IMG/VR virus record: IMGVR_UViG_3300036850_000087
Location: 1-41,812 of that record
Length of the DNA: 41,812 nucleotides
Direction: 5' to 3' (one strand)
Source of the DNA: a virus
In this document: one piece after another, positions 1 to 41,812 of the stretch
Layout: every line of letters starts with the position of its first letter
Position numbering within the stretch: the first letter of the stretch is position 1
Translations under genes and position numbers: made by a program
The notes under the pieces: generated by a model
The model's input: only the letters and a program-made list of their open reading frames with translations
What the model was told of the DNA's origin: nothing
Database searches by the model: none

Positions 1-127
1 GACCTTCGGTGTCTCACCTCGGGAGCGAGCCTGTCGGCGTTCGCTAGCAGAGCGGTACTTCCCGTAGAAGCTCTGGCGTTTGGACTGACGGGCGGCTCTG
101 CGCTTGCGTGCTGCGGCGATACCGGGG
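1..127. repeat. Terminal direct repeat, an exact copy of 41686..41812. The genome is circular or terminally redundant, with unique length 41,685 bp.
   Basis: Bases 1-127 (gaccttcggtgtctcacc...gcggcgataccgggg) are identical to the last 127 bases. A minus-strand ORF continues in frame across the junction. Confidence 0.95.
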
Positions 128-135
128 GAGGTCAT
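1..135 (-). CDS. 5' portion of the SLT-like lytic transglycosylase gene; it continues at 41685..41254 once the ends are joined
   Basis: The ATG at 135-133 overlaps the TGA of the upstream gene (ATGA). It translates to MTSPGIAAARKRRAARQSKRQSFYGKYRSASERRQARSRGETPKV. The 135 nt make 45 codons and join in frame to 41685 and downward. Confidence 0.6.
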   Translation of the reverse strand, partial: MTSPGIAAARKRRAARQSKRQSFYGKYRSASERRQARSRGETPKV

Positions 136-773
136 CGTCCCGTTGTGGAGAAGTGCCACCACTCTTTGGGCAGCTGCTTGAGCCCGTGAGCCTCAAGAAC
201 CCGCTTAGCAGATTGGTACTTCGGGTCGTTGGGTCCTGAGTAGTAGGACTGGTCCAGGTCGAAGGCATTTCCTCGTTCGTGCTCAGAGCGACCGGGTTTG
301 GCGACCAGCCCCGGCTTCCTTGCATGTCCGGCAGCTTGGGCGGCGTGGGAGCGGTAGGTGTCGTGGAAGCGGATCTGCTGACCCGAAGCCTTCTCCGCTC
401 GCCTCAACCGCTTGAGCGCGTCCATGGTGAACTTCCCACCCCGGTAGGCGTACAAAGGCTCTCCGGTGATGTGCGAACGTCCTACGGGTGCTCCTGCATG
501 GAAACCGGGTTCGTAGCCAGCACCAGGGGTCTTGGCACTCATCAGCTTCATCTGCGGCGCACCACGTCCTGTGGACCTGCGAACCACGGTCTTGCGCGGT
601 TTAGAACCGCCGCCTTGTGTCGCTACCACCCTCGCGGATTCGCCCCTGCCACGGGCCTGACGCCGTTCCGAGGCCGATTTGTACTTGCCGTAGAAAGCCT
701 GGCGGGCAGATTGTCTTGCTGCCCTTCGCTTGCGGGCTGCTGCGATCCCCGGTGAGGGTTGGCCCCTCGACAT
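132..773 (-). CDS. Peptidase M15 (VanY-like, LAS zinc peptidase) peptidoglycan hydrolase with a basic N-terminal module
   Basis: 213 aa. Motifs: IRFHDTYRSHAAQ, PGRSEHERGNAFDL (SxHxxGxAxD) and EWWHF. The N-terminus PGIAAARKRRAARQSARQAFYGKYKSASERRQARGRGE is duplicated in the next gene. Confidence 0.8.
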   Translation of the reverse strand: MSRGQPSPGIAAARKRRAARQSARQAFYGKYKSASERRQARGRGESARVVATQGGGSKPRKTVVRRSTGRGAPQMKLMSAKTPGAGYEPGFHAGAPVGRSHITGEPLYAYRGGKFTMDALKRLRRAEKASGQQIRFHDTYRSHAAQAAGHARKPGLVAKPGRSEHERGNAFDLDQSYYSGPNDPKYQSAKRVLEAHGLKQLPKEWWHFSTTGR

Positions 774-775
774 CT

Positions 776-976
776 CTAAGCTCGGGTGGCCTTACGCAGA
801 CCTCTGACCCGCTTACGCAGGTTGGGGAAGGTGCGGTTGAGAGCAACCACGACCCCGGACTTCCCCGCTGACACAGAGGACTTGGGGCCTGTAGCGCTCA
901 CACCGCCTTTACCTGCGGATGCGGTGCGCTTCTTGCCTTCGTAGCGGGTTCCGCCTTTTCCTGCGGTGAACTTCAT
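776..976 (-). CDS. Small Lys/Gly-rich basic protein (66 aa)
   Basis: The ATG at 976 is preceded by AGGAGG with about 5 nt spacing. Sequence: MKFTAGKGGTRYEGKKRTASAGKGG..., with repeated AGKGG. The longer track ORF 776..1291 overlaps 985..1449 and is not used. Confidence 0.6.
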   Translation of the reverse strand: MKFTAGKGGTRYEGKKRTASAGKGGVSATGPKSSVSAGKSGVVVALNRTFPNLRKRVRGLRKATRA

Positions 977-984
977 CTGACCTC

Positions 985-1449
985 CTATCGGGTGAGACGG
1001 TTGCGGGTCTGCTGTCGGATCGCAGCCACCCGCGACGAGAGGTTGCCCTTGCCTTGTGCGAACTGACCAAGAAGTGAGGTCAGAAGGTTCGGGTTCACCT
1101 GCGGGGTGGTCGCTGGTGGTGTCGTTGGAGTCGTAGCGGGAGGTGTAGTAGCCGGTGGAGTCGGTGTGGCCCCTTGTCCAAGCGTGGATCCCTGACCGAA
1201 GGCCCAGTTGTAGGCCGGCTGGATGAGTCCCCCGTAGCGCTGACCGAACTTCGGTCCCATGAAGTTCAGCGCACCTTGCATGACGCTCCACGGAGGAACC
1301 AACTGCCCCAGGATCTGGGAGAGGAAGAACTGGTTGCTCGGTGACAGCGGCAGGGCCGTGGATGGGGTCGTGGATACCGGGGTTGTGGACGCCGTGGACG
1401 GTGGTTGGGTAACGGGTGGGGTTCCTTGTGGGTTATCGGCTTCTGCCAT
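985..1449 (-). CDS. Pro/Thr-rich virion-associated protein, paralog of 1458..1784
   Basis: 154 aa with PT-rich tracts (TPPATTPPATTPTTPPATTP). It shares FLSQILGQL / LLGQFAQGKG..R..IRQQTRNR-type motifs with the upstream gene. Confidence 0.65.
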   Translation of the reverse strand: MAEADNPQGTPPVTQPPSTASTTPVSTTPSTALPLSPSNQFFLSQILGQLVPPWSVMQGALNFMGPKFGQRYGGLIQPAYNWAFGQGSTLGQGATPTPPATTPPATTPTTPPATTPQVNPNLLTSLLGQFAQGKGNLSSRVAAIRQQTRNRLTR

Positions 1450-1457
1450 GGTGCCTC

Positions 1458-1784
1458 CTAGACGACCTGACCAGAGATTACATCCCCGGTCCTCTTTGAG
1501 CCCGACTGACGGACCCTCTCACGATTGTTCACCTGTCGGGCGGTCCCTTGAGAACCCTGCATCTGCTTGAGCAGGTCGGCCAGAAGACTCGAGATATCCG
1601 TCTCCCAGAACTGGGTGACCTGCTGGGGTGTTTGGGGCTGCGGGTTCTGGGCCTGACCGGGTGTGGGCTGACCCAGGGATGCCAGGAACTGCGTGATGGA
1701 CAGGTTGCCCGGGGACGTTCCCGTACCGGTCTGCTGAGTTTGTCTTGGGAACCTGGAGCCGAAGTTGGGGATCGAGCCGATCAT
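1458..1784 (-). CDS. Gln/Pro-rich protein, paralog of 985..1449
   Basis: 108 aa. QFLASLGQPTPG and LLADLLKQMQGSQGTARQVNNRERVRQ parallel the motifs of 985..1449. ATGA-type coupling to 1781..2182. Confidence 0.65.
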   Translation of the reverse strand: MIGSIPNFGSRFPRQTQQTGTGTSPGNLSITQFLASLGQPTPGQAQNPQPQTPQQVTQFWETDISSLLADLLKQMQGSQGTARQVNNRERVRQSGSKRTGDVISGQVV

Positions 1785-2182
1785 GTCGTTCTCTGCTGAA
1801 TCTCAAGGCGGGATATCAGGGCGAACTCCGTGGTCTTTTGGAAGGTCTGTTGGTCCACCCCTGCGTAGAAGGTTGTTGAGGCCGATGTTACCGCTGCCGT
1901 AGCCCCGAAGTGAAGGGATATGCGCCCGACGTTCAGACCGTTGAGCTCGGCCGTGGACAACGTCGATTCGTAGCGGATGGTTTGGTTGGCCAGGGTCGTA
2001 GCCGTTATCAGGTTCACGATGAAGGTGGTAGCACCGATGGCCGATGTGTTCGACGTGAAGGCCGCTCCTGCCCCCGTGGAGTTGTCCCAGACCATAGATT
2101 GAACAAACGTCGAGGGTGCGATCCCGGCGATACGCCTTCCGGCTTCATCGAGGCCCCTAAGTGAGATGACGCGGGCCATCAA
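1781..2182 (-). CDS. Ser/Thr-rich small virion protein (hypothetical)
   Basis: 133-aa ORF that overlaps its neighbours by 4 nt. The composition is beta-rich and S/T/N-rich, like other small structural ORFs here. Confidence 0.6.
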   Translation of the reverse strand: MMARVISLRGLDEAGRRIAGIAPSTFVQSMVWDNSTGAGAAFTSNTSAIGATTFIVNLITATTLANQTIRYESTLSTAELNGLNVGRISLHFGATAAVTSASTTFYAGVDQQTFQKTTEFALISRLEIQQRTT

Positions 2183-2340
2183 CTCTCCTCGTCGGTTATG
2201 AGGATGCGGTCACCCTCAACCGCTAGGATTGTGACCCCTTCCTCAGACAGTTTCTTGAGGAGTTCTTCTACGGTCTGTTCTTTTCCAGGGCGGACCCATT
2301 GCTGAAAGCGGATGCGATGGTCCTGGTTGCCGATCTTCAT
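2179..2340 (-). CDS. Small hypothetical protein (53 aa)
   Basis: The ATG at 2340 overlaps the TGA of the upstream gene (ATGA). Sequence: MKIGNQDHRIRFQQWVRPGKEQTVEELLKKLSEEGVTILAVEGDRILITDEES. The longer track start (2487) lies inside 2337..3197. Confidence 0.55.
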   Translation of the reverse strand: MKIGNQDHRIRFQQWVRPGKEQTVEELLKKLSEEGVTILAVEGDRILITDEES

Positions 2341-3197
2341 GTCCGGTAGGTGAACGACAGGCGAGCACCGTCCACCGCACTCACCTCCTTGGAGTAGATG
2401 GTGGCCGTGGAACCGGCCGCTATCCCCTCGATGCGGATGGTCGCGGTATTCGTCGTTCCCATCCTGCCAGCCAGATACGTCGTCCAAGACCCGGCCGAAG
2501 CAGCAAGGGGATACGCCACGGCACCAGTAGAGGTCGAGAGGGCTACAGACTGAGCCGGTCCCGCTGCGGGAGGGGCGTTGGCACAGATCAACGCTGCTTC
2601 CGTCCAGTTCTCCAAGAGCGATGAGATTCCGACCAGGTTCATAGTCCCTGCCATAAGCGTCGTAACGGAAACCTTGGTCAGATGAAGCGTGGCCGATTGC
2701 ACGGAGACAACCGGAGAGAACCCTGAAAGATCGAAACCGATGTAAGCACGGTCGTTCGCATCGACCAGGAGGTTCTCACCGTTGTGGTTGGCTGTATCGA
2801 CGCACACTCCCGCAGCTTGGAGAGTAGAAGCGTAGACATCCTTCACCACGTTCTTGGCGTTCACGTTGAACTCGCTAACAGTGATGGCGGATTCGTGGGT
2901 GGTCATGGGGTAGGTGTTGGTCAGACCGAAAGTCAACATCTGTGATTCCTGAATCGAGGGCGAGAATCCCACGATCTGCGCGTAGTCCGTGAACGTCTGC
3001 TCTTCGGTCAGGTCGTATTCGGTTATCTCGGAGTGCGCCGTCATCACGGATTCCTGGACGTTGCCAGATGTAGCCACACCGAAGTCGGGGCCGACGACGA
3101 TAGAAGCCGGACCCCCCGGAGCACCACCGCCGCCTCCAACCGGACGGGTGAAGATGCGCTTACCGCCCTTGGTCAAAATCCCACCTCGGCGAACCAC
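2337..3197 (-). CDS. DNRLRE-type (carbohydrate-binding-like beta-sandwich) domain protein, probable fibre/receptor-binding component
   Basis: 286 aa. NLLVDANDRAYIGFDLSGFSPVVSVQSATLHL ... ENWTEAALICANAP matches the DNRLRE domain pattern (..r.yl.FDLs....v.sA.L.L ... W.E..vtW.n.P). The likely true start is the TTG at 3176 (GAGG SD, TTGA overlap). Confidence 0.55.
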   Translation of the reverse strand: MVRRGGILTKGGKRIFTRPVGGGGGAPGGPASIVVGPDFGVATSGNVQESVMTAHSEITEYDLTEEQTFTDYAQIVGFSPSIQESQMLTFGLTNTYPMTTHESAITVSEFNVNAKNVVKDVYASTLQAAGVCVDTANHNGENLLVDANDRAYIGFDLSGFSPVVSVQSATLHLTKVSVTTLMAGTMNLVGISSLLENWTEAALICANAPPAAGPAQSVALSTSTGAVAYPLAASAGSWTTYLAGRMGTTNTATIRIEGIAAGSTATIYSKEVSAVDGARLSFTYRT

Positions 3198-3448
3198 TCA
3201 AGGGTCGTGGAGGAAAACGTCAGGGTCGAGTTGGTGATCTTGAACGATGGCGTCCAGTCAAAGGGCATCACGGTCGTCACGGATATCGGCTCGGCGAAGG
3301 ACGTGTAGGGCATGCTCACCACAACGTTCCCGGAAGAACCGATAGCGATAACACGGAGTCCCAGAAGGCGCTCGGTAGACGTGACGACGAGGGAGCCTCC
3401 GATCGTCGAGCGGTAATAGCCGGGACCGTCATGGGCTAAGAGGCTCAT
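3173..3448 (-). CDS. Small virion protein (91 aa)
   Basis: The ATG at 3448 overlaps the upstream TGA (ATGA). Sequence: MSLLAHDGPGYYRSTIGGSLVVTSTERLLG.... The track ORF extended to 3730 overlaps 3445..3837 and is rejected. Confidence 0.55.
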   Translation of the reverse strand: MSLLAHDGPGYYRSTIGGSLVVTSTERLLGLRVIAIGSSGNVVVSMPYTSFAEPISVTTVMPFDWTPSFKITNSTLTFSSTTLEWFAEVGF

Positions 3449-3837
3449 GCATTGAACTCGTGGACGATCATGCTCATGTTGTAGCGAAAGTCCGCCGCTG
3501 TAGAGCCCGTCGCGAGCACGGTCTTTCCCTGAAGCTGTTTCCCCGCAGGAAGCCACACACCTACGAACTCGTTGACGGTGTGGATGCCGTTGCCCGTCTC
3601 GTGAGCCGAGATGAAGAAACGCTGGTGTGATCCCGAGAGGTCGGTCGTGAAGTACACCTGGAGCTGAGCGGGATTCGGTGCCGCACCGGCGAACTTCTCG
3701 CAGTACGCCTGACCAAAGGAGAGGAACCACTTCTTCCCCGCAGGAACCGTCTGGTTGATACGAACCTGAGTCGAGCCGTCGGCCGGTGAGGGTTCTCCGA
3801 AGCTGAAGAGGTGAAGGGTCTGCTGGATGTCGGCCAT
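3445..3837 (-). CDS. Virion protein, paralog of 3837..4316
   Basis: 130 aa. Shared motifs with the upstream gene: VPAGKKW / VPADRRW, GVWLPAG / GVWLPPG, YNMSMIVHE / YEMSCLVHE. Confidence 0.65.
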   Translation of the reverse strand: MADIQQTLHLFSFGEPSPADGSTQVRINQTVPAGKKWFLSFGQAYCEKFAGAAPNPAQLQVYFTTDLSGSHQRFFISAHETGNGIHTVNEFVGVWLPAGKQLQGKTVLATGSTAADFRYNMSMIVHEFNA

Positions 3838-4316
3838 CAGCTCTGATGTTCGTGGACGAGGCAGGACATCTCGTAGGTCAGAGAGCTAAGCGTCAGACCG
3901 GGGTTGATGTAGAGCCACGCCCTCACCACGGTTCCGGGCGGTAACCACACCCCGAGATGGTGGTTGGCGATGGCCTCGTTCTGAGAAGTTCCAGGAGTCA
4001 TGACCGTGTCCTCTGCTTGCTCGCTTGAGTACCAGTTGAAGAGCCCGGTGAACTGCCCGGCTCCCGGTGGTGTGCCCTCTTTGTGTGTGCGGATGTGACA
4101 GAAGCCCATCTCCCATCTGCGATCGGCAGGGACCGTCCAGGACGCCACCACATGGGAGTCGTTGGTCGTTGGGGTCCCACCGACGTACAGATGTGTAGAA
4201 GACACGTACCGCTGGGTGAGCTCGGTGGCCTCATTGGGCCAGTACCAGGCGTCCTGAGGTGTCCAGTCTGAGGTGACCGCCTGGAAAGAGCCGGAGCCTT
4301 GAGAGGGGACGAACAT
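3837..4316 (-). CDS. Virion protein, paralog of 3445..3837
   Basis: 159 aa with the same three motifs as 3445..3837. Its start/stop junction with the downstream paralog overlaps by 1 nt. Confidence 0.65.
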   Translation of the reverse strand: MFVPSQGSGSFQAVTSDWTPQDAWYWPNEATELTQRYVSSTHLYVGGTPTTNDSHVVASWTVPADRRWEMGFCHIRTHKEGTPPGAGQFTGLFNWYSSEQAEDTVMTPGTSQNEAIANHHLGVWLPPGTVVRAWLYINPGLTLSSLTYEMSCLVHEHQS

Positions 4317-4317
4317 G

Positions 4318-5160
4318 TCATGTCGTCGCCGCGATGGCGTAGTTGGAGGACAGGTACATCCGCACCTGTGACTTCTGGGCTGAGGTCAAGGTGACCCCGT
4401 CGTACACGACCATCTCGGCCATGTCCCCATCGAAGAAGTTGATCTGACCGGGCGAGTAAAGAAGCGCACCAACGGAGACCACCGTCGATGTGATGTCTCC
4501 GAACCAAGCCCCGTCGTTGGCTCCGGCCTCCGTCGTCAGACCCTGGGTCGTGCCGTCGATGCGGAAGTCGTAGGAGGTTCCGGCCGAGTGGTACTCGAAG
4601 ATGTGGAAGGCCGTGGTGACCGTGGAGTTGCCTCGCAGGATGTTCGCAGCTACACCGTTGGCTCGCTCGAAAACACGAGGACGTATCTCCCCAGCCGCCG
4701 TGGAGACGAGGTCAAGCGTTAGAGCCGCCGAGGATGCAGCTGCGGTATCAGCCTGCGATAAGAAGGCGTAACCAGACACCACACCCGACCCCGCCGTATC
4801 GGACTTGCCGACGACGAAGACGCTCCCCGTCTGACCGGACAGAAAGGCTGAGGTTCGGGTGAGGGTGTCGTCGGTGCCGTCGAAGCGGACTATGCGGCGT
4901 CCGTTGACCACGGTCGTCTTCATCACCGGCTGTTGGGCAACCGTGGTCTGAGTTACGTGGCGAAGGTTGGTCGAGCGGTCGTGCCATGTTGTTACAGCGG
5001 CATCGTCCGCATAGACCTCCTGGTTGGCGTCGTACCAAGCAGCCAGCCCCGCAATGTCAGTCGGCGTGAAGGAGGTAGGTGCAGCGGCAGCGGCTGCACG
5101 GGAAACGAAGAAACCCGCTTTCTTAGAAGGGTTGAAGACGTTGTCGGTACGGAAGGGCAT
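4318..5160 (-). CDS. LamG / concanavalin-A-like lectin domain protein (tail fibre or receptor-binding candidate)
   Basis: 280 aa. WYDAN....VTTWHDRS......QP....VNGRRIVRFDGTDDTL...VFVVGK ... FFDGDMAEMVVYDGVTLT is the typical Laminin_G_3 pattern. Confidence 0.6.
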   Translation of the reverse strand: MPFRTDNVFNPSKKAGFFVSRAAAAAAPTSFTPTDIAGLAAWYDANQEVYADDAAVTTWHDRSTNLRHVTQTTVAQQPVMKTTVVNGRRIVRFDGTDDTLTRTSAFLSGQTGSVFVVGKSDTAGSGVVSGYAFLSQADTAAASSAALTLDLVSTAAGEIRPRVFERANGVAANILRGNSTVTTAFHIFEYHSAGTSYDFRIDGTTQGLTTEAGANDGAWFGDITSTVVSVGALLYSPGQINFFDGDMAEMVVYDGVTLTSAQKSQVRMYLSSNYAIAATT

Positions 5161-5171
5161 GGCTTCGCTAC

Positions 5172-5474
5172 CTATTGCCTCCCGACGATGACCCTGATCT
5201 CAGCGGTGGAGTTCGAGGTCAACCCCCACACCGGATCGGAGCGGTGAAGGGACATCGACAGAACCCCGGTAGTCCCGATGGGGAACGCTCCTGAGGCTGT
5301 CGTGATGCTCGATGACCCCCCGATGTAGACAGCCAGGACCGTGGACATATTGGCGATGGCGATGGGGACGGGGTCTTGGATGTGACCCCCCACCAGATTG
5401 AAGGCCGTAGTCCCCGTGGTGAGTATGGCCGTCGGTGTTGTAGACAACTGGATGGAGGTCGTAGCGAGCGTCAT
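5172..5474 (-). CDS. Small Ser/Thr-rich virion protein
   Basis: 100 aa. MTLATTSIQLSTTPTA... resembles the N-termini of 34150..34518 and 34522..34881. ATGA overlap with the portal stop. Confidence 0.6.
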   Translation of the reverse strand: MTLATTSIQLSTTPTAILTTGTTAFNLVGGHIQDPVPIAIANMSTVLAVYIGGSSSITTASGAFPIGTTGVLSMSLHRSDPVWGLTSNSTAEIRVIVGRQ

Positions 5475-7246
5475 CGTTGGCCTTTCTGTGCGGCGGCTGT
5501 GAAGGCTGCTTGGAGAGATTGCTGCTGGACCGTTTGGGCGATGTGCTTGGCGTTGGGGACCTGGTGGAACTCCTCAAGGAGCGTCAATAGGTCGAGCGCC
5601 CCCATCTGGTAGAGGCTGTCTCCCTCGGCGGCTTTGGCCAAACGGGATGTCGGTAGCGATGAGCCGGCCTCGACGTACACCTTGAAGTCGATGGGGACGT
5701 AGCTCTCCAGCTCCTGGGTCTCGAGATTCATCTGCGGTAGCTGGAAGTGACGGGCACCCAGAGCCAGCATGTCCAGTTCGCCTTGAAGACCGACCTGAGC
5801 GATGTTGCGCGGCTCGGTGAAGAACTGCACGACGTTGGAGGCGATCTGGTCGGTAGCCCTAGAAAGGGCCCGTTCCATAGAGCGCACGATGGAGCGGATG
5901 CGCACGAAAGAAGCCTCCTGGACGGCGTCCACAGAAGCAGCGGCTTCACGTCTGCGGAAGGCCTCACCTCTTGCCACAGCAGAGATGCCCAAAGCTCTGT
6001 CGATGGCCTCCCGGTAGTAGGCGATGAGCGAGAAGATGTCGGGTCCCGCTCTGGGGGGATCGAGCCATCTGACCTCGGAACCCGGAGACTTCGTGATCCT
6101 CGAGCCAGGACGGTTGATGACCTTGGTCCTCTGGGTCCCGGCTCTCTCGTCCTCTAAGAGGATCGGGTTGCCCGTGAGCTCGGCGTTGATCTGAAGCGAT
6201 GCCAGCAAACGGTTCAGGGCGATGAGGGCGGGAAGTATCTGTTCGGTCATGGCGATGGACCACCACTCACCGGTGTGAGCTAGTGGAAACCGGATGTACG
6301 GCAGCCCCCCGTGAGAGAAGGGATTCGAGGTGTCCTCGGTCAGAACGACGTTTCCCGCGATGGCCACGAACTGCCAGTAGGGGATGTCGATGTCGGCTCT
6401 TTGCCCCCCGATGATGGAGGTCACCCGTTTGGTGGCCTTCACCCAGCACTCAAGAAGTCGTGCCGTCTCGGTGTAGTCCTCGGTTCTTGTTCCTGGGGTA
6501 GGTCCGAAGCGAGGCGGCATCCCCGGAGAAGCCGTTCCCGGCCAGTCCCCCGTAACACCTGTTGCCGACAGGTTGGTCTGAGGGACGATCTCTAGACCTT
6601 GGATACGAGGTCTTGAGTCTGAGTCGGTCCTAGCCTCGCCTTCCACCAGATGGCCGCGTTCGGGGAAGCGCTGGCGTATCTCGTAAAGCGATGCGTCCCG
6701 GGCCTCGATGAGGTAGCGGATGTCGTCCTCATTGGAGCCGTGGGGGTCGGGGTAGACCGAATAGGGGTCGATGCGGGAGTAGGTGACATCCCCCTTCCCG
6801 GAATCAGAGGCGGGGTCAAAACCCGTCTTGGCGATCCCGCCCCCGAAGGTCAAGGCATCTAGGACCATCATCTCCTGCTGGGTCTGGAAGTCCCCGGTAA
6901 CCCATCGGGCATGGAGAACCGACTTCATGTCCTTGGATTTCTGCTCTAGGGCTTCCTGGGGGACCTGGGTGTTTTTCGGGACCTCGGGGGCCACCATGAA
7001 CGAGGGGGCCTGGTCGGTCATCCACGCGACGAGGGTGGCGTAGCCCGGGTAAAGCTCCGCAGACGACGGGGAGGGCATCCATTGGGGCCGGAACTCGGAC
7101 CAGGACTGGTTCCTGAGGAGCCGGTAGTAGCGGTCCCAGTTGGTCTTCAGCTTGCGCTTCTCGGAGCGCGCGTCGGAGTACAGGTCGCGGACGAAGTTGA
7201 GGGTGGCTGAGTCGTCCGGGTCGGGAGAGACGGCGGGAAGGGTCAA
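5471..7246 (-). CDS. Portal (head-tail connector) protein, putative
   Basis: 591 aa with a TTG start. The call rests on size, an acidic C-terminal region and position downstream of the large terminase and upstream of virion genes; I cannot verify a specific motif. Confidence 0.6.
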   Translation of the reverse strand: MTLPAVSPDPDDSATLNFVRDLYSDARSEKRKLKTNWDRYYRLLRNQSWSEFRPQWMPSPSSAELYPGYATLVAWMTDQAPSFMVAPEVPKNTQVPQEALEQKSKDMKSVLHARWVTGDFQTQQEMMVLDALTFGGGIAKTGFDPASDSGKGDVTYSRIDPYSVYPDPHGSNEDDIRYLIEARDASLYEIRQRFPERGHLVEGEARTDSDSRPRIQGLEIVPQTNLSATGVTGDWPGTASPGMPPRFGPTPGTRTEDYTETARLLECWVKATKRVTSIIGGQRADIDIPYWQFVAIAGNVVLTEDTSNPFSHGGLPYIRFPLAHTGEWWSIAMTEQILPALIALNRLLASLQINAELTGNPILLEDERAGTQRTKVINRPGSRITKSPGSEVRWLDPPRAGPDIFSLIAYYREAIDRALGISAVARGEAFRRREAAASVDAVQEASFVRIRSIVRSMERALSRATDQIASNVVQFFTEPRNIAQVGLQGELDMLALGARHFQLPQMNLETQELESYVPIDFKVYVEAGSSLPTSRLAKAAEGDSLYQMGALDLLTLLEEFHQVPNAKHIAQTVQQQSLQAAFTAAAQKGQR

Positions 7247-7249
7247 CCG

Positions 7250-7525
7250 TCAGGCATTTGAGTCCTTTTTCGGAATCAAAACAACACCCCAACTCCAGCC
7301 ATCTGCCTTCCGATGTGCTTGGGGCTTACCGTCCACATCCCTGTATTCGATAACGGCCGGTTCGGTCCACGAAGCTCCACACTCGGAGCAATCCCATAAG
7401 CCCAACCCCATAGCCCTCGTGATCCGCCCGTCCGGTTTGGCGCACTCGCTACAGCTCTCCGGGCCTTTGCCGGTGAAGTCAGGTTCCGGGTTCAACGAAG
7501 GTTCCTCCATAACCACCAGAGCCAT
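7250..7525 (-). CDS. Hypothetical Cys-pair (zinc-ribbon-like) protein
   Basis: 91 aa with CSEC...CSEC pairs. It is tightly packed before the portal gene. Confidence 0.55.
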   Translation of the reverse strand: MALVVMEEPSLNPEPDFTGKGPESCSECAKPDGRITRAMGLGLWDCSECGASWTEPAVIEYRDVDGKPQAHRKADGWSWGVVLIPKKDSNA

Positions 7526-7570
7526 ACGGTGTACAGCGAGAAGACGGCACCAAGGTAAGCGACCAGGAGC

Positions 7571-7954
7571 CTACCCGGGGAAATACGTCTTCTTCGGTTC
7601 ATCAAGACCTAACTCTCGACGCAGTCTTCTACGGGGCTCCAGACCGGCCTCGGTGGCTCCCAGGGCCTCAGAATCTCCCGCGTTGACCACCTCATAGGAG
7701 ACATCGTGTCCACGGGCGTTCTGCTCGGACTCTCCCTTTCGTAGTCCGTCTCGGAACTCCCGCATAGAGGAGACATAAGCTCCGATCGAGTGATTGAAGT
7801 GGGGACGGAACGGAGTCGGAGTCGCCGGGACCGTGTAGACACGCGCAAGGACCCCCCCGCATTCACAAGAGGTTGACCCTTTCCCAGCCGTAATCGGAGC
7901 GTAGCGCTCTTCATCGGCTCCGCAATCTTCACAGTGAAGGGGATACAGGGGCAT
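7571..7954 (-). CDS. FmdB-type zinc-ribbon protein
   Basis: 127 aa. The N-terminus MPLYPLHCEDCGADEERY....CECGG fits the FmdB/CxxC-x-CxxC regulatory zinc-ribbon pattern. Confidence 0.55.
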   Translation of the reverse strand: MPLYPLHCEDCGADEERYAPITAGKGSTSCECGGVLARVYTVPATPTPFRPHFNHSIGAYVSSMREFRDGLRKGESEQNARGHDVSYEVVNAGDSEALGATEAGLEPRRRLRRELGLDEPKKTYFPG

Positions 7955-8276
7955 TGAGCCTCTTCGTCACGGACTCGTGGACCAACCGGGCCATCCTGAG
8001 ATTGTTGGGTGACATCTGCCCCCTTCGGCGGTTGTATCCGAAGTGGAGGTTCTGGGAACGGGTGGCGGGCTTGAGGTGGTCGGGGTTGATGCAATGCCGC
8101 GGGCACCTGTGGGTGTGGTCCAGGTCGGAGCCTTCAGGGATGGGGCCGATGAACAGTTCATAGGACTTTCGGTGCTCACCGTGAGGGGGATAACCGTCGT
8201 TGTTCAATGCTCCGGTCCACAGCCAGTGGCCTTTGGAGTACTCAACCTTGCTCAGGAGCTTTTGCTTTGCGTCCAA
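7929..8276 (-). CDS. HNH homing-type endonuclease (HNH_3-like)
   Basis: 115 aa. GHWLWTGALNNDGYPPHGEHRKSYELFIGPIPEGSDLDHTHRCPRHCINPDHLKPATRSQN matches the phage HNH_3 pattern (W.w.g....GYg...aHR..y....G.ip.g..v.H.C....C.nP.HL......N). Confidence 0.8.
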   Translation of the reverse strand: MDAKQKLLSKVEYSKGHWLWTGALNNDGYPPHGEHRKSYELFIGPIPEGSDLDHTHRCPRHCINPDHLKPATRSQNLHFGYNRRRGQMSPNNLRMARLVHESVTKRLNAPVSPSL

Positions 8277-8475
8277 CCGCTACCCCGATCTCATCTCGTG
8301 GCTTTCCCTGCTTGATGTGCTCGGTCATGTCCCAGGTGGCCTGGGCTAGCTGTTTGGAAAGCTCCGCCGCAGCCGAACGGGCCTTAGATTCATCTGCGGT
8401 GTTCTGACACACGCCTACGACATCAAGGGCCAGCCTCAGAGCTTTGCGCAGACGTTCGACGTGGTCTTCAGCCAC
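8242..8475 (-). CDS. Hypothetical helical protein
   Basis: 77-aa ORF in the operon. It overlaps both neighbours by a few codons. Confidence 0.5.
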   Translation of the reverse strand: MAEDHVERLRKALRLALDVVGVCQNTADESKARSAAAELSKQLAQATWDMTEHIKQGKPRDEIGVAVGRKAKAPEQG

Positions 8476-8653
8476 CGATCTGTTCCATCTCCGCCATCCG
8501 TGCGAGACAACTTGGTGAACAGAAGAACAGTTCTTGTCTCAGCCAATCTCTCCGACCTGTTCTCCGCACCTCGAACCATCCATCCGGGTCGGAATCGATA
8601 GCTTGTATCCCGCAGGTGTCACAGAACAGCTTCACATCGAAGACCTTGCCCAT
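8468..8653 (-). CDS. Hypothetical Cys-rich small protein
   Basis: 61 aa with CDTC...CSPSC. It lies directly downstream of the terminase gene. Confidence 0.5.
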   Translation of the reverse strand: MGKVFDVKLFCDTCGIQAIDSDPDGWFEVRRTGRRDWLRQELFFCSPSCLARMAEMEQIGG

Positions 8654-8656
8654 CAG

Positions 8657-10345
8657 TTAGTTCCACCCATACTCGGCCCCTATCGTCTCACGCAGGTCCA
8701 CCCGTTCCCCGAAGATTAGGCCATCGCTACGACGGGGAGTCACCTCCCATTCATCCAGCTTCGGTTCAGTTGATTCGCACAGCACCGTGACGGCCAAAGC
8801 GTCTACGAGGTCGTCATTGGCCGCTGCGGTCCCGTATGCGGCTGCTCCGGGGGCTCCGTAGAACTGGTAGGCCCGGAGCTGTTCGTAGGTCCTTCTGTCG
8901 TGAAGGGTGAGGGTTTGTCTCTCAAGGTCTTCTCCGAGCTTTGATATCGACCAGTACTTGCGCTTGTAGTTGCCCGCAGAGAACCCCAAAAGGACATTGG
9001 ACATCTGCTTGCCGGGCCATCGGTCTGGAAGTCTGTGCTGCCAGATGTTGTCGTAGATCAAGGAAAGCCTCCCGATGGTTCCCATCCCTCCCCCTTCTAT
9101 CTCGGGGGCGATCATGGCGTTGTTGTAGAACATCCCCAGACGCGCCAACTCGTCGGCGAAGTTAATGGGGTTGATGCGTCCCTCCCAGACCGCCACCTGC
9201 TCTCTGTTGCGACGTGAGACGACGTGGGCGGCGGCGTAATCGCCCTCGTAGGAGCCCATGGTCGGATCGGCCCCGATGAAGTATTTGGCGTATTCGAGGT
9301 CGGCTCCGGGCTTCTTGAACATGCGGATGGGGCCTTTGGCGTCCTCCACCCATCTGACCTCACCGGGACCCGAACCCGTGACCAACCGGCCCCTCTGATA
9401 AGGCTCGGGTCTATAGCACGCCTCGATCCACTTCTGGTTGAAGGCCGGCATCCCCGAGGAGATGAAGGCTTCATCTGGTGACGAGGGGTATTCCTGATGA
9501 AAGAGGTCTAGCGACCCCGTGCAGTCGTTGACGATGGCCCAGCGCCTCCAGGCCAGATGGGCCTTGTCTGTGGCTAGGGGGACCTGCTCTGAGCCCAGCC
9601 AGCGAGGGATCTTTTTGGACAGCTCCTTCTCCTCTGCGTCTAAAGCTCCGAGCTCTCGTATGGCCTGGGTGCAGATGTCGCACGTCCCGTCGGTACATCT
9701 GGCTCCTGAACAGGGAATGCATTCGGGGTGAGCCATCCACGGCAGGAATATGGGGGTGTACTCAGACTCCCCTGAGGCCGCCATCTGCCAGTTCAGCTCC
9801 CACCAGTTGCCGATGCCGTTGGCCGTTGACTCGAGGATCTGGATGGTTCGAGGAAGTTTGGGGACGGCGTTGTTGAAGGCCGTCATCACAGACACGGGGT
9901 CGGAGAAGTACGCAACCTCCGAGGCATGAAGAGCTTGGACAGTCCTAGACCTAGCAGCAGTCTTTCTTTCCGCCGTCATGCAGCGGAGCGAGGAGTGCAG
10001 CTTGGAGAAGGTCATCTCGCGTCGGGTGGAGTACTTGGTTCGGAACTTGCGTCTATGACCCCAGGTCTCATAGAAGAGCTTGGTCTTCTGAAACAGCTCT
10101 TCTGTGGCCTCCGTCTCGTGGGCGGCCGTCGTGCAGTTGGAGGGGGCGAAGACGATGGCCCAGCAGAACATCAGGGCTTGAGCCAGCGTCGAGACTCCGA
10201 ATTGCCGGCCTTTGAGGATGTAGTAGCGGCCGGGGCGTTCGTCCTCTAGGTCCTGGTGGATGTGGCGGAGGATGATCTTCTGGGCCCAGTTCGGCTCGAA
10301 AGGGATAAGCCTCTGGTCCTTGGTGGTGATGTAGAGCTGCCTCAA
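8657..10345 (-). CDS. terL: Terminase large subunit
   Basis: 562 aa. The N-terminal ATPase has YILKGRQFGVST (the KxRQxGxS Walker-A variant typical of Terminase_6-type TerL). The C-terminal nuclease-like region contains IGADP...D..A motifs. Confidence 0.8.
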   Translation of the reverse strand: MRQLYITTKDQRLIPFEPNWAQKIILRHIHQDLEDERPGRYYILKGRQFGVSTLAQALMFCWAIVFAPSNCTTAAHETEATEELFQKTKLFYETWGHRRKFRTKYSTRREMTFSKLHSSLRCMTAERKTAARSRTVQALHASEVAYFSDPVSVMTAFNNAVPKLPRTIQILESTANGIGNWWELNWQMAASGESEYTPIFLPWMAHPECIPCSGARCTDGTCDICTQAIRELGALDAEEKELSKKIPRWLGSEQVPLATDKAHLAWRRWAIVNDCTGSLDLFHQEYPSSPDEAFISSGMPAFNQKWIEACYRPEPYQRGRLVTGSGPGEVRWVEDAKGPIRMFKKPGADLEYAKYFIGADPTMGSYEGDYAAAHVVSRRNREQVAVWEGRINPINFADELARLGMFYNNAMIAPEIEGGGMGTIGRLSLIYDNIWQHRLPDRWPGKQMSNVLLGFSAGNYKRKYWSISKLGEDLERQTLTLHDRRTYEQLRAYQFYGAPGAAAYGTAAANDDLVDALAVTVLCESTEPKLDEWEVTPRRSDGLIFGERVDLRETIGAEYGWN

Positions 10346-10365
10346 CAGAGGCGTCAGGTCGTAGG

Positions 10366-10539
10366 TCAGCCGTCCATACCAGCCCTAGAGTCCTTAGCTT
10401 CTGCCTTCTTCTCCTGAGCCCAGTTCCAAGCTGCTCGATCTCCAACTTCGTAACAATCCCGAGTGAAGTCACGTAGAGCCCACAGGCGATGGGAGTGCGA
10501 CTTGTAGATATCCATAAGGTCGGCAAGCCTTTCCGTCAT
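10366..10539 (-). CDS. Small hypothetical protein (57 aa)
   Basis: The ATG at 10539 overlaps the upstream TAA (TAATG). Sequence: MTERLADLMDIYKSHSHRLWALRDF.... The longer track start lies inside 10539..10892. Confidence 0.5.
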   Translation of the reverse strand: MTERLADLMDIYKSHSHRLWALRDFTRDCYEVGDRAAWNWAQEKKAEAKDSRAGMDG

Positions 10540-10892
10540 TACCGATCCCCTTTCGAATCGTTCTTCACCAGCTTGAGGATGTCGGCAGCCCCGTCGGCGT
10601 CGAAGTCGTCGGCATCGGGGCTCAGGGTCAATATGACCCGGATGAGCTGAGAGCGGATGTGGGCGGGGGTATCGGGTGACTCCAAAAGCCATCGGGCGTT
10701 ACGGCGGGCCAGCTTCCTCAGGTATTCCAGGCTTCGATCTGTGGGCAGCTTGCCTTTGGGAGCCGGGGCGCTGCGGTGCTTCTGCATCCCCTGACGGGAG
10801 GCGATCCGCTGGCATTCGTCGCAGGTCTGACCCGGCGAGGCGTAGGGCTTCTTCCCGCATTTGGGGCAGAGAAGGGGTTCAGTAGGGTCCAA
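10539..10892 (-). CDS. Zinc-ribbon protein; possible small terminase subunit by position only
   Basis: 117 aa with N-terminal CPKCG....CDEC, upstream of terL. There is no recognisable TerS motif, so the function is positional inference. Confidence 0.4.
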   Translation of the reverse strand: MDPTEPLLCPKCGKKPYASPGQTCDECQRIASRQGMQKHRSAPAPKGKLPTDRSLEYLRKLARRNARWLLESPDTPAHIRSQLIRVILTLSPDADDFDADGAADILKLVKNDSKGDR

Positions 10893-10942
10893 ATCCCACG
10901 CTCCGTGGCAGAAACGGGTATCCGGCCGGTGAGGACTTCAAC

Positions 10943-11230
10943 TCAGCGTGGTATTTCATGAGGCCTCAACCCCTGAACCGTGGTATCGAAGGGGTCCTCG
11001 TCCAGCCAGTTCGGCAGTTCCGGCTCCGCCGTCAGATCGTCGGACAGGGCTTCCGTGGAAGGTGTCTCTTCGGGGTTTGACTGCTTGTAAGACCCCGGGT
11101 AAGCGATAGCCTCAGCCGTCCTCTCCACCACGGATAGTTGCAGGTCAACAAGCCTTTTGAGGGAGAAGAAAAGAAGAAAACCCCAAAGCAAGCTCTGTAT
11201 GAGCACAAGGCCTACAACCAGGTAGAGCAT
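10943..11230 (-). CDS. Membrane-anchored protein (one N-terminal TM helix)
   Basis: 95 aa. MLYLVVGLVLIQSLLWGFLLFFSL is followed by an acidic tail. TACAAT lies 6 nt upstream of the ATG (leaderless-type arrangement). Confidence 0.6.
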   Translation of the reverse strand: MLYLVVGLVLIQSLLWGFLLFFSLKRLVDLQLSVVERTAEAIAYPGSYKQSNPEETPSTEALSDDLTAEPELPNWLDEDPFDTTVQGLRPHEIPR

Positions 11231-11236
11231 GAGCTG

Positions 11237-11242
11237 ATTGTA
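11237..11242 (-). promoter_or_regulatory. Candidate -10 box (TACAAT) for a leaderless transcript starting at the ATG at 11230
   Basis: On the minus strand TACAAT is followed by cagctc and then ATG. The -35 is weak (CTGATT at 17 nt). It lies in the 143-bp intergenic gap upstream of the terminase operon. Confidence 0.3.
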
Positions 11243-11373
11243 GTCGCTGCATAACGGAAAATCAGTACTGGGTTCAAGTTCTGGCGAACTCTCCTGTAGA
11301 ACCTAGGAGTCCCTTGGAGTTGACACGAGTTGGTGAGGACGCGACTACCAGAGGATGAGGGATGAAGCTTGAT

Positions 11374-11568
11374 CTAGGCAGGGGTGGGGTACTGCCTCAT
11401 GGCTCTCTTGACCAGCTGCTGGGCTCCTGACCTAGAGATACCTAGAGCCTTACCTATATCAGCTAGGGATAGGCCGGCCTCTCGAGCTCTGAGCACTGCG
11501 TCGTAGAGCTGGCGTAGGGATCTAGCCCTGGCTTTATGGGCTTGGAGGAGTCTGTCGGCTGGGGTCAT
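11374..11568 (-). CDS. Helix-turn-helix DNA-binding protein (64 aa)
   Basis: MTPADRLL...AREAGLSLADIGKALGISRSGAQQLVKRA is a classic HTH (sigma-region-4 / resolvase-HTH-like). The start at 11568 fits a leaderless promoter. The track start at 11634 would span the promoter. Confidence 0.65.
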   Translation of the reverse strand: MTPADRLLQAHKARARSLRQLYDAVLRAREAGLSLADIGKALGISRSGAQQLVKRAMRQYPTPA

Positions 11569-11575
11569 GGATTGT

Positions 11576-11604
11576 ACGCTACCTATTGACATGACAGCTG
11601 TCAA
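11576..11604 (-). promoter_or_regulatory. Leftward promoter TTGACA-N17-TAGCGT, placed for a leaderless mRNA of 11374..11568
   Basis: Minus strand: TTGACA (11604-11599), a 17-nt spacer, TAGCGT (11581-11576), then 7 nt to the ATG at 11568. Confidence 0.5.
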
Positions 11605-11614
11605 CCTGTATAGT
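11586..11614 (+). promoter_or_regulatory. Rightward consensus promoter TTGACA-N17-TATAGT, placed for a leaderless mRNA of 11621..11869. It overlaps the palindrome TGACAGCTGTCA.
   Basis: TTGACA at 11586-11591, a 17-nt spacer containing the perfect 12-bp palindrome at 11592-11603, TATAGT at 11609-11614, and the ATG 6 nt downstream. Confidence 0.65.
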
Positions 11615-11620
11615 CGCGGT

Positions 11621-11869
11621 ATGCATCGGAACATCCTAAGGGCAGCACGGCTCTACATCGCTCATTGCGACGAGCGAGGAGCTAAGACGATGACGGGCGT
11701 CCGTGCCTATAAATCCTTGCAAGCCAGTATCGCGGGTGATCTCTGCACCGCAGCAGCAGATGTCTGGGATCGTTTCGAGGGTGAAGCCCACGACGAGGAA
11801 ACGCAAGCACTACTAGACCGTCTGCAAACCGCCCTACACAACCTCGTGAGCCCTAGCTTCGAGGTTTGA
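11621..11869 (+). CDS. Hypothetical protein (82 aa) expressed from the rightward leaderless promoter
   Basis: The ATG at 11621 follows the TATAGT box by 6 nt. Sequence: MHRNILRAARLYIAHCDERG.... The track start at 11567 would lie upstream of its own promoter. Confidence 0.5.
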   Translation: MHRNILRAARLYIAHCDERGAKTMTGVRAYKSLQASIAGDLCTAAADVWDRFEGEAHDEETQALLDRLQTALHNLVSPSFEV

Positions 11870-11887
11870 GGCTAGGGTTTCTGTTTG

Positions 11888-12244
11888 TCAGAAGATTTGG
11901 CTATCCATCCTTGCTGAATCCGCTGCTAACACCGCCTGTCGGAGGTCACGCCAAAGAACACCCATCGCCTCGCACATCGGGCCATCAAGATCGGCACAGT
12001 TCTCACAGGTTCCGACTCCATCTGCACCTGAGGCGTCGTGGTCAAGCAATGCGCGAGCAGCATCGAGAACCCCTTCGGCAAAACATCCATGGGATACACC
12101 CTTGCTTAGGAGACTCATAACAGCCCCCGCTGCACGGCGAGCAAGATAGCTAGCTTCATCGGCCTTAAAACCCGGTTCGCCTGTCGGGTGATATTCCTGC
12201 TCTATTGCGGACTGGACACGTGTTGCCAGTGTTGCGTCACTCAT
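11888..12244 (-). CDS. Hypothetical protein (118 aa)
   Basis: The ATG at 12244 overlaps the end of the upstream gene (ATGAGTGA). Sequence: MSDATLATRVQSAIEQEY.... Confidence 0.55.
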   Translation of the reverse strand: MSDATLATRVQSAIEQEYHPTGEPGFKADEASYLARRAAGAVMSLLSKGVSHGCFAEGVLDAARALLDHDASGADGVGTCENCADLDGPMCEAMGVLWRDLRQAVLAADSARMDSQIF

Positions 12245-13028
12245 GTCTTCCCTCTGCCTTCTCCCAGTCCTGCTCATCATTGATATCCAGGGCGTCTTTG
12301 CCCTCTGTGAGAAACATACCGATACGATCCCCAGCTAATGTCCCAGTTCGGTAGAAGGATTCGGCTCTGAATATCTCTAGGGCTCCGGTCTGGATGTATG
12401 CGTCCTGAAGAGACTGCGTGGGCTTCTCGTAGAGGTGCTTCTTCGCTGAGACTGTGGTGATGGGGTCCATGGTGGGGAAGACTTCTCCTCGCGTGCCCCC
12501 TGTCACGATCGGCCCTTCTTCATACGAGCCCCACTCAAGGACCTCCAATCCGCCCGTCGCTATCCAGTCCTCCAGCACCCACTGCTTGTAAGCGTGCTCA
12601 GAGGCCCTACGAACCGCTCTGAGGCTGTCTAAGGGCTGGCAGGCTTCCCACTGCCGTAAGGCCCTACGGATCGTCTCAGGGCCTCTGAAGGGGCTTGTAG
12701 GCCGTAGGAGGACGATGTCGTATCTCCCCGGAACCTGGAGGGCTTGAAGCGTGGTCCTCACCCAGTAGAAGTCCCCTAGGTCCTCTACAGCAGACTTCGG
12801 GTCTTGAGGGAGCCATTCCACTCCTAGGTCCTTGGCGATGGCTGAGCATTCCTTGGAGTCGGTGATAACGAAAACCGTTTCGGGGTCGAAGACCTCTTTG
12901 GCGACCTCTACGGTCCAGGAGATGAGGGGCTTGCCGGCTAGCTCTCTCCAGTTCTTACCTGGGAGACGTTGGGAGCCGGCTCGAGCTGGGATGAGGACCA
13001 GGTATTCAGGCATCGGTGTTGTGGTCAT
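12237..13028 (-). CDS. Acylneuraminate (nonulosonate / CMP-sugar) cytidylyltransferase family protein, NeuA-like
   Basis: 263 aa. LVLIPARAGSQRLPGKNWRELAGKPLISWTVEVAKE...VFVITDS matches the CTP_transf_3 signature (iPARggS.rlp.KN...l.GkPLi.wt...a). Confidence 0.75.
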   Translation of the reverse strand: MTTTPMPEYLVLIPARAGSQRLPGKNWRELAGKPLISWTVEVAKEVFDPETVFVITDSKECSAIAKDLGVEWLPQDPKSAVEDLGDFYWVRTTLQALQVPGRYDIVLLRPTSPFRGPETIRRALRQWEACQPLDSLRAVRRASEHAYKQWVLEDWIATGGLEVLEWGSYEEGPIVTGGTRGEVFPTMDPITTVSAKKHLYEKPTQSLQDAYIQTGALEIFRAESFYRTGTLAGDRIGMFLTEGKDALDINDEQDWEKAEGRHE

Positions 13029-13194
13029 CGGACGCGAACAGGTCCGTCAAGAACTGACGCTCAATCTCAGCGGCAAGCTTGCGGGACTGGCGCTCAACTT
13101 CGGCCTTGAACGCACGATCAAACTCTTGGACAAGCGCCACGTTCTCAGCGCGGCTGCCCTGATATCCACCGGGGCTAAGCATCAGTGGTCCCAT
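13006..13194 (-). CDS. Hypothetical small protein
   Basis: 62-aa helical ORF in the operon; it overlaps its neighbours. Confidence 0.45.
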   Translation of the reverse strand: MGPLMLSPGGYQGSRAENVALVQEFDRAFKAEVERQSRKLAAEIERQFLTDLFASDDHNTDA

Positions 13195-13283
13195 GCCTTC
13201 AGTGCCTCACGCGCGTCAAGAACAGACTCCACCCGACGTTCCAGCCGCCCGATCCGGCTGTCGTCACCCCACGTCCCTTTCAT
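13182..13283 (-). CDS. Possible micro-ORF (33 aa)
   Basis: The ATG at 13283 overlaps the upstream TGA (ATGA). Sequence: MKGTWGDDSRIGRLERRVESVLDAREALKAWDH. It fills an otherwise unexplained 86-nt gap. Confidence 0.35.
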   Translation of the reverse strand: MKGTWGDDSRIGRLERRVESVLDAREALKAWDH

Positions 13284-13555
13284 CGTTCCCCCGCATCGGA
13301 CTGCTGATCCCATGCCAGCGCGAGCTGGATGTGGGCGCTTGTGAGGTCGGGGTACAGATATTCGATGTCGCCCACCGTCAGCCCGCGTTCTCTAGCGAGC
13401 GCCTTGATGCTCGCTACAGGGATGCGGGTGCCGTCGATACGGGGAACACCCCCCACCACGCCGGGGTCCTGGACGATTCGTGGAGGCGTCTGGATCGGGT
13501 CGCCCCGCTCGACCTCGCCGGTTCCCCCGCAGGTGCGGCAGATGAACTTCGTCAT
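13280..13555 (-). CDS. Zinc-ribbon + DUF433 domain protein
   Basis: 91 aa. N-terminal CRTCGGTG, then GGVPRIDGTRIPVASIKALARERGLTVGDIEYLYPDLTSAHIQLALAW, which matches the DUF433 pattern (G.P.i.GtRi.v..i......G.s.eei...yp.lt...i..AL.y). Confidence 0.65.
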   Translation of the reverse strand: MTKFICRTCGGTGEVERGDPIQTPPRIVQDPGVVGGVPRIDGTRIPVASIKALARERGLTVGDIEYLYPDLTSAHIQLALAWDQQSDAGER

Positions 13556-13834
13556 TCAGTCCCCCTCGGCAGATGACATGGTGAGGACGGACGCGGACCC
13601 AGACGCGCCTTTGGAACCAGGGGCTCCTGGCTGACCGTCTGGGTCCTTCGTATGAGCGTCCGCAGGCGCTGCTCTGGCTGAATCGAAAGCATTGATCGCC
13701 GCCTTGAGGCGACGAATGTTCTCTCGAACGATCGGGTCCTCCACTGCTCGAAGCAAACTGGCCTCACTCAAGTTCAGGCGACGGGCCGCTTGTAAGAGGC
13801 CGACGTAGCGAACATCAAGGAATCCGTCCGTCAT
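13556..13834 (-). CDS. Hypothetical protein, possible HTH
   Basis: 92 aa. VGLLQAARRLNLSEASLLRAV resembles a short HTH. The C-terminus is low-complexity. Confidence 0.5.
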   Translation of the reverse strand: MTDGFLDVRYVGLLQAARRLNLSEASLLRAVEDPIVRENIRRLKAAINAFDSARAAPADAHTKDPDGQPGAPGSKGASGSASVLTMSSAEGD

Positions 13835-14031
13835 GCGTCCGTCCCTGCCCTGTCAGATGCCAGCTTGACCTTCATCGCAATCGCTAATAGGGCGGCTACG
13901 CCTCCACCGATGGCCTGCCAGACATGAAAAGAGCTATGAGAGATGGGATGCAGCAACACCCCGAACACCACAGACGACAGCCCTAACCCAAGCAGGAACG
14001 TTGATACTGCGTGCCAGATGTAGACACTCAT
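13831..14031 (-). CDS. Small membrane protein (2 TM helices)
   Basis: 66 aa with two hydrophobic stretches, VSTFLLGLGLSSVVFGVLL and IGGGVAALLAIAM. Confidence 0.6.
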   Translation of the reverse strand: MSVYIWHAVSTFLLGLGLSSVVFGVLLHPISHSSFHVWQAIGGGVAALLAIAMKVKLASDRAGTDA

Positions 14032-14816
14032 CGCCCCTCCTCGCTCGCCGTCGTGCTTACCACGTCGTAGGTGGCCTCGAAGATGTCAGGCTTGCATGGG
14101 TAGAACTCGCCTTTCACGCCCTTGATGATCCAGTCGCCGGGATCAGCCCGCATCTCACCTTCGAGGGTCTTGATGTAGATAACGTCCTGATGCCAGTTGG
14201 TCGGATGCGTCTCGGTCCGAAAGTCAGCCTGCCCGTCCATCCACGTCACGATGTCTAGGGTCGGGGCCACTCCGACCCGCATGGCCTCGACTTCGACCGG
14301 CTTCTTGCGCGCGATCACAGCCCACGTCATGTGCCCCTCCTCGTCTGCGGAGCGTTCGTCATGTGCCATGTGCTTCCGAACGTAGGCCAACACCCGCTCG
14401 TATCGCTGCTCATCCGTCTCGCTCTCGTAGTCGTCGTCGTTGAGCGCGATGAGATTCCAGGCGAGGGTGAACGCTAGGCCCAGGTGCTCCTCGGCCCACG
14501 ACGCCTGGTCAGCCGGATCGCCGGGTCCGTATTCGTCGCCGTTGACGTACTCCGGTAGCTCACCAACGACGCCCTTGTGACGGGCGAACGCCCCCAGGAC
14601 GCAGCACTCGACCCGCTCCCGGCCGCTGTCGTCCTGTTCGACCTTGTGAAACGTCTCGTAGGCCAGCTTCGGTTCGGGCAAAGCCAGGAGCGCGGCTTCG
14701 ATCTCACGCAGCGCCTTCTGACCGCGCTTGCTCTTGAGTGTCGTCACCGAGTTCCGCCGCCAGCGACCATCGGCCAGGGGGTCGTAGTCATCCCAATCGT
14801 CGGACACACGACTCAT
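14028..14816 (-). CDS. Hypothetical protein (262 aa)
   Basis: Long ORF in the operon. The C-terminus PGDWIIKGVKGEFYPCKPDIFEATY resembles a small domain common in actinophage early genes. Function unknown. Confidence 0.6.
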   Translation of the reverse strand: MSRVSDDWDDYDPLADGRWRRNSVTTLKSKRGQKALREIEAALLALPEPKLAYETFHKVEQDDSGRERVECCVLGAFARHKGVVGELPEYVNGDEYGPGDPADQASWAEEHLGLAFTLAWNLIALNDDDYESETDEQRYERVLAYVRKHMAHDERSADEEGHMTWAVIARKKPVEVEAMRVGVAPTLDIVTWMDGQADFRTETHPTNWHQDVIYIKTLEGEMRADPGDWIIKGVKGEFYPCKPDIFEATYDVVSTTASEEGR

Positions 14817-15049
14817 GTGGCATCACTCGCTGAGTCATGTGCCGCCCGCGGGTCGCTCCCGACAAGGAACTCCCGATGGTTACGGATGGCAGCGGCGTGG
14901 TCGCTCCGAATCCAAACAGTGCCTTGAACCTCACGCCCCGCGAAGTTCTTCACGCGCTTGTCAAGCGCAGAACAGTCCACGCCGATTCGCTCGGCCACGT
15001 CACGCGGTATCCAGCCGACCGTCGTTCGGCCCTGTGACTGCACCATCAT
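14813..15049 (-). CDS. Small DNA-binding-like protein (HTH)
   Basis: A GGGAG SD precedes tandem ATGs at 15049/15046. WIPRDVAERIGVDCSALDKRVKN is HTH-like. The N-terminal extension in the track (to 15286) overlaps the upstream gene. Confidence 0.5.
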   Translation of the reverse strand: MMVQSQGRTTVGWIPRDVAERIGVDCSALDKRVKNFAGREVQGTVWIRSDHAAAIRNHREFLVGSDPRAAHDSASDAT

Positions 15050-15056
15050 CCACTCC

Positions 15057-15350
15057 CTAGGTGGCATCGGTCTGCGACTCATGTGACGGCTTCCCATGCC
15101 CGGATGGCTCCTCTGCTTTCGTGATTGCGCGCCCGAGCATTTCGCGCACACCGTCCGGCCAGTTGCCGGGAGCATTGGTAACGAGGTCGAGCGCCTCCTT
15201 AGCCGCCGCAAGGAGCTCAGGCGCGGCTGCGACAAGCGGCATGTTCTTCGGCGCGTAGAGCTGCACATCGGAACCATCGGCGGCACGAATATCGACTCCT
15301 AAGCCGGTGGGGCCTCGTCGCAGCGTCCAGGGACCAGGCTGATGCGCCAT
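15057..15350 (-). CDS. Hypothetical protein (97 aa)
   Basis: The ATG at 15350 overlaps the upstream TAA (TAATG). Sequence: MAHQPGPWTLRRGPTGLGVDIRAADGS.... Confidence 0.5.
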   Translation of the reverse strand: MAHQPGPWTLRRGPTGLGVDIRAADGSDVQLYAPKNMPLVAAAPELLAAAKEALDLVTNAPGNWPDGVREMLGRAITKAEEPSGHGKPSHESQTDAT

Positions 15351-15682
15351 TAGGTGTCCGTCCTCTTGGACACAACGGAAGTGAGGTCGCCGTGCTCGGT
15401 CCCCTCGGTGACACAGCGCCTTTCTTCCTCGATCCACATCGAACCTGGCATGGCGCAATCAGGGCCACGCTCGTGAACCTGAATCGGACACCACAGGCTC
15501 CGAGCCTCGTCAGCGTGCTCGTCGCACGCGAGTCCGTTCTCGGTGTCGAGATCCCAGATGATGTGCCACTTCGCAGGAGCACCGCAGAGCTTGCCCCACC
15601 CACCGATAGCGCGCCCGCACGTCCCTGTACTTGCGATGACGATTCCGTCCTCGACTGGCCCAAGGGGCGGCGTGACGGTCAC
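15350..15682 (-). CDS. Hypothetical Cys-rich protein
   Basis: 110-aa ORF in the operon with 4-nt overlaps. Confidence 0.5.
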   Translation of the reverse strand: MTVTPPLGPVEDGIVIASTGTCGRAIGGWGKLCGAPAKWHIIWDLDTENGLACDEHADEARSLWCPIQVHERGPDCAMPGSMWIEEERRCVTEGTEHGDLTSVVSKRTDT

Positions 15683-15864
15683 GACTGACCCTCCGTCACA
15701 GTTCCTTGGGACTCGTGTGCCGCAACCCTTGCCAATGCAGCCTCACGCGCCGCCTGCTCGCTTTCGTAGCCGTCTGAGATCAGCATGAGGGGGAAGCCGA
15801 TACGGAACGCCCAATCTCCCCCGAGGCGTTCTGGCATCTGGTACACATCGAAGTCAACGGTCAT
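15679..15864 (-). CDS. Hypothetical small protein
   Basis: 61-aa ORF in the operon. Confidence 0.45.
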   Translation of the reverse strand: MTVDFDVYQMPERLGGDWAFRIGFPLMLISDGYESEQAAREAALARVAAHESQGTVTEGQS

Positions 15865-16435
15865 TGGTCGCCACCAAATCGCCGTCGTGCCATTGGTAGT
15901 CCCATCCCAGACGGCTACGCCGTGAGAACAGTTCGACGTACGGAGCGGGGCTGATGCGTTCTACGAGGTCATAGAAAGCATCGGGCTTCTCACTGTGCTT
16001 GCCTCTCGGCCAGTCGAAGCACGTTCCCTCTGAGGCTTGTTGTAGTCGGCCTCCTTGCCCGTACGGGTTACCGTGCCGCGATCCCTTACGGGCGAGCAAG
16101 AAGTGTTCGGTGTTGCAGCGGAACCGTCCCGTCCCGAGCCCCGGTTTGCGCCAGGTGAATAACACCGTGGGATTGAACCCCCAGGCTCGAGCAACTTCGT
16201 AGGCCCAATCGACGTGCTGCGAGAGTGCCCAGATATAGAGATGCGCCTGGTCCTCGGCAGGGACGGCAAGTGCTTTGATTGCCGCAAGGTCCATCGTGGC
16301 GTACTGCGCCTGTGGTGCCCCTCGGCGCTGCCCGTTCTCCGAACCCACCCAGGTCTTTCCGAGTTCAGGCGTCCACGGAGGATCAGCAACGATGGTCCGA
16401 TAAGTCACGCACATCCCCCTTCGGGTGTGTGCCAA
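15854..16435 (-). CDS. MT-A70 family N6-adenine DNA methyltransferase
   Basis: IVADPPW (DPPW catalytic motif), QYATMDLAAIKAL, HLYIWA, ARAWGF, FTWRKPGLGTG, TEHFLLARKG. The start is uncertain (TTG 16435, ATG 16414 or GTG 16408). Confidence 0.8.
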   Translation of the reverse strand: MAHTRRGMCVTYRTIVADPPWTPELGKTWVGSENGQRRGAPQAQYATMDLAAIKALAVPAEDQAHLYIWALSQHVDWAYEVARAWGFNPTVLFTWRKPGLGTGRFRCNTEHFLLARKGSRHGNPYGQGGRLQQASEGTCFDWPRGKHSEKPDAFYDLVERISPAPYVELFSRRSRLGWDYQWHDGDLVATNDR

Positions 16436-16593
16436 TCAAGAGAGCCGCGCGTCCAATGGCACCGGAGAAATCCCTTAGCCTCTCTCACCGGGATCATGTG
16501 ACCGCAGACAACGCACCGAGCCTTACCGTTCATGAGCGGGCCTTTCCACGCTTCGGTGTCTGAAGCACTGCAAACGGCGGTCCGGGTGCTCAC
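16405..16593 (-). CDS. Small zinc-ribbon-like protein
   Basis: 62 aa with CVVCGH...RCH. Confidence 0.45.
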   Translation of the reverse strand: MSTRTAVCSASDTEAWKGPLMNGKARCVVCGHMIPVREAKGFLRCHWTRGSLDWHTPEGGCA

Positions 16594-17006
16594 AACTGAC
16601 CCCCGGTCACAGTCCTGTGGTCGCCATGGGAAATGCTCCCGCCCCGGCCAGGCTTGGGCGTTTGCTTGAAACCGGGACGGGCTGACACCGGCATCCGTAC
16701 CGATGTCGTCTTGTTGGGCTTATGGGCTCTGAGCATCAGTGCTTCGTATCTTTCGTCTCCGAGATACATACGTGCTAGGCGTTCTTTTTCTTCTTTTTCT
16801 TTGTCGATGACGCGATGGCAGCCGTAACACATGGCCAATCCGTTGTCGGGGTCCAGGCGTGTCCGAAGAATTGCCCGAGAGAACAAATGCGCCCCGTGAA
16901 GACCCTTTGAATCCTCGGTGTGTTGGGTTCCGCATCTCTGGCAGCGGTATCCCGCTCGCTCTCGGATCATCTTGGACCATCTACGGTCGGCCGCTGTTCG
17001 TTTCAT
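16590..17006 (-). CDS. NinG/Rap-like recombination endonuclease (HNH-type)
   Basis: From the ATG at 17006: WSKMIRERAGYRCQRCGTQHTEDSKGLHGAHLFSRAILRTRLDPDNGLAMCYGCHRVID parallels lambda NinG (fIRerD..C.sCG....l.agH......lRf.e.N....C..C). Confidence 0.55.
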   Translation of the reverse strand: MKRTAADRRWSKMIRERAGYRCQRCGTQHTEDSKGLHGAHLFSRAILRTRLDPDNGLAMCYGCHRVIDKEKEEKERLARMYLGDERYEALMLRAHKPNKTTSVRMPVSARPGFKQTPKPGRGGSISHGDHRTVTGGQL

Positions 17007-17223
17007 GCACCGGCACCTGCCAGCTAAAAACCCTCTGGCCGTGCTCATCGACCCAGGTGTGAATCGTTCCCATGTCGGTGGTGAACCAGGCAGATACGTA
17101 CCGGCGACCACATTCACACTCCCAGACATCGCCCGCCTGAACCCCCAATCTCCAGCGTTTCCACCAACCAGGAAGGGTGCAGTAGTGCCGTTTTTTGCTC
17201 GTCTTTATGAGTCGGCCCGTCAC
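16981..17223 (-). CDS. Hypothetical protein (80 aa)
   Basis: ORF in the operon with a CECG motif and Trp-rich composition. Confidence 0.45.
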   Translation of the reverse strand: MTGRLIKTSKKRHYCTLPGWWKRWRLGVQAGDVWECECGRRYVSAWFTTDMGTIHTWVDEHGQRVFSWQVPVHETNSGRP

Positions 17224-17504
17224 AGCAATCCCTTCGATCCATGCTTCACACAGAACTCATGGGCTACCCGTCCGGTGAATCTCTTGTTGCGAAGGGAGTT
17301 GGTTCCACCTTCTGAGCGGGGAAGGGACCAGCCGACCTCTTCTCTGTAGAACCTGGAGCGGGGTGAGAGGTCTACGGGTTCAGAACAAAGAGCACAATCA
17401 CCAAGCTCCGTACCGCCTGCGACCGCAGTGGGGCCAGGGACCCCATCCATCTCTGGAGTACAGAGCCCATGCTCTTCGTGTCTGTTCTTCGACGCTTGCT
17501 GCAT
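17220..17504 (-). CDS. Hypothetical Cys/His protein; start uncertain; overlaps the 3' end of the Rpf-like gene
   Basis: The frame is open from 17645. No start codon lies downstream of the Rpf stop (17398), so at least 56 nt (ATG 17453) or 107 nt (ATG 17504) must overlap. Motif: CALC...HEFCVKH. Confidence 0.4.
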   Translation of the reverse strand: MQQASKNRHEEHGLCTPEMDGVPGPTAVAGGTELGDCALCSEPVDLSPRSRFYREEVGWSLPRSEGGTNSLRNKRFTGRVAHEFCVKHGSKGLL

Positions 17505-17931
17505 GCGGGTCACCTGCTCCACCAACTCCCCGCCAGGTGGAGATGCGGAACTGCCACCCTCCATGGAAAGAACCGTTCCGGGAATGTATGGCGAAGTCGT
17601 AGGTATCGCCGGTCTCACAGCCCACGACCTCAACGGCTTCGTCATCGGTGGCCGGCTTTCCCTGTTGGGGTCCGGGCCAGGTGTCCCTGATCCGCTGCTG
17701 CACCGGCTTCGGCGTAGGAGCCGGTGTGGGGCTCTGTGTGGGCTTGGGAGGGGGTTTGGGCTTCGGGGTAACCTCCGGAGTCTTTGAGGGCGTGGGGGAG
17801 GGTTCCTGGGGGCCTGAGGGGATTCGAGGAAGGGTGGCGGCTTCGGCAGGCCTTGAGGGTTGGGATATCAATGACCCGAGGGTCCCAGCTATCAGGAGCC
17901 ATAGGGTTATCAGGACGGGGGTTGGGTTCAT
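17398..17931 (-). CDS. Secreted Rpf-like (resuscitation-promoting-factor type) transglycosylase domain protein
   Basis: Signal-peptide-like N-terminus MNPTPVLITLWLLIAGTLGSLIS, then a Pro-rich linker (PKPKPPPKPTQSPTPAPTPKP). The C-terminus VVGCETGDTY....NGSFHGGWQFRISTWRGVGGAG.PH.AS.EEQ...A..L....GWGPWPHCG matches the transglycosylase-like Rpf domain. Confidence 0.75.
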   Translation of the reverse strand: MNPTPVLITLWLLIAGTLGSLISQPSRPAEAATLPRIPSGPQEPSPTPSKTPEVTPKPKPPPKPTQSPTPAPTPKPVQQRIRDTWPGPQQGKPATDDEAVEVVGCETGDTYDFAIHSRNGSFHGGWQFRISTWRGVGGAGDPHAASVEEQTRRAWALYSRDGWGPWPHCGRRRYGAW

Positions 17932-17991
17932 GGGACGGGACGCGGAGGCGTCGGGAAACCTTAGATAGCTTCGTGACAGGTGTCAATCTAT

Positions 17992-18213
17992 TCATGGTGC
18001 GAGCCGCAGGTATCCACCACCGGGAAGCTTCAGCTTGGGTAATTCCTTCGGTTTCCAGGATTCGCAAACCGTTGTTCTGCGTTGCGTGACACACCGTTCA
18101 AGGGCGGTTAGGTCGTTGTGAATTGAACCCAGGGCGTTCCCGGCAAGGAATGCAAGGATAACCCCAGTTGCTACCCACACCCAAACCCCCGATGATTCGT
18201 CAGCCACGGGCAA
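17992..18213 (-). CDS. Small membrane protein (1 TM)
   Basis: 73 aa with the hydrophobic segment GVWVWVATGVILAFLAGNALG. TTG start. Confidence 0.45.
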   Translation of the reverse strand: MPVADESSGVWVWVATGVILAFLAGNALGSIHNDLTALERCVTQRRTTVCESWKPKELPKLKLPGGGYLRLAP

Positions 18214-18547
18214 GCTCCATCTCGCTTCTCAGAACGTAGGCCAGGGCCTGCCAGGCTTGCATCTCCGAGCGGACAGACCTTAGGCGTTCGAGGGTGGCGT
18301 CCTTACGGCCCTCTGCAAGCTTGGCTTCACGTCTTTGGTCCAGAGAAGCGAGTTCGGCTTCGGCCTCTCTCATGCCCTGGGTCTTCTCTTGGGACCGGGC
18401 CATGGCCGTGAGTCGAGCCAGTCTGTAGGCGTGGTCAGCCTCTACAGCTTTGACGGTCTGGATGGACAACTCTCCTTGGGTGGTGGCCATAGCTTTTGAG
18501 AGGCGCATGAGGGCTTGTTGGACGGTGGGGATGGTGAGTTCAGTCAT
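18200..18547 (-). CDS. Coiled-coil hypothetical protein
   Basis: From the ATG at 18547: MTELTIPTVQQALMRLSKAM..., helical and charged. Confidence 0.5.
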   Translation of the reverse strand: MTELTIPTVQQALMRLSKAMATTQGELSIQTVKAVEADHAYRLARLTAMARSQEKTQGMREAEAELASLDQRREAKLAEGRKDATLERLRSVRSEMQAWQALAYVLRSEMELARG

Positions 18548-18660
18548 CGACACATCCCTTCGGCGATATGCCGCGACAGCTCCCACACACCTAAACAGGA
18601 AAGGCTAAAGACGGAGAAAATGATAAGCAACCAAATGAAGGCCCGAAGCGATTCACTCAA
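18544..18660 (-). CDS. Possible membrane micro-protein (38 aa)
   Basis: TTG at 18660 with GAGG 7 nt upstream. (M)SESLRAFIWLLIIFSVFSLSCLGVWELSRHIAEGMCR. Its stop overlaps the next ATG (ATGA). Confidence 0.4.
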   Translation of the reverse strand: MSESLRAFIWLLIIFSVFSLSCLGVWELSRHIAEGMCR

Positions 18661-18696
18661 TCCCGGCCTCTTTCAGCATCTCGGCCATCTTTGCCA

Positions 18697-19050
18697 TCAG
18701 GCGCTCTTTTGAGATTGCTGGTCTTGGGGCCATTGCAGCCATCCGCACTTCGTGTCCTTGCACTTGAACTCCGGCATCGGCTTCTTCCCAGCCTTGATGC
18801 GTTCCTTGTTCGCCTCGACATTGCTCCAGATCTCCCCGTGACAGACCGGACACGAGGTCGGATCCGGTAGGACGTTCACTACCTCCGTCGGGAAAGGGAG
18901 CTCTTCACCGGACCTCTGCCGGACCCATTCGTAGAAGGCTGTTGCAGCCTCGAGGACGTCTGCTGCGTTGCCGGCCCCCTGCTGGAAGAGGATGGCGGCT
19001 GAACGGATTGCAGCCTGAGCCCGGATATCCCTGTCTTTGGGGGTGGTCAT
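18697..19050 (-). CDS. Hypothetical zinc-binding protein
   Basis: 117 aa with CPVCHG ... CKDTKCG. Confidence 0.55.
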   Translation of the reverse strand: MTTPKDRDIRAQAAIRSAAILFQQGAGNAADVLEAATAFYEWVRQRSGEELPFPTEVVNVLPDPTSCPVCHGEIWSNVEANKERIKAGKKPMPEFKCKDTKCGWLQWPQDQQSQKSA

Positions 19051-19241
19051 TCAGCAAGCACCTGCTCTATCCGCTCAGAAGAAAGATGCACTCCCTCAGC
19101 TATCAACACCCGTGCGAACTCCTCAATGTTCTGAACCCACCAGCCTGTCCCAGCACCTGGTTCAAGTCGGCCTGTAGGTGGCGTCTCCATGTTCCTTGCC
19201 AGAAGGCCTGAAAGCGCCCACACCTCTCCCTCCTTACTCAT
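19047..19241 (-). CDS. Hypothetical small protein
   Basis: The ATG at 19241 overlaps the upstream stop (ATGA). Sequence: MSKEGEVWALSGLLARNMETPP.... Confidence 0.5.
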   Translation of the reverse strand: MSKEGEVWALSGLLARNMETPPTGRLEPGAGTGWWVQNIEEFARVLIAEGVHLSSERIEQVLAE

Positions 19242-19441
19242 CGCGTCTTCAATCCCCTTTCGTCGATAACTTGCTTCGACCAATCCGGCCAACAGTTCTC
19301 ATCCCACATCGCCGCGAACGCTCGCCTTCCTAGAGCTTCCATTAGGCGGAATCGCTCTCGAGAAGCTTCGGCGTAGCTCACACCACCCGTAGGACGTGCT
19401 AGGGCTTCGAGTTCTCGAAGACGCTCAGCAGCAGTCTTCAT
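19238..19441 (-). CDS. Hypothetical small protein
   Basis: The ATG at 19441 overlaps the upstream stop (ATGA). Sequence: MKTAAERLRELEALARPTGG.... Confidence 0.5.
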   Translation of the reverse strand: MKTAAERLRELEALARPTGGVSYAEASRERFRLMEALGRRAFAAMWDENCWPDWSKQVIDERGLKTR

Positions 19442-19875
19442 CCCGTCTCCTGTTCGTATTCGGCGCGCTGCCATGCTGCTTCTCTGAAGTCCCAGAAGCT
19501 CTCGGTCCAATGCTTGGGGCGTATCTCCAACGCTCTTGCGTCGGCTTCTGAGGCCACCCTGCGGATGACGTACTCGTAGGAGCCCTTACGTGGGTGCATG
19601 TAGTCCAGGACCTCGGAGAACTCCTTACAGACCTTCTCCAGGTAGAAGCAGACCTTTCGTTCTGGTTTGGTTTCCATGACTTCTGCGTAGATGGCCCAGA
19701 GGGGTTTTTCTGGCTCTCCGAAGCGTTCGGCTTTGAGCTGTTCGTAGGTCACTTCTTCTTCCCGTTCTTGCGGCGGTAGGTCCGGTGGTATTCGGAGTTC
19801 GCCTTCACACAACGCTTGCAGCGACAGGCCTCGTTCACGTATTTCGCCCGCGTTCCATGCCTCATCGGGCAACAT
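19438..19875 (-). CDS. First gene of the leftward early operon (hypothetical, 145 aa)
   Basis: The ATG at 19875 lies 10 nt downstream of ATTACT. The N-terminal extension in the track (to 19980) would cover the divergent promoter region. Confidence 0.5.
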   Translation of the reverse strand: MLPDEAWNAGEIRERGLSLQALCEGELRIPPDLPPQEREEEVTYEQLKAERFGEPEKPLWAIYAEVMETKPERKVCFYLEKVCKEFSEVLDYMHPRKGSYEYVIRRVASEADARALEIRPKHWTESFWDFREAAWQRAEYEQETG

Positions 19876-19885
19876 GTTAGTGCGA

Positions 19886-19914
19886 AGTAATGACAGAACG
19901 CAATCCTTTCGCAA
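19886..19914 (-). promoter_or_regulatory. Candidate leftward promoter TTGCGA-N17-ATTACT
   Basis: Minus strand: TTGCGA (19914-19909), a 17-nt spacer, ATTACT (19891-19886), then 10 nt to the ATG at 19875 (near-leaderless). Confidence 0.4.
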
Positions 19915-19917
19915 AAC

Positions 19918-19946
19918 TTGTCTTGACGTGCAGCGACGCCTACACT
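19918..19946 (+). promoter_or_regulatory. Candidate rightward promoter TTGTCT-N17-TACACT for the XRE-family gene
   Basis: TTGTCT at 19918-19923, a 17-nt spacer, TACACT at 19941-19946, and an AAAGGGGG SD at 19958-19965 before the ATG at 19971. Confidence 0.45.
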
Positions 19947-19970
19947 CGTGAGGACTAAAGGGGGCAGCGA

Positions 19971-20321
19971 ATGGCGACAACCGAACTGGACATGGCTATC
20001 GCCCGTCGTCTCGGGCAGATGATCGCGAGCGAGCGCGAAACCAAAGGCTGGACCCAGCTCGAGCTCGCGGGACGTGCCGACGTATCACCTTCTGCCGTGT
20101 CGTTGATCGAAGCGGGAACGCGCATCCCGCTCTTCCACAACTTCTGCAAGATCGCCCACGCTTTGGGCTGGGAGAAACGGAAGATCAGCGAGTTCGTGGA
20201 TTTAGCGTGGAGGCCGCTGCCTTACGGACGCATCGGCATGCGGCTGGAACTCATCGCACCGGAGGCCTATAACTCCGAAGATTCCTCGTTCTGTAACGTT
20301 TTCCGCAAGGCCGCCGCTTAG
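19971..20321 (+). CDS. XRE-family helix-turn-helix transcriptional regulator (repressor-like)
   Basis: 116 aa. RETKGWTQLELAGRADVSPSAVSLIEAGTRIP is a canonical HTH_3 motif. It is divergently oriented to the early operon. Confidence 0.8.
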   Translation: MATTELDMAIARRLGQMIASERETKGWTQLELAGRADVSPSAVSLIEAGTRIPLFHNFCKIAHALGWEKRKISEFVDLAWRPLPYGRIGMRLELIAPEAYNSEDSSFCNVFRKAAA

Positions 20322-20345
20322 TTTTCCCCTGGGTATTTCTACCCT

Positions 20346-20570
20346 GTGCCGGGCAAGGACCGATCCTGCATCTGGTGTGGGAGCCGAGCCGAATACCGCT
20401 GCCTCATCACCCGTGCTCGTGAGCCGAACTCCCGCACAAGCATCCGCTACGAACTCTGCGACTGGCACGCAGCCGACATCATCGAACGGTTGGGCAAGTT
20501 GTTGGAGAGTTTGGGGCAAGCCACCGATCTGTACCTGTACCGCCATCTGGCCCCGAAACAACCCGCTTAA
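20346..20570 (+). CDS. Hypothetical Cys-rich protein
   Basis: 74 aa with a GTG start and no clear SD. Motif: CIWCG...C...CDWH. Confidence 0.4.
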   Translation: MPGKDRSCIWCGSRAEYRCLITRAREPNSRTSIRYELCDWHAADIIERLGKLLESLGQATDLYLYRHLAPKQPA

Positions 20571-20740
20571 CGCTTCCGCAGAAGCCAGAGCAACGGAGCC
20601 GCCAAGATGAGCGACGCTACGTATGCCACAGACAGCATGAGGGGAACCCCGAAGAACATGAACGTCAGCCCGGCAACGACTCCGCCTTCGATGTGCCAAG
20701 GCAGCAGCGGCAGTTTCCCACCTTGAAAGGCGACAACCAC
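20567..20740 (-). CDS. Small integral membrane protein, minimal version from the GTG at 20740. The hydrophobic reading frame stays open upstream to 20938 with no canonical start.
   Basis: Not in the ORF track (<60 aa). VVVAFQGGKLPLLPWHIEGGVVAGLTFMFFGVPLMLSVAYVASLILAAPLLWLLRKR, with AGGA 6 nt upstream of the GTG. Another TM-like segment (VNIVFAVLLGVASTIWTGWA) lies in frame upstream. Confidence 0.5.
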   Translation of the reverse strand: MVVAFQGGKLPLLPWHIEGGVVAGLTFMFFGVPLMLSVAYVASLILAAPLLWLLRKR

Positions 20741-20814
20741 CGCCCATCCTGTCCAGATCGTTGAGGCAACGCCTAGAAGGACAGCAAAGACAATGTTGAC
20801 CGGGTGAAGGTCTT

Positions 20815-21063
20815 CTATCGCTTCGAGTTCCCAGTGTATTGCAGGAGAATCTTCTCGCCCCGTTGGCGGACCTCGAGCTCGATCCCCCGCCGCTTGGCGT
20901 AGGTCCTCAGGTTCTGGTAGAAGGTCGATGGCTTCACCTCAAAGTCATCTCCCTGCACGAACTCCCACACCGACCCGTCTAGGTACTCGTCTATGGAGTA
21001 CCGCTCCTCGAACCGGGTGGTCGATACGGGCGGAATCTCCTTCAGGTCCAGCTTCTTCGGCAT
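20815..21063 (-). CDS. Hypothetical protein (82 aa)
   Basis: ATG at 21063 with an AGGGGG SD 4 nt upstream. Sequence: MPKKLDLKEIPPVSTTRFEERYSIDEYLDG.... Confidence 0.6.
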   Translation of the reverse strand: MPKKLDLKEIPPVSTTRFEERYSIDEYLDGSVWEFVQGDDFEVKPSTFYQNLRTYAKRRGIELEVRQRGEKILLQYTGNSKR

Positions 21064-21160
21064 GCTGCCCCCTTTCGTTACGAATCATTGAAGCAGCTCC
21101 GAAGAAAAACACAACCCGACCTGCGGATACGTCCTGTCAGTCCGTTCTGTCCCGTTAAAT

Positions 21161-21201
21161 GCAGAAGGCCCCCTTAGCTGGGGGCAGCGGGGGCCTTCTG
21201 C
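21161..21201. terminator. Strong GC-rich hairpin (13-bp perfect stem plus inner 4-bp stem); possible bidirectional terminator or regulatory structure
   Basis: GCAGAAGGCCCCC (21161-21173) pairs with GGGGGCCTTCTGC (21189-21201), and the loop contains GCTG-gggg-CAGC. The U-tract is weak (ATTTAA) and present only on the minus strand. Confidence 0.4.
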
Positions 21202-21220
21202 ATACTCTCCTCTACGGGTC

Positions 21221-21250
21221 TTGACTGCCGTCAAGTCCATGACGTAGAGT
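21221..21250 (+). promoter_or_regulatory. Candidate rightward promoter TTGACT-N18-TAGAGT, overlapping the palindrome TTGACtgccGTCAA
   Basis: TTGACT at 21221-21226 and TAGAGT at 21245-21250. The palindrome at 21221-21234 has the same TGAC-N4-GTCA core as the 11592-11603 site. Confidence 0.4.
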
Positions 21251-21582
21251 TACAGCGACGTAATCACAATGACGACATTAACCGCCACTGCCAACCCCCG
21301 CAAGACCCCCCACCAATCCACACGTTTCCCCCCTTGTTCTCCACAGCCCAAGCGGTACATCATCCGCTTCGTGGGCTCAATCCGCGATCTCAGAACTCAA
21401 GCTCTGCATACCGGTGAAAGGAAAGACGGGAAGACCAACATGTAGGGACAGGTCCCAGTCGTACAGGTGTCGGGCAGTAGGTCGGCTCGGTAAGGCGCTA
21501 AATCGCATCCCGAGGCGGCGGGAAACCATCCCTCAGTCATAGTGCGCACAGCTTGACCCCCAGGCAAGGAGAGGTCGAGAAG

Positions 21583-21663
21583 ATGGCGGCTGCCTTCAAT
21601 CGTCAGGCCGAGACTCGTAAACCTTCTGCACCGGCTCTTGGAATCCGGGAAGGGGTTAGATGA
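21583..21663 (+). CDS. Possible leader micro-ORF (26 aa)
   Basis: AAGGAGAGG SD 9 nt upstream of the ATG at 21583. The stop TGA overlaps the ATG of the next gene (ATGA). Confidence 0.35.
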   Translation: MAAAFNRQAETRKPSAPALGIREGVR

Positions 21664-21848
21664 AACAGCATCGGGTCACGAAGAAACAGAACTCAGCCAT
21701 CACCTGCATACGGTGCGGTTACGTGATGCGTGAGGTCTTCGTGCCCTTTACCGACAAACCCTCAGAAGATGAACCCTTGGCCAGAGGTCTGTGCACAGGT
21801 TGCGGAGAGGTCACCTTGTGGGTGGCCAAGAAGATCGGAGGAAGATGA
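21660..21848 (+). CDS. Zinc-ribbon small protein
   Basis: 62 aa with CIRCG ... CTGCG. Confidence 0.55.
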   Translation: MKQHRVTKKQNSAITCIRCGYVMREVFVPFTDKPSEDEPLARGLCTGCGEVTLWVAKKIGGR

Positions 21849-22045
21849 GCTGGCATGCATGGCTGACGGTAGGGGCTGCGATCATCAGCCTGCCGTTGTT
21901 GGTCACCTGCTTCTGGCTTGTAGATGAGGCCATGTGGTGGAGGAAGACAGCGGAGACTCTATGGGCAGAGCTAGAGAGGAGAACAGGTGAGGACTACACG
22001 GATAGACCGCACACACCATCGAGGGTCTACCGTGATCCTGCCTGA
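21845..22045 (+). CDS. Small membrane protein (1 TM), holin-like by size only
   Basis: The ATG at 21845 overlaps the upstream stop (ATGA). Sequence: MSWHAWLTVGAAIISLPLLVTCFWLV, then a charged tail. Confidence 0.5.
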   Translation: MSWHAWLTVGAAIISLPLLVTCFWLVDEAMWWRKTAETLWAELERRTGEDYTDRPHTPSRVYRDPA

Positions 22046-22169
22046 CTACCCCGACGCTCTAGCTGAGGTCCATACCTCCTGCCCCTGCTGTTCATGGCCT
22101 ATCGAATCCGGTGAGATCGTCTACCTCGTCAACGGCACCTGGTGTTGTGACGACTGCGCTACGGAATGA
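22032..22169 (+). CDS. Small Cys-rich protein (45 aa)
   Basis: GTG at 22032 with GAGGG 6 nt upstream. Motif: CPCC...CCDDC. The track start at 21987 overlaps the previous gene. Confidence 0.4.
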   Translation: MILPDYPDALAEVHTSCPCCSWPIESGEIVYLVNGTWCCDDCATE

Positions 22170-22801
22170 CAAAGAAGAAGCAGAAGCTGTCCCGCAAGGT
22201 CGCTGTCATCGGTTGTGCATGGGATTGGTGGTCCAACGCTGTTGAAACCATGGAGGACTTCGAGTTCTGGACTCTGAACAACTGTGGGGTGGGAATCTCA
22301 CGGGACCCCGACCGGCTCTATGAATTGCACTCCAAGGACCAACTGGCCTCACCAGACCGCGACCGTGATCCGAGGCACGGAGAATGGGCCGAACAGTTCA
22401 AGACGGCAGAGCAGGTTTGGTCACTTCACCCTCGCAAAGAGTTAGGCCCTCGGGTCAAGGCCTTCCCACTCGAAGAACTGATCCGCTGGTGTCCCCGCCC
22501 CTACTTCACCAACTCCGTAGCTTGGATGGTGGCTCATGCTCTGTACGAAGGCGTGAGCGAACTCTTCATCGCTGGGATGAACATGGACTCACCATCAGAG
22601 TGGATGGACCAGAAGGCCTGTCTTGAATACTGGATTGGTTACGCAGAAGGTCAGAGGGTCAAGGTCACCGTCTCCCCCGACTCCCAGATCGGCAAGTCCT
22701 CCTACCTGTACGGGCTTCAGGACCCTGCCCTACAGCGCGCTGTCACCACCAAACGCCTGCTGGCCTATGCGGCGATGGTGTTCAAGAGAGAATCCGAGTA
22801 G
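22166..22801 (+). CDS. Paralog of 37207..38121: candidate sialyltransferase/Maf(DUF115)-like glycosyltransferase
   Basis: 211 aa. RKVAVIGCAWD, FEFWTLNN, RLYELHS, YFTNSVAWMVAHALYEGVSELFIAGMNMDSPSEW, LEYWIGYAEGQRVKVTV and YLYGL align motif-for-motif with the gene downstream of the capsid gene. Confidence 0.5.
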   Translation: MTKKKQKLSRKVAVIGCAWDWWSNAVETMEDFEFWTLNNCGVGISRDPDRLYELHSKDQLASPDRDRDPRHGEWAEQFKTAEQVWSLHPRKELGPRVKAFPLEELIRWCPRPYFTNSVAWMVAHALYEGVSELFIAGMNMDSPSEWMDQKACLEYWIGYAEGQRVKVTVSPDSQIGKSSYLYGLQDPALQRAVTTKRLLAYAAMVFKRESE

Positions 22802-23347
22802 GTGCCTCACTACGACCCCCCCTCCGGTCGGTACACCTCCAAGATCCCCTCAGGCACCCAATCCTTCCGCCAACTCGTAGCCAACAAGTTCGGCTACACC
22901 CGTACCGAGGTCATCAGAGACAGGAGCAGGTGTAATCAAACCCGCTCCGAGCACTGTGAGTGCCGGGGGATCGACCTCTTCACGACGGATGTCAACAAGG
23001 GTTGGAACACCTTCTACTGGTGCATCGAGAACGCCGACCGTTACGGCATACAGAGCGTCATCTTCCGAGACGGTCAGTGGGGATTCGGACGTTGGTCCGT
23101 CTATCCCCGCACGAAGCGGGACCACTACGACCACGTCCACGTGGGGCTGAATCTCAAGGGAGCGGGAACCGTTGTAGACGAGGAGGATGAGTTGACCCCA
23201 GAAGAGAAGCAAAAGCTTGATGAGGCGTGGACGGCGTCGCACGTACGTGTCACAGACAGGCAGTCTGGCCAGCGGGTCACTCTCGCGCTGGACGAGTTCG
23301 TGATCGACCAGCTGAAGCCCGAGCCCCAGCGACGTTACGTACTGTGA
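22802..23347 (+). CDS. LAS-type (M15-like) zinc peptidase-like protein, putative
   Basis: 181 aa with a GTG start directly after the TAG. SEHCECRGID has the SxHxxxxxxD spacing of SxHxxGxAxD, and HYDHVHVGL supplies a candidate third His ligand. Acidic coiled C-terminal tail. Confidence 0.4.
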   Translation: MPHYDPPSGRYTSKIPSGTQSFRQLVANKFGYTRTEVIRDRSRCNQTRSEHCECRGIDLFTTDVNKGWNTFYWCIENADRYGIQSVIFRDGQWGFGRWSVYPRTKRDHYDHVHVGLNLKGAGTVVDEEDELTPEEKQKLDEAWTASHVRVTDRQSGQRVTLALDEFVIDQLKPEPQRRYVL

Positions 23348-23358
23348 CGGCCACTCGC

Positions 23359-23583
23359 CTAAGGCCTAGCGTCGTGGTCTGAGTTCCGCCCCCCGTTGCG
23401 TCTTTGTACGGCTTCCTCTTCCTTGCGCATCTCCACCGACTCCCTTAGCCAATGGGTCGTAGCGGCCGTGGTCACGACGGTAGCGATGGTCTTCTCCCCT
23501 CGTACAAAGAGCATGTAGGCGAAGATGAGAAGCGCGATGGTCACGATGAGCTGCGGGATGGTCGTTCCCCAATGGCCCCTCAC
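23359..23583 (-). CDS. Small membrane protein (1 TM)
   Basis: GTG at 23583, just downstream of the FkbM stop. IPQLIVTIALLIFAYMLFV is followed by a charged tail. This is the last gene of the long leftward operon. Confidence 0.45.
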   Translation of the reverse strand: MRGHWGTTIPQLIVTIALLIFAYMLFVRGEKTIATVVTTAATTHWLRESVEMRKEEEAVQRRNGGRNSDHDARP

Positions 23584-23590
23584 CCGGCGT

Positions 23591-24286
23591 TCACCTGACG
23601 AAGAGTACGTTGCAGATGGGACCCTCGTGATGGCGGCTGACCTTGTCTGCTGTGAACCCAGCATCTTGTAGCAAGGCATATACCCGCTGTCTCACATCTG
23701 GTTTGGTGTCGTCGGTTTCCACCTGTAGGGCTTTGACCGTCCTCAGGGTCTTCTCGGCCCCCTGTAGAACCTTGTCCTCGTAGCCGTCGGTGTCGATCTT
23801 CAGGTACTCAGGTATAGGAAGTGCCGCATCGGCCTTCTCTAGACCCTCTCGCTGATGGAAGACCCACCAGTCCAGGGGATGGACCAGAACCCTTTCCCGG
23901 TCAGTACCCTCACCGCCTATGGAGTGAAGGGCCGAGCCGGCTGCTCGTGACGAATACACGAACTCGATGACCTCGGTCGTATCCCACAGCGGATCGGGGA
24001 CCAGAAAAGCTTCGAGCGAGTTCAGGGCTAGGTTCTCCCTCAGCCTGATGAAGTTGGGAGCGGAGGGCTCGAAGGCCACCACCTGAAGACCTAGAGCGCA
24101 GGCGATGAGGGTATAGCTGCCCACATTCGCCCCCACGTCGTAGAACGCAGAGCCTTTCGGGATGGACTCGATGAACTCCACAGTCTCTGGCTCTTTCTTT
24201 ACTGCTCCAGCACGAAGGGTCTGCTCGACTTCAGTCTCGGCGTGGAGAAGGAGTTCGATGGGCTCGTAGTCCAGGCGGGTGATCAA
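23591..24286 (-). CDS. FkbM-family SAM-dependent methyltransferase
   Basis: 231 aa. FYDVGANVGSYTLIACALGLQVVAFEPSAPNFIRLRENLALN is the FkbM (Methyltransf_21) signature. The TTG start overlaps the upstream TGA (TTGA). Confidence 0.75.
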   Translation of the reverse strand: MITRLDYEPIELLLHAETEVEQTLRAGAVKKEPETVEFIESIPKGSAFYDVGANVGSYTLIACALGLQVVAFEPSAPNFIRLRENLALNSLEAFLVPDPLWDTTEVIEFVYSSRAAGSALHSIGGEGTDRERVLVHPLDWWVFHQREGLEKADAALPIPEYLKIDTDGYEDKVLQGAEKTLRTVKALQVETDDTKPDVRQRVYALLQDAGFTADKVSRHHEGPICNVLFVR

Positions 24287-27200
24287 TAGGGGTTGATCCC
24301 TCCGCTTGAACGGGTGCTCGCCTTCTTCTTGCGGGGCTTGAGTACCCCACGGGATTCAAGGCTCTTACGGGATGCTCCCTTTGCCGGTGCGAGGAACTGC
24401 GTGACCTCCCCTTCCCGTAGTGCTTTAGCTCTCGCCCGCCGCTCCAGGTATTTGCGCTGCTTCTCCGAGAGGTTCCAGTACCGCATGCCGGGGACCAGAC
24501 GTGCGGCCGCTCCATACTTCTCTAGCCAGTCGACGACGCCCCTGAGGGTGGTGTCGTCTATGTCCTCTCCGGCCATGAGGGCGGCTCTGGCCTGAGGGAT
24601 GAGTTCTGCTATGGCTCTGGGATCGGTGGCCCGGTAGCTGAATCCCGTCTCGGGGTCGGTTATGAGCTGGCGGTCGGGGTCCCAGTCGGGGATCCCACCG
24701 GCGAAGGTGTCCACCCCGAAAAAGCGAAGAGCCGCCTGGAACAAGGGATGTGAGGATTGCACCCACCCTGCAACCGTGCCCATATTGGCGTAGTCCGCGT
24801 AGGGGTTCATCCCTCGTAAGGACAGGTACAGGCGAAAGCCCTTGGAGTCTGGGTTGGTGAGGGGCATCCAGTTCGCCAGCATGGCGTCCAGGAAGGCCGA
24901 TGCCTCCTTGCGGGAGGCCTCTTCTCGTGCCGCCCAGTTCAGGACCGATGTCCGTAGCGGGTGGTCCATGGGGTAGGTCAGAGCGGTTCGGATGAGGGAC
25001 CGCTTCCAGGACCAGAACGGGATGATCCGGGAGATCCACTCCCTCTCGACGGCCGTCATGGAGTCCCAGTCCTGCATGAGACGACGACCGGCCATGAGGG
25101 CTTCGTCCAAGGACCTCCCCGACGAGAGCTTGTTGAGGGTGATGAAGTCCCGGTAGAACTGGTCCATGAAGTGGTTGGCCCGGTCGGCAAGACGAACCGG
25201 ATTGAGCTTGGAAGCGACAGCTTTTAGGCCCTGACCGTGGATGAACGAGGCCCGTAGCTCGTCCTTGAGGTCCATCCATTTCCCCAACCGGGGAGCGAAC
25301 CCGAAGCCAGCCGGGAGCTCAGGGAATAGCGACTCCCCCTTCATGGCTGCTCTCCACGCATCAACGACATCTCTGAACAGACGCGGGTTCAGAGATGTCC
25401 GCAGGGCCGTGGCCATAGACCCGCCGAGGATGTTGTTGGCCTGGAAGACCGGGGACAAAGCCAGAGTAGGGATCATCCATATCTGGAGGAACCGCTGGCC
25501 CTTGGACATGGCCGGCTCGGTGTAGAAGCGCACGGCCTTGGTCACGTACCTAGGAAGGACCACATCTCCGGGTGAAGGTTCTGAGAAGACCAGCTTGCCT
25601 CTCTGGTAGTCGAAGGTCTGGAAGCTGCGCCGGATGGCCTCGTTGGCTTTGGTGGCATCCATCCCCGCGTCTATGAGCTTCTGGACCTCGGTGTCGAAGG
25701 TGGAGCCCTCCCGCTCGTAGACCCTCCCTAAAGCTTTAAGAGATGTGTCCCTGACAGCCAGCTCAGCCTGGGAATCGAGGAGCAGGACGTGGGGTGCGTC
25801 GTCGGAGTAGAACTCAGCCGCTCCGGTGTGAGCCTTGCGTGCTGCGACCTGACCGAAGGAGGTCCCTACCCGAGGCTCTAAAGCTCCTTCTCCAACGGAC
25901 ACGGCTCTTGACGGCAGGTAGACGGGCTCGATGCCCTTGGCCTGGAGGGCGAAGATGTTGGCCTCCGCGTCGTTGACGATGTCCGCGATCTGGTTGCGTG
26001 CCCACCCCGGCCCCAAACCAGGAACAGCATCGGCTTGAGCCAGAACGGCGTCGGCTGCCTCAGTCGCCTCGCGGGTGAGGTAGCGCCATTTAGCTGGGGG
26101 GTTGTGCCTGACGGCTTCGTAGTAGTCCACGATCTTGGCTAAGCCAGCGTTGGCGTTTGACTTCGGGCGCTGCTTCTGAAGGCGCTGCATGGAGCGGAAG
26201 ATGTTCTGCCTCTCCGCCCAGCTGACGACATCCCCCGTGGCCGGCTCGGGATACAGCTTCATGGACTGCTCCAGAGAGCGGCGGGATTGCCGGTAGCCCC
26301 GAGTCAGGTTGTTCCAGGCCTTGGTGTATTGCGGGTGTGGGTTGGCCTGACGGTTGCGGAAGGCAGCCACCATGTCGTCCACGACGCTTGATGCCTGCTC
26401 GTCTCCGATCTTCTTGCCGAGGCCGGTCTTCATGCGCTCGATGGCCGTGCGGGTGATCTTCTGCTGCCCCAGCTCGCCCTTGCCCGTAGGCCTTCGGGTC
26501 AGAGACTTCTCTCGTAACAAGGCGTCCATCTCGTCGGGGATCTCCCAGTCAAGGCCGGCCTGAGCCTGACGACGGGAGGTCTGCTCCAGGTCGTTGAAGT
26601 AGGGCTCGAGCTTGCCGGTAGGTCTTGTGCCTGTTCTCGCGTGCTCCAGAAGCTCCATACGCTCGGCTCTGGACAGCTTCTCGGGGCGACGATCGATGAC
26701 ATCCCTTAAGGCGTTGTGGACCTGTTTGGTAGCCCGCCTTCTTTCGATGGCGAACTCCGCGGCAGACTTCGCGCCCTTGAGCGAGACGTGCTCCCGAACC
26801 GGAGCGATGACCGATTCAAGACGGATACCGGCCTTAGTCTCTCCCAAGACCTTAGCGGTCTTCGTCCCGAGCTTGGCGGCGCGGGCCACCTTGAAGTAGG
26901 GAGCGATGTCGGCCAGAGCAAAGCCGGGATGGGCTCCCAGTTCCTTCAACCCCTTCTTGCCTCGAGAGAGCTGGCCGGCCGTATACATCCCCGGAGTCAA
27001 CCGAGCTAAAGGCAGCTTCGAGAACGTCGAGATGGACGGGTGACGCCGGAAGGCGGCTTCCTCGGGCGAGTCGATCTTCGGGGTGAAGAGCTGCGGGACG
27101 GCCTGAACCTCTTTGGCCAACGGGCGGACGAGCTCGGACTGCTTCCAAGCCCGAGAAGGAGTCATCCCACCAGGGAAAGCAGAGGCACCTAGACGGGTGA

Positions 27201-27483
27201 CGTCCCGAACGGCCACCGAGCCGATAGAGGAGATGTCCTTCCATCCCCGCTTGACCCCTCTGCCTACCGAACCGAGAACCTTGGAGATGCCCTTGGGCTT
27301 GTTGCGGACGTTTCTCCACCAGCTCTGTGCGGATCGGGGTGTCTCCTTACGCGCTCTCTTGGCTCTGACGTAGGACTCGTAGGCCCTCTGGTTCTTCGGG
27401 TTCTTGAAGGCCTTCCTCGCCGGGGTCTTGGATGTAGATGTGGTCCGCTTAGCCGGTGTGGACCCGCCATAGGGATTGGGCAT
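24283..27483 (-). CDS. Large internal virion / DNA-ejection-type protein (1066 aa), putative
   Basis: This is the longest ORF and follows a second basic internal-type protein, as in podoviruses. Both termini are highly basic. No enzymatic motif recognised. Confidence 0.55.
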   Translation of the reverse strand: MPNPYGGSTPAKRTTSTSKTPARKAFKNPKNQRAYESYVRAKRARKETPRSAQSWWRNVRNKPKGISKVLGSVGRGVKRGWKDISSIGSVAVRDVTRLGASAFPGGMTPSRAWKQSELVRPLAKEVQAVPQLFTPKIDSPEEAAFRRHPSISTFSKLPLARLTPGMYTAGQLSRGKKGLKELGAHPGFALADIAPYFKVARAAKLGTKTAKVLGETKAGIRLESVIAPVREHVSLKGAKSAAEFAIERRRATKQVHNALRDVIDRRPEKLSRAERMELLEHARTGTRPTGKLEPYFNDLEQTSRRQAQAGLDWEIPDEMDALLREKSLTRRPTGKGELGQQKITRTAIERMKTGLGKKIGDEQASSVVDDMVAAFRNRQANPHPQYTKAWNNLTRGYRQSRRSLEQSMKLYPEPATGDVVSWAERQNIFRSMQRLQKQRPKSNANAGLAKIVDYYEAVRHNPPAKWRYLTREATEAADAVLAQADAVPGLGPGWARNQIADIVNDAEANIFALQAKGIEPVYLPSRAVSVGEGALEPRVGTSFGQVAARKAHTGAAEFYSDDAPHVLLLDSQAELAVRDTSLKALGRVYEREGSTFDTEVQKLIDAGMDATKANEAIRRSFQTFDYQRGKLVFSEPSPGDVVLPRYVTKAVRFYTEPAMSKGQRFLQIWMIPTLALSPVFQANNILGGSMATALRTSLNPRLFRDVVDAWRAAMKGESLFPELPAGFGFAPRLGKWMDLKDELRASFIHGQGLKAVASKLNPVRLADRANHFMDQFYRDFITLNKLSSGRSLDEALMAGRRLMQDWDSMTAVEREWISRIIPFWSWKRSLIRTALTYPMDHPLRTSVLNWAAREEASRKEASAFLDAMLANWMPLTNPDSKGFRLYLSLRGMNPYADYANMGTVAGWVQSSHPLFQAALRFFGVDTFAGGIPDWDPDRQLITDPETGFSYRATDPRAIAELIPQARAALMAGEDIDDTTLRGVVDWLEKYGAAARLVPGMRYWNLSEKQRKYLERRARAKALREGEVTQFLAPAKGASRKSLESRGVLKPRKKKASTRSSGGINPY

Positions 27484-28734
27484 CTACTTCTTCTTGTGGG
27501 TGCGCTGATACCAGGTCTTCGGACCTACGGGCTTGCGGCCCTTCTTCTTCATGCGCGACCTATAGGCCAGATAGGCTTTCTCGTTACGCGGGTTCTTGAA
27601 AGCTGGCTTGCTCGTCGGTTTGGTTTTTGGTTTGGTCGTTGCCTTGCTGGGAGCCTTGGCCTTCCCTTTGTTCCGCTTGAAGGCATCGTTGTAGACCACC
27701 GACAGGTGCTGGGAATTGGTCTTCATCCACTTACGGGCGTCCTCGTCGGAGAAGTTCTTCCGACGCAGCCACGCTCGGTTCCAAGCCGCCCACTCCGACG
27801 CGCTCATGTTCGGGTTCGATGCCCTGAGGTTGGCTGCGAACTGAAGCTGCGTGCCGTAGCGGAAGGGATTGTCCGGGTCCCCGTACTTGTTGGCCCGGAT
27901 GGCTCGTCTACGGCTCTCGGTCATCCTCGCGGCCCGCCCGGAAGAGATTTTCTCCGTTCCCAATCCGAGGTCCTGGCGGGTGTAGTTGGCGATCTGCGCG
28001 TCGGACTTGCCTTTAGCCCTGAGGTTGGCGACGTAATCGGCGTAAGGGATGTCTCCGGACTTGAAGAAGGAGCGGGTGTCGGTGATCCCCAAGGCCCCTA
28101 CGACATCGCTACCCCCAGTGTTGATCCCGGCCAGAAGCCCGGCATCCTCAGGCGAGTAGCCCATCCCCTGGAGTTCGGACTGGTACTGCTCAGGAGAGAT
28201 GAGGCCCTTCTTAAGGGCCTGTCCGAGGTCCGTCTTAGATAGCGAGCGATCTTCGAGGAATCCCCCGCCTCCGCTAGAACCCCCACCAGAGCCCCCTGAG
28301 GCCCCTCTGAGGGCCTCTAGGGCTTGTGCCCGCATCTCCCGCTCCTGGAAGGCCGCTTCCTGCTGAGAGCGGCTGTAATCCCTATCGAGCTCGGAGATGG
28401 CGAGGTTGGTCTGGGTGGTGGCCTCTCCTTCTCCCTCGATGCGTCCCTTGGATTCGTAGGAACCTCTGGCCGCAGCCTCATCTCTGATGTCGGCCAGGGT
28501 TATCGGAAGCTGCCTGCGGTATTCGGTGACCGCGATGTCGTGGTCTTCCTTGGCCCATCTGGTCTTGGCCCTAAGTTCAGCGAGGTTTCGGGCTAACGAC
28601 TGCTGGATGTAGGCTTTCTCCGAGCCTCCACCTGAGGTGTCAACGTCCTCGGTTTCGGCCATCTGCTTGCGGGAGAAGGTCCCGGGCAGAGCTAGAGAAC
28701 CGATGTTCAGGGCGGGGAGGTTGAGGCTAGCCAA
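27484..28734 (-). CDS. Internal virion protein, putative (416 aa)
   Basis: Coiled-coil N-terminal half, a GGSGGGSSGGGG linker and a very basic C-terminus (KPAFKNPRNEKAYLAYRSRMKKKGRKP...). Function is inferred from position. Confidence 0.5.
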   Translation of the reverse strand: MASLNLPALNIGSLALPGTFSRKQMAETEDVDTSGGGSEKAYIQQSLARNLAELRAKTRWAKEDHDIAVTEYRRQLPITLADIRDEAAARGSYESKGRIEGEGEATTQTNLAISELDRDYSRSQQEAAFQEREMRAQALEALRGASGGSGGGSSGGGGFLEDRSLSKTDLGQALKKGLISPEQYQSELQGMGYSPEDAGLLAGINTGGSDVVGALGITDTRSFFKSGDIPYADYVANLRAKGKSDAQIANYTRQDLGLGTEKISSGRAARMTESRRRAIRANKYGDPDNPFRYGTQLQFAANLRASNPNMSASEWAAWNRAWLRRKNFSDEDARKWMKTNSQHLSVVYNDAFKRNKGKAKAPSKATTKPKTKPTSKPAFKNPRNEKAYLAYRSRMKKKGRKPVGPKTWYQRTHKKK

Positions 28735-30301
28735 CGCGGTTCCTCGTTCCAGGCTGTAGACCGATGACGACCTGTTCTAACATCGGGGCCTCCCCAGAGT
28801 CGGTGGTCTTTATGGTGGTCTTGATCTTCACCCATTCCGTGTTGACCTTGCCTACATTGAACCGCACCTTATGAGGTCTGGCACCCTTCACGGTCTTGGT
28901 CTGAACCTCCAGGGTCTTCGTTGGACTCTGATGGCCTGCTTCCAGTTCGGGAAGGGTCAGCTCCACGATGACCTGAGCCTCGGGGGTGAAGCTCTCGATG
29001 TGGTACTCGATGGCCCTGAGGGTCGTTGAGAAGAAGGGCAGGTACAGAAGTGGCACCGTGAAGGAGTATGAGGAGGCTCGGGTCATCTCCCCCTCGTTTG
29101 CTGCTGCTTCGTACATCGGTGAGGTCCCCGCCGTTATCTGCCCGTTGGTCAGGTTCTCTGTTCCCGCAATGATCCACGGCCCGTTGGTGGAACCCGTCGC
29201 GTAGGCCACCGTGAAGGTGTGGGCCTCCCCGTTCTGACGCAAAGAGGAAAGCCGGAACCACGCTCTTGTTCTCAGGTCCATGACGTAGTCCTTCCCGGCG
29301 TAGAGGAAGTGACCGGCATGGGCCATATGCCCCTTGTTCGTTCGTCCGTTGGAAGCTCCCAGCTCGACAGACGGCTGCATGGGGGTTCCAGATAAGGAAG
29401 GCGATACGTCCACCGTCTCCGACCCCGTCCACATGTAGACCGAATCCTCGGGAACCACGAAAGCAAGCCCCTGATCCGTGACAGCGGGGAACTGCTGGGA
29501 GACGTTCTGGGCGAAGGTCAGCTCTCGGGTCAAAGGACCCGTCACGTCTCCTTGGACCAGGAACAGCCCGTAGCCGTACTTCAGCGTCATGAGGTCGGAG
29601 GGCTGGATGGTGGCCATCCACTTCAAACCCCCGTAGCGCTCTCCCCCCGGTCTGAGGATGTTGGCCGTAGACGGTGCGGCGTGAGAGGCGGGCTCGGTGT
29701 AGACGATCTTGTCGTTGAACCCCTGGTCGTCCACGATGGTGAAGAGCCTTGCCTGAAAGGGCCAGCACCCCAAAGGACGTGCCGCCAGGTAGGTGAAGGT
29801 GGCCGTAGAGCCGTCCGTCCTCCAGATACCCGCAGTCGCCACAGAGCTTCCGGGCGTGGTCTGGTTGACCGAGAGGTTGAAGTAGCCCCTGTACCCCACG
29901 GCATCGGTGCGGAATGAGGAGAGCTGCCATCCTCCGTCGATGCGGTCAACAAGACTCCAGGAGTGAAGCGTTGACCAGGAGGTGGTGGTGAAGGGAGGAG
30001 ACGTTGTCGCTGTCTTGTGAAGCGACACCCCACCCGTGACGGTATCTACCGACAGGCAGTAAAGGCCCTCCGGGTTCTGTATCCATTGGGGGCCTAGAAG
30101 CTCCCGGCCCGTAGTCAAACCAGTCTGTCCTACAGCCGTGAACCTCTGGGCGGCCCTCAGTCCTCCGGCTTGGAGGGGATAGGCATCCTCGAGGAACAGC
30201 AGGCCGTTCTCGGGACATTCACGGTCGTCGTCGCGCTCCCACAAACCGGAAGAAAAATCCTTCAGGGGTTTCCATTCCAACTCGTCGGGTCCGGGAGCCA
30301 T
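28727..30301 (-). CDS. Tail nozzle / tubular-type protein, putative (524 aa)
   Basis: Large beta-rich ORF between the adaptor-like gene cluster and the internal proteins. Coding is well supported by operon packing; the function is positional inference. Confidence 0.45.
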   Translation of the reverse strand: MAPGPDELEWKPLKDFSSGLWERDDDRECPENGLLFLEDAYPLQAGGLRAAQRFTAVGQTGLTTGRELLGPQWIQNPEGLYCLSVDTVTGGVSLHKTATTSPPFTTTSWSTLHSWSLVDRIDGGWQLSSFRTDAVGYRGYFNLSVNQTTPGSSVATAGIWRTDGSTATFTYLAARPLGCWPFQARLFTIVDDQGFNDKIVYTEPASHAAPSTANILRPGGERYGGLKWMATIQPSDLMTLKYGYGLFLVQGDVTGPLTRELTFAQNVSQQFPAVTDQGLAFVVPEDSVYMWTGSETVDVSPSLSGTPMQPSVELGASNGRTNKGHMAHAGHFLYAGKDYVMDLRTRAWFRLSSLRQNGEAHTFTVAYATGSTNGPWIIAGTENLTNGQITAGTSPMYEAAANEGEMTRASSYSFTVPLLYLPFFSTTLRAIEYHIESFTPEAQVIVELTLPELEAGHQSPTKTLEVQTKTVKGARPHKVRFNVGKVNTEWVKIKTTIKTTDSGEAPMLEQVVIGLQPGTRNRVG

Positions 30302-30757
30302 CTAAGACACCCAGACCAGCATATTGATGCCGTTGGCGGCACCGACCTTGGAGGTCGTTCCCGTGGTGGCGTTGGAGGCCAAAAGCCTGAACACGTGCTT
30401 GCCGACGCCGTATGAGGGCACCCAGGTCTTGCCCGCTCCCTGCCGAAGCGTCCTTCCGGGGTCAGCGTCCACCACCATGGCCCCGGGCTGGAGGACCGTG
30501 CTGCCGTCGGGTAGGACCGTTTCCAGCTGTATGAGCATCTGAGCGCCGTTCTCCACCGTCATCGTGGCATCACAGGACACCAAGACCGAGGCGCCCCCGG
30601 GGATGGACACCGTGGATTCCATAGCTGTGACCGTGGCGTTGTGGACCTCGAAGGAAGTCCCTCTGGATTCGTAGGTCACGATGGGAAGCTGCTCGAACTC
30701 CTGGAAGTTGCGGGTCTGTTGCTCCCGGGAGGAGACATAGGGGACCTGACGGGGCAT
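30302..30757 (-). CDS. NFQE-family virion protein, paralog 3
   Basis: 151 aa. MPRQVPYVSSREQQTRNFQEFEQL ... MLVWVS. Confidence 0.65.
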   Translation of the reverse strand: MPRQVPYVSSREQQTRNFQEFEQLPIVTYESRGTSFEVHNATVTAMESTVSIPGGASVLVSCDATMTVENGAQMLIQLETVLPDGSTVLQPGAMVVDADPGRTLRQGAGKTWVPSYGVGKHVFRLLASNATTGTTSKVGAANGINMLVWVS

Positions 30758-31225
30758 CTAGATCGTCCAGACCGTGATGGTGGCCAGACCTCCCGTGGTC
30801 AGATGCGCCGACCCTGCCCCTCCGGGATCGCGGGAGAGCAGTACGTCGTAGGTGTTGCGCCCTGGTTGCCCGTCGGGCATCCAGGTCCCAGACATTGGCC
30901 CCTCACGGGCCACCCCGGCCGCCGCCGTTCCCCCAGCCGCTGTGTTGAAGTCCTCGAGCTGGGTCGTACCGTCGGGGAATCGGGTGTGCAGGAACATCCT
31001 GGCCGTGGTGTCTCCTAAAAGACGGATGCGAGCATTAGCTTTCACGACGACCTGAGTTCCCGGATACACAGATGCCTCGACCCCCACCACAGAGGTAGCG
31101 ACCGTCGTGATGGCATACGAAGAGGCGGCCGTAGACGAGAACCTTCTGGGGACAAGCTCGAGCTCCTGGAAGTTGCGCTGGGTGTTAGCAGCCAATCCGA
31201 ACAAGGGAACCCGGCGAGGGCTCAC
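30758..31225 (-). CDS. NFQE-family virion protein, paralog 2
   Basis: Preferred start is the GTG at 31225 (GTGA overlap with the upstream stop), giving (M)SPRRVPLFGLAANTQRNFQELELV ... ITVWTI. The track start at 31234 is also GTG. Confidence 0.65.
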   Translation of the reverse strand: MSPRRVPLFGLAANTQRNFQELELVPRRFSSTAASSYAITTVATSVVGVEASVYPGTQVVVKANARIRLLGDTTARMFLHTRFPDGTTQLEDFNTAAGGTAAAGVAREGPMSGTWMPDGQPGRNTYDVLLSRDPGGAGSAHLTTGGLATITVWTI

Positions 31226-31725
31226 AGCATCCACACCGTCAGGGCCGCGCGGTTTCCACCGATGGACCCAGAGGCTGTGGCCGGAGTCCCTAAAGGCCTA
31301 TTGGTCTGCTGGCCTTCTAATGCCACGATGTAATGGCCTGGGGTCATGAACGCCGGGGCCGTAGTGCAGTAGGTCTGAGACAAGGTGGCCCGAAGCGACC
31401 ATTCGGTTGACCCCGGCTCGAAGAGCATGTCCGGGGGGAGGGTGATGGTCGATCCACTTGGGTTGGTGAGATGCATAAAGGCAGTTACCTGGATGCCGTT
31501 GAACGCGGTGAACCCCACATCGGCCGAGATGACCATGTCGGAGTTACCGGGCTTCACGACATCAAGGGACATGATGTTGGAACGAGCCGAGGTGAAGACG
31601 TAGGACGTGGCCCTGATGCTGTAGTCGGCGAAGCGGGCAAGTTCCATCTCCTGGAAGTTGCGGGTGAGGACCGCTTGGGTGCGGGGGTCTACCTCGGTCG
31701 GTGATAGAGGGACGCGCTCAGGCAT
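31222..31725 (-). CDS. NFQE-family virion protein, paralog 1
   Basis: ATG at 31725. MPERVPLSPTEVDPRTQAVLTRNFQEMELA ... LTVWML. Confidence 0.65.
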   Translation of the reverse strand: MPERVPLSPTEVDPRTQAVLTRNFQEMELARFADYSIRATSYVFTSARSNIMSLDVVKPGNSDMVISADVGFTAFNGIQVTAFMHLTNPSGSTITLPPDMLFEPGSTEWSLRATLSQTYCTTAPAFMTPGHYIVALEGQQTNRPLGTPATASGSIGGNRAALTVWML

Positions 31726-31726
31726 C

Positions 31727-32398
31727 TCACCACCAATCCCCGAGGGTGGGGGACGTGAAGGCCATCGACACATACGAAGCTTGGTCTGATGGGAGTCTCG
31801 TATGGCGGATCATGTCCTCCAACCGCTGCTCGTAGAGAAGCTGGGCGTCCCTCCAGCGGGTGTCCTTTGACTCTTTGCGTCTGGCTAGGACCTCGACGTA
31901 CAGAGGGATGAGGTCTTCCCACCCAGAAGGGATGTCGGCGGGGTCCTCAGGTGAGGAGAGCTTTCTGGGCAGGCGGTAGTAGTAGACGAGGAGCCCATCC
32001 TTGACCGTCGATGACGTTGAAGGGTAGACGTATATCTTCCCGTTGCCTGGATAGCCCCAGAACGTCCAGGTGTGAGGGTTGGAGCCCGCCACCTGACGGG
32101 AGTGGTACCAGATGTCATCGATGTTGTGGAAGGGGACGTAGTTCAGCAGGTAGGACGTAGAGGAGTCCTGGACGTATTCGACCTTGTGGATTCTCAGCAT
32201 GTCCGTAGGGGCTTCGTATTCGGCCTGGTTGGAGATGAGGGTGATGGCTTTAGTGGCCGGGAGGCATTCGGTCCTACGGGCTACGTCTCTTAGCCCCTCA
32301 TACACCCAGCGGTCCAGTTCGTCCTCGGTCCAGAACTCGGCGATCGTCTCGTCCAGGTGGCTTCTCACGTCGTCACGGAGGTCCTTAAGGGTCGTCAT
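31727..32398 (-). CDS. Head-tail adaptor / connector-like protein, putative
   Basis: 223 aa. The N-terminus LKDLRDDVRSHLDE....FWTEDELDRWVYEGLRDVARRT...Q.EY..P.D.LRI..V resembles phage adaptor proteins; position also supports this. Confidence 0.4.
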   Translation of the reverse strand: MTTLKDLRDDVRSHLDETIAEFWTEDELDRWVYEGLRDVARRTECLPATKAITLISNQAEYEAPTDMLRIHKVEYVQDSSTSYLLNYVPFHNIDDIWYHSRQVAGSNPHTWTFWGYPGNGKIYVYPSTSSTVKDGLLVYYYRLPRKLSSPEDPADIPSGWEDLIPLYVEVLARRKESKDTRWRDAQLLYEQRLEDMIRHTRLPSDQASYVSMAFTSPTLGDWW

Positions 32399-32474
32399 AC
32401 CTCAGGCCCGTAGTAGACGCGCAGCCGGAAGCGCCGGACGAACAGGAACACCAGCCAGGTCAGGAATCGACGTA

Positions 32475-32924
32475 TCACGCCTTCTCGTAGACCTCTCCGT
32501 CCTCTGATCTCCAGGTGTCGGGCAGCCCCCCTGTTTCGGGAAGTCCGAAGAAGCTCTCGGCGTGGACCCGGTCCTCATGGTGATCCGTCGAGACCTCGAA
32601 GAACACGCAGTTCGTAAGAGCCGTCACCCGATGGATGGCACCGGGGGGGATGTGGAAGCTCATACCTCTGGTCATGAGGATCTGATGAAGGGTCCCGTCC
32701 TCGGCGTATTCGACCTCAGCTTCACCTGAGGACAGGTAGAAGGTCTCGTCCTTCTCGACGTGGAACTGGAGTCCCCCCCTGGTCCCCTTCTTCATGAGCA
32801 GGAGCTTTCCGAGGTACCCGGGTCCCTCTCCTAGGATGACCTCCTTGCCCCACTCCCTCTCAAGCTCTATCGGGATGAACTCCTCGATGGTCTGAGAAGT
32901 ATCGACCCTGCGAGAAATCACCAA
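32475..32924 (-). CDS. Cupin domain protein of the mannose-6-phosphate isomerase type-II (PMI C-terminal) kind
   Basis: 149 aa. REWGKEVILGEGPGYLGKLLLMKKGTRGGLQFHVEKDETFYLSSGEAEV...IPPGAIHRV fits rpWG....l.....y.vK.l.v.pg..lSlQ.H..r.E.w.v..G.a. The TTG start overlaps the NeuB-like gene by 65 nt. Confidence 0.6.
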   Translation of the reverse strand: MVISRRVDTSQTIEEFIPIELEREWGKEVILGEGPGYLGKLLLMKKGTRGGLQFHVEKDETFYLSSGEAEVEYAEDGTLHQILMTRGMSFHIPPGAIHRVTALTNCVFFEVSTDHHEDRVHAESFFGLPETGGLPDTWRSEDGEVYEKA

Positions 32925-33909
32925 AGGAGATCAGCTCCTCTTCTTCAACGTCACGGACCAATGTCTTGCCGATGATTTCATGAACCGCAGACGGGTTCAG
33001 GCCGCCGCCGGGTGAGAGGAAGGCGATGTCTTCGGGCGTCATGACGTGGCCTGCTCTTAGACGTGTGCGGAAATAGCAGGCTTGCGACATCTTGAGGAGT
33101 GCGGTGTCCTCCTCGTCCAGGCGATGCTTCCTCCCATCCCCGACGGCGACCTCAGCGCGCCTGAGGTCCCTCACGAGTTTCTTCATGCCTTGAGGCTCCA
33201 GGGAGAAGGCGTGGTCGGTTCCCTTCCAGGTTCTATTCAGGGTGAAGTGCTTTTCGATGACCGTAGCCCCCAACAGATACGCAGCAAGGCTCATGGCAAT
33301 CCCCACGTCGTGTAAGGAGGCCCCTATCTCAATCTCCGGGAAATGCTCTCTAAGGGTCCTGATGACCCCCAGGTTCAACGTCTCATACGGAGCGGGGTAG
33401 ATGGCCGTGCATTGCATCAAAACGCTCAGGCAGCTTCCTGCGGCCTCTACGGCCCGTTCTACGTCCTCGAGGCTCCCACCCCCCGTAGAGACAACCAGGT
33501 TGGCTCCTGAATCAGCCGCATAGGAGATGAGGGGAAGGTTGGTCAATGACCCCGAGGCGATCTTGATGGAGCACACATTCAGCTCCCTCAGGAAATCAAC
33601 CGAGGGGATGTCGAAGGCCGTAACGAGGAACACCATCCCCAGTTCTTGGGTGAGGTCCTTGCAGGCCTGGTATTCGGTCTTGCCGAACTCCAAGGCCTCT
33701 CTGTGCTCCCCGTAGGTGGCTCCATATGCGTTCTCGGAGTTGTAGTAGGAGTCGTAGAAGCGCTTGGTGTAGAGGCTCTTGTTGTCCCGCTTCTGGAGCT
33801 TCACGGCATCCACACCGCATTCGGCAACCTTACGGATCATCTCTAGAGCCGTATCCAATGACCCCTGGTGGTTGTGGCCCAACTCAGCGATTACCGTGCA
33901 GCGCTTCAT
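32860..33909 (-). CDS. NeuB-family nonulosonic acid synthase (N-acetylneuraminate / pseudaminate / legionaminate / KDN-type) with a C-terminal SAF domain
   Basis: 349 aa. VIAELGHNHQGSLDTALEMIRKVAECGVDAVKLQKR (IAE.G.NH.G....A..mi..a...G.davK.Q), KIASG, VVSTGG and IEKHFTL. The SAF-like C-terminus is LRAGHVMTPEDIAFLSPGGGL.P....IIGKTLVRDV. Confidence 0.8.
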   Translation of the reverse strand: MKRCTVIAELGHNHQGSLDTALEMIRKVAECGVDAVKLQKRDNKSLYTKRFYDSYYNSENAYGATYGEHREALEFGKTEYQACKDLTQELGMVFLVTAFDIPSVDFLRELNVCSIKIASGSLTNLPLISYAADSGANLVVSTGGGSLEDVERAVEAAGSCLSVLMQCTAIYPAPYETLNLGVIRTLREHFPEIEIGASLHDVGIAMSLAAYLLGATVIEKHFTLNRTWKGTDHAFSLEPQGMKKLVRDLRRAEVAVGDGRKHRLDEEDTALLKMSQACYFRTRLRAGHVMTPEDIAFLSPGGGLNPSAVHEIIGKTLVRDVEEEELISFGDFSQGRYFSDHRGVHPDRA

Positions 33910-34160
33910 TTGCGCTTGCCTGTCCGCAGGTAGCTACGGATGGCCGAGTCGTAGTCCCTGGATGCCTTCTTACGGGAACGGCGCTTGTAGGCCTTCTCGG
34001 ACATGTAGCGGCCCGCTAGGTAGATGCGCTTAGAGGGGGTTGAAGGTTTTCGTCGGGCGGGGCGCTTCATGATGCGCTGGGCGGGACCGAACTCCTGGTT
34101 GTGAACGCTCTCCCAGACCCGGTAGTCCCTGGCTTCCCGATGAGTGGGTTTAGAGCTCAC
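33906..34160 (-). CDS. Small highly basic protein
   Basis: 84 aa, Arg/Lys-rich (RRKPSTPSKRIYLAGRYMSEKAYKRRSRKKASRDY). ATGA coupling to the NeuB-like gene. Confidence 0.55.
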   Translation of the reverse strand: MSSKPTHREARDYRVWESVHNQEFGPAQRIMKRPARRKPSTPSKRIYLAGRYMSEKAYKRRSRKKASRDYDSAIRSYLRTGKRK

Positions 34161-34518
34161 GCCAGTTCACATAGGAGGTCGTGAGCTCGGTGGAGTACAC
34201 CACCAACCCGACAAAGGGCAGGAGGCTGAGCACGATGGGCAGCAGGTTCGGTCCTTGAGAAGAGAAGCGAAGACCCAGGTCTACGGTGTCCTGGGAGATG
34301 TGGAAGCTCATGGTGTTGGTGGTGTCTGGCATGACGAGGATGTAGCGAGGAGGGGCGTTGGCGGAGAACGACGTGAAGTTGGTCGATGTGGTGATCCGAG
34401 CCTGCTTGCCGTAGAACGTGGCAGAAGAGTGGGTAACCGACATGACGTTGACATAGCTTGTCCCGGCCGTATCGGTCAGCGTGGTCCGGATGCTGATGTT
34501 GGCTGTGCCCATCGCCAC
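34150..34518 (-). CDS. Small Ser/Thr-rich virion protein, paralog of 34522..34881
   Basis: 122 aa. YILVMPDTTNTMSFHISQDTVDLGLRFSS parallels FVLLIPPSTNTFPYRLTGSTAEVGLPLSS. Confidence 0.6.
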   Translation of the reverse strand: MAMGTANISIRTTLTDTAGTSYVNVMSVTHSSATFYGKQARITTSTNFTSFSANAPPRYILVMPDTTNTMSFHISQDTVDLGLRFSSQGPNLLPIVLSLLPFVGLVVYSTELTTSYVNWREL

Positions 34519-34521
34519 CCA

Positions 34522-34881
34522 TCAATACGTGATGACCCGAAGCTGGAAGGTCGTTCCGGCCGTGGTGTAGACGTTGAAGGACGTACCGCCCGGAAGGGAC
34601 AGGAATGCGGGATCGACAGAGGACAAAGGAAGGCCGACCTCAGCCGTTGAACCCGTCAGCCGATACGGGAAGGTGTTTGTCGATGGCGGGATGAGCAGAA
34701 CGAACTTGGCCGAGGACAGCATGGAGAACGTCGTCGCCGTCCCCTGGGCCGTGGTGACCTGAACGTAGGTGATGGTGTTGGCCGCCGAGGAGTTCGAGGC
34801 CGCTATGGATAGCGAGTCGGTTCCACCCTCGGGAAGCCCGGTGACGGTGGACAGGATGGAGATCGAAGCTGTCGATGCCAT
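34522..34881 (-). CDS. Small Ser/Thr-rich virion protein, paralog of 34150..34518
   Basis: 119 aa. MASTASISILSTVTG.... See the paralog motifs. Confidence 0.6.
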   Translation of the reverse strand: MASTASISILSTVTGLPEGGTDSLSIAASNSSAANTITYVQVTTAQGTATTFSMLSSAKFVLLIPPSTNTFPYRLTGSTAEVGLPLSSVDPAFLSLPGGTSFNVYTTAGTTFQLRVITY

Positions 34882-35109
34882 CTAGCGGGCTCCGGACTTA
34901 CGACTCGCGTATCGAAGACCCTTGCGCTTGGCGGATCGGCGGAAGTGACGGTACAGACGCTTCACGCCTGAAACCTCACCGGGCGTGGTGTCCCGCTTTG
35001 TCTTAGCCAGATAACGCTGATAGCCCTTGGGGTTGCGGGCCAGCCTCCGGCCTAGAGCAGCTTGCCGACGACGGCCTGCCTTGGTTGGGTGCTTGTCGTA
35101 GCTGGGCAT
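34882..35109 (-). CDS. Small highly basic protein carrying the recurrent NPK..Y..Y basic motif
   Basis: 75 aa. GRRLARNPKGYQRYLAKTKRDTTP resembles the AFKNP(K/R)N..AY..Y modules of the two large internal proteins. Confidence 0.55.
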   Translation of the reverse strand: MPSYDKHPTKAGRRRQAALGRRLARNPKGYQRYLAKTKRDTTPGEVSGVKRLYRHFRRSAKRKGLRYASRKSGAR

Positions 35110-35453
35110 CAGGAAGTCTCCTCTTCGGGTTTGGGGACCTCGGGGGGCTTATAGCCCAGGGTCTTGAAGGACGGAGCCCATCGCTCGCAGGTGTCGGCGG
35201 GGTGGACCTTGCCGTCGTAGGGGCCGTCCACGATCTCACAAGCCATGGTTTCCCCGTCGTAGTGCATGCACGTCCCGCACAAAAACGGGAAGTCACCGTG
35301 GGTTTCGTAGCCGGCTTCCTCAGCCGACAGCTTTTCCTGGGCTTCCTCTTCGACCTCTTCGGTCTTGGTTAGGGCTTTGAGGATGTCGGCATCAAGGGGC
35401 CGTAGCTTCTCAGCCGTCTGGCCGACCGAATCGGGGCCGCCGAGCAGCCCCAC
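35109..35453 (-). CDS. Hypothetical acidic protein with a Cys cluster
   Basis: 114 aa with FLCGTCMHYDGETMAC. Confidence 0.55.
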   Translation of the reverse strand: MGLLGGPDSVGQTAEKLRPLDADILKALTKTEEVEEEAQEKLSAEEAGYETHGDFPFLCGTCMHYDGETMACEIVDGPYDGKVHPADTCERWAPSFKTLGYKPPEVPKPEEETS

Positions 35454-35455
35454 GG

Positions 35456-36013
35456 TTAGCCTTCCTCAGCGATGTCGGGCGTTTGGACCGAGGGCCTTTT
35501 AGCCCGTCTGGGGGAGGCTTGCTCGGGGGTGTCCTCCGGGACCTCAGGGACCTCGACGGGCGAGGACTCGAGCTCCTCGAGTCGTTCGGCCATGGCTTGC
35601 ATCTGGGAGTGCATGGTTCGGATCAGATCGTCGCGGTTGATGTCGGCCGGGTCCTCAGCCGTAAGGCTTTCGCCTTCGGGGTCCTCGATAACGGAAGGCA
35701 GAGGGGTTCCGTCCATCTCGAAGAGCTGCACGTGAGGGCGGTTCTTCGCCCAAAGACCCGGAGAATCCGATTCAAGAGCGGCGTGGGCACCGTACATCCC
35801 CTTGAGCCGGTAGAACTCGTTGCGGCGGGCGTCCCGCTCTTCTGGAAGCGGTGACATGGGGCGGTTGCGAAGGGTCCAATCCCCGAAGTGGATGCAGGCG
35901 GCCTCACGGTCCACGAAGGCTTCACCGTCTTTGGGGATGACGGTCACCTGGGAGTTGTAGGCGATGCGAAGGTTCGCCTTCCCGACGTTTCGTACACGGA
36001 TCAGATCAGCCAC
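35456..36013 (-). CDS. Hypothetical virion-module protein (185 aa)
   Basis: ORF in the operon with an acidic C-terminal tail. Confidence 0.55.
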   Translation of the reverse strand: MADLIRVRNVGKANLRIAYNSQVTVIPKDGEAFVDREAACIHFGDWTLRNRPMSPLPEERDARRNEFYRLKGMYGAHAALESDSPGLWAKNRPHVQLFEMDGTPLPSVIEDPEGESLTAEDPADINRDDLIRTMHSQMQAMAERLEELESSPVEVPEVPEDTPEQASPRRAKRPSVQTPDIAEEG

Positions 36014-36302
36014 GAACCGCTCTCCTTAGTCCTCGTTTGGTCTGACGCAGTTGCCGTTTCACCTGGTTGGCCTTGTAGCGTGCCGTGTCCTGAACCGGTC
36101 CCTTGCCGACGCCTGTGCGGTATTCGTTGCGGGCCGTCATCCACGCCTCGCGGGCTGTCTTGATACCGGCTCTGGCTGCCTGACGTTCGGCGCGGGTCTT
36201 CCCTGCACGGATCTTCTCCCAGCCCTCAGAGCGTGCCTTGAGCCAGGCGTCACGAGCGGCCTGGCGCTTGGTCTTGGACTCAGGAGTAGGAGCCGTCATC
36301 AA
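36006..36302 (-). CDS. Basic helical repeat protein (98 aa)
   Basis: Internal repeat RQAARDAWLKARSEGW / RQAARAGIKTAREAWMTARNEY. Confidence 0.55.
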   Translation of the reverse strand: MMTAPTPESKTKRQAARDAWLKARSEGWEKIRAGKTRAERQAARAGIKTAREAWMTARNEYRTGVGKGPVQDTARYKANQVKRQLRQTKRGLRRAVRG

Positions 36303-36865
36303 AGGGTCGAACCCGTGATGAGCTGGGCCTTGACCTGGACAGCCCCCCTCACGATGGTCGTGGTCAGATAGCCCGTAGTCCCAGTAGTCCCCGAGGTGTG
36401 GGCGAAGCCAGCCACCCCGAAGTAGGAGCCCGCCACCTGAGTTGAGGCCAGCGGCCCGAGGTATCCCCCACCGGCTGATCCCACCGTGGAGTTCGTGGTC
36501 CCCAGGACATCACCGTTGACCGTCCCAGAAGTCAGGAACGCACCAGCAACCGGTCCTGCAACACAAGCCAGGAACCACGCCCCCGAGGAAGCGTTGGAGG
36601 CGAGGTCTGTGGACTGACCTGTAGAAGCTGAGGTCAGAGCCACCCCTACGAAGAGCGGCGAGGCGTTGACCGTGGTGACGATGGCTCCTGTCCCATCCGT
36701 GGAGTTGGTCGATAGGACCACGGCCGCACCCTTGGGGATGGCGTTGGCCGAGGACATGTTGTGGAACGCCTGGATCGTCTGATGCCCGCGGACGTTCTCT
36801 TGGATCTCGTAGCCGAATGCTCCCTTGCGGTTAGAGAGGATTCCTGGTGCGCCTGTCCATGCCAT
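36299..36865 (-). CDS. Gly/Ser/Thr-rich head-associated protein (decoration-protein candidate)
   Basis: 188 aa, three genes downstream of the capsid gene. The beta-rich G/S/T composition gives a DUF2190-like impression only. Confidence 0.35.
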   Translation of the reverse strand: MAWTGAPGILSNRKGAFGYEIQENVRGHQTIQAFHNMSSANAIPKGAAVVLSTNSTDGTGAIVTTVNASPLFVGVALTSASTGQSTDLASNASSGAWFLACVAGPVAGAFLTSGTVNGDVLGTTNSTVGSAGGGYLGPLASTQVAGSYFGVAGFAHTSGTTGTTGYLTTTIVRGAVQVKAQLITGSTL

Positions 36866-36886
36866 GGTGTTCTCCTAGTGCTTGCG

Positions 36887-37204
36887 CTATTTCCCGACGA
36901 GGCGAAGATGAACCGGTAGAGCCAGTCCGTCCGAGGACCGGCGGATGATGATGCCGAAAGCGTTGGATGAGGGTCCTCCGGCCGTGGTGACCTCAACCCC
37001 GATGTGACCCAGCGAGGTCCAGGCCGCCCCGAAGATGGGGGCCGTAGACCTATAGGTCGCTACCACGGACTGCACGGTGCGGAAGTGCGGGGTCAGGACG
37101 GTGTCGGCCGTAGAGCCCCCAGCTGAGGACACATCGGCGAAAAGAACCCGGCGGTCACCCTGGACGGTCTGAGTAAAGGTCGTAGCTGAGGTTAAGTCCG
37201 CGAT
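36887..37204 (-). CDS. Ser/Thr-rich small protein with no canonical start codon (candidate ATC start, or re-initiation/frameshift product)
   Basis: A perfect AGGAGG (37219-37214) lies 9 nt upstream of the ATC at 37204. There is no in-frame ATG/GTG/TTG until the GTG at 37135 (aa 24). Downstream sequence: VVIADLTSATTFTQTVQG.... Confidence 0.45.
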   Translation of the reverse strand: MADLTSATTFTQTVQGDRRVLFADVSSAGGSTADTVLTPHFRTVQSVVATYRSTAPIFGAAWTSLGHIGVEVTTAGGPSSNAFGIIIRRSSDGLALPVHLRLVGK

Positions 37205-37206
37205 GA

Positions 37207-38121
37207 CTACGGCCCTCCTAGAGTTTTGGTTAGACGAAGGACAGCTTCGGCTGAAGTGGGCACGGCGTCGTCGGGTGAGCCTTGGCCGTCTGTCTTGGCT
37301 AACAGCGAACCTTCCATCGGCTCGCCCCGGTCCTGTGAGTTGCGGATTGGAGACTCTTCGGGCTCCTGGCCGTAGCCGACATCCGTGGGCATCGTCCAGT
37401 TGAGCTTGATGGACTCCATGGTTTCGATGGCCCCCGTGCACTTGGCGATCTCGCCCTGCACCTGTTGCAGATTGGCCATGAGCTGGTTCTGCTGGCCCAT
37501 GAACTCGATCTTCTTGGCGCGGGTCTGCTCGATCTGGACCTGGAGCTTGATGCGCAGAGGCGATGTGCTTGTCAGTCCGTAGATGGACACGGCCTTGCAC
37601 AGCGTCGAGGAGTCCGGGACGTAGACCTTGAACCCCATCGACTCGGCGATGCCGATGTAGTACTCCACGGCCGGCCTTTGGGAGGCGTACTCACTCGACG
37701 CCTGCATGTCGATGCCGAACAGCGCGATCTCACAATCCGGGTTGGCCACCCATTGGGACCGGCCGTTGATATCGACCTGGCAGGAGTTCTCGTAGATGGC
37801 CAGAGCCAGCATCCAGGCGATGGAGGAGGTGTAGTACATCCCGAAGCGGGCGAAGATCTCTTCTCTGGGCATGGCTACCGACGCCGGGAACTGAGGATTC
37901 ACATCCCACATGTAGATGGGGATCTTGGTCTGCTGCATGAACGGGATGTGATTGGGGTTTCGCCTTTTAGCTAGCCCCTCCAGGTGGTGAATCTCGAAGA
38001 TCCTGGTGACCCTCGGGACGTAGGCGTAGAGGTCGTTGACCCCCCAGATCTCCCAGGACTCATCGGCATACGGAGCCTGATTCCTGGAATCCGAGAAGCC
38101 GACGATGGCGATCTTTCTCAT
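37207..38121 (-). CDS. Candidate sialyltransferase/Maf(DUF115)-like glycosyltransferase, translationally coupled to the capsid gene; paralog of 22166..22801
   Basis: 304 aa. The ATG overlaps the capsid stop (TGATG). Motifs: RKIAIVGFSDS, WEIWGVND, YYTSSIAWMLALAIYE, EIALFGIDMQASSEY, VEYYIGIAESMGFKVYV. The C-terminus is a coiled coil. The motif order resembles GT42 (CstII: VIIAGNGPS...VFRCNQ...ITSGVYMCAVAIALGYKEIYLSGID) from memory. Confidence 0.45.
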   Translation of the reverse strand: MRKIAIVGFSDSRNQAPYADESWEIWGVNDLYAYVPRVTRIFEIHHLEGLAKRRNPNHIPFMQQTKIPIYMWDVNPQFPASVAMPREEIFARFGMYYTSSIAWMLALAIYENSCQVDINGRSQWVANPDCEIALFGIDMQASSEYASQRPAVEYYIGIAESMGFKVYVPDSSTLCKAVSIYGLTSTSPLRIKLQVQIEQTRAKKIEFMGQQNQLMANLQQVQGEIAKCTGAIETMESIKLNWTMPTDVGYGQEPEESPIRNSQDRGEPMEGSLLAKTDGQGSPDDAVPTSAEAVLRLTKTLGGP

Positions 38122-39113
38122 CAGGCGGCCAAAGCGGTCATGAGGCCTTGCAGCCGAATGTTGGTGAAAACTAAGTTCATCATCGTGAGGAGCTGTCCCA
38201 CGAAGGCGTCCTGGTTGGCGGGCTTGACGAAGTCCACGAAGACCATGTCCCGTCCCGGGTGGCAGACGAGCTCCATGAAGTCCTCGTTGAAGAAGTACAT
38301 GTGGTCGCCTGCCGTCCCAGCCCTGGTGGTGTTCACGTGGTCGTCAACGACCATCGGGACGTTGTTGTAGAGCAGGTTCGTGAATCCGGCCTGGGCTAGC
38401 TGCTCGTCGCGTCCCGTGGGCTCTGAGGGGAAGCGTTGCTGGACCTGGAGAAGGGACTGGAAGCGGTTGTAGTTGTTCTGGGTCGTAACGATGAGAGTCG
38501 GGTGTCTGGCTCCCGAGGTGACCGACCCGAAGACCGCCTGCATGGCGTTGAGCGTCAGGGTCGCTGTCGTGGTGTCAAGACCCCCAGCTCTTGGCTGCCA
38601 GAAGGCGTTGGTCGTGGTCCTCGCACCAAGACCCCCGTAGGTAGCGGCTACCGTTCCGTTGTCGATGGCTCCCTGGACCCCATCTATCTCCTTGGCGTCT
38701 GTGACGGCGTCCGAGAAGATGCCGGTTCCCAGGCGGTCCTCCATCTCCATACGTGCGGCCTGCCATTCCAGGTTGAGGATGTTGGCCGCAGACTCCGGGG
38801 AGTCGTTCTTCAGGAGCGTGGTTCCGTCGATGGTGACCGAGACGTACTTCTGCTTCCAGTCATAGGCCGCGTTCTTGACCTTGTCGGTGGGTGTGGTGTC
38901 CAGAAGGTCGAAGCCCGTGAAGTTTCCTGCGGCCGTGTTGCGGGCGTACAGCAGGGGGACCTCGATCTGCGTACCCCCCCTTACCGTCTTCTTGTTGGAG
39001 CGGTAGAGGCGGTAGAAGATGGGATTGCTGCCGTAGATCTGGTCGAACACGCTCGGGTAAATCCAACGACGGGTGATCGAGTTCAACTCATTAACGCCAA
39101 TGGGTGTTGCCAC
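38121..39113 (-). CDS. Major capsid protein (HK97-fold, podovirus-type), putative
   Basis: 330 aa with a GTG start preceded by GGAGG. It lies downstream of the scaffold-like gene, and its size and sequence character are typical of T7-like/P22-like capsid proteins. Confidence 0.7.
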   Translation of the reverse strand: MATPIGVNELNSITRRWIYPSVFDQIYGSNPIFYRLYRSNKKTVRGGTQIEVPLLYARNTAAGNFTGFDLLDTTPTDKVKNAAYDWKQKYVSVTIDGTTLLKNDSPESAANILNLEWQAARMEMEDRLGTGIFSDAVTDAKEIDGVQGAIDNGTVAATYGGLGARTTTNAFWQPRAGGLDTTTATLTLNAMQAVFGSVTSGARHPTLIVTTQNNYNRFQSLLQVQQRFPSEPTGRDEQLAQAGFTNLLYNNVPMVVDDHVNTTRAGTAGDHMYFFNEDFMELVCHPGRDMVFVDFVKPANQDAFVGQLLTMMNLVFTNIRLQGLMTALAA

Positions 39114-39614
39114 CTACTGCTCACCTCCGTCAATCAGCGAGAGTCGGAATCTCTCGAGGTAGGAAACGAGGGACTTTGCCGTCTGTACGTCGTCGTCAAG
39201 CAACCCGACAGCGAAGTTGCACTTTCCGCAGAGCAAAGCTCTGACTCTTCCTGTTGCGTGGTCGTGGTCTACGTACAAGACTCCCCAGCGACTCTTGTCG
39301 CCTTCGGATTCACAGATCGCGCACTTGCCGTTCTGCGCTTCGAGAAGTTCCGCGTAGTCCTCGATCGAGATCCCGTACTTCGCCTTCAGTTGGGCGCGGC
39401 GGTGGTAGACCTTCGCCTTGTCCTTGTTCTTCTTCCACCATTCGCGTGAGTACTGCTTGACCTCGGGTCGGTCCTGGCGTGATCGCTGGTAAGCCGCGAA
39501 GCAAGGCTTGCAGTAAGAGGCGGTTCCATCAGGAGTAGAGCGGTTCTTCACGAACTCGCTCTTGGGCTTCGTCTCCTGGCAGCGCGGGCAAAGTTTCACT
39601 GGCGTGCCGCCCAT
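39114..39614 (-). CDS. Endonuclease VII-family (HNH-like) homing-type nuclease
   Basis: 166 aa. NGKCAICESEGDKSRWGVLYVDHDHATGRVRALLCGKCNFAVGLL matches the Endonuclease_7 signature (C.iC......l.vDHdH.tG.vRglLC..CN.alG). The N-terminus has CPRC...CKPC. Confidence 0.8.
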   Translation of the reverse strand: MGGTPVKLCPRCQETKPKSEFVKNRSTPDGTASYCKPCFAAYQRSRQDRPEVKQYSREWWKKNKDKAKVYHRRAQLKAKYGISIEDYAELLEAQNGKCAICESEGDKSRWGVLYVDHDHATGRVRALLCGKCNFAVGLLDDDVQTAKSLVSYLERFRLSLIDGGEQ

Positions 39615-40378
39615 ATCTCTTTGAGTTCCTGGAGCATCCCTTCCTTGCGGCCCGGTTCGTCCTTCGGAACGGGTTGAGTACGGTTGGTTGTTGCCGAACG
39701 TGAGGATGTCTGGCCGGCCCTCCTGCGGGCCTCCAGGTCTTTGGTGACCTGCTCCTGGCCGTTTTGATGGGCGCGGTCGAAGAACTCGATGCGGTAGGCC
39801 GTTTCCAAGGCCCTTCGCATCACGTCTGCGGGGTTGTGGGGGTCCTTCTCCTTATAGACGGCTACGAGCTGGTGGTCCTTGATGCACTCCAGGAGCTTGT
39901 TCAGCTCGGGCTCCCCCAGATCGGGGTGGGCTTTGTAGAAGGCCCCCATCCCTGTGACCATGGCGTCCCAGTTGGACTGCATGACCTGCTGTTGAAGGGT
40001 CTGCTCGATCTGGGCGTAGCGCTGGGAGAGTCCCCCAACCTCCTGTTGAAGTCTTTGGTATTGCGGGTCGTCGTAGTCGAAGGTCTCGTCTTCTGTCTCC
40101 GGGACTTCTTCGTATTCCTCGGAGGGGACCAGGATCTTCTCGCCCTTCTCCCAGGCCACCAGGTCATCCCAGACGGCTGGGTTCTGGTCCACCCAGTCCA
40201 TGAAGCGTTTGGTGGACTGGAAGGCTTGGGCGGGGATCTTCTGGCCGCCGAACTCGATGAACTCGGGTTCGGGCTGAGGCTCTGGGGTTGGTTCCGGCTC
40301 TGGAGCTTCCTCAACCTCCGGAGCTTCAGGCTCAACCGGCTCTTCTAAGGACTCGTAGTGCTGTTCGAGTTCGCTCAT
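39596..40378 (-). CDS. Scaffolding protein, putative
   Basis: 260 aa with a very acidic PE-rich N-terminus and a helical remainder. It sits upstream of the capsid gene in the operon. Confidence 0.5.
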   Translation of the reverse strand: MSELEQHYESLEEPVEPEAPEVEEAPEPEPTPEPQPEPEFIEFGGQKIPAQAFQSTKRFMDWVDQNPAVWDDLVAWEKGEKILVPSEEYEEVPETEDETFDYDDPQYQRLQQEVGGLSQRYAQIEQTLQQQVMQSNWDAMVTGMGAFYKAHPDLGEPELNKLLECIKDHQLVAVYKEKDPHNPADVMRRALETAYRIEFFDRAHQNGQEQVTKDLEARRRAGQTSSRSATTNRTQPVPKDEPGRKEGMLQELKEIWAARQ

Positions 40379-40653
40379 GCGGCTGGGGCGGGCGCAGCGC
40401 CCATCTGAGCCAGGATGTCGGCTCCGACACCGGACATATCAGGATTGGGGGCGGGACCTCGAGACATCTGCTCCTGAGCGGGGTTGGGACCACCAGGAGA
40501 GGGTGTCTGGGAGTTGAGGTAGTCCAGGATGATCCCTTCCAGTTGGTTCAGGAAGTCCAGATGGGCGTCGGGAGCGACCTTCACGCGGGCGATCTCCTGG
40601 ATCAGACGCACCAACCCATCAGCGAAGGACTCGTTGGTTCCGCGTCCGGCCAT
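40375..40653 (-). CDS. Hypothetical protein (92 aa)
   Basis: ORF in the operon with ATGA coupling to the scaffold gene. Confidence 0.55.
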   Translation of the reverse strand: MAGRGTNESFADGLVRLIQEIARVKVAPDAHLDFLNQLEGIILDYLNSQTPSPGGPNPAQEQMSRGPAPNPDMSGVGADILAQMGAAPAPAA

Positions 40654-40815
40654 CTAAGCTTTGGTTCCTGCTTTGGCTCGGGCTTCTGCGACCTTCTTGC
40701 CTTCTGGGGAGCCCTCTACGGCGACCTTTGAGTCGCAGCGCGGGCAGTTGGAGTTGACGAGCTCGTGTTCCTTGCCCCTGAACCCGCACTTCGTACAGAG
40801 ATAGATGACGGCCAT
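40654..40815 (-). CDS. Zinc-ribbon small protein (53 aa)
   Basis: ATG at 40815. MAVIYLCTKCGFRGKEHELVNSNCPRCDSKV.... The track extension to 40983 runs up to the terminator and has no SD. Confidence 0.55.
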   Translation of the reverse strand: MAVIYLCTKCGFRGKEHELVNSNCPRCDSKVAVEGSPEGKKVAEARAKAGTKA

Positions 40816-40949
40816 CACTTGCCTCGCTTGGTGTGACCGGACTGGCCGTACTTGGAGCCTTCGGTCTGACCCATCTTCACGATGGGGGCATTGCGGGCAC
40901 TCGTCTTGGGCGGGGTGTTCGGGTCTTTCTTCTTGCCCGGACCTTCCAT
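40815..40949 (-). CDS. Basic micro-protein (44 aa)
   Basis: AAGGAGG lies 4 nt upstream of the ATG at 40949. MEGPGKKKDPNTPPKTSARNAPIVKMGQTEGSKYGQSGHTKRGK. Its stop overlaps the next ATG (TGATG). Not in the track because it is <60 aa. Confidence 0.5.
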   Translation of the reverse strand: MEGPGKKKDPNTPPKTSARNAPIVKMGQTEGSKYGQSGHTKRGK

Positions 40950-40980
40950 GCGTCCTCCTTGGTTTCGATACCGGAGGGCT

Positions 40981-41023
40981 CAAAAGAACGGAGGACTCCT
41001 CAACCGCTCTCAGGAGTCCTCCG
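40981..41023 (-). terminator. Rho-independent terminator on the minus strand
   Basis: A perfect 12-bp stem, CGGAGGACTCCT (40989-41000) / AGGAGTCCTCCG (41012-41023), with an 11-nt loop. On the minus strand it is followed by TTCTTTTG. Confidence 0.7.
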
Positions 41024-41047
41024 GTATCGCTCCGGTGCTACATCTGG

Positions 41048-41263
41048 TTATCTGCGCTTTGAGCCTCTTAGCCCCCTTCGGTTCTTGGCTCTCTTTGTAC
41101 TCCCACGGCTGTAATTCCGCAACTGTGACTTGCCCTTTCGGGCGAAGTCACCTAGTTGACCTTCGCTCATGCCGGTGACAGTCGATTCTCCCCTGCGTCT
41201 TCGGCCTAGCTCGGCTCCGAAGAATCTGCGCTGACGTTCGCTGACGGCTGGTATTAGTACCAC
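41048..41263 (-). CDS. DUF3008-like small basic protein
   Basis: 71 aa. SERQRRFFGAELGRRRRGES....MSEGQLGDFA resembles the DUF3008 pattern (KaqqrlmgAalaakrGe....Mse.eleefa). Confidence 0.5.
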   Translation of the reverse strand: MVLIPAVSERQRRFFGAELGRRRRGESTVTGMSEGQLGDFARKGKSQLRNYSRGSTKRAKNRRGLRGSKRR

Positions 41264-41812
41264 CCCTGAAGCTTGCGAGCGCGAAGGGCATTCTCGATGG
41301 GATCGGAGGTTTCTAACCCCCGCTGGCGAAGGATGCGGGTTCTGGGAGAACCGGGACCGTACTCGTTGGTGATGTAATCACGTGTTGCCCTCAACTCTGA
41401 AGCGGCGTCGCCTGTTACCTGACCATATCTGCGTCGGGCTTCTGGACCGAGCTGCCCGAGGCCTTGGTACTTGCCTGATTTAGAACGTACACCCACTCGC
41501 CAGGATGACTCCTTACCGATGATTTGGTCTATCCGAGGGTCAACACCACCGAGGTAGAGCTTGCCCTTATTTGGCAAGGGGCGATACTTCGACTTGGCTC
41601 GCTCCGCACTCGGCAATGGGCGATAGGCAGGTTTCTTACGAGCCTTGACCTGTTTGGGTTTGCTGCCCCCACCCCGAACCGCTGTGACCTTCGGTGTCTC
41701 ACCTCGGGAGCGAGCCTGTCGGCGTTCGCTAGCAGAGCGGTACTTCCCGTAGAAGCTCTGGCGTTTGGACTGACGGGCGGCTCTGCGCTTGCGTGCTGCG
41801 GCGATACCGGGG
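41254..41812 (-). CDS. SLT-like lytic transglycosylase with a basic N-terminal module. It is truncated by the window end; the true start is at position 135 after circularisation.
   Basis: The frame is open from 41811 to the TAA at 41254 (186 codons). IIGKESSWRVGVRSKSGKYQGLGQLGPEA fits the SLT catalytic region (ES...n..a.S.aGa.GlmQl). The full protein is 188 aa. Confidence 0.55.
   Translation of the reverse strand, partial: PGIAAARKRRAARQSKRQSFYGKYRSASERRQARSRGETPKVTAVRGGGSKPKQVKARKKPAYRPLPSAERAKSKYRPLPNKGKLYLGGVDPRIDQIIGKESSWRVGVRSKSGKYQGLGQLGPEARRRYGQVTGDAASELRATRDYITNEYGPGSPRTRILRQRGLETSDPIENALRARKLQGWY
41686..41812. repeat. Terminal direct repeat, an exact copy of 1..127
   Basis: Identical 127-bp sequence at both window ends. 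Confidence 0.95.

Follow-up and report, generated by a model that had tools for sequence, protein, structure and literature searches.

At cell surfaces, recognition, charge and interactions with lectins or the immune system depend on sialic-acid-like sugars. The KDN-9-P route to a nonulosonic sugar is known from B. thetaiotaomicron (BT1714/BT1713) and Prymnesium parvum, and NANS is a Neu5Ac-9-P/KDN-9-P synthase. The CstII and CstI sialyltransferases of C. jejuni (GT42) act on lipooligosaccharide, and the Maf/MptE-like (DUF115) fold is related to GT42. In mycobacteriophages (Che8 and its relatives), it has been proposed that phage glycosyltransferases place a glycan shield on the major capsid proteins (Freeman 2023, as cited in PMC11256854). 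PMC11256854 locates these glycosyltransferase genes near the 3' end of the genome and mentions no genes for sugar synthesis. Other phages hypermodify their DNA with ulosonic acids by means of a CMP-activated or similar acidic sugar and a phage glycosyltransferase, and their clusters carry base-modifying enzymes and subclass III glycosyltransferases of families GT94/GT53 with a GT-B fold (bioRxiv 10.1101/2023.12.21.572611). A 2013 listing of virome genes already included neuB, neuA and manA (PMC3877843).

The phage analysed here resembles the mycobacteriophages in having a glycosyltransferase-like gene beside capsid/tail-tube genes. Unlike them it appears, judging by its genes, to encode the synthesis of a nine-carbon acidic sugar and its activation with CMP, its transferase has another fold, and the genes lie in the morphogenesis operon. 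Its predicted combination of an activated acidic sugar with a phage transferase is shared with the DNA-hypermodifying phages, but it has neither their base-modifying enzymes nor their GT94/GT53 enzymes, and its cassette forms part of the virion module. We consider it on balance probable that this phage makes a CMP-activated nonulosonic sugar, that the core of the pathway is expressed together with the structural genes and that virion proteins are the likeliest acceptors. The recurrence of such cassettes in many uncultured phages suggests, while falling short of proof, that these phages coat their own particles with the sugar. An earlier note on this DNA held that a tailed phage decorating its own virion, or remodelling the host envelope, with a sialic-acid-like sugar was not an established system. 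The claim needs narrowing, as virion glycosylation is established in mycobacteriophages and the genes had been seen in viromes; in the literature searched, however, no phage was described as making a sialic-acid-like sugar for its own particle.

The NeuB-cupin pair in the late operon

The window, that is the whole stretch of 41,812 nucleotides analysed, is an entire contig and represents one complete, podovirus-like phage genome of ~41.7 kb with an exact 127-bp direct terminal repeat (DTR) at its ends. A chimeric or contaminated contig was ruled out by the DTR, the full set of phage genes and the presence of syntenic relatives in independent samples. Comparison of 6 kb of the window with GenBank phages by megablast gave no match. 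The major capsid protein (MCP) was 24-31% identical to the capsid proteins of Mx8, Brucella Tb and a Bradyrhizobium podophage. Neither an integrase nor a lysogeny module could be recognised in the scanned ORFs. An actinomycete host had been proposed; an actinobacterial host is only hinted at, by an encoded Rpf-like domain.

The features of the window are listed in Table 1. The NeuB and cupin genes are flanked by the MCP gene and the gene of the SU10-type adaptor and therefore lie inside the late structural operon, in agreement with the earlier note. They are tightly embedded in it. The ATG of NeuB overlaps the stop codon of the gene upstream (as ATGA), and the GC3 of NeuB-cupin resembles that of the adjacent genes. 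The only start codons 5' of the R.WG.E motif of the cupin are TTG at 32924 and GTG at 32921, so that the overlap with the 3' end of NeuB, first given as 65 nt, is real and comprises 62-65 nt depending on the choice of start. A promoter and terminator scan around the pair, using the sigma-70 consensus, which may not suit the host, detected no moron-like signals.

Table 1. Positions of the features of the window, with the matches or composition by which each was recognised.
Feature	Position	Strand	Length (aa)	Match or composition
SU10-type head-tail adaptor, downstream neighbour of the cupin	31727-32398	-		PF24175, 85 bits
PMI-type (COG0662/PF01050) small cupin	32475-32924	-	149	Cupin_2, 32.7 bits
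NeuB-family (NANS-like) nonulosonate(-phosphate) synthase with C-terminal SAF	32860-33909	-	349	Pfam NeuB, SAF
Ser/Thr-rich small protein, upstream of NeuB	34150-34518	-	122	28% Ser+Thr
Ser/Thr-rich small protein, upstream of NeuB	34522-34881	-	119	33% Ser+Thr
Ser/Thr/Gly/Ala-rich protein, between the GT42-like gene and NeuB	36299-36865	-	188	24% Ser+Thr, 29% Ala+Gly
GT42 (CstII)-like putative nonulosonate transferase, directly after the MCP gene	37207-38121	-	304	fold match
Major capsid protein (MCP)	38121-39113	-		phrog_9953, E 1.6e-57
Short GT42-like paralog without C-terminal helix, beside M15-like peptidase gene	22166-22801	+		paralogy
FkbM-family methyltransferase, end of the late operon	23591-24286	-		Methyltransf_21, 52 bits; TIGR01444, 68 bits
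CMP-nonulosonate synthetase-like cytidylyltransferase	12237-13028	-	263	CTP_transf_3 (PF02348), 60 bits, cut-off 22.6

Single-protein scans of IMG/VR with NeuB and MCP found no relatives, whereas alignment-based scans did. Syntenic NeuB copies, 51-58% identical to that of the window, are present in phage contigs L002, L003, L006 and L008, and independent contigs from other samples keep the genes in the same succession, MCP - GT42-like - small proteins - NeuB - cupin - adaptor. Purifying selection acts on NeuB in these contigs (dN/dS 0.11). A second phage lineage has a fixed NeuB-cupin-CTP_transf_3 cassette located between the portal and MCP genes, each neighbour being found in 31/32 loci, and the cassettes of this lineage carry a methyltransferase too.

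Synthase, cupin and cytidylyltransferase

The full-length NeuB ORF with a SAF domain described in the earlier note was borne out. Pfam NeuB (PF03102) was matched over positions 1-241 of 241 of the profile (236 bits, E 5.6e-70), the C-terminal SAF domain scored 25 bits (cut-off 21) and the motif IAELGHNHQG...AVKLQK was found. The JGI gene call is 326 aa long, begins at M24 and loses the catalytic N-terminus. The equivalog cut-offs of NCBIfam were not reached by either the NeuB model (TIGR03569, 266 bits, cut-off 400) or the PseI model (TIGR03586, 223 bits, cut-off 340).

Residues are given in the numbering of the Nm enzyme, which follows PMC8208679 and 1XUZ. In this numbering, the metal ligands H215 and H236, the catalytic residues E25 and E234 and the PEP/substrate residues K53, Q55, K129, S132, S154, Y186, S213 and D247 are kept in the window synthase and in 119/119 of its nearest homologs. 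The residue check proposed in the earlier note thus found conservation at every position but one, the equivalent of E134, a third putative catalytic acid. It is Ser121 in the window enzyme, Ser in L006, Gly in L089 and L090 of the second lineage, and Asp in 119/119 nearest homologs and human NANS. Since this variable position lies near the expected site of the substrate phosphate (PMC8208679), its variation is compatible with altered substrate handling and need not mean a loss of function. Beyond PMC8208679, no account of the role of NeuB Glu134 was found in the literature searched.

Phylogenetic placement of the synthase, also proposed earlier, was made with a neighbor-joining tree, in which human NANS was sister to the window NeuB clade and away from PseI, SpsE and Leptospira NeuB; the tree did not include BT1714, LegI or the E. 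coli and Nm NeuB proteins, nor did the comparison include BT1714 or the Prymnesium parvum enzyme. Human NANS, which acts on sugar-6-phosphates, is the closest characterised relative (36% identity and a BLASTP score of 226 bits, against 127-153 bits for PseI, SpsE and Leptospira NeuB), and the two differ by two small gaps only, both outside a shared insert. In the PDB search, Nm SiaC scored below every other bacterial synthase with a named function. The insert, Y..YG.TYG.H..LE, is common to the window clade and NANS and is absent from PseI and Leptospira NeuB. The equivalent of R314 (residue according to PMC8208679) is lost in the window clade as in NANS. In addition to these features, the window has in common with the NANS/KDN-9-P route a NeuB TIM-barrel with SAF and a CMP-transferase in the same genome. 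It differs from that route in having Ser in place of the NANS Asp, in lacking a phosphatase and in its small-cupin partner, which is not reported there.

No HAD phosphatase was found in the window by tblastn. HADs of the KdsC/KDN-9-P-phosphatase type stand by the synthase in relatives: in phage L003 one adjoins NeuB-cupin (114 bits with the KdsC model, 73 bits with the KDN-9-P phosphatase model), and such genes flank the synthase in ~20/55 cellular loci. The nearest cellular NeuB clusters are situated amid envelope genes (LptFG, ABC exporter, sulfotransferases, glycosyltransferases). The NANS-like cellular cluster (NeuB-HAD-SDR-ALDH-transketolase-like-CMP-transferase) occurs in many soil bacterial phyla and is as yet uncharacterised.

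The cupin had been called type II phosphomannose isomerase (PMI)-like, which was upheld at the level of the family, while structure did not set it apart from other sugar-acting cupins. It shares with the type II PMI cupins a match to PF01050 (MannoseP_isomer C-terminal), which was marginal (26.5 bits, cut-off 23.6; profile positions 11-89 of 116), and the motifs R.WG.E, GGLQ.H..K.E and H.PPGA.H; within the cupin family Q53, H55, K58 and E60 are invariant and H98 is near-invariant. The AF2 model is a cupin barrel (pLDDT 95.6) and matches the archaeal PMIs of Thermococcus (PDB 7zvy and 7zvm) with a target-normalised TM-score of 0.8. However, Foldseek searches with this model returned 788 cupins, among which CapF, KdgF, D-lyxose isomerase, dioxygenases and the Thermococcus PMIs fitted about equally, and the profile match to PMI 7zvm was insignificant (E 0.06). 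A PDB sequence search with the cupin alone gave no match, and the cupin profile found generic cupins, headed by oxalate decarboxylase, which has two domains and hence an inflated score. Given these generic, unranked matches, the PHROG label "cysteine dioxygenase" is uninformative and was not adopted. We take the protein for a probable sugar(-phosphate) isomerase that depends on a metal. Its pairing with NeuB is specific to phages: the cupin gene directly follows NeuB in 31/32 IMG/VR cupin loci, from two phage lineages, and is absent from 55 cellular NeuB-clade loci.

Both the NeuA-like cytidylyltransferase and the FkbM methyltransferase of the earlier note proved real. The best NCBIfam match of the cytidylyltransferase is PseF, at 75 bits and below the cut-off, and the KdsB equivalog cut-off was likewise not reached. 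The enzyme is 34-37% identical over ~255 aa to the CTP_transf_3 proteins of the cellular NeuB-SDR-CTP clusters L001, L004 and L005, with weaker matches to CTP_transf_3 in many other loci. Its gene does not belong to the late operon: it is separated from NeuB by ~20 kb and falls in the early/middle region, with an MT-A70 methyltransferase gene close by. The FkbM protein is a candidate glycan O-methyltransferase.

GT42-like paralogs and candidate acceptors

The two proteins taken earlier for sialyltransferase/Maf-like paralogs are indeed paralogous (30% identity over 191 aa, E 2e-21), and the short one scored 219 bits against the profile of the GT42-like family. Assignment to a family by sequence did not succeed: neither paralog had a Pfam, NCBIfam or PHROG match, and Pfam CST-I (PF06002) had no match in the 304-aa protein and an insignificant one (E 0.22) in 1/27 family members. 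The AF2 model of the 304-aa protein (pLDDT 85) has a 55-residue C-terminal helix followed by a disordered tail. When this model was searched against the PDB with Foldseek, the top 11 matches were all C. jejuni CstII/CstI (E 8e-5 to 8e-3, probability 0.99-1.0), and the probability dropped to 0.16 at the next match. As modelled, the 304-aa protein has a CstII-like sialyltransferase fold. A weak motif match, ...(Y)M.A.AI..G...I.L.G.D..., was found to a CMP-Neu5Ac lipooligosaccharide sialyltransferase (PDB 9c08, profile E 0.76). In CstII the catalytic residue is His188 and Tyr156/Tyr162 bind phosphate; the local alignment suggests that just the second Tyr of this pair is shared.

The protein thus resembles CstII/CstI in fold and in a local motif, and its family co-occurs with genes for nonulosonate synthases and CMP-transferases. 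It is unlike them in its lack of a significant CST-I match, its low TM-scores (0.35-0.45) and its extra long C-terminal helix and disordered tail. Whereas CstII and CstI modify lipooligosaccharide, the window protein is encoded in a phage structural module, and its acceptor is likely a protein.

Members of the GT42-like family are present in at least 283 viral contigs. NeuB and/or CTP_transf_3 lay within reach of the GT42-like gene in 25/80 loci, and in 13/22 of the loci of at least 15 kb; this is a strong enrichment, NeuB being found in 3/50,697 GenBank phage records. The gene is located beside an MCP or tail-tube gene in four phage architectures. Of the distant members, those of L123 type lie between the tail-completion and tail-tube genes, and the one in L124 is surrounded by head-tail genes, with a Pse/Leg-like NeuB cluster and an MCP gene upstream of it. 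The homolog in a Microcystis phage from GenBank has no NeuB nearby.

The Ser/Thr-rich small proteins noticed earlier near NeuB are confirmed by their composition (Table 1). The 119-aa and 122-aa proteins are paralogous (E 9e-6) and had no family match; the former has syntenic homologs in L002 and L003. No Pfam or PHROG match was found for the 188-aa protein. By gene position, the 119-aa and 122-aa proteins and the MCP are candidate acceptors, and the 188-aa protein is a candidate acceptor or decoration protein.

Proposed pathway and alternatives

As the earlier note proposed, the synthase, the cytidylyltransferase, the methyltransferase and the pair of transferase-like proteins have the appearance of one pathway in which a nonulosonate would be made, activated and transferred. 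The PMI-type cupin would supply an aldose phosphate, most simply Man-6-P from Fru-6-P. The synthase, a NANS-like NeuB by family membership, would condense it with PEP to a nonulosonate 9-phosphate, for which KDN-9-P is the simplest candidate. A KdsC-type phosphatase, presumably of the host, would remove the phosphate, and the CTP_transf_3 enzyme, recognised by family and cluster homology, would make the CMP-sugar. The GT42/CstII-like protein and its short paralog, to which fold and gene association point, would transfer the sugar to an acceptor, likeliest the MCP or the small Ser/Thr-rich proteins encoded close by, and the FkbM methyltransferase may O-methylate the glycan. A sugar-phosphate route fits because NANS is the nearest relative, KdsC-type HADs flank the relatives and the cupin belongs to COG0662/PF01050; on sequence grounds KDN is a plausible product. 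The whole would correspond to the virion glycosylation of mycobacteriophages, but with a sialic-acid-like sugar. More tentatively, and at somewhat less than an even chance, we propose that a broad and hitherto undescribed group of uncultured tailed phages, comprising at least two SU10-adaptor-type NeuB-cupin lineages and others with the same transferase family, make a KDN-like nonulosonic acid with the phage-specific cupin-NeuB pair and link it covalently to capsid or tail proteins of their own by a new, virion-dedicated GT42/Maf-like branch.

The same pathway could serve the host envelope, where a cell-wall glycopolymer or receptor would be capped or remodelled late in infection so that progeny would not adsorb to debris or superinfection would be excluded, comparable with the tailoring of capsule nonulosonates by prophages. 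Phage-encoded epaA/epaB in A. baumannii are documented to convert the host nonulosonic acid Pse to 8-epiPse (PMC12053666), and Streptomyces has clusters for Kdn-containing teichulosonic acid (PMC13011467). The envelope genes around the nearest cellular NeuB clusters point the same way, as does the short paralog, which is encoded on the opposite strand by the M15-like peptidase gene and outside the structural operon. We nevertheless regard this as unlikely: the core genes form one transcription unit with late structural genes, the position of the GT42-like gene beside capsid/tail-tube genes recurs in the four architectures, the cassette has no membrane anchor or export component, and long-term conversion is improbable given that no lysogeny module was seen among the scanned ORFs. 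Far less probable still is that the sugar hypermodifies DNA bases, as Kdo and heptose do on 5-hydroxymethylcytosine. Phage clusters that attach Kdo and heptose to cytosine through cytidylyltransferases and glycosyltransferases have been reconstituted (bioRxiv 10.1101/2023.12.21.572611), and the window cytidylyltransferase gene does lie in the early/middle region by the MT-A70 methyltransferase gene. Yet the scanned ORFs revealed no maker of 5hmC/5hmU (TET/5mYOX, cytosine methyltransferase, dCMP hydroxymethylase), and in every related phage NeuB, the cupin and the GT42-like gene belong to the virion and not the replication module. Furthermore, T4 beta-GT-like DNA glycosyltransferases, including GT94 and GT53, have a GT-B fold and are not GT42-like (bioRxiv 10.1101/2023.12.21.572611).

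It is also conceivable that no such pathway operates, the NeuB-like enzyme being inactive or making another product, or the cupin and the 304-aa protein being unrelated to it, for example with roles in structure or scaffolding. The Ser or Gly at the E134 equivalent (window, L006 and lineage 2) and the unreached equivalog cut-offs would agree with this. So would the cellular relatives, whose uncharacterised cluster includes an SDR, an aldehyde dehydrogenase and a transketolase-like enzyme, and the 55-residue helix and disordered tail of the 304-aa protein, which recall assembly proteins. We think this decidedly improbable, because none of the remaining catalytic, metal and PEP residues varies, purifying selection acts on NeuB and variation near the substrate phosphate (PMC8208679) fits altered substrate handling. 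The fixed NeuB-cupin-CTP_transf_3 cassette in dozens of phages and the co-occurrence of GT42-like genes with NeuB would also be hard to explain otherwise.

If phage-made sugars of this kind decorate virion proteins, a new and widespread transferase family would gain a clear donor hypothesis, and the recurrent cupin-NeuB pair a role. The finding would draw attention to the NANS-like nonulosonate cluster, as yet uncharacterised, of many soil bacterial phyla, and it would be of use for engineering the glycans of phage particles, for obtaining new CMP-sugar enzymes and for annotating virome metabolic genes more accurately. The virions would gain an acidic, sialic-acid-like coat, and virion glycosylation, so far from mycobacteriophages, would extend to acidic nine-carbon sugars made by the phage.

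NeuB and cupin genes in the late operon

An exact 127-bp direct repeat is found at 1-127 and 41686-41812. As it forms the two ends of the entire contig, the window represents a complete, circularly assembled genome of ~41.7 kb (about 41,685 bp). No relative at the nucleotide level was found among 50,697 GenBank phage records, and the major capsid protein (MCP) is 24-31% identical to the capsid proteins of Mx8, Brucella Tb-like and Bradyrhizobium podophages. The minus-strand genes run from MCP through a 304-aa protein and several small proteins to NeuB, cupin and adaptor, and then on to three small paralogs, proteins of 524, 416 and 1066 aa, and an FkbM methyltransferase, which places NeuB and the cupin within the late morphogenesis operon. 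The third-position GC of both genes is similar to that of neighbouring genes. A scan with a sigma-70 consensus, which may not be that of the host, detected neither promoter-like nor terminator-like signals in their vicinity.

Just 5' of NeuB, two small proteins very rich in Lys and Arg (84 and 75 aa; 33906-34160 and 34882-35109) bracket two Ser/Thr-rich ones in the pattern basic, S/T-rich, S/T-rich, basic; the basic proteins may be internal or DNA-binding virion proteins. Three tandem paralogs (183, 158 and 151 aa; 25-31% identity) occupy 30302-31773 directly 3' of the adaptor gene. The scaffold-MCP region, which holds an endonuclease VII gene here, is broken up by HNH genes in the related phage contigs L003 and L006. 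The early/middle region encodes an MT-A70 family methyltransferase and a protein whose C-terminus is of the MazG-like nucleotide pyrophosphohydrolase type by PHROG (15854-16435 and 14028-14816).

The positions and strand reported for the NeuB and cupin ORFs in the earlier note were exact. Profile searches agreed with its calls of NeuB with a SAF domain, a PMI-type cupin at the family level, a NeuA-like cytidylyltransferase and an FkbM methyltransferase, and the two GT42-like proteins proved to be paralogs as it had proposed. The overlap of NeuB and cupin that it described is real and amounts to 62-65 nt, since TTG 32924 and GTG 32921 are the only in-frame starts 5' of the cupin N-terminal motif. 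The NeuB ATG at 33909 shares ATGA with the stop codon of the preceding gene. The public JGI call (33841-33909 region) gives 326 aa from M24 and misses the catalytic IAELGHNH segment; its start is almost certainly wrong, the true start being ATG 33909.

Pathway and virion genes of the window with the evidence for their assignment
Feature	Position	Strand	Evidence
P22/SU10-type portal	5471-7246		recognised by family search
Large terminase	8657-10345		recognised by family search
CTP_transf_3 cytidylyltransferase	12237-13028	-	263 aa; 60 bits; best specific model PseF, well below cut-off
GT42-like short paralog	22166-22801	+	30% identity, E 2e-21, to 37207-38121
FkbM methyltransferase	23591-24286	-	Pfam and NCBIfam matches
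SU10-type adaptor	31727-32398	-	85 bits
PMI-type cupin	32475-32924	-	149 aa; Cupin_2 32.7 bits; PF01050 26.5 bits (cut-off 23.6)
NeuB + SAF synthase	32860-33909	-	349 aa; Pfam NeuB 236 bits, E 5.6e-70, entire profile; C-terminal SAF 25 bits (cut-off 21)
GT42-like 304-aa protein	37207-38121	-	directly after MCP; fold match to CstII/CstI
MCP	38121-39113	-	phrog_9953, E 1.6e-57
Endonuclease VII	39114-39614		between scaffold-like acidic 260-aa gene and MCP gene

The synthase, the cupin and their genomic partners

Neither score of the window synthase reached the NCBIfam equivalog cut-offs for NeuB and PseI. At 51-58% identity, its closest homologs comprise copies from other phages and many cellular proteins. 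In BLASTP, human sialic acid synthase NANS (NP_061819.2) aligned at 36% identity and 226 bits with two small gaps only, compared with 127-153 bits for C. jejuni PseI, B. subtilis SpsE and Leptospira NeuB. The NANS alignment was continuous across a clade-specific insert (Y..YG.TYG.H..LE) that is absent from bacterial NeuB and PseI. When the synthase was placed phylogenetically, as had been suggested, NANS was sister to its clade in a neighbour-joining tree of the NeuB domain that did not include BT1714, the P. parvum Kdn-9-P synthase, LegI or E. coli/N. meningitidis NeuB.

Loss of conserved catalytic or metal residues had been named as evidence against the enzyme. The equivalents of the N. meningitidis metal ligands, PEP-binding residues, E25 and E234 are all kept, but the equivalent of E134, one of three putative catalytic residues (PMC8208679), is Ser121 in the window enzyme (codon about 33547-33549). 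Asp occupies this position in 119 of 119 closest homologs, in NANS and in the other phage copies; L006 also has Ser, and L089 and L090, of a second phage lineage, have Gly, so that variation here appears limited to phage enzymes. Throughout the clade, Ser takes the place of R314. According to PMC8208679, eukaryotic NanS is marked by E134D and by the lack of R314, and E134 lies near the expected phosphate of ManNAc-6-P. Ser or Gly at this site would be compatible with altered handling of the distal group of the substrate, and a caveat for activity remains. A dN/dS of 0.11 for NeuB between the related phages L002 and L003 indicates purifying selection.

Cellular members of the clade were surveyed with one genome per species and a membership threshold of at least 45% identity, below which identity fell sharply to 39% or less. 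They are carried by Desulfobacterota, Chloroflexota, Gemmatimonadota, Acidobacteriota and Actinomycetota, the last including Gaiella, Solirubrobacterales, Micromonospora rosaria and Nonomuraea. Conserved genes 3' of cellular NeuB encode a KdsC-like HAD phosphatase (in ~20 of 55 loci), an SDR, an aldehyde dehydrogenase, often a transketolase/DXP-synthase-like enzyme, and CTP_transf_3. This cluster is widely spread (L009-L063, e.g. L010 8001-15000, L013 and L040) and apparently uncharacterised. Along its whole length, the window cytidylyltransferase shares 34-37% identity with the CTP_transf_3 of the cellular clusters, and this homology ties it functionally to NeuB despite a distance of 20 kb. 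No KdsC-type phosphatase was found in the window. In L003 a 167-aa HAD directly follows NeuB-cupin and matches KdsC at 114 bits and a KDN-9-phosphate phosphatase model at 73 bits. Together with the affinity to NANS, this phosphatase argues that the clade would convert a sugar phosphate into a phosphorylated ulosonate.

The cupin family has invariant W25, G26, E28, Q53, H55, K58, E60, E110, D118 and R119 and a near-invariant H98, giving a Gln/His/Glu/His pattern within PMI-like motifs. The predicted structure is a confident cupin barrel (pLDDT 95.6), and structure and sequence searches of the PDB returned CapF, KdgF, D-lyxose/mannose isomerase, dioxygenases and small Thermococcus phosphomannose isomerases about equally. 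Wherever one of its closest homologs (50-62% identity) could be assigned to a long contig, that contig was a phage one. At IMG/VR cupin loci, NeuB was immediately upstream in 31/32 and CTP_transf_3 immediately downstream in 31/32, whereas this cupin did not occur within 8 kb of NeuB at any of the 55 cellular loci; the cupin is thus a phage-specific, obligatory partner of NeuB. The IMG/VR cassette sits between portal and capsid genes of phages mostly 42-49 kb in length with 60-66% GC. Its simplest role would be supply of the aldose-phosphate substrate.

The second phage lineage (L089 5923-12257; L090 2072-7004; IMG/VR L091-L122) carries a SAF-less NeuB in the portal-MCP interval. Its cassette reads PF01467 small nucleotidyltransferase, methyltransferase (sometimes DegT aminotransferase), a ~315-aa protein, NeuB, cupin, CTP_transf_3 and GT9-like glycosyltransferase. 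The PF01467 and GT9 pair hints at a second sugar, possibly of heptose- or glycerol-phosphate type.

The GT42-like family

Neither GT42-like paralog of the window matched Pfam, NCBIfam or PHROG. An AlphaFold2 model of the 304-aa protein was built from 27 homologs (mean pLDDT 85). Foldseek against the PDB gave C. jejuni CstII and CstI as its top 11 matches, with E 8e-5 to 8e-3 and a probability of 0.99-1.0; the next match was at 0.16. TM-scores to CstII/CstI were 0.35-0.45, modest partly because the 304-aa protein is extended by a 55-residue helix and a disordered tail. The family profile weakly matched a CMP-Neu5Ac lipooligosaccharide sialyltransferase (E 0.76; motif YMCAVAIAMGY..IYLTGIDF), and the Pfam CST-I model was not significant. 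The label "sialyltransferase/Maf-like" given previously is therefore borne out by fold but not by sequence families. VanY/M15-like peptidase candidates were seen at 132-773, with sub-threshold Pfam matches to Peptidase_M15 and VanY, and at 22802-23347, immediately 3' of the short paralog and likewise on the plus strand, with S.H...D and DH.H motifs found by eye.

The order MCP, GT42-like, small proteins, NeuB, cupin, adaptor is common to the related contigs L002, L003, L006/L007, L008 and IMG/VR L125, which come from independent sequencing runs. At least 283 IMG/VR stretches encode a GT42-like relative. Among the best 80, a NeuB and/or CTP_transf_3 homolog was present in 25 within the DNA fetched, and among loci of at least 15 kb in 13 of 22. 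For comparison, no PHROG family exists for NeuB, which occurs in only 3 of 50,697 GenBank phage records. In the siphovirus-like L123 a distant member lies between tail-completion and tail-tube genes. In L124 (118 kb, 48% GC, HK97-type capsid and tail genes) another (10001-10918) lies among head-tail genes, and a Pse/Leg-like cluster (484-4435; 4,6-dehydratase-like, divergent NeuB, GNAT, GFO/IDH oxidoreductase) shortly precedes the prohead protease and MCP genes. These two contigs indicate that the GT42-like/nonulosonate association spans NeuB subtypes and that adjacency to virion genes recurs. The sole GenBank phage with a homolog is Microcystis phage Mvi-Yong1342-1 (PP496355.1 34781-35584; 33% identity over 210 aa). 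The gene for this protein, annotated 'type 11 methyltransferase', adjoins that of the small terminase, with a 'sugar O-methyltransferase' ~8 kb away and no NeuB found nearby.

Proposed pathway, acceptor and host

In the proposed route the cupin would act as an isomerase and the NANS-like synthase would use its product. KDN-9-P is the simplest product to propose because the window has no amino- or acetyl-transfer enzymes. The phosphate would be removed by a phosphatase whose gene is missing in the window and present in relatives. The sugar would then be activated by the cytidylyltransferase and transferred by the GT42-like protein, and the glycan possibly methylated by the FkbM methyltransferase. 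The KDN-9-P route has been characterised in Bacteroides and Prymnesium (PMC6200933).

Embedding in the late operon and repeated adjacency to capsid and tail-tube genes favour virion proteins as the most likely acceptors, judged from gene context. Candidates are the Ser/Thr-rich proteins at 34150-34881 and 36299-36865 and the capsid protein. The main rival is that the phage remodels the host envelope, for which the conversion of pseudaminic acid by A. baumannii prophage genes, as outlined in PMC12053666, offers a precedent; the second GT42-like paralog, outside the operon, also fits envelope transfer. Ulosonic acids are known to hypermodify DNA in other phages, but such a use is unlikely here, as base-modifying enzymes were not found among the ORFs scanned and the pathway genes lie in the virion module.

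As for the host, the 177-aa protein at 17398-17931 has an Rpf-type transglycosylase-like domain (PF06737), the sole pointer to a host among the window's own genes, and its phage matches are to Rhodococcus, Streptomyces and Mycobacterium phages and one further phage record only. All related phage contigs have 55-66% GC, and Streptomyces has a gene cluster for a teichulosonic-acid cell-wall glycopolymer (PMC13011467). With the clade carriers, these features only hint at an Actinomycetota host, as proposed in the earlier note. To those of proteobacterial and myxobacterial podophages the structural genes bear only a distant resemblance.

Mycobacteriophage virions are reported to be glycosylated by phage-encoded glycosyltransferases (Freeman 2023, as cited in PMC11256854), and as early as 2013 a table of virome genes included neuB, neuA and manA (PMC3877843). 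The novelty claimed earlier needs toning down accordingly. In the literature searched, there was no account of phage nonulosonate synthesis coupled to a transferase in a morphogenesis operon, nor of the NeuB-cupin cassette or this GT42-like family. Our conclusion is that a CMP-nonulosonate pathway and a dedicated transferase family are encoded in the phage genome, all functional steps being computational predictions.

Follow-up and report, generated by a model that had tools for sequence, protein, structure and literature searches.

The gene at 37207..38121 (minus strand) of the window, the whole 41,812-nucleotide stretch of virus record IMGVR_UViG_3300036850_000087, encodes a 304-aa member of an unnamed phage family, for which the best explanation is that of a new CMP-ulosonic-acid transferase O-glycosylating capsid surface proteins, a reading to which we give an even chance. 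Extended to its relatives, it would mean that many uncultivated tailed phages, belonging to three or more unrelated capsid lineages, coat their capsids with sialic-acid-like sugars, either self-made or derived from the host, by means of a phage-only transferase family. This broader proposal of a new O-glycosyltransferase class and of the first 'sialylated' virions is more tentative, and we place it somewhat short of an even chance. It would imply that the family has its own catalytic apparatus, with an active-site motif invaded by inteins, and that in some siphoviruses the tails are perhaps coated too.

Literature searches on phage nonulosonic-acid transferases or capsid sialylation returned nothing relevant and, to our knowledge, glycosylation of tailed-phage virions is known only from a handful of mycobacteriophages, in which it alters recognition by the immune system. 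If true, the proposal would explain the presence of NeuB and NeuA-type genes in phages, give a function to a very large unannotated 'dark matter' family, and revise current views on the surface charge, aggregation, adsorption to particles and mucus, decay and antigenicity of environmental phages. It would also add a compact (about 180 aa) protein O-sialyltransferase to the glyco-engineering toolbox.

Protein layout and family membership

The predicted protein starts with an alpha/beta domain of catalytic type (residues 1-186; 37564..38121, minus strand), supported by the domain-only alignment A2 and by an AF2 model of this domain (pLDDT 94.4, pTM 0.90). Residues G8, W26, H45, P85, A108, G136 and Y181 are invariant in A2, and K3, R37, Y96, T98, E144, Y145, Q148, R149 and E153 nearly so; near-invariant acidic and hydroxyl positions of the family include E144, E153, D138 and T98/S100. 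A long helix follows (residues 187-242; 37396..37563, minus strand; AF2 pLDDT about 89-96), which is common to most family members, the family profile reaching approximately position 230 in most representatives, and which is proposed to serve in oligomerisation or acceptor docking. The acidic, Pro-rich tail (residues 243-304; 37207..37395, minus strand) was modelled with a pLDDT of 42-59, and its motifs WTMPTD and DRGEPM.G are conserved among SU10-like relatives only (alignment A1).

The sequence-only reading had found no name for this protein by eye and supposed an undescribed family, which agrees with the absence of any Pfam (E <=1), PHROG or NCBIfam match for either the target or its paralog. 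A phmmer search of the PDB returned noise only, and matches in BFVD were uncharacterised phage proteins, a single one being named MptE-like at a probability of just 0.57. Homologs of the target numbered 26 in a database of 5.8 billion proteins, while the family as a whole comprises 5,568 representative clusters at 50% identity, nearly all of them derived from contigs of phages or metagenomes. The only family match among GenBank phages is mis-annotated there as 'type 11 methyltransferase', and a profile search of contigs with alignment A4 gave 23 loci, every one of them on a MAG contig, with no isolate represented. In 10 of 172 representatives, one conserved motif is interrupted by an intein-like insertion, which Pfam did not recognise; catalytic sites are the usual targets of inteins.

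The window contains a second copy at 22166..22801 (plus strand), in a plus-strand block that lies apart from the structural operon. Its product (211 aa) consists of the catalytic-type domain alone, without the C-terminal helix, and BLASTP aligned it with the target at 30% identity over 191 residues (E 4e-23). The paralogy had been deduced earlier from an ordered set of seven shared motifs, all of which do occur in the same order in both proteins. The paralog differs at several conserved positions (S12W, P17V, D138N, Y145W, R149K, P150A and G163R) and keeps W26, H45, T98, E144, Q148, E153 and Y181.

Association with nonulosonic-acid genes

Genes of a sugar pathway were identified in the window, in agreement with the earlier mention of NeuB and NeuA genes. 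A NeuB-family nonulosonic acid synthase is encoded at 32860..33909 (minus strand; PF03102, E 5.6e-70, plus a SAF domain); its matches to TIGR03569 (E 3.9e-79) and PseI (E 5.6e-66) both remain under the equivalog cut-offs. A CMP-ulosonic acid cytidylyltransferase of the NeuA/PseF/KdsB type is found at 12237..13028 (minus strand; PF02348, E 3.2e-16; TIGR03584 PseF, E 7.1e-21). The NeuB gene adjoins a cupin gene (32475..32924, minus strand; phrog_7851, E 1.8e-20) whose product, given a weak match to the mannose-6-phosphate isomerase part of TIGR01479 (E 1.5e-5), is possibly a sugar isomerase feeding the synthase; Cupin_2 is present at the same position in loci L082 and L083. An FkbM-family methyltransferase (23591..24286, minus strand; PF05050, E 1.1e-13; TIGR01444, E 9.5e-19, over its cut-off), for which sugar O-methylation is a possible role, accompanies NeuB and CMP-transferase genes in five loci (L028, L029, L033, L054 and L072). 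About 30 ORFs of the window were scanned for other glycosyltransferase families and none matched.

The link between the family and NeuB and CMP-transferase genes is strong, holds in both directions and extends over many unrelated phages. Of 80 family loci, 14 have NeuB and 10 a CMP-transferase; when NeuB, CTP_transf_3, Epimerase_2, DegT and Polysacc_synt_2 were counted as core pathway genes, 22 of these loci had at least one of them, as did 11 of the 18 whose length was 15 kb or more. The base rate of NeuB is 3 matches in 50,697 GenBank phage records. Conversely, 27 of 80 viral NeuB loci have a family gene within 10 kb. In L038 NeuB is directly followed by a family gene, and in L061 NeuB and a CMP-transferase are flanked by two family copies. 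On the other side, about half of the long family loci lack any pathway gene within 10 kb, which speaks against the transferase reading.

Gene order is informative as well. Over 76 loci it reads scaffold (-3), major capsid protein (-2), family gene and head-tail adaptor (+1), and the capsid proteins at -2 belong to three unrelated families (n = 20, 10 and 10). The usual slot of the family gene has capsid or Ser/Thr-rich decoration genes on one side and the head-tail connector on the other, and the gene at -1 has a Ser+Thr content of at least 25% in 45% of loci, versus 10% in the background. In one siphovirus the family gene directly precedes that of the major tail protein. The NeuB gene itself is placed within the head-to-tail structural operon, both in the window and in its relatives. 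This genomic context is stronger evidence than the remote homology described below.

The capsid junction and candidate acceptors

The target gene follows that of the 330-aa major capsid protein (38121..39113, minus strand; phrog_9953 major head protein, E 1.6e-57; SU10_MCP, weak, E 0.0012). As had been reported, its ORF starts within the capsid stop codon: the start ATG occupies 38121-38119 of the minus strand, and the A at 38121 closes the TGA (38123-38121), which gives a TGATG overlap at 38119..38123 (minus strand; read from the sequence). No Shine-Dalgarno sequence precedes this start, so that reinitiation is likely. The further claim that this coupling implies stoichiometric co-expression with the capsid protein is not supported. 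Close relatives do not keep the overlap: between the capsid and family genes there is an 18-nt gap in one of them, and an HNH gene with a 62-aa ORF in another. The overlap is ordinary operon packing, uninformative on stoichiometry, and capsid-like quantities of an enzyme would be superfluous. A scan for promoters and terminators between positions 34000 and 41000 gave scores no better than those of shuffled sequences.

Directly after the target lies a conserved, small Ser/Thr-rich ORF of about 105 aa (36887..37204, minus strand), apparently starting with an ATC codon 9 nt downstream of a GGAGG. L082 and L083 have similar ORFs in the corresponding place, of 94 and 98 aa (BLASTP E 5e-18 and 1e-11, respectively), and the alignment starts at IADLT in the window and (L/M)ADLT in the two others. 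The product is a candidate acceptor or capsid accessory protein. The next gene (36299..36865, minus strand) encodes a 188-aa, Ser/Thr-rich (24%) protein resembling capsid cement or decoration proteins, with a conserved TSGTTGTTG(F/Y)LT patch in the alignment of its homologs (A6). Its sole PDB profile match is 8hdt_G, 'Cement' (E 0.035), and PF22758 is precomputed on two of its homologs. In SU10-like relatives its gene is always just downstream of the family gene, and it is our candidate for the main acceptor. The sequence named for candidate acceptor peptides is TSGTTGTTGFLT. The profile of the 188-aa protein did not detect the Ser/Thr-rich proteins found at -1 in other lineages; these are analogous to it in position and composition, a likeness for which homology is not demonstrable.

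Possible remote homology to GT42 and Maf transferases

When the PDB was searched with a profile of the full-length alignment, coiled-coil and poly-Q matches from the C-terminal helix dominated the results, and the domain-only alignment A2 was therefore built. With this profile, the best seven PDB matches were all GT42 sialyltransferases (CstII, E 0.067-0.21; 9c08, E 0.42), sharing one motif, YFTNSIS..YMIALAI.EG..EI.LYGVDMA..SEY, aligned with CstII residues 125-162. Comparison of A2 with a GT42 alignment by hhalign gave a probability of 75% (E 2.4e-5), and larger profiles gave 73% (P 3.1e-5), seeded on the N-terminal motif. Under relaxed settings the alignment was colinear, family positions 1-179 matching CstII positions 1-222, which bears out the layout described from the sequence (N-terminal strand, aromatic-x-N motif, helix, G-x-D). 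The family/CstII pairs are G8/G8, S12/S12, W26/F28, N29/N31, T98/T131, G136/G152, D138/D154 and Y145/Y162, and the CstII partners are mostly invariant in GT42 (alignment A3). Aligned counterparts are thus present for the GT42-invariant G8, S12, N31, T131/S132, G152-x-D154 and Y162, which we take to be the CMP-sugar binding positions of CstII. In the family, G8 and G136 are conserved at 100%, S/T12 at 90%, N29 at 71%, T98 at 92%, D138 at 83% and Y145 at 94%, and position 99 is N or S.

Several observations speak against the transferase reading. The lid of CstII and its His188 (residues about 165-190) face a gap in the hhalign alignment, the family lacking about 23 residues there; His188 is the catalytic base of CstII (PMC4202792). 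In the same alignment, Arg129 and Tyr156 of CstII are not conserved in the family. No match reached database-wide significance, E-values being at least 0.067 in the PDB profile search and at least 0.06 for individual members against Pfam: PF01973 (MptE-like/DUF115) was matched by 2 of 48 members (best E 0.064) and PF06002 (CST-I) by 1 of 48 (E 0.11). The resemblance to GT42 and DUF115 proposed in the sequence-only reading consequently stands as far as colinear motifs and the first rank of CstII in the PDB profile search are concerned, but it does not extend to the lid, to His188 or to membership of GT42/PF06002 or PF01973, which no significance threshold supports.

The structural check suggested along with it had a similarly divided outcome. 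With the full-length model (pLDDT 85), the top two Foldseek matches were CstII structures (1ro8 and 1ro7; E 2.8e-4, probability 1.0), although TM-scores of only 0.36-0.47 and an rmsd of 6.5-7 A weigh against the transferase reading. With the higher-confidence domain-only model, there was no match at E <=1e-3 and CstII was absent from the top 50, which held only scattered nucleotide-binding folds. The full-length search also returned the thiamine pyrophosphokinases 3l8m and 3k94 (probability 0.57-0.63), so that a nucleotide-binding activity other than transfer is possible. Altogether, profile comparisons give a weak but consistent signal for GT42 (CstII) and, at lower strength, for Maf/DUF115, the only distant relatives detected. 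That the target belongs to a new enzyme family, essentially confined to phages and distantly related to the modified Rossmann-fold transferases of GT42 and Maf (DUF115), is a view for which we consider the chances to be balanced.

Comparison with known systems

Like GT42 enzymes (CstII and CstI of Campylobacter jejuni, Haemophilus Lic3-type; PF06002), members of the present family are predicted to have a single modified Rossmann domain of similar size. The two groups share an N-terminal strand-Gly-x3-Ser loop, an aromatic-x-x-N motif after strand 2, a T-S helix cap, a G-x-D motif after the next strand with a Tyr 7-8 residues further on, and an association with CMP-nonulosonate supply genes. 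Invariant residues absent from GT42 (W26, H45, E144, Q148-R149, E153 and Y181) and a long C-terminal helix set the family apart, as does its occurrence in phages next to capsid genes; the acceptor of GT42 enzymes is lipooligosaccharide.

Maf flagellin O-glycosyltransferases (Maf_flag10/DUF115/MptE-like, PF01973; 5mu5) offer a functional parallel: cytoplasmic enzymes with a CstII-related donor-binding region transfer Pse, Leg, Neu5Ac or Kdo to Ser/Thr of a self-assembling surface protein, and the same logic is proposed for the family. Neu5Ac and Kdo are put directly on Ser/Thr in O-linkage by Maf, which resembles CstII; in the M. magneticum enzyme E324 and D415 are critical and a Ser is conserved (bioRxiv 10.1101/2020.06.03.131540). 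As with Maf (bioRxiv 10.1101/2020.06.03.131540), the family gene is clustered with nonulosonic-acid genes and with the gene of the assumed acceptor, and helical regions flank the catalytic domain. The family proteins are, however, much smaller (a domain of about 180 aa) and lack the N- and C-terminal domains of Maf, and the Maf structure 5mu5 was absent from the top 50 of both Foldseek runs.

In mycobacteriophages Che8 and Rita, phage glycosyltransferases modify capsid proteins and the resulting glycan shield alters antibody recognition (Freeman et al. 2023, as described in PMC11256854); according to the same source, these enzymes are conventional and their genes lie near the 3' end of the genome rather than by the capsid gene. 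They were the sole established precedent found in the literature for capsid glycosylation in tailed phages. The enzyme family described here is unrelated, and its proposed sugar is a phage-made, CMP-activated nine-carbon acid, unlike the ordinary nucleotide-hexoses that reportedly serve as donors in Che8 and Rita.

Proposed mechanism

Judging from the genes present, the NeuB-type synthase and the cupin would produce a nine-carbon ulosonic acid, which the CTP_transf_3 enzyme would convert to a CMP-sugar and which the FkbM methyltransferase may methylate. From the alignment, the N-terminal domain is predicted to hold the CMP-sugar through G8, S12, N29, the T98-S99 cap, G136-x-D138 and Y145. The CstII lid and its His188 base are missing; the role of base probably falls to another invariant residue, with H45, E144 and E153 as candidates. 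The sugar would then be attached to Ser/Thr hydroxyls of capsid surface proteins while heads are being assembled in the cytoplasm, much as Maf glycosylates flagellin before export. Gene order and composition suggest as likeliest acceptors the cement-like protein, the small Ser/Thr-rich protein or the capsid protein itself. The C-terminal helix may mediate oligomerisation of the enzyme or its docking to the acceptor, and the paralog, which is shorter and more divergent, may act on a further acceptor or attach a further sugar. Family members without phage pathway genes could draw on host CMP-sugars, e.g. CMP-Kdo, CMP-Pse or CMP-Leg. The virion would thereby acquire a negatively charged coat of glycans.

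Alternative explanations

Three other identities, as a scaffold or structural protein, as a pyrophosphokinase and as a DNA glycosyltransferase, were considered and ranked below capsid O-glycosylation. A transferase of the same donor specificity could also act late in infection on the host rather than on the virion, with LPS, capsule, flagellin or pili as acceptors, and could thereby mask receptors, block superinfection or keep progeny from sticking to debris. The homology and the association with the NulO pathway fit this equally well, and GT42 enzymes normally act on lipooligosaccharide (PMC4202792). The plus-strand paralog outside the structural operon, and the homolog of a Microcystis phage (Mvi-Yong1342-1), which precedes the small terminase gene with no capsid gene adjoining, are also in its favour. 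We nevertheless regard a host acceptor as rather unlikely, considering the consistent slot between capsid or decoration genes and the connector over three unrelated capsid families, the enrichment of Ser/Thr-rich neighbours and the position of NeuB within the head-to-tail operon. The target has no obvious signal peptide or membrane segment, although an enzyme working at the cytoplasmic face would still be possible. Similarly improbable is the use of the same nucleotide-binding fold for another chemistry, either MptE/thiamine pyrophosphokinase-like or modifying CMP-sugars. The missing GT42 histidine, the thiamine pyrophosphokinase matches, the scattered folds of the second Foldseek run and the pterin diphosphokinase name borne by the Pfam family that two members weakly match all agree with it. 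The top sequence and structure matches are nevertheless sialyltransferases rather than kinases, a cofactor kinase beside the capsid gene has no obvious logic, and the pathway clusters would otherwise be left without any transferase.

A non-catalytic protein of head assembly or decoration, with a scaffold-like C-terminal helix and a purely structural Rossmann-like domain, would suit the site beside scaffold, capsid and decoration genes as well as the 56-residue helix followed by a disordered tail. It appears very unlikely, as W26, H45, Y181, T98, E144, Y145, Q148, R149 and E153 are invariant or nearly so at 35-45% identity, which is typical of an active site; the intein-like insertions at a conserved motif and the paralog devoid of the helix also argue against it, and it leaves the NulO-pathway link unexplained. 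Least probable of all is a DNA-modifying glycosyltransferase placing ulosonic acid on phage DNA bases as an anti-restriction hypermodification. We know of no ulosonic-acid modification of DNA, genes of a hydroxymethyl-pyrimidine pathway were absent among the ORFs scanned, and the gene belongs to the head module rather than to a replication module. In support of this option, the window also encodes an MT-A70 DNA methyltransferase, and phage glycosyltransferases that hypermodify DNA are known (PMC13326640).

A search for domain fusions within the family yielded little, P0061 showing no more than a sub-threshold match to PhyH (E 0.0014).

Gene context and overlap with the capsid gene

The window is a whole 41,812-bp contig of an SU10-like podovirus, whose genes include those for an SU10 adaptor and a P22/SU10-type portal, together with a 562-aa ORF resembling a terminase. 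The gene under study (37207..38121, minus strand, 304 aa) follows the major capsid gene (38121..39113, minus strand, 330 aa), whose product matched phrog_9953 (E 1.6e-57) and, weakly, SU10_MCP. The sequence-only reading placed the start of the 304-aa ORF within the capsid stop codon, and this was confirmed in full: in the TGATG read directly from the sequence, the A at 38121 is common to the capsid TGA (38123-38121) and the ATG (38121-38119). The stoichiometric co-expression with capsid protein deduced from this coupling was unsupported. The overlap was not kept in two SU10-like relatives, L082 having an 18-nt gap between the capsid and family genes and L083 an HNH gene and a 62-aa ORF, and it therefore provides no basis for such co-expression. 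Between 34000 and 41000, a promoter and terminator scan revealed no signal separating genes (no better than shuffles), which is consistent with one late operon.

An unnamed family of phage proteins

Neither the 304-aa protein nor its 211-aa paralog (22166..22801, plus strand) matched Pfam, PHROGs or NCBIfam, and the 26 relatives retrieved by a word-indexed search were all unnamed and devoid of Pfam domains. When 1.84 billion representatives were searched with a profile, 5,568 clusters passed E ≤1e-3, of which 2,464 also passed E ≤1e-30. The family was almost entirely confined to phages and metagenomes, with at least 539 loci in IMG/VR, a single match among GenBank phages, and only 23 loci in the genomes of 185,579 species, all 23 on MAG contigs. 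The GenBank homolog (PP496355.1 34781..35584, or 7908..8711 of viral locus L001), located directly before the small terminase gene of Microcystis phage Mvi-Yong1342-1, is labelled 'type 11 methyltransferase'; as a methyltransferase domain was absent from every family member scanned, this label is probably wrong.

The conserved unit was the N-terminal domain, which measures about 180 aa and usually precedes a long helix. In the family alignment, residues G8, W26, H45, P85, A108, G136 and Y181 (304-aa protein numbering) were invariant, and K3, R37, Y96, T98, E144, Y145, Q148, R149 and E153 nearly so. Ten of the 172 family representatives listed (P0028, P0035, P0063, P0085, P0111, P0115, P0117, P0135, P0164 and P0172, none from the window) carried an insertion of 100-300 aa at one shared site, between GVDMA and SEY..QRP. 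It starts with Cys and ends with His-Asn followed by Ser, often contains a LAGLIDADG-like motif (YLAAAFDAEGH), and went unrecognized by Pfam; its sequence signature is that of an intein, and the motif that it interrupts is the family's best conserved one. Another representative, P0061 (504 aa), has an N-terminal extension (residues 1-278) with a sub-threshold match to PhyH, a 2-oxoglutarate/Fe dioxygenase (E 0.0014), and may be a hydroxylase-transferase fusion.

The second copy proposed by the sequence-only reading proved to be a true paralog, 30% identical over 191 residues (E 4e-23) and containing every listed motif. It lacks the long helix, departs from the family at seven near-invariant positions and probably has a different acceptor or a different role. 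Just 3' of it, a 181-aa ORF (22802..23347, plus strand) without match in Pfam, PHROGs or NCBIfam carries SEHCECRGIDL ... HYDHVHVG, in which inspection by eye suggests a His-Asp...His-x-His zinc motif as in LAS/M15-type peptidases. A distinct M15/VanY-like endolysin candidate lies at 132..773.

Probable relationship with GT42 and Maf enzymes

Two groups of known enzymes come closest to the family, the sialyltransferases of GT42 and the Maf glycosyltransferases of flagellin. Maf is itself similar to CstII, and one Maf can also use CMP-Neu5Ac and CMP-Kdo as donors (bioRxiv 10.1101/2020.06.03.131540). When the PDB was searched with a profile of the domain alone, GT42 sialyltransferases took all seven top places, aligned on one motif (E 0.067-0.21 for CstII variants, 0.42 for 9c08). 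A GT42 alignment was rebuilt from a CstII sequence that was 96% identical to a PF06002 cluster. A first hhalign run against this alignment scored the central motif at 75% probability (E 2.4e-5), and a second, comparing 161 family domains with 120 GT42 sequences, reached 73% (P 3.1e-5) from an N-terminal motif seed. Relaxed settings produced a colinear alignment of family positions 1-179 with CstII 1-222, pairing G8/G8, S12/S12, W26/F28, N29/N31, T98/T131, G136/G152, D138/D154 and Y145/Y162; most of these CstII residues are invariant across the GT42 alignment. In a Foldseek search with the full-length AF2 model (pLDDT 85), the top two matches were CstII structures 1ro8 and 1ro7 (E 2.8e-4, probability 1.0, TM 0.36-0.47), followed by thiamine pyrophosphokinases (probability about 0.6).

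The CstII lid and His188, its catalytic base (PMC4202792), face a gap in the family, Arg129 and Tyr156 are unconserved, and CstII was absent among the best 50 Foldseek matches of the better, domain-only model (pLDDT 94.4, pTM 0.90). Judged by the significance of its matches, the family belongs to neither GT42 nor PF01973. Taken together, the profile, hhalign, residue-pair and Foldseek results make kinship with GT42/Maf at the superfamily level likely.

Association with nonulosonic acid pathways

The genomic context is stronger evidence than this remote resemblance. As the sequence-only reading had it, NeuB- and NeuA-type genes are both present in the window: Pfam and NCBIfam scans identified a NeuB-family synthase (32860..33909), and a CMP-sugar cytidylyltransferase was found at 12237..13028. 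An FkbM methyltransferase lies at 23591..24286, and a cupin adjoins NeuB (32475..32924, minus strand), its top NCBIfam match, far below cut-off, being the mannose-6-phosphate isomerase part of GMP_PMI (E 1.5e-5). Since genes of the NeuC, PseB or PseC type did not turn up in the window, this isomerase match leads to the speculation that the phage may start from mannose and make a Kdn-like sugar instead of Neu5Ac, Pse or Leg.

Among 80 family-positive IMG/VR loci (up to 10 kb each side, many truncated), NeuB was found in 14, a CMP-transferase in 10 and FkbM in six, the base rate of NeuB being 3 in 50,697 GenBank phage records. Clustering and Pfam scans also revealed UDP-GlcNAc 2-epimerase, DegT aminotransferase, PseB/LegB-type dehydratase, SDR and transketolase-like genes. 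At least one core nonulosonic acid gene occurred in 22/80 loci, and in 11 of the 18 loci of at least 15 kb; reciprocally, 27 of 80 viral NeuB loci contained a family gene. In locus L038 the family gene directly follows NeuB, and in L061 two family copies flank NeuB and a CMP-transferase. The capsid protein of the window had a match in only one family locus (L002), and the pathway-associated phages represent more than one lineage.

Five loci (L028, L029, L033, L054 and L072) shared a cassette of NeuB, SDR, CTP_transf_3, a transketolase-like two-domain protein and FkbM methyltransferase. This cassette lies immediately ahead of the portal gene, at about 1-6 kb, and of the HK97-type capsid gene, and it points to a nonulosonic acid that carries a modification such as methylation or an altered chain. 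Elsewhere, a 565-aa fusion adjoining NeuB in family locus L005 (1330..3027) joins a CTP_transf_3 cytidylyltransferase to a C-terminal region weakly like Glyco_tran_28_C, possibly PseG-like.

Candidate acceptors and proposed function

The usual gene order was scaffold, major capsid protein, small protein, family gene, then head-tail adaptor and connector. Neighbouring capsid proteins belonged to three families (P22-like in 20 loci, Mu gpT-like in 10, HK97-like in 10), and in 45% of loci the gene immediately upstream encoded a product with a Ser+Thr content of 25% or more, against a background of 10%. In one siphovirus the family gene had a tail-completion gene on one side and the gene for the major tail protein on the other. 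In the window, as in relatives syntenic with it, the capsid gene comes first, followed in a single relative by an HNH endonuclease gene, then by the family gene, a conserved ORF of about 100 aa rich in Ser and Thr, a 188-200-aa Ser/Thr-rich protein, more small ORFs, NeuB, the cupin and the adaptor. The shorter ORF (36887..37204, minus strand, about 105 aa) has homologs in L082 and L083 beginning (L/M)ADLT; its window counterpart appears to start at ATC (IADLT), with GGAGG 9 nt upstream, and was missed by the mechanical ORF list or merged into a spurious 237-aa ORF. The 188-aa protein contains a conserved patch, TSGTTGTTG(F/Y)LT, and its sole PDB profile match, a phage 'Cement' protein, was sub-significant (E 0.035).

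Beyond the gene identities, conservation pattern, neighbourhoods and remote alignments established here, we infer that the phage would produce a CMP-activated nine-carbon acid, held by the family enzyme through GT42-like positions. A different catalytic base would operate, with H45, E144 and E153 as candidates, and Ser/Thr-rich capsid surface proteins would be O-glycosylated in the cytoplasm, as is flagellin by Maf. Phages devoid of pathway genes could draw on host CMP-sugars as donors. The transferase interpretation of the sequence-only reading was retained in part: pathway and capsid context and the remote GT42 likeness favour it, and the stoichiometric coupling fell away. A transferase activity is reasonably probable; the virion as acceptor stands at about an even chance, and the complete explanation, a CMP-ulosonic-acid transferase O-glycosylating capsid surface proteins, is similarly balanced.

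The closest known biology is capsid glycosylation in mycobacteriophages, whose enzymes are unrelated to the family (PMC11256854). A literature search found no description of a phage nonulosonic acid transferase or a sialylated phage capsid. The protein family is new and its predicted catalytic set-up distinct; the proposed type of reaction is already known, and the proposed target is new.

Other genes of the window

An Endonuclease VII-type gene with a Cys-rich N-terminal region (39114..39614, minus strand) lies between the putative scaffold (39596..40378) and capsid genes, and in relatives the capsid gene is flanked on both sides by Endonuclease_7 and HNH_3 genes (L083 7782..8060 and 9159..9806). 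Homing endonucleases seem to favour the capsid gene flanks as insertion sites. The early/replication region encodes an MT-A70 family DNA adenine methyltransferase (15854..16435, minus strand; PF05063, E 4.9e-12).
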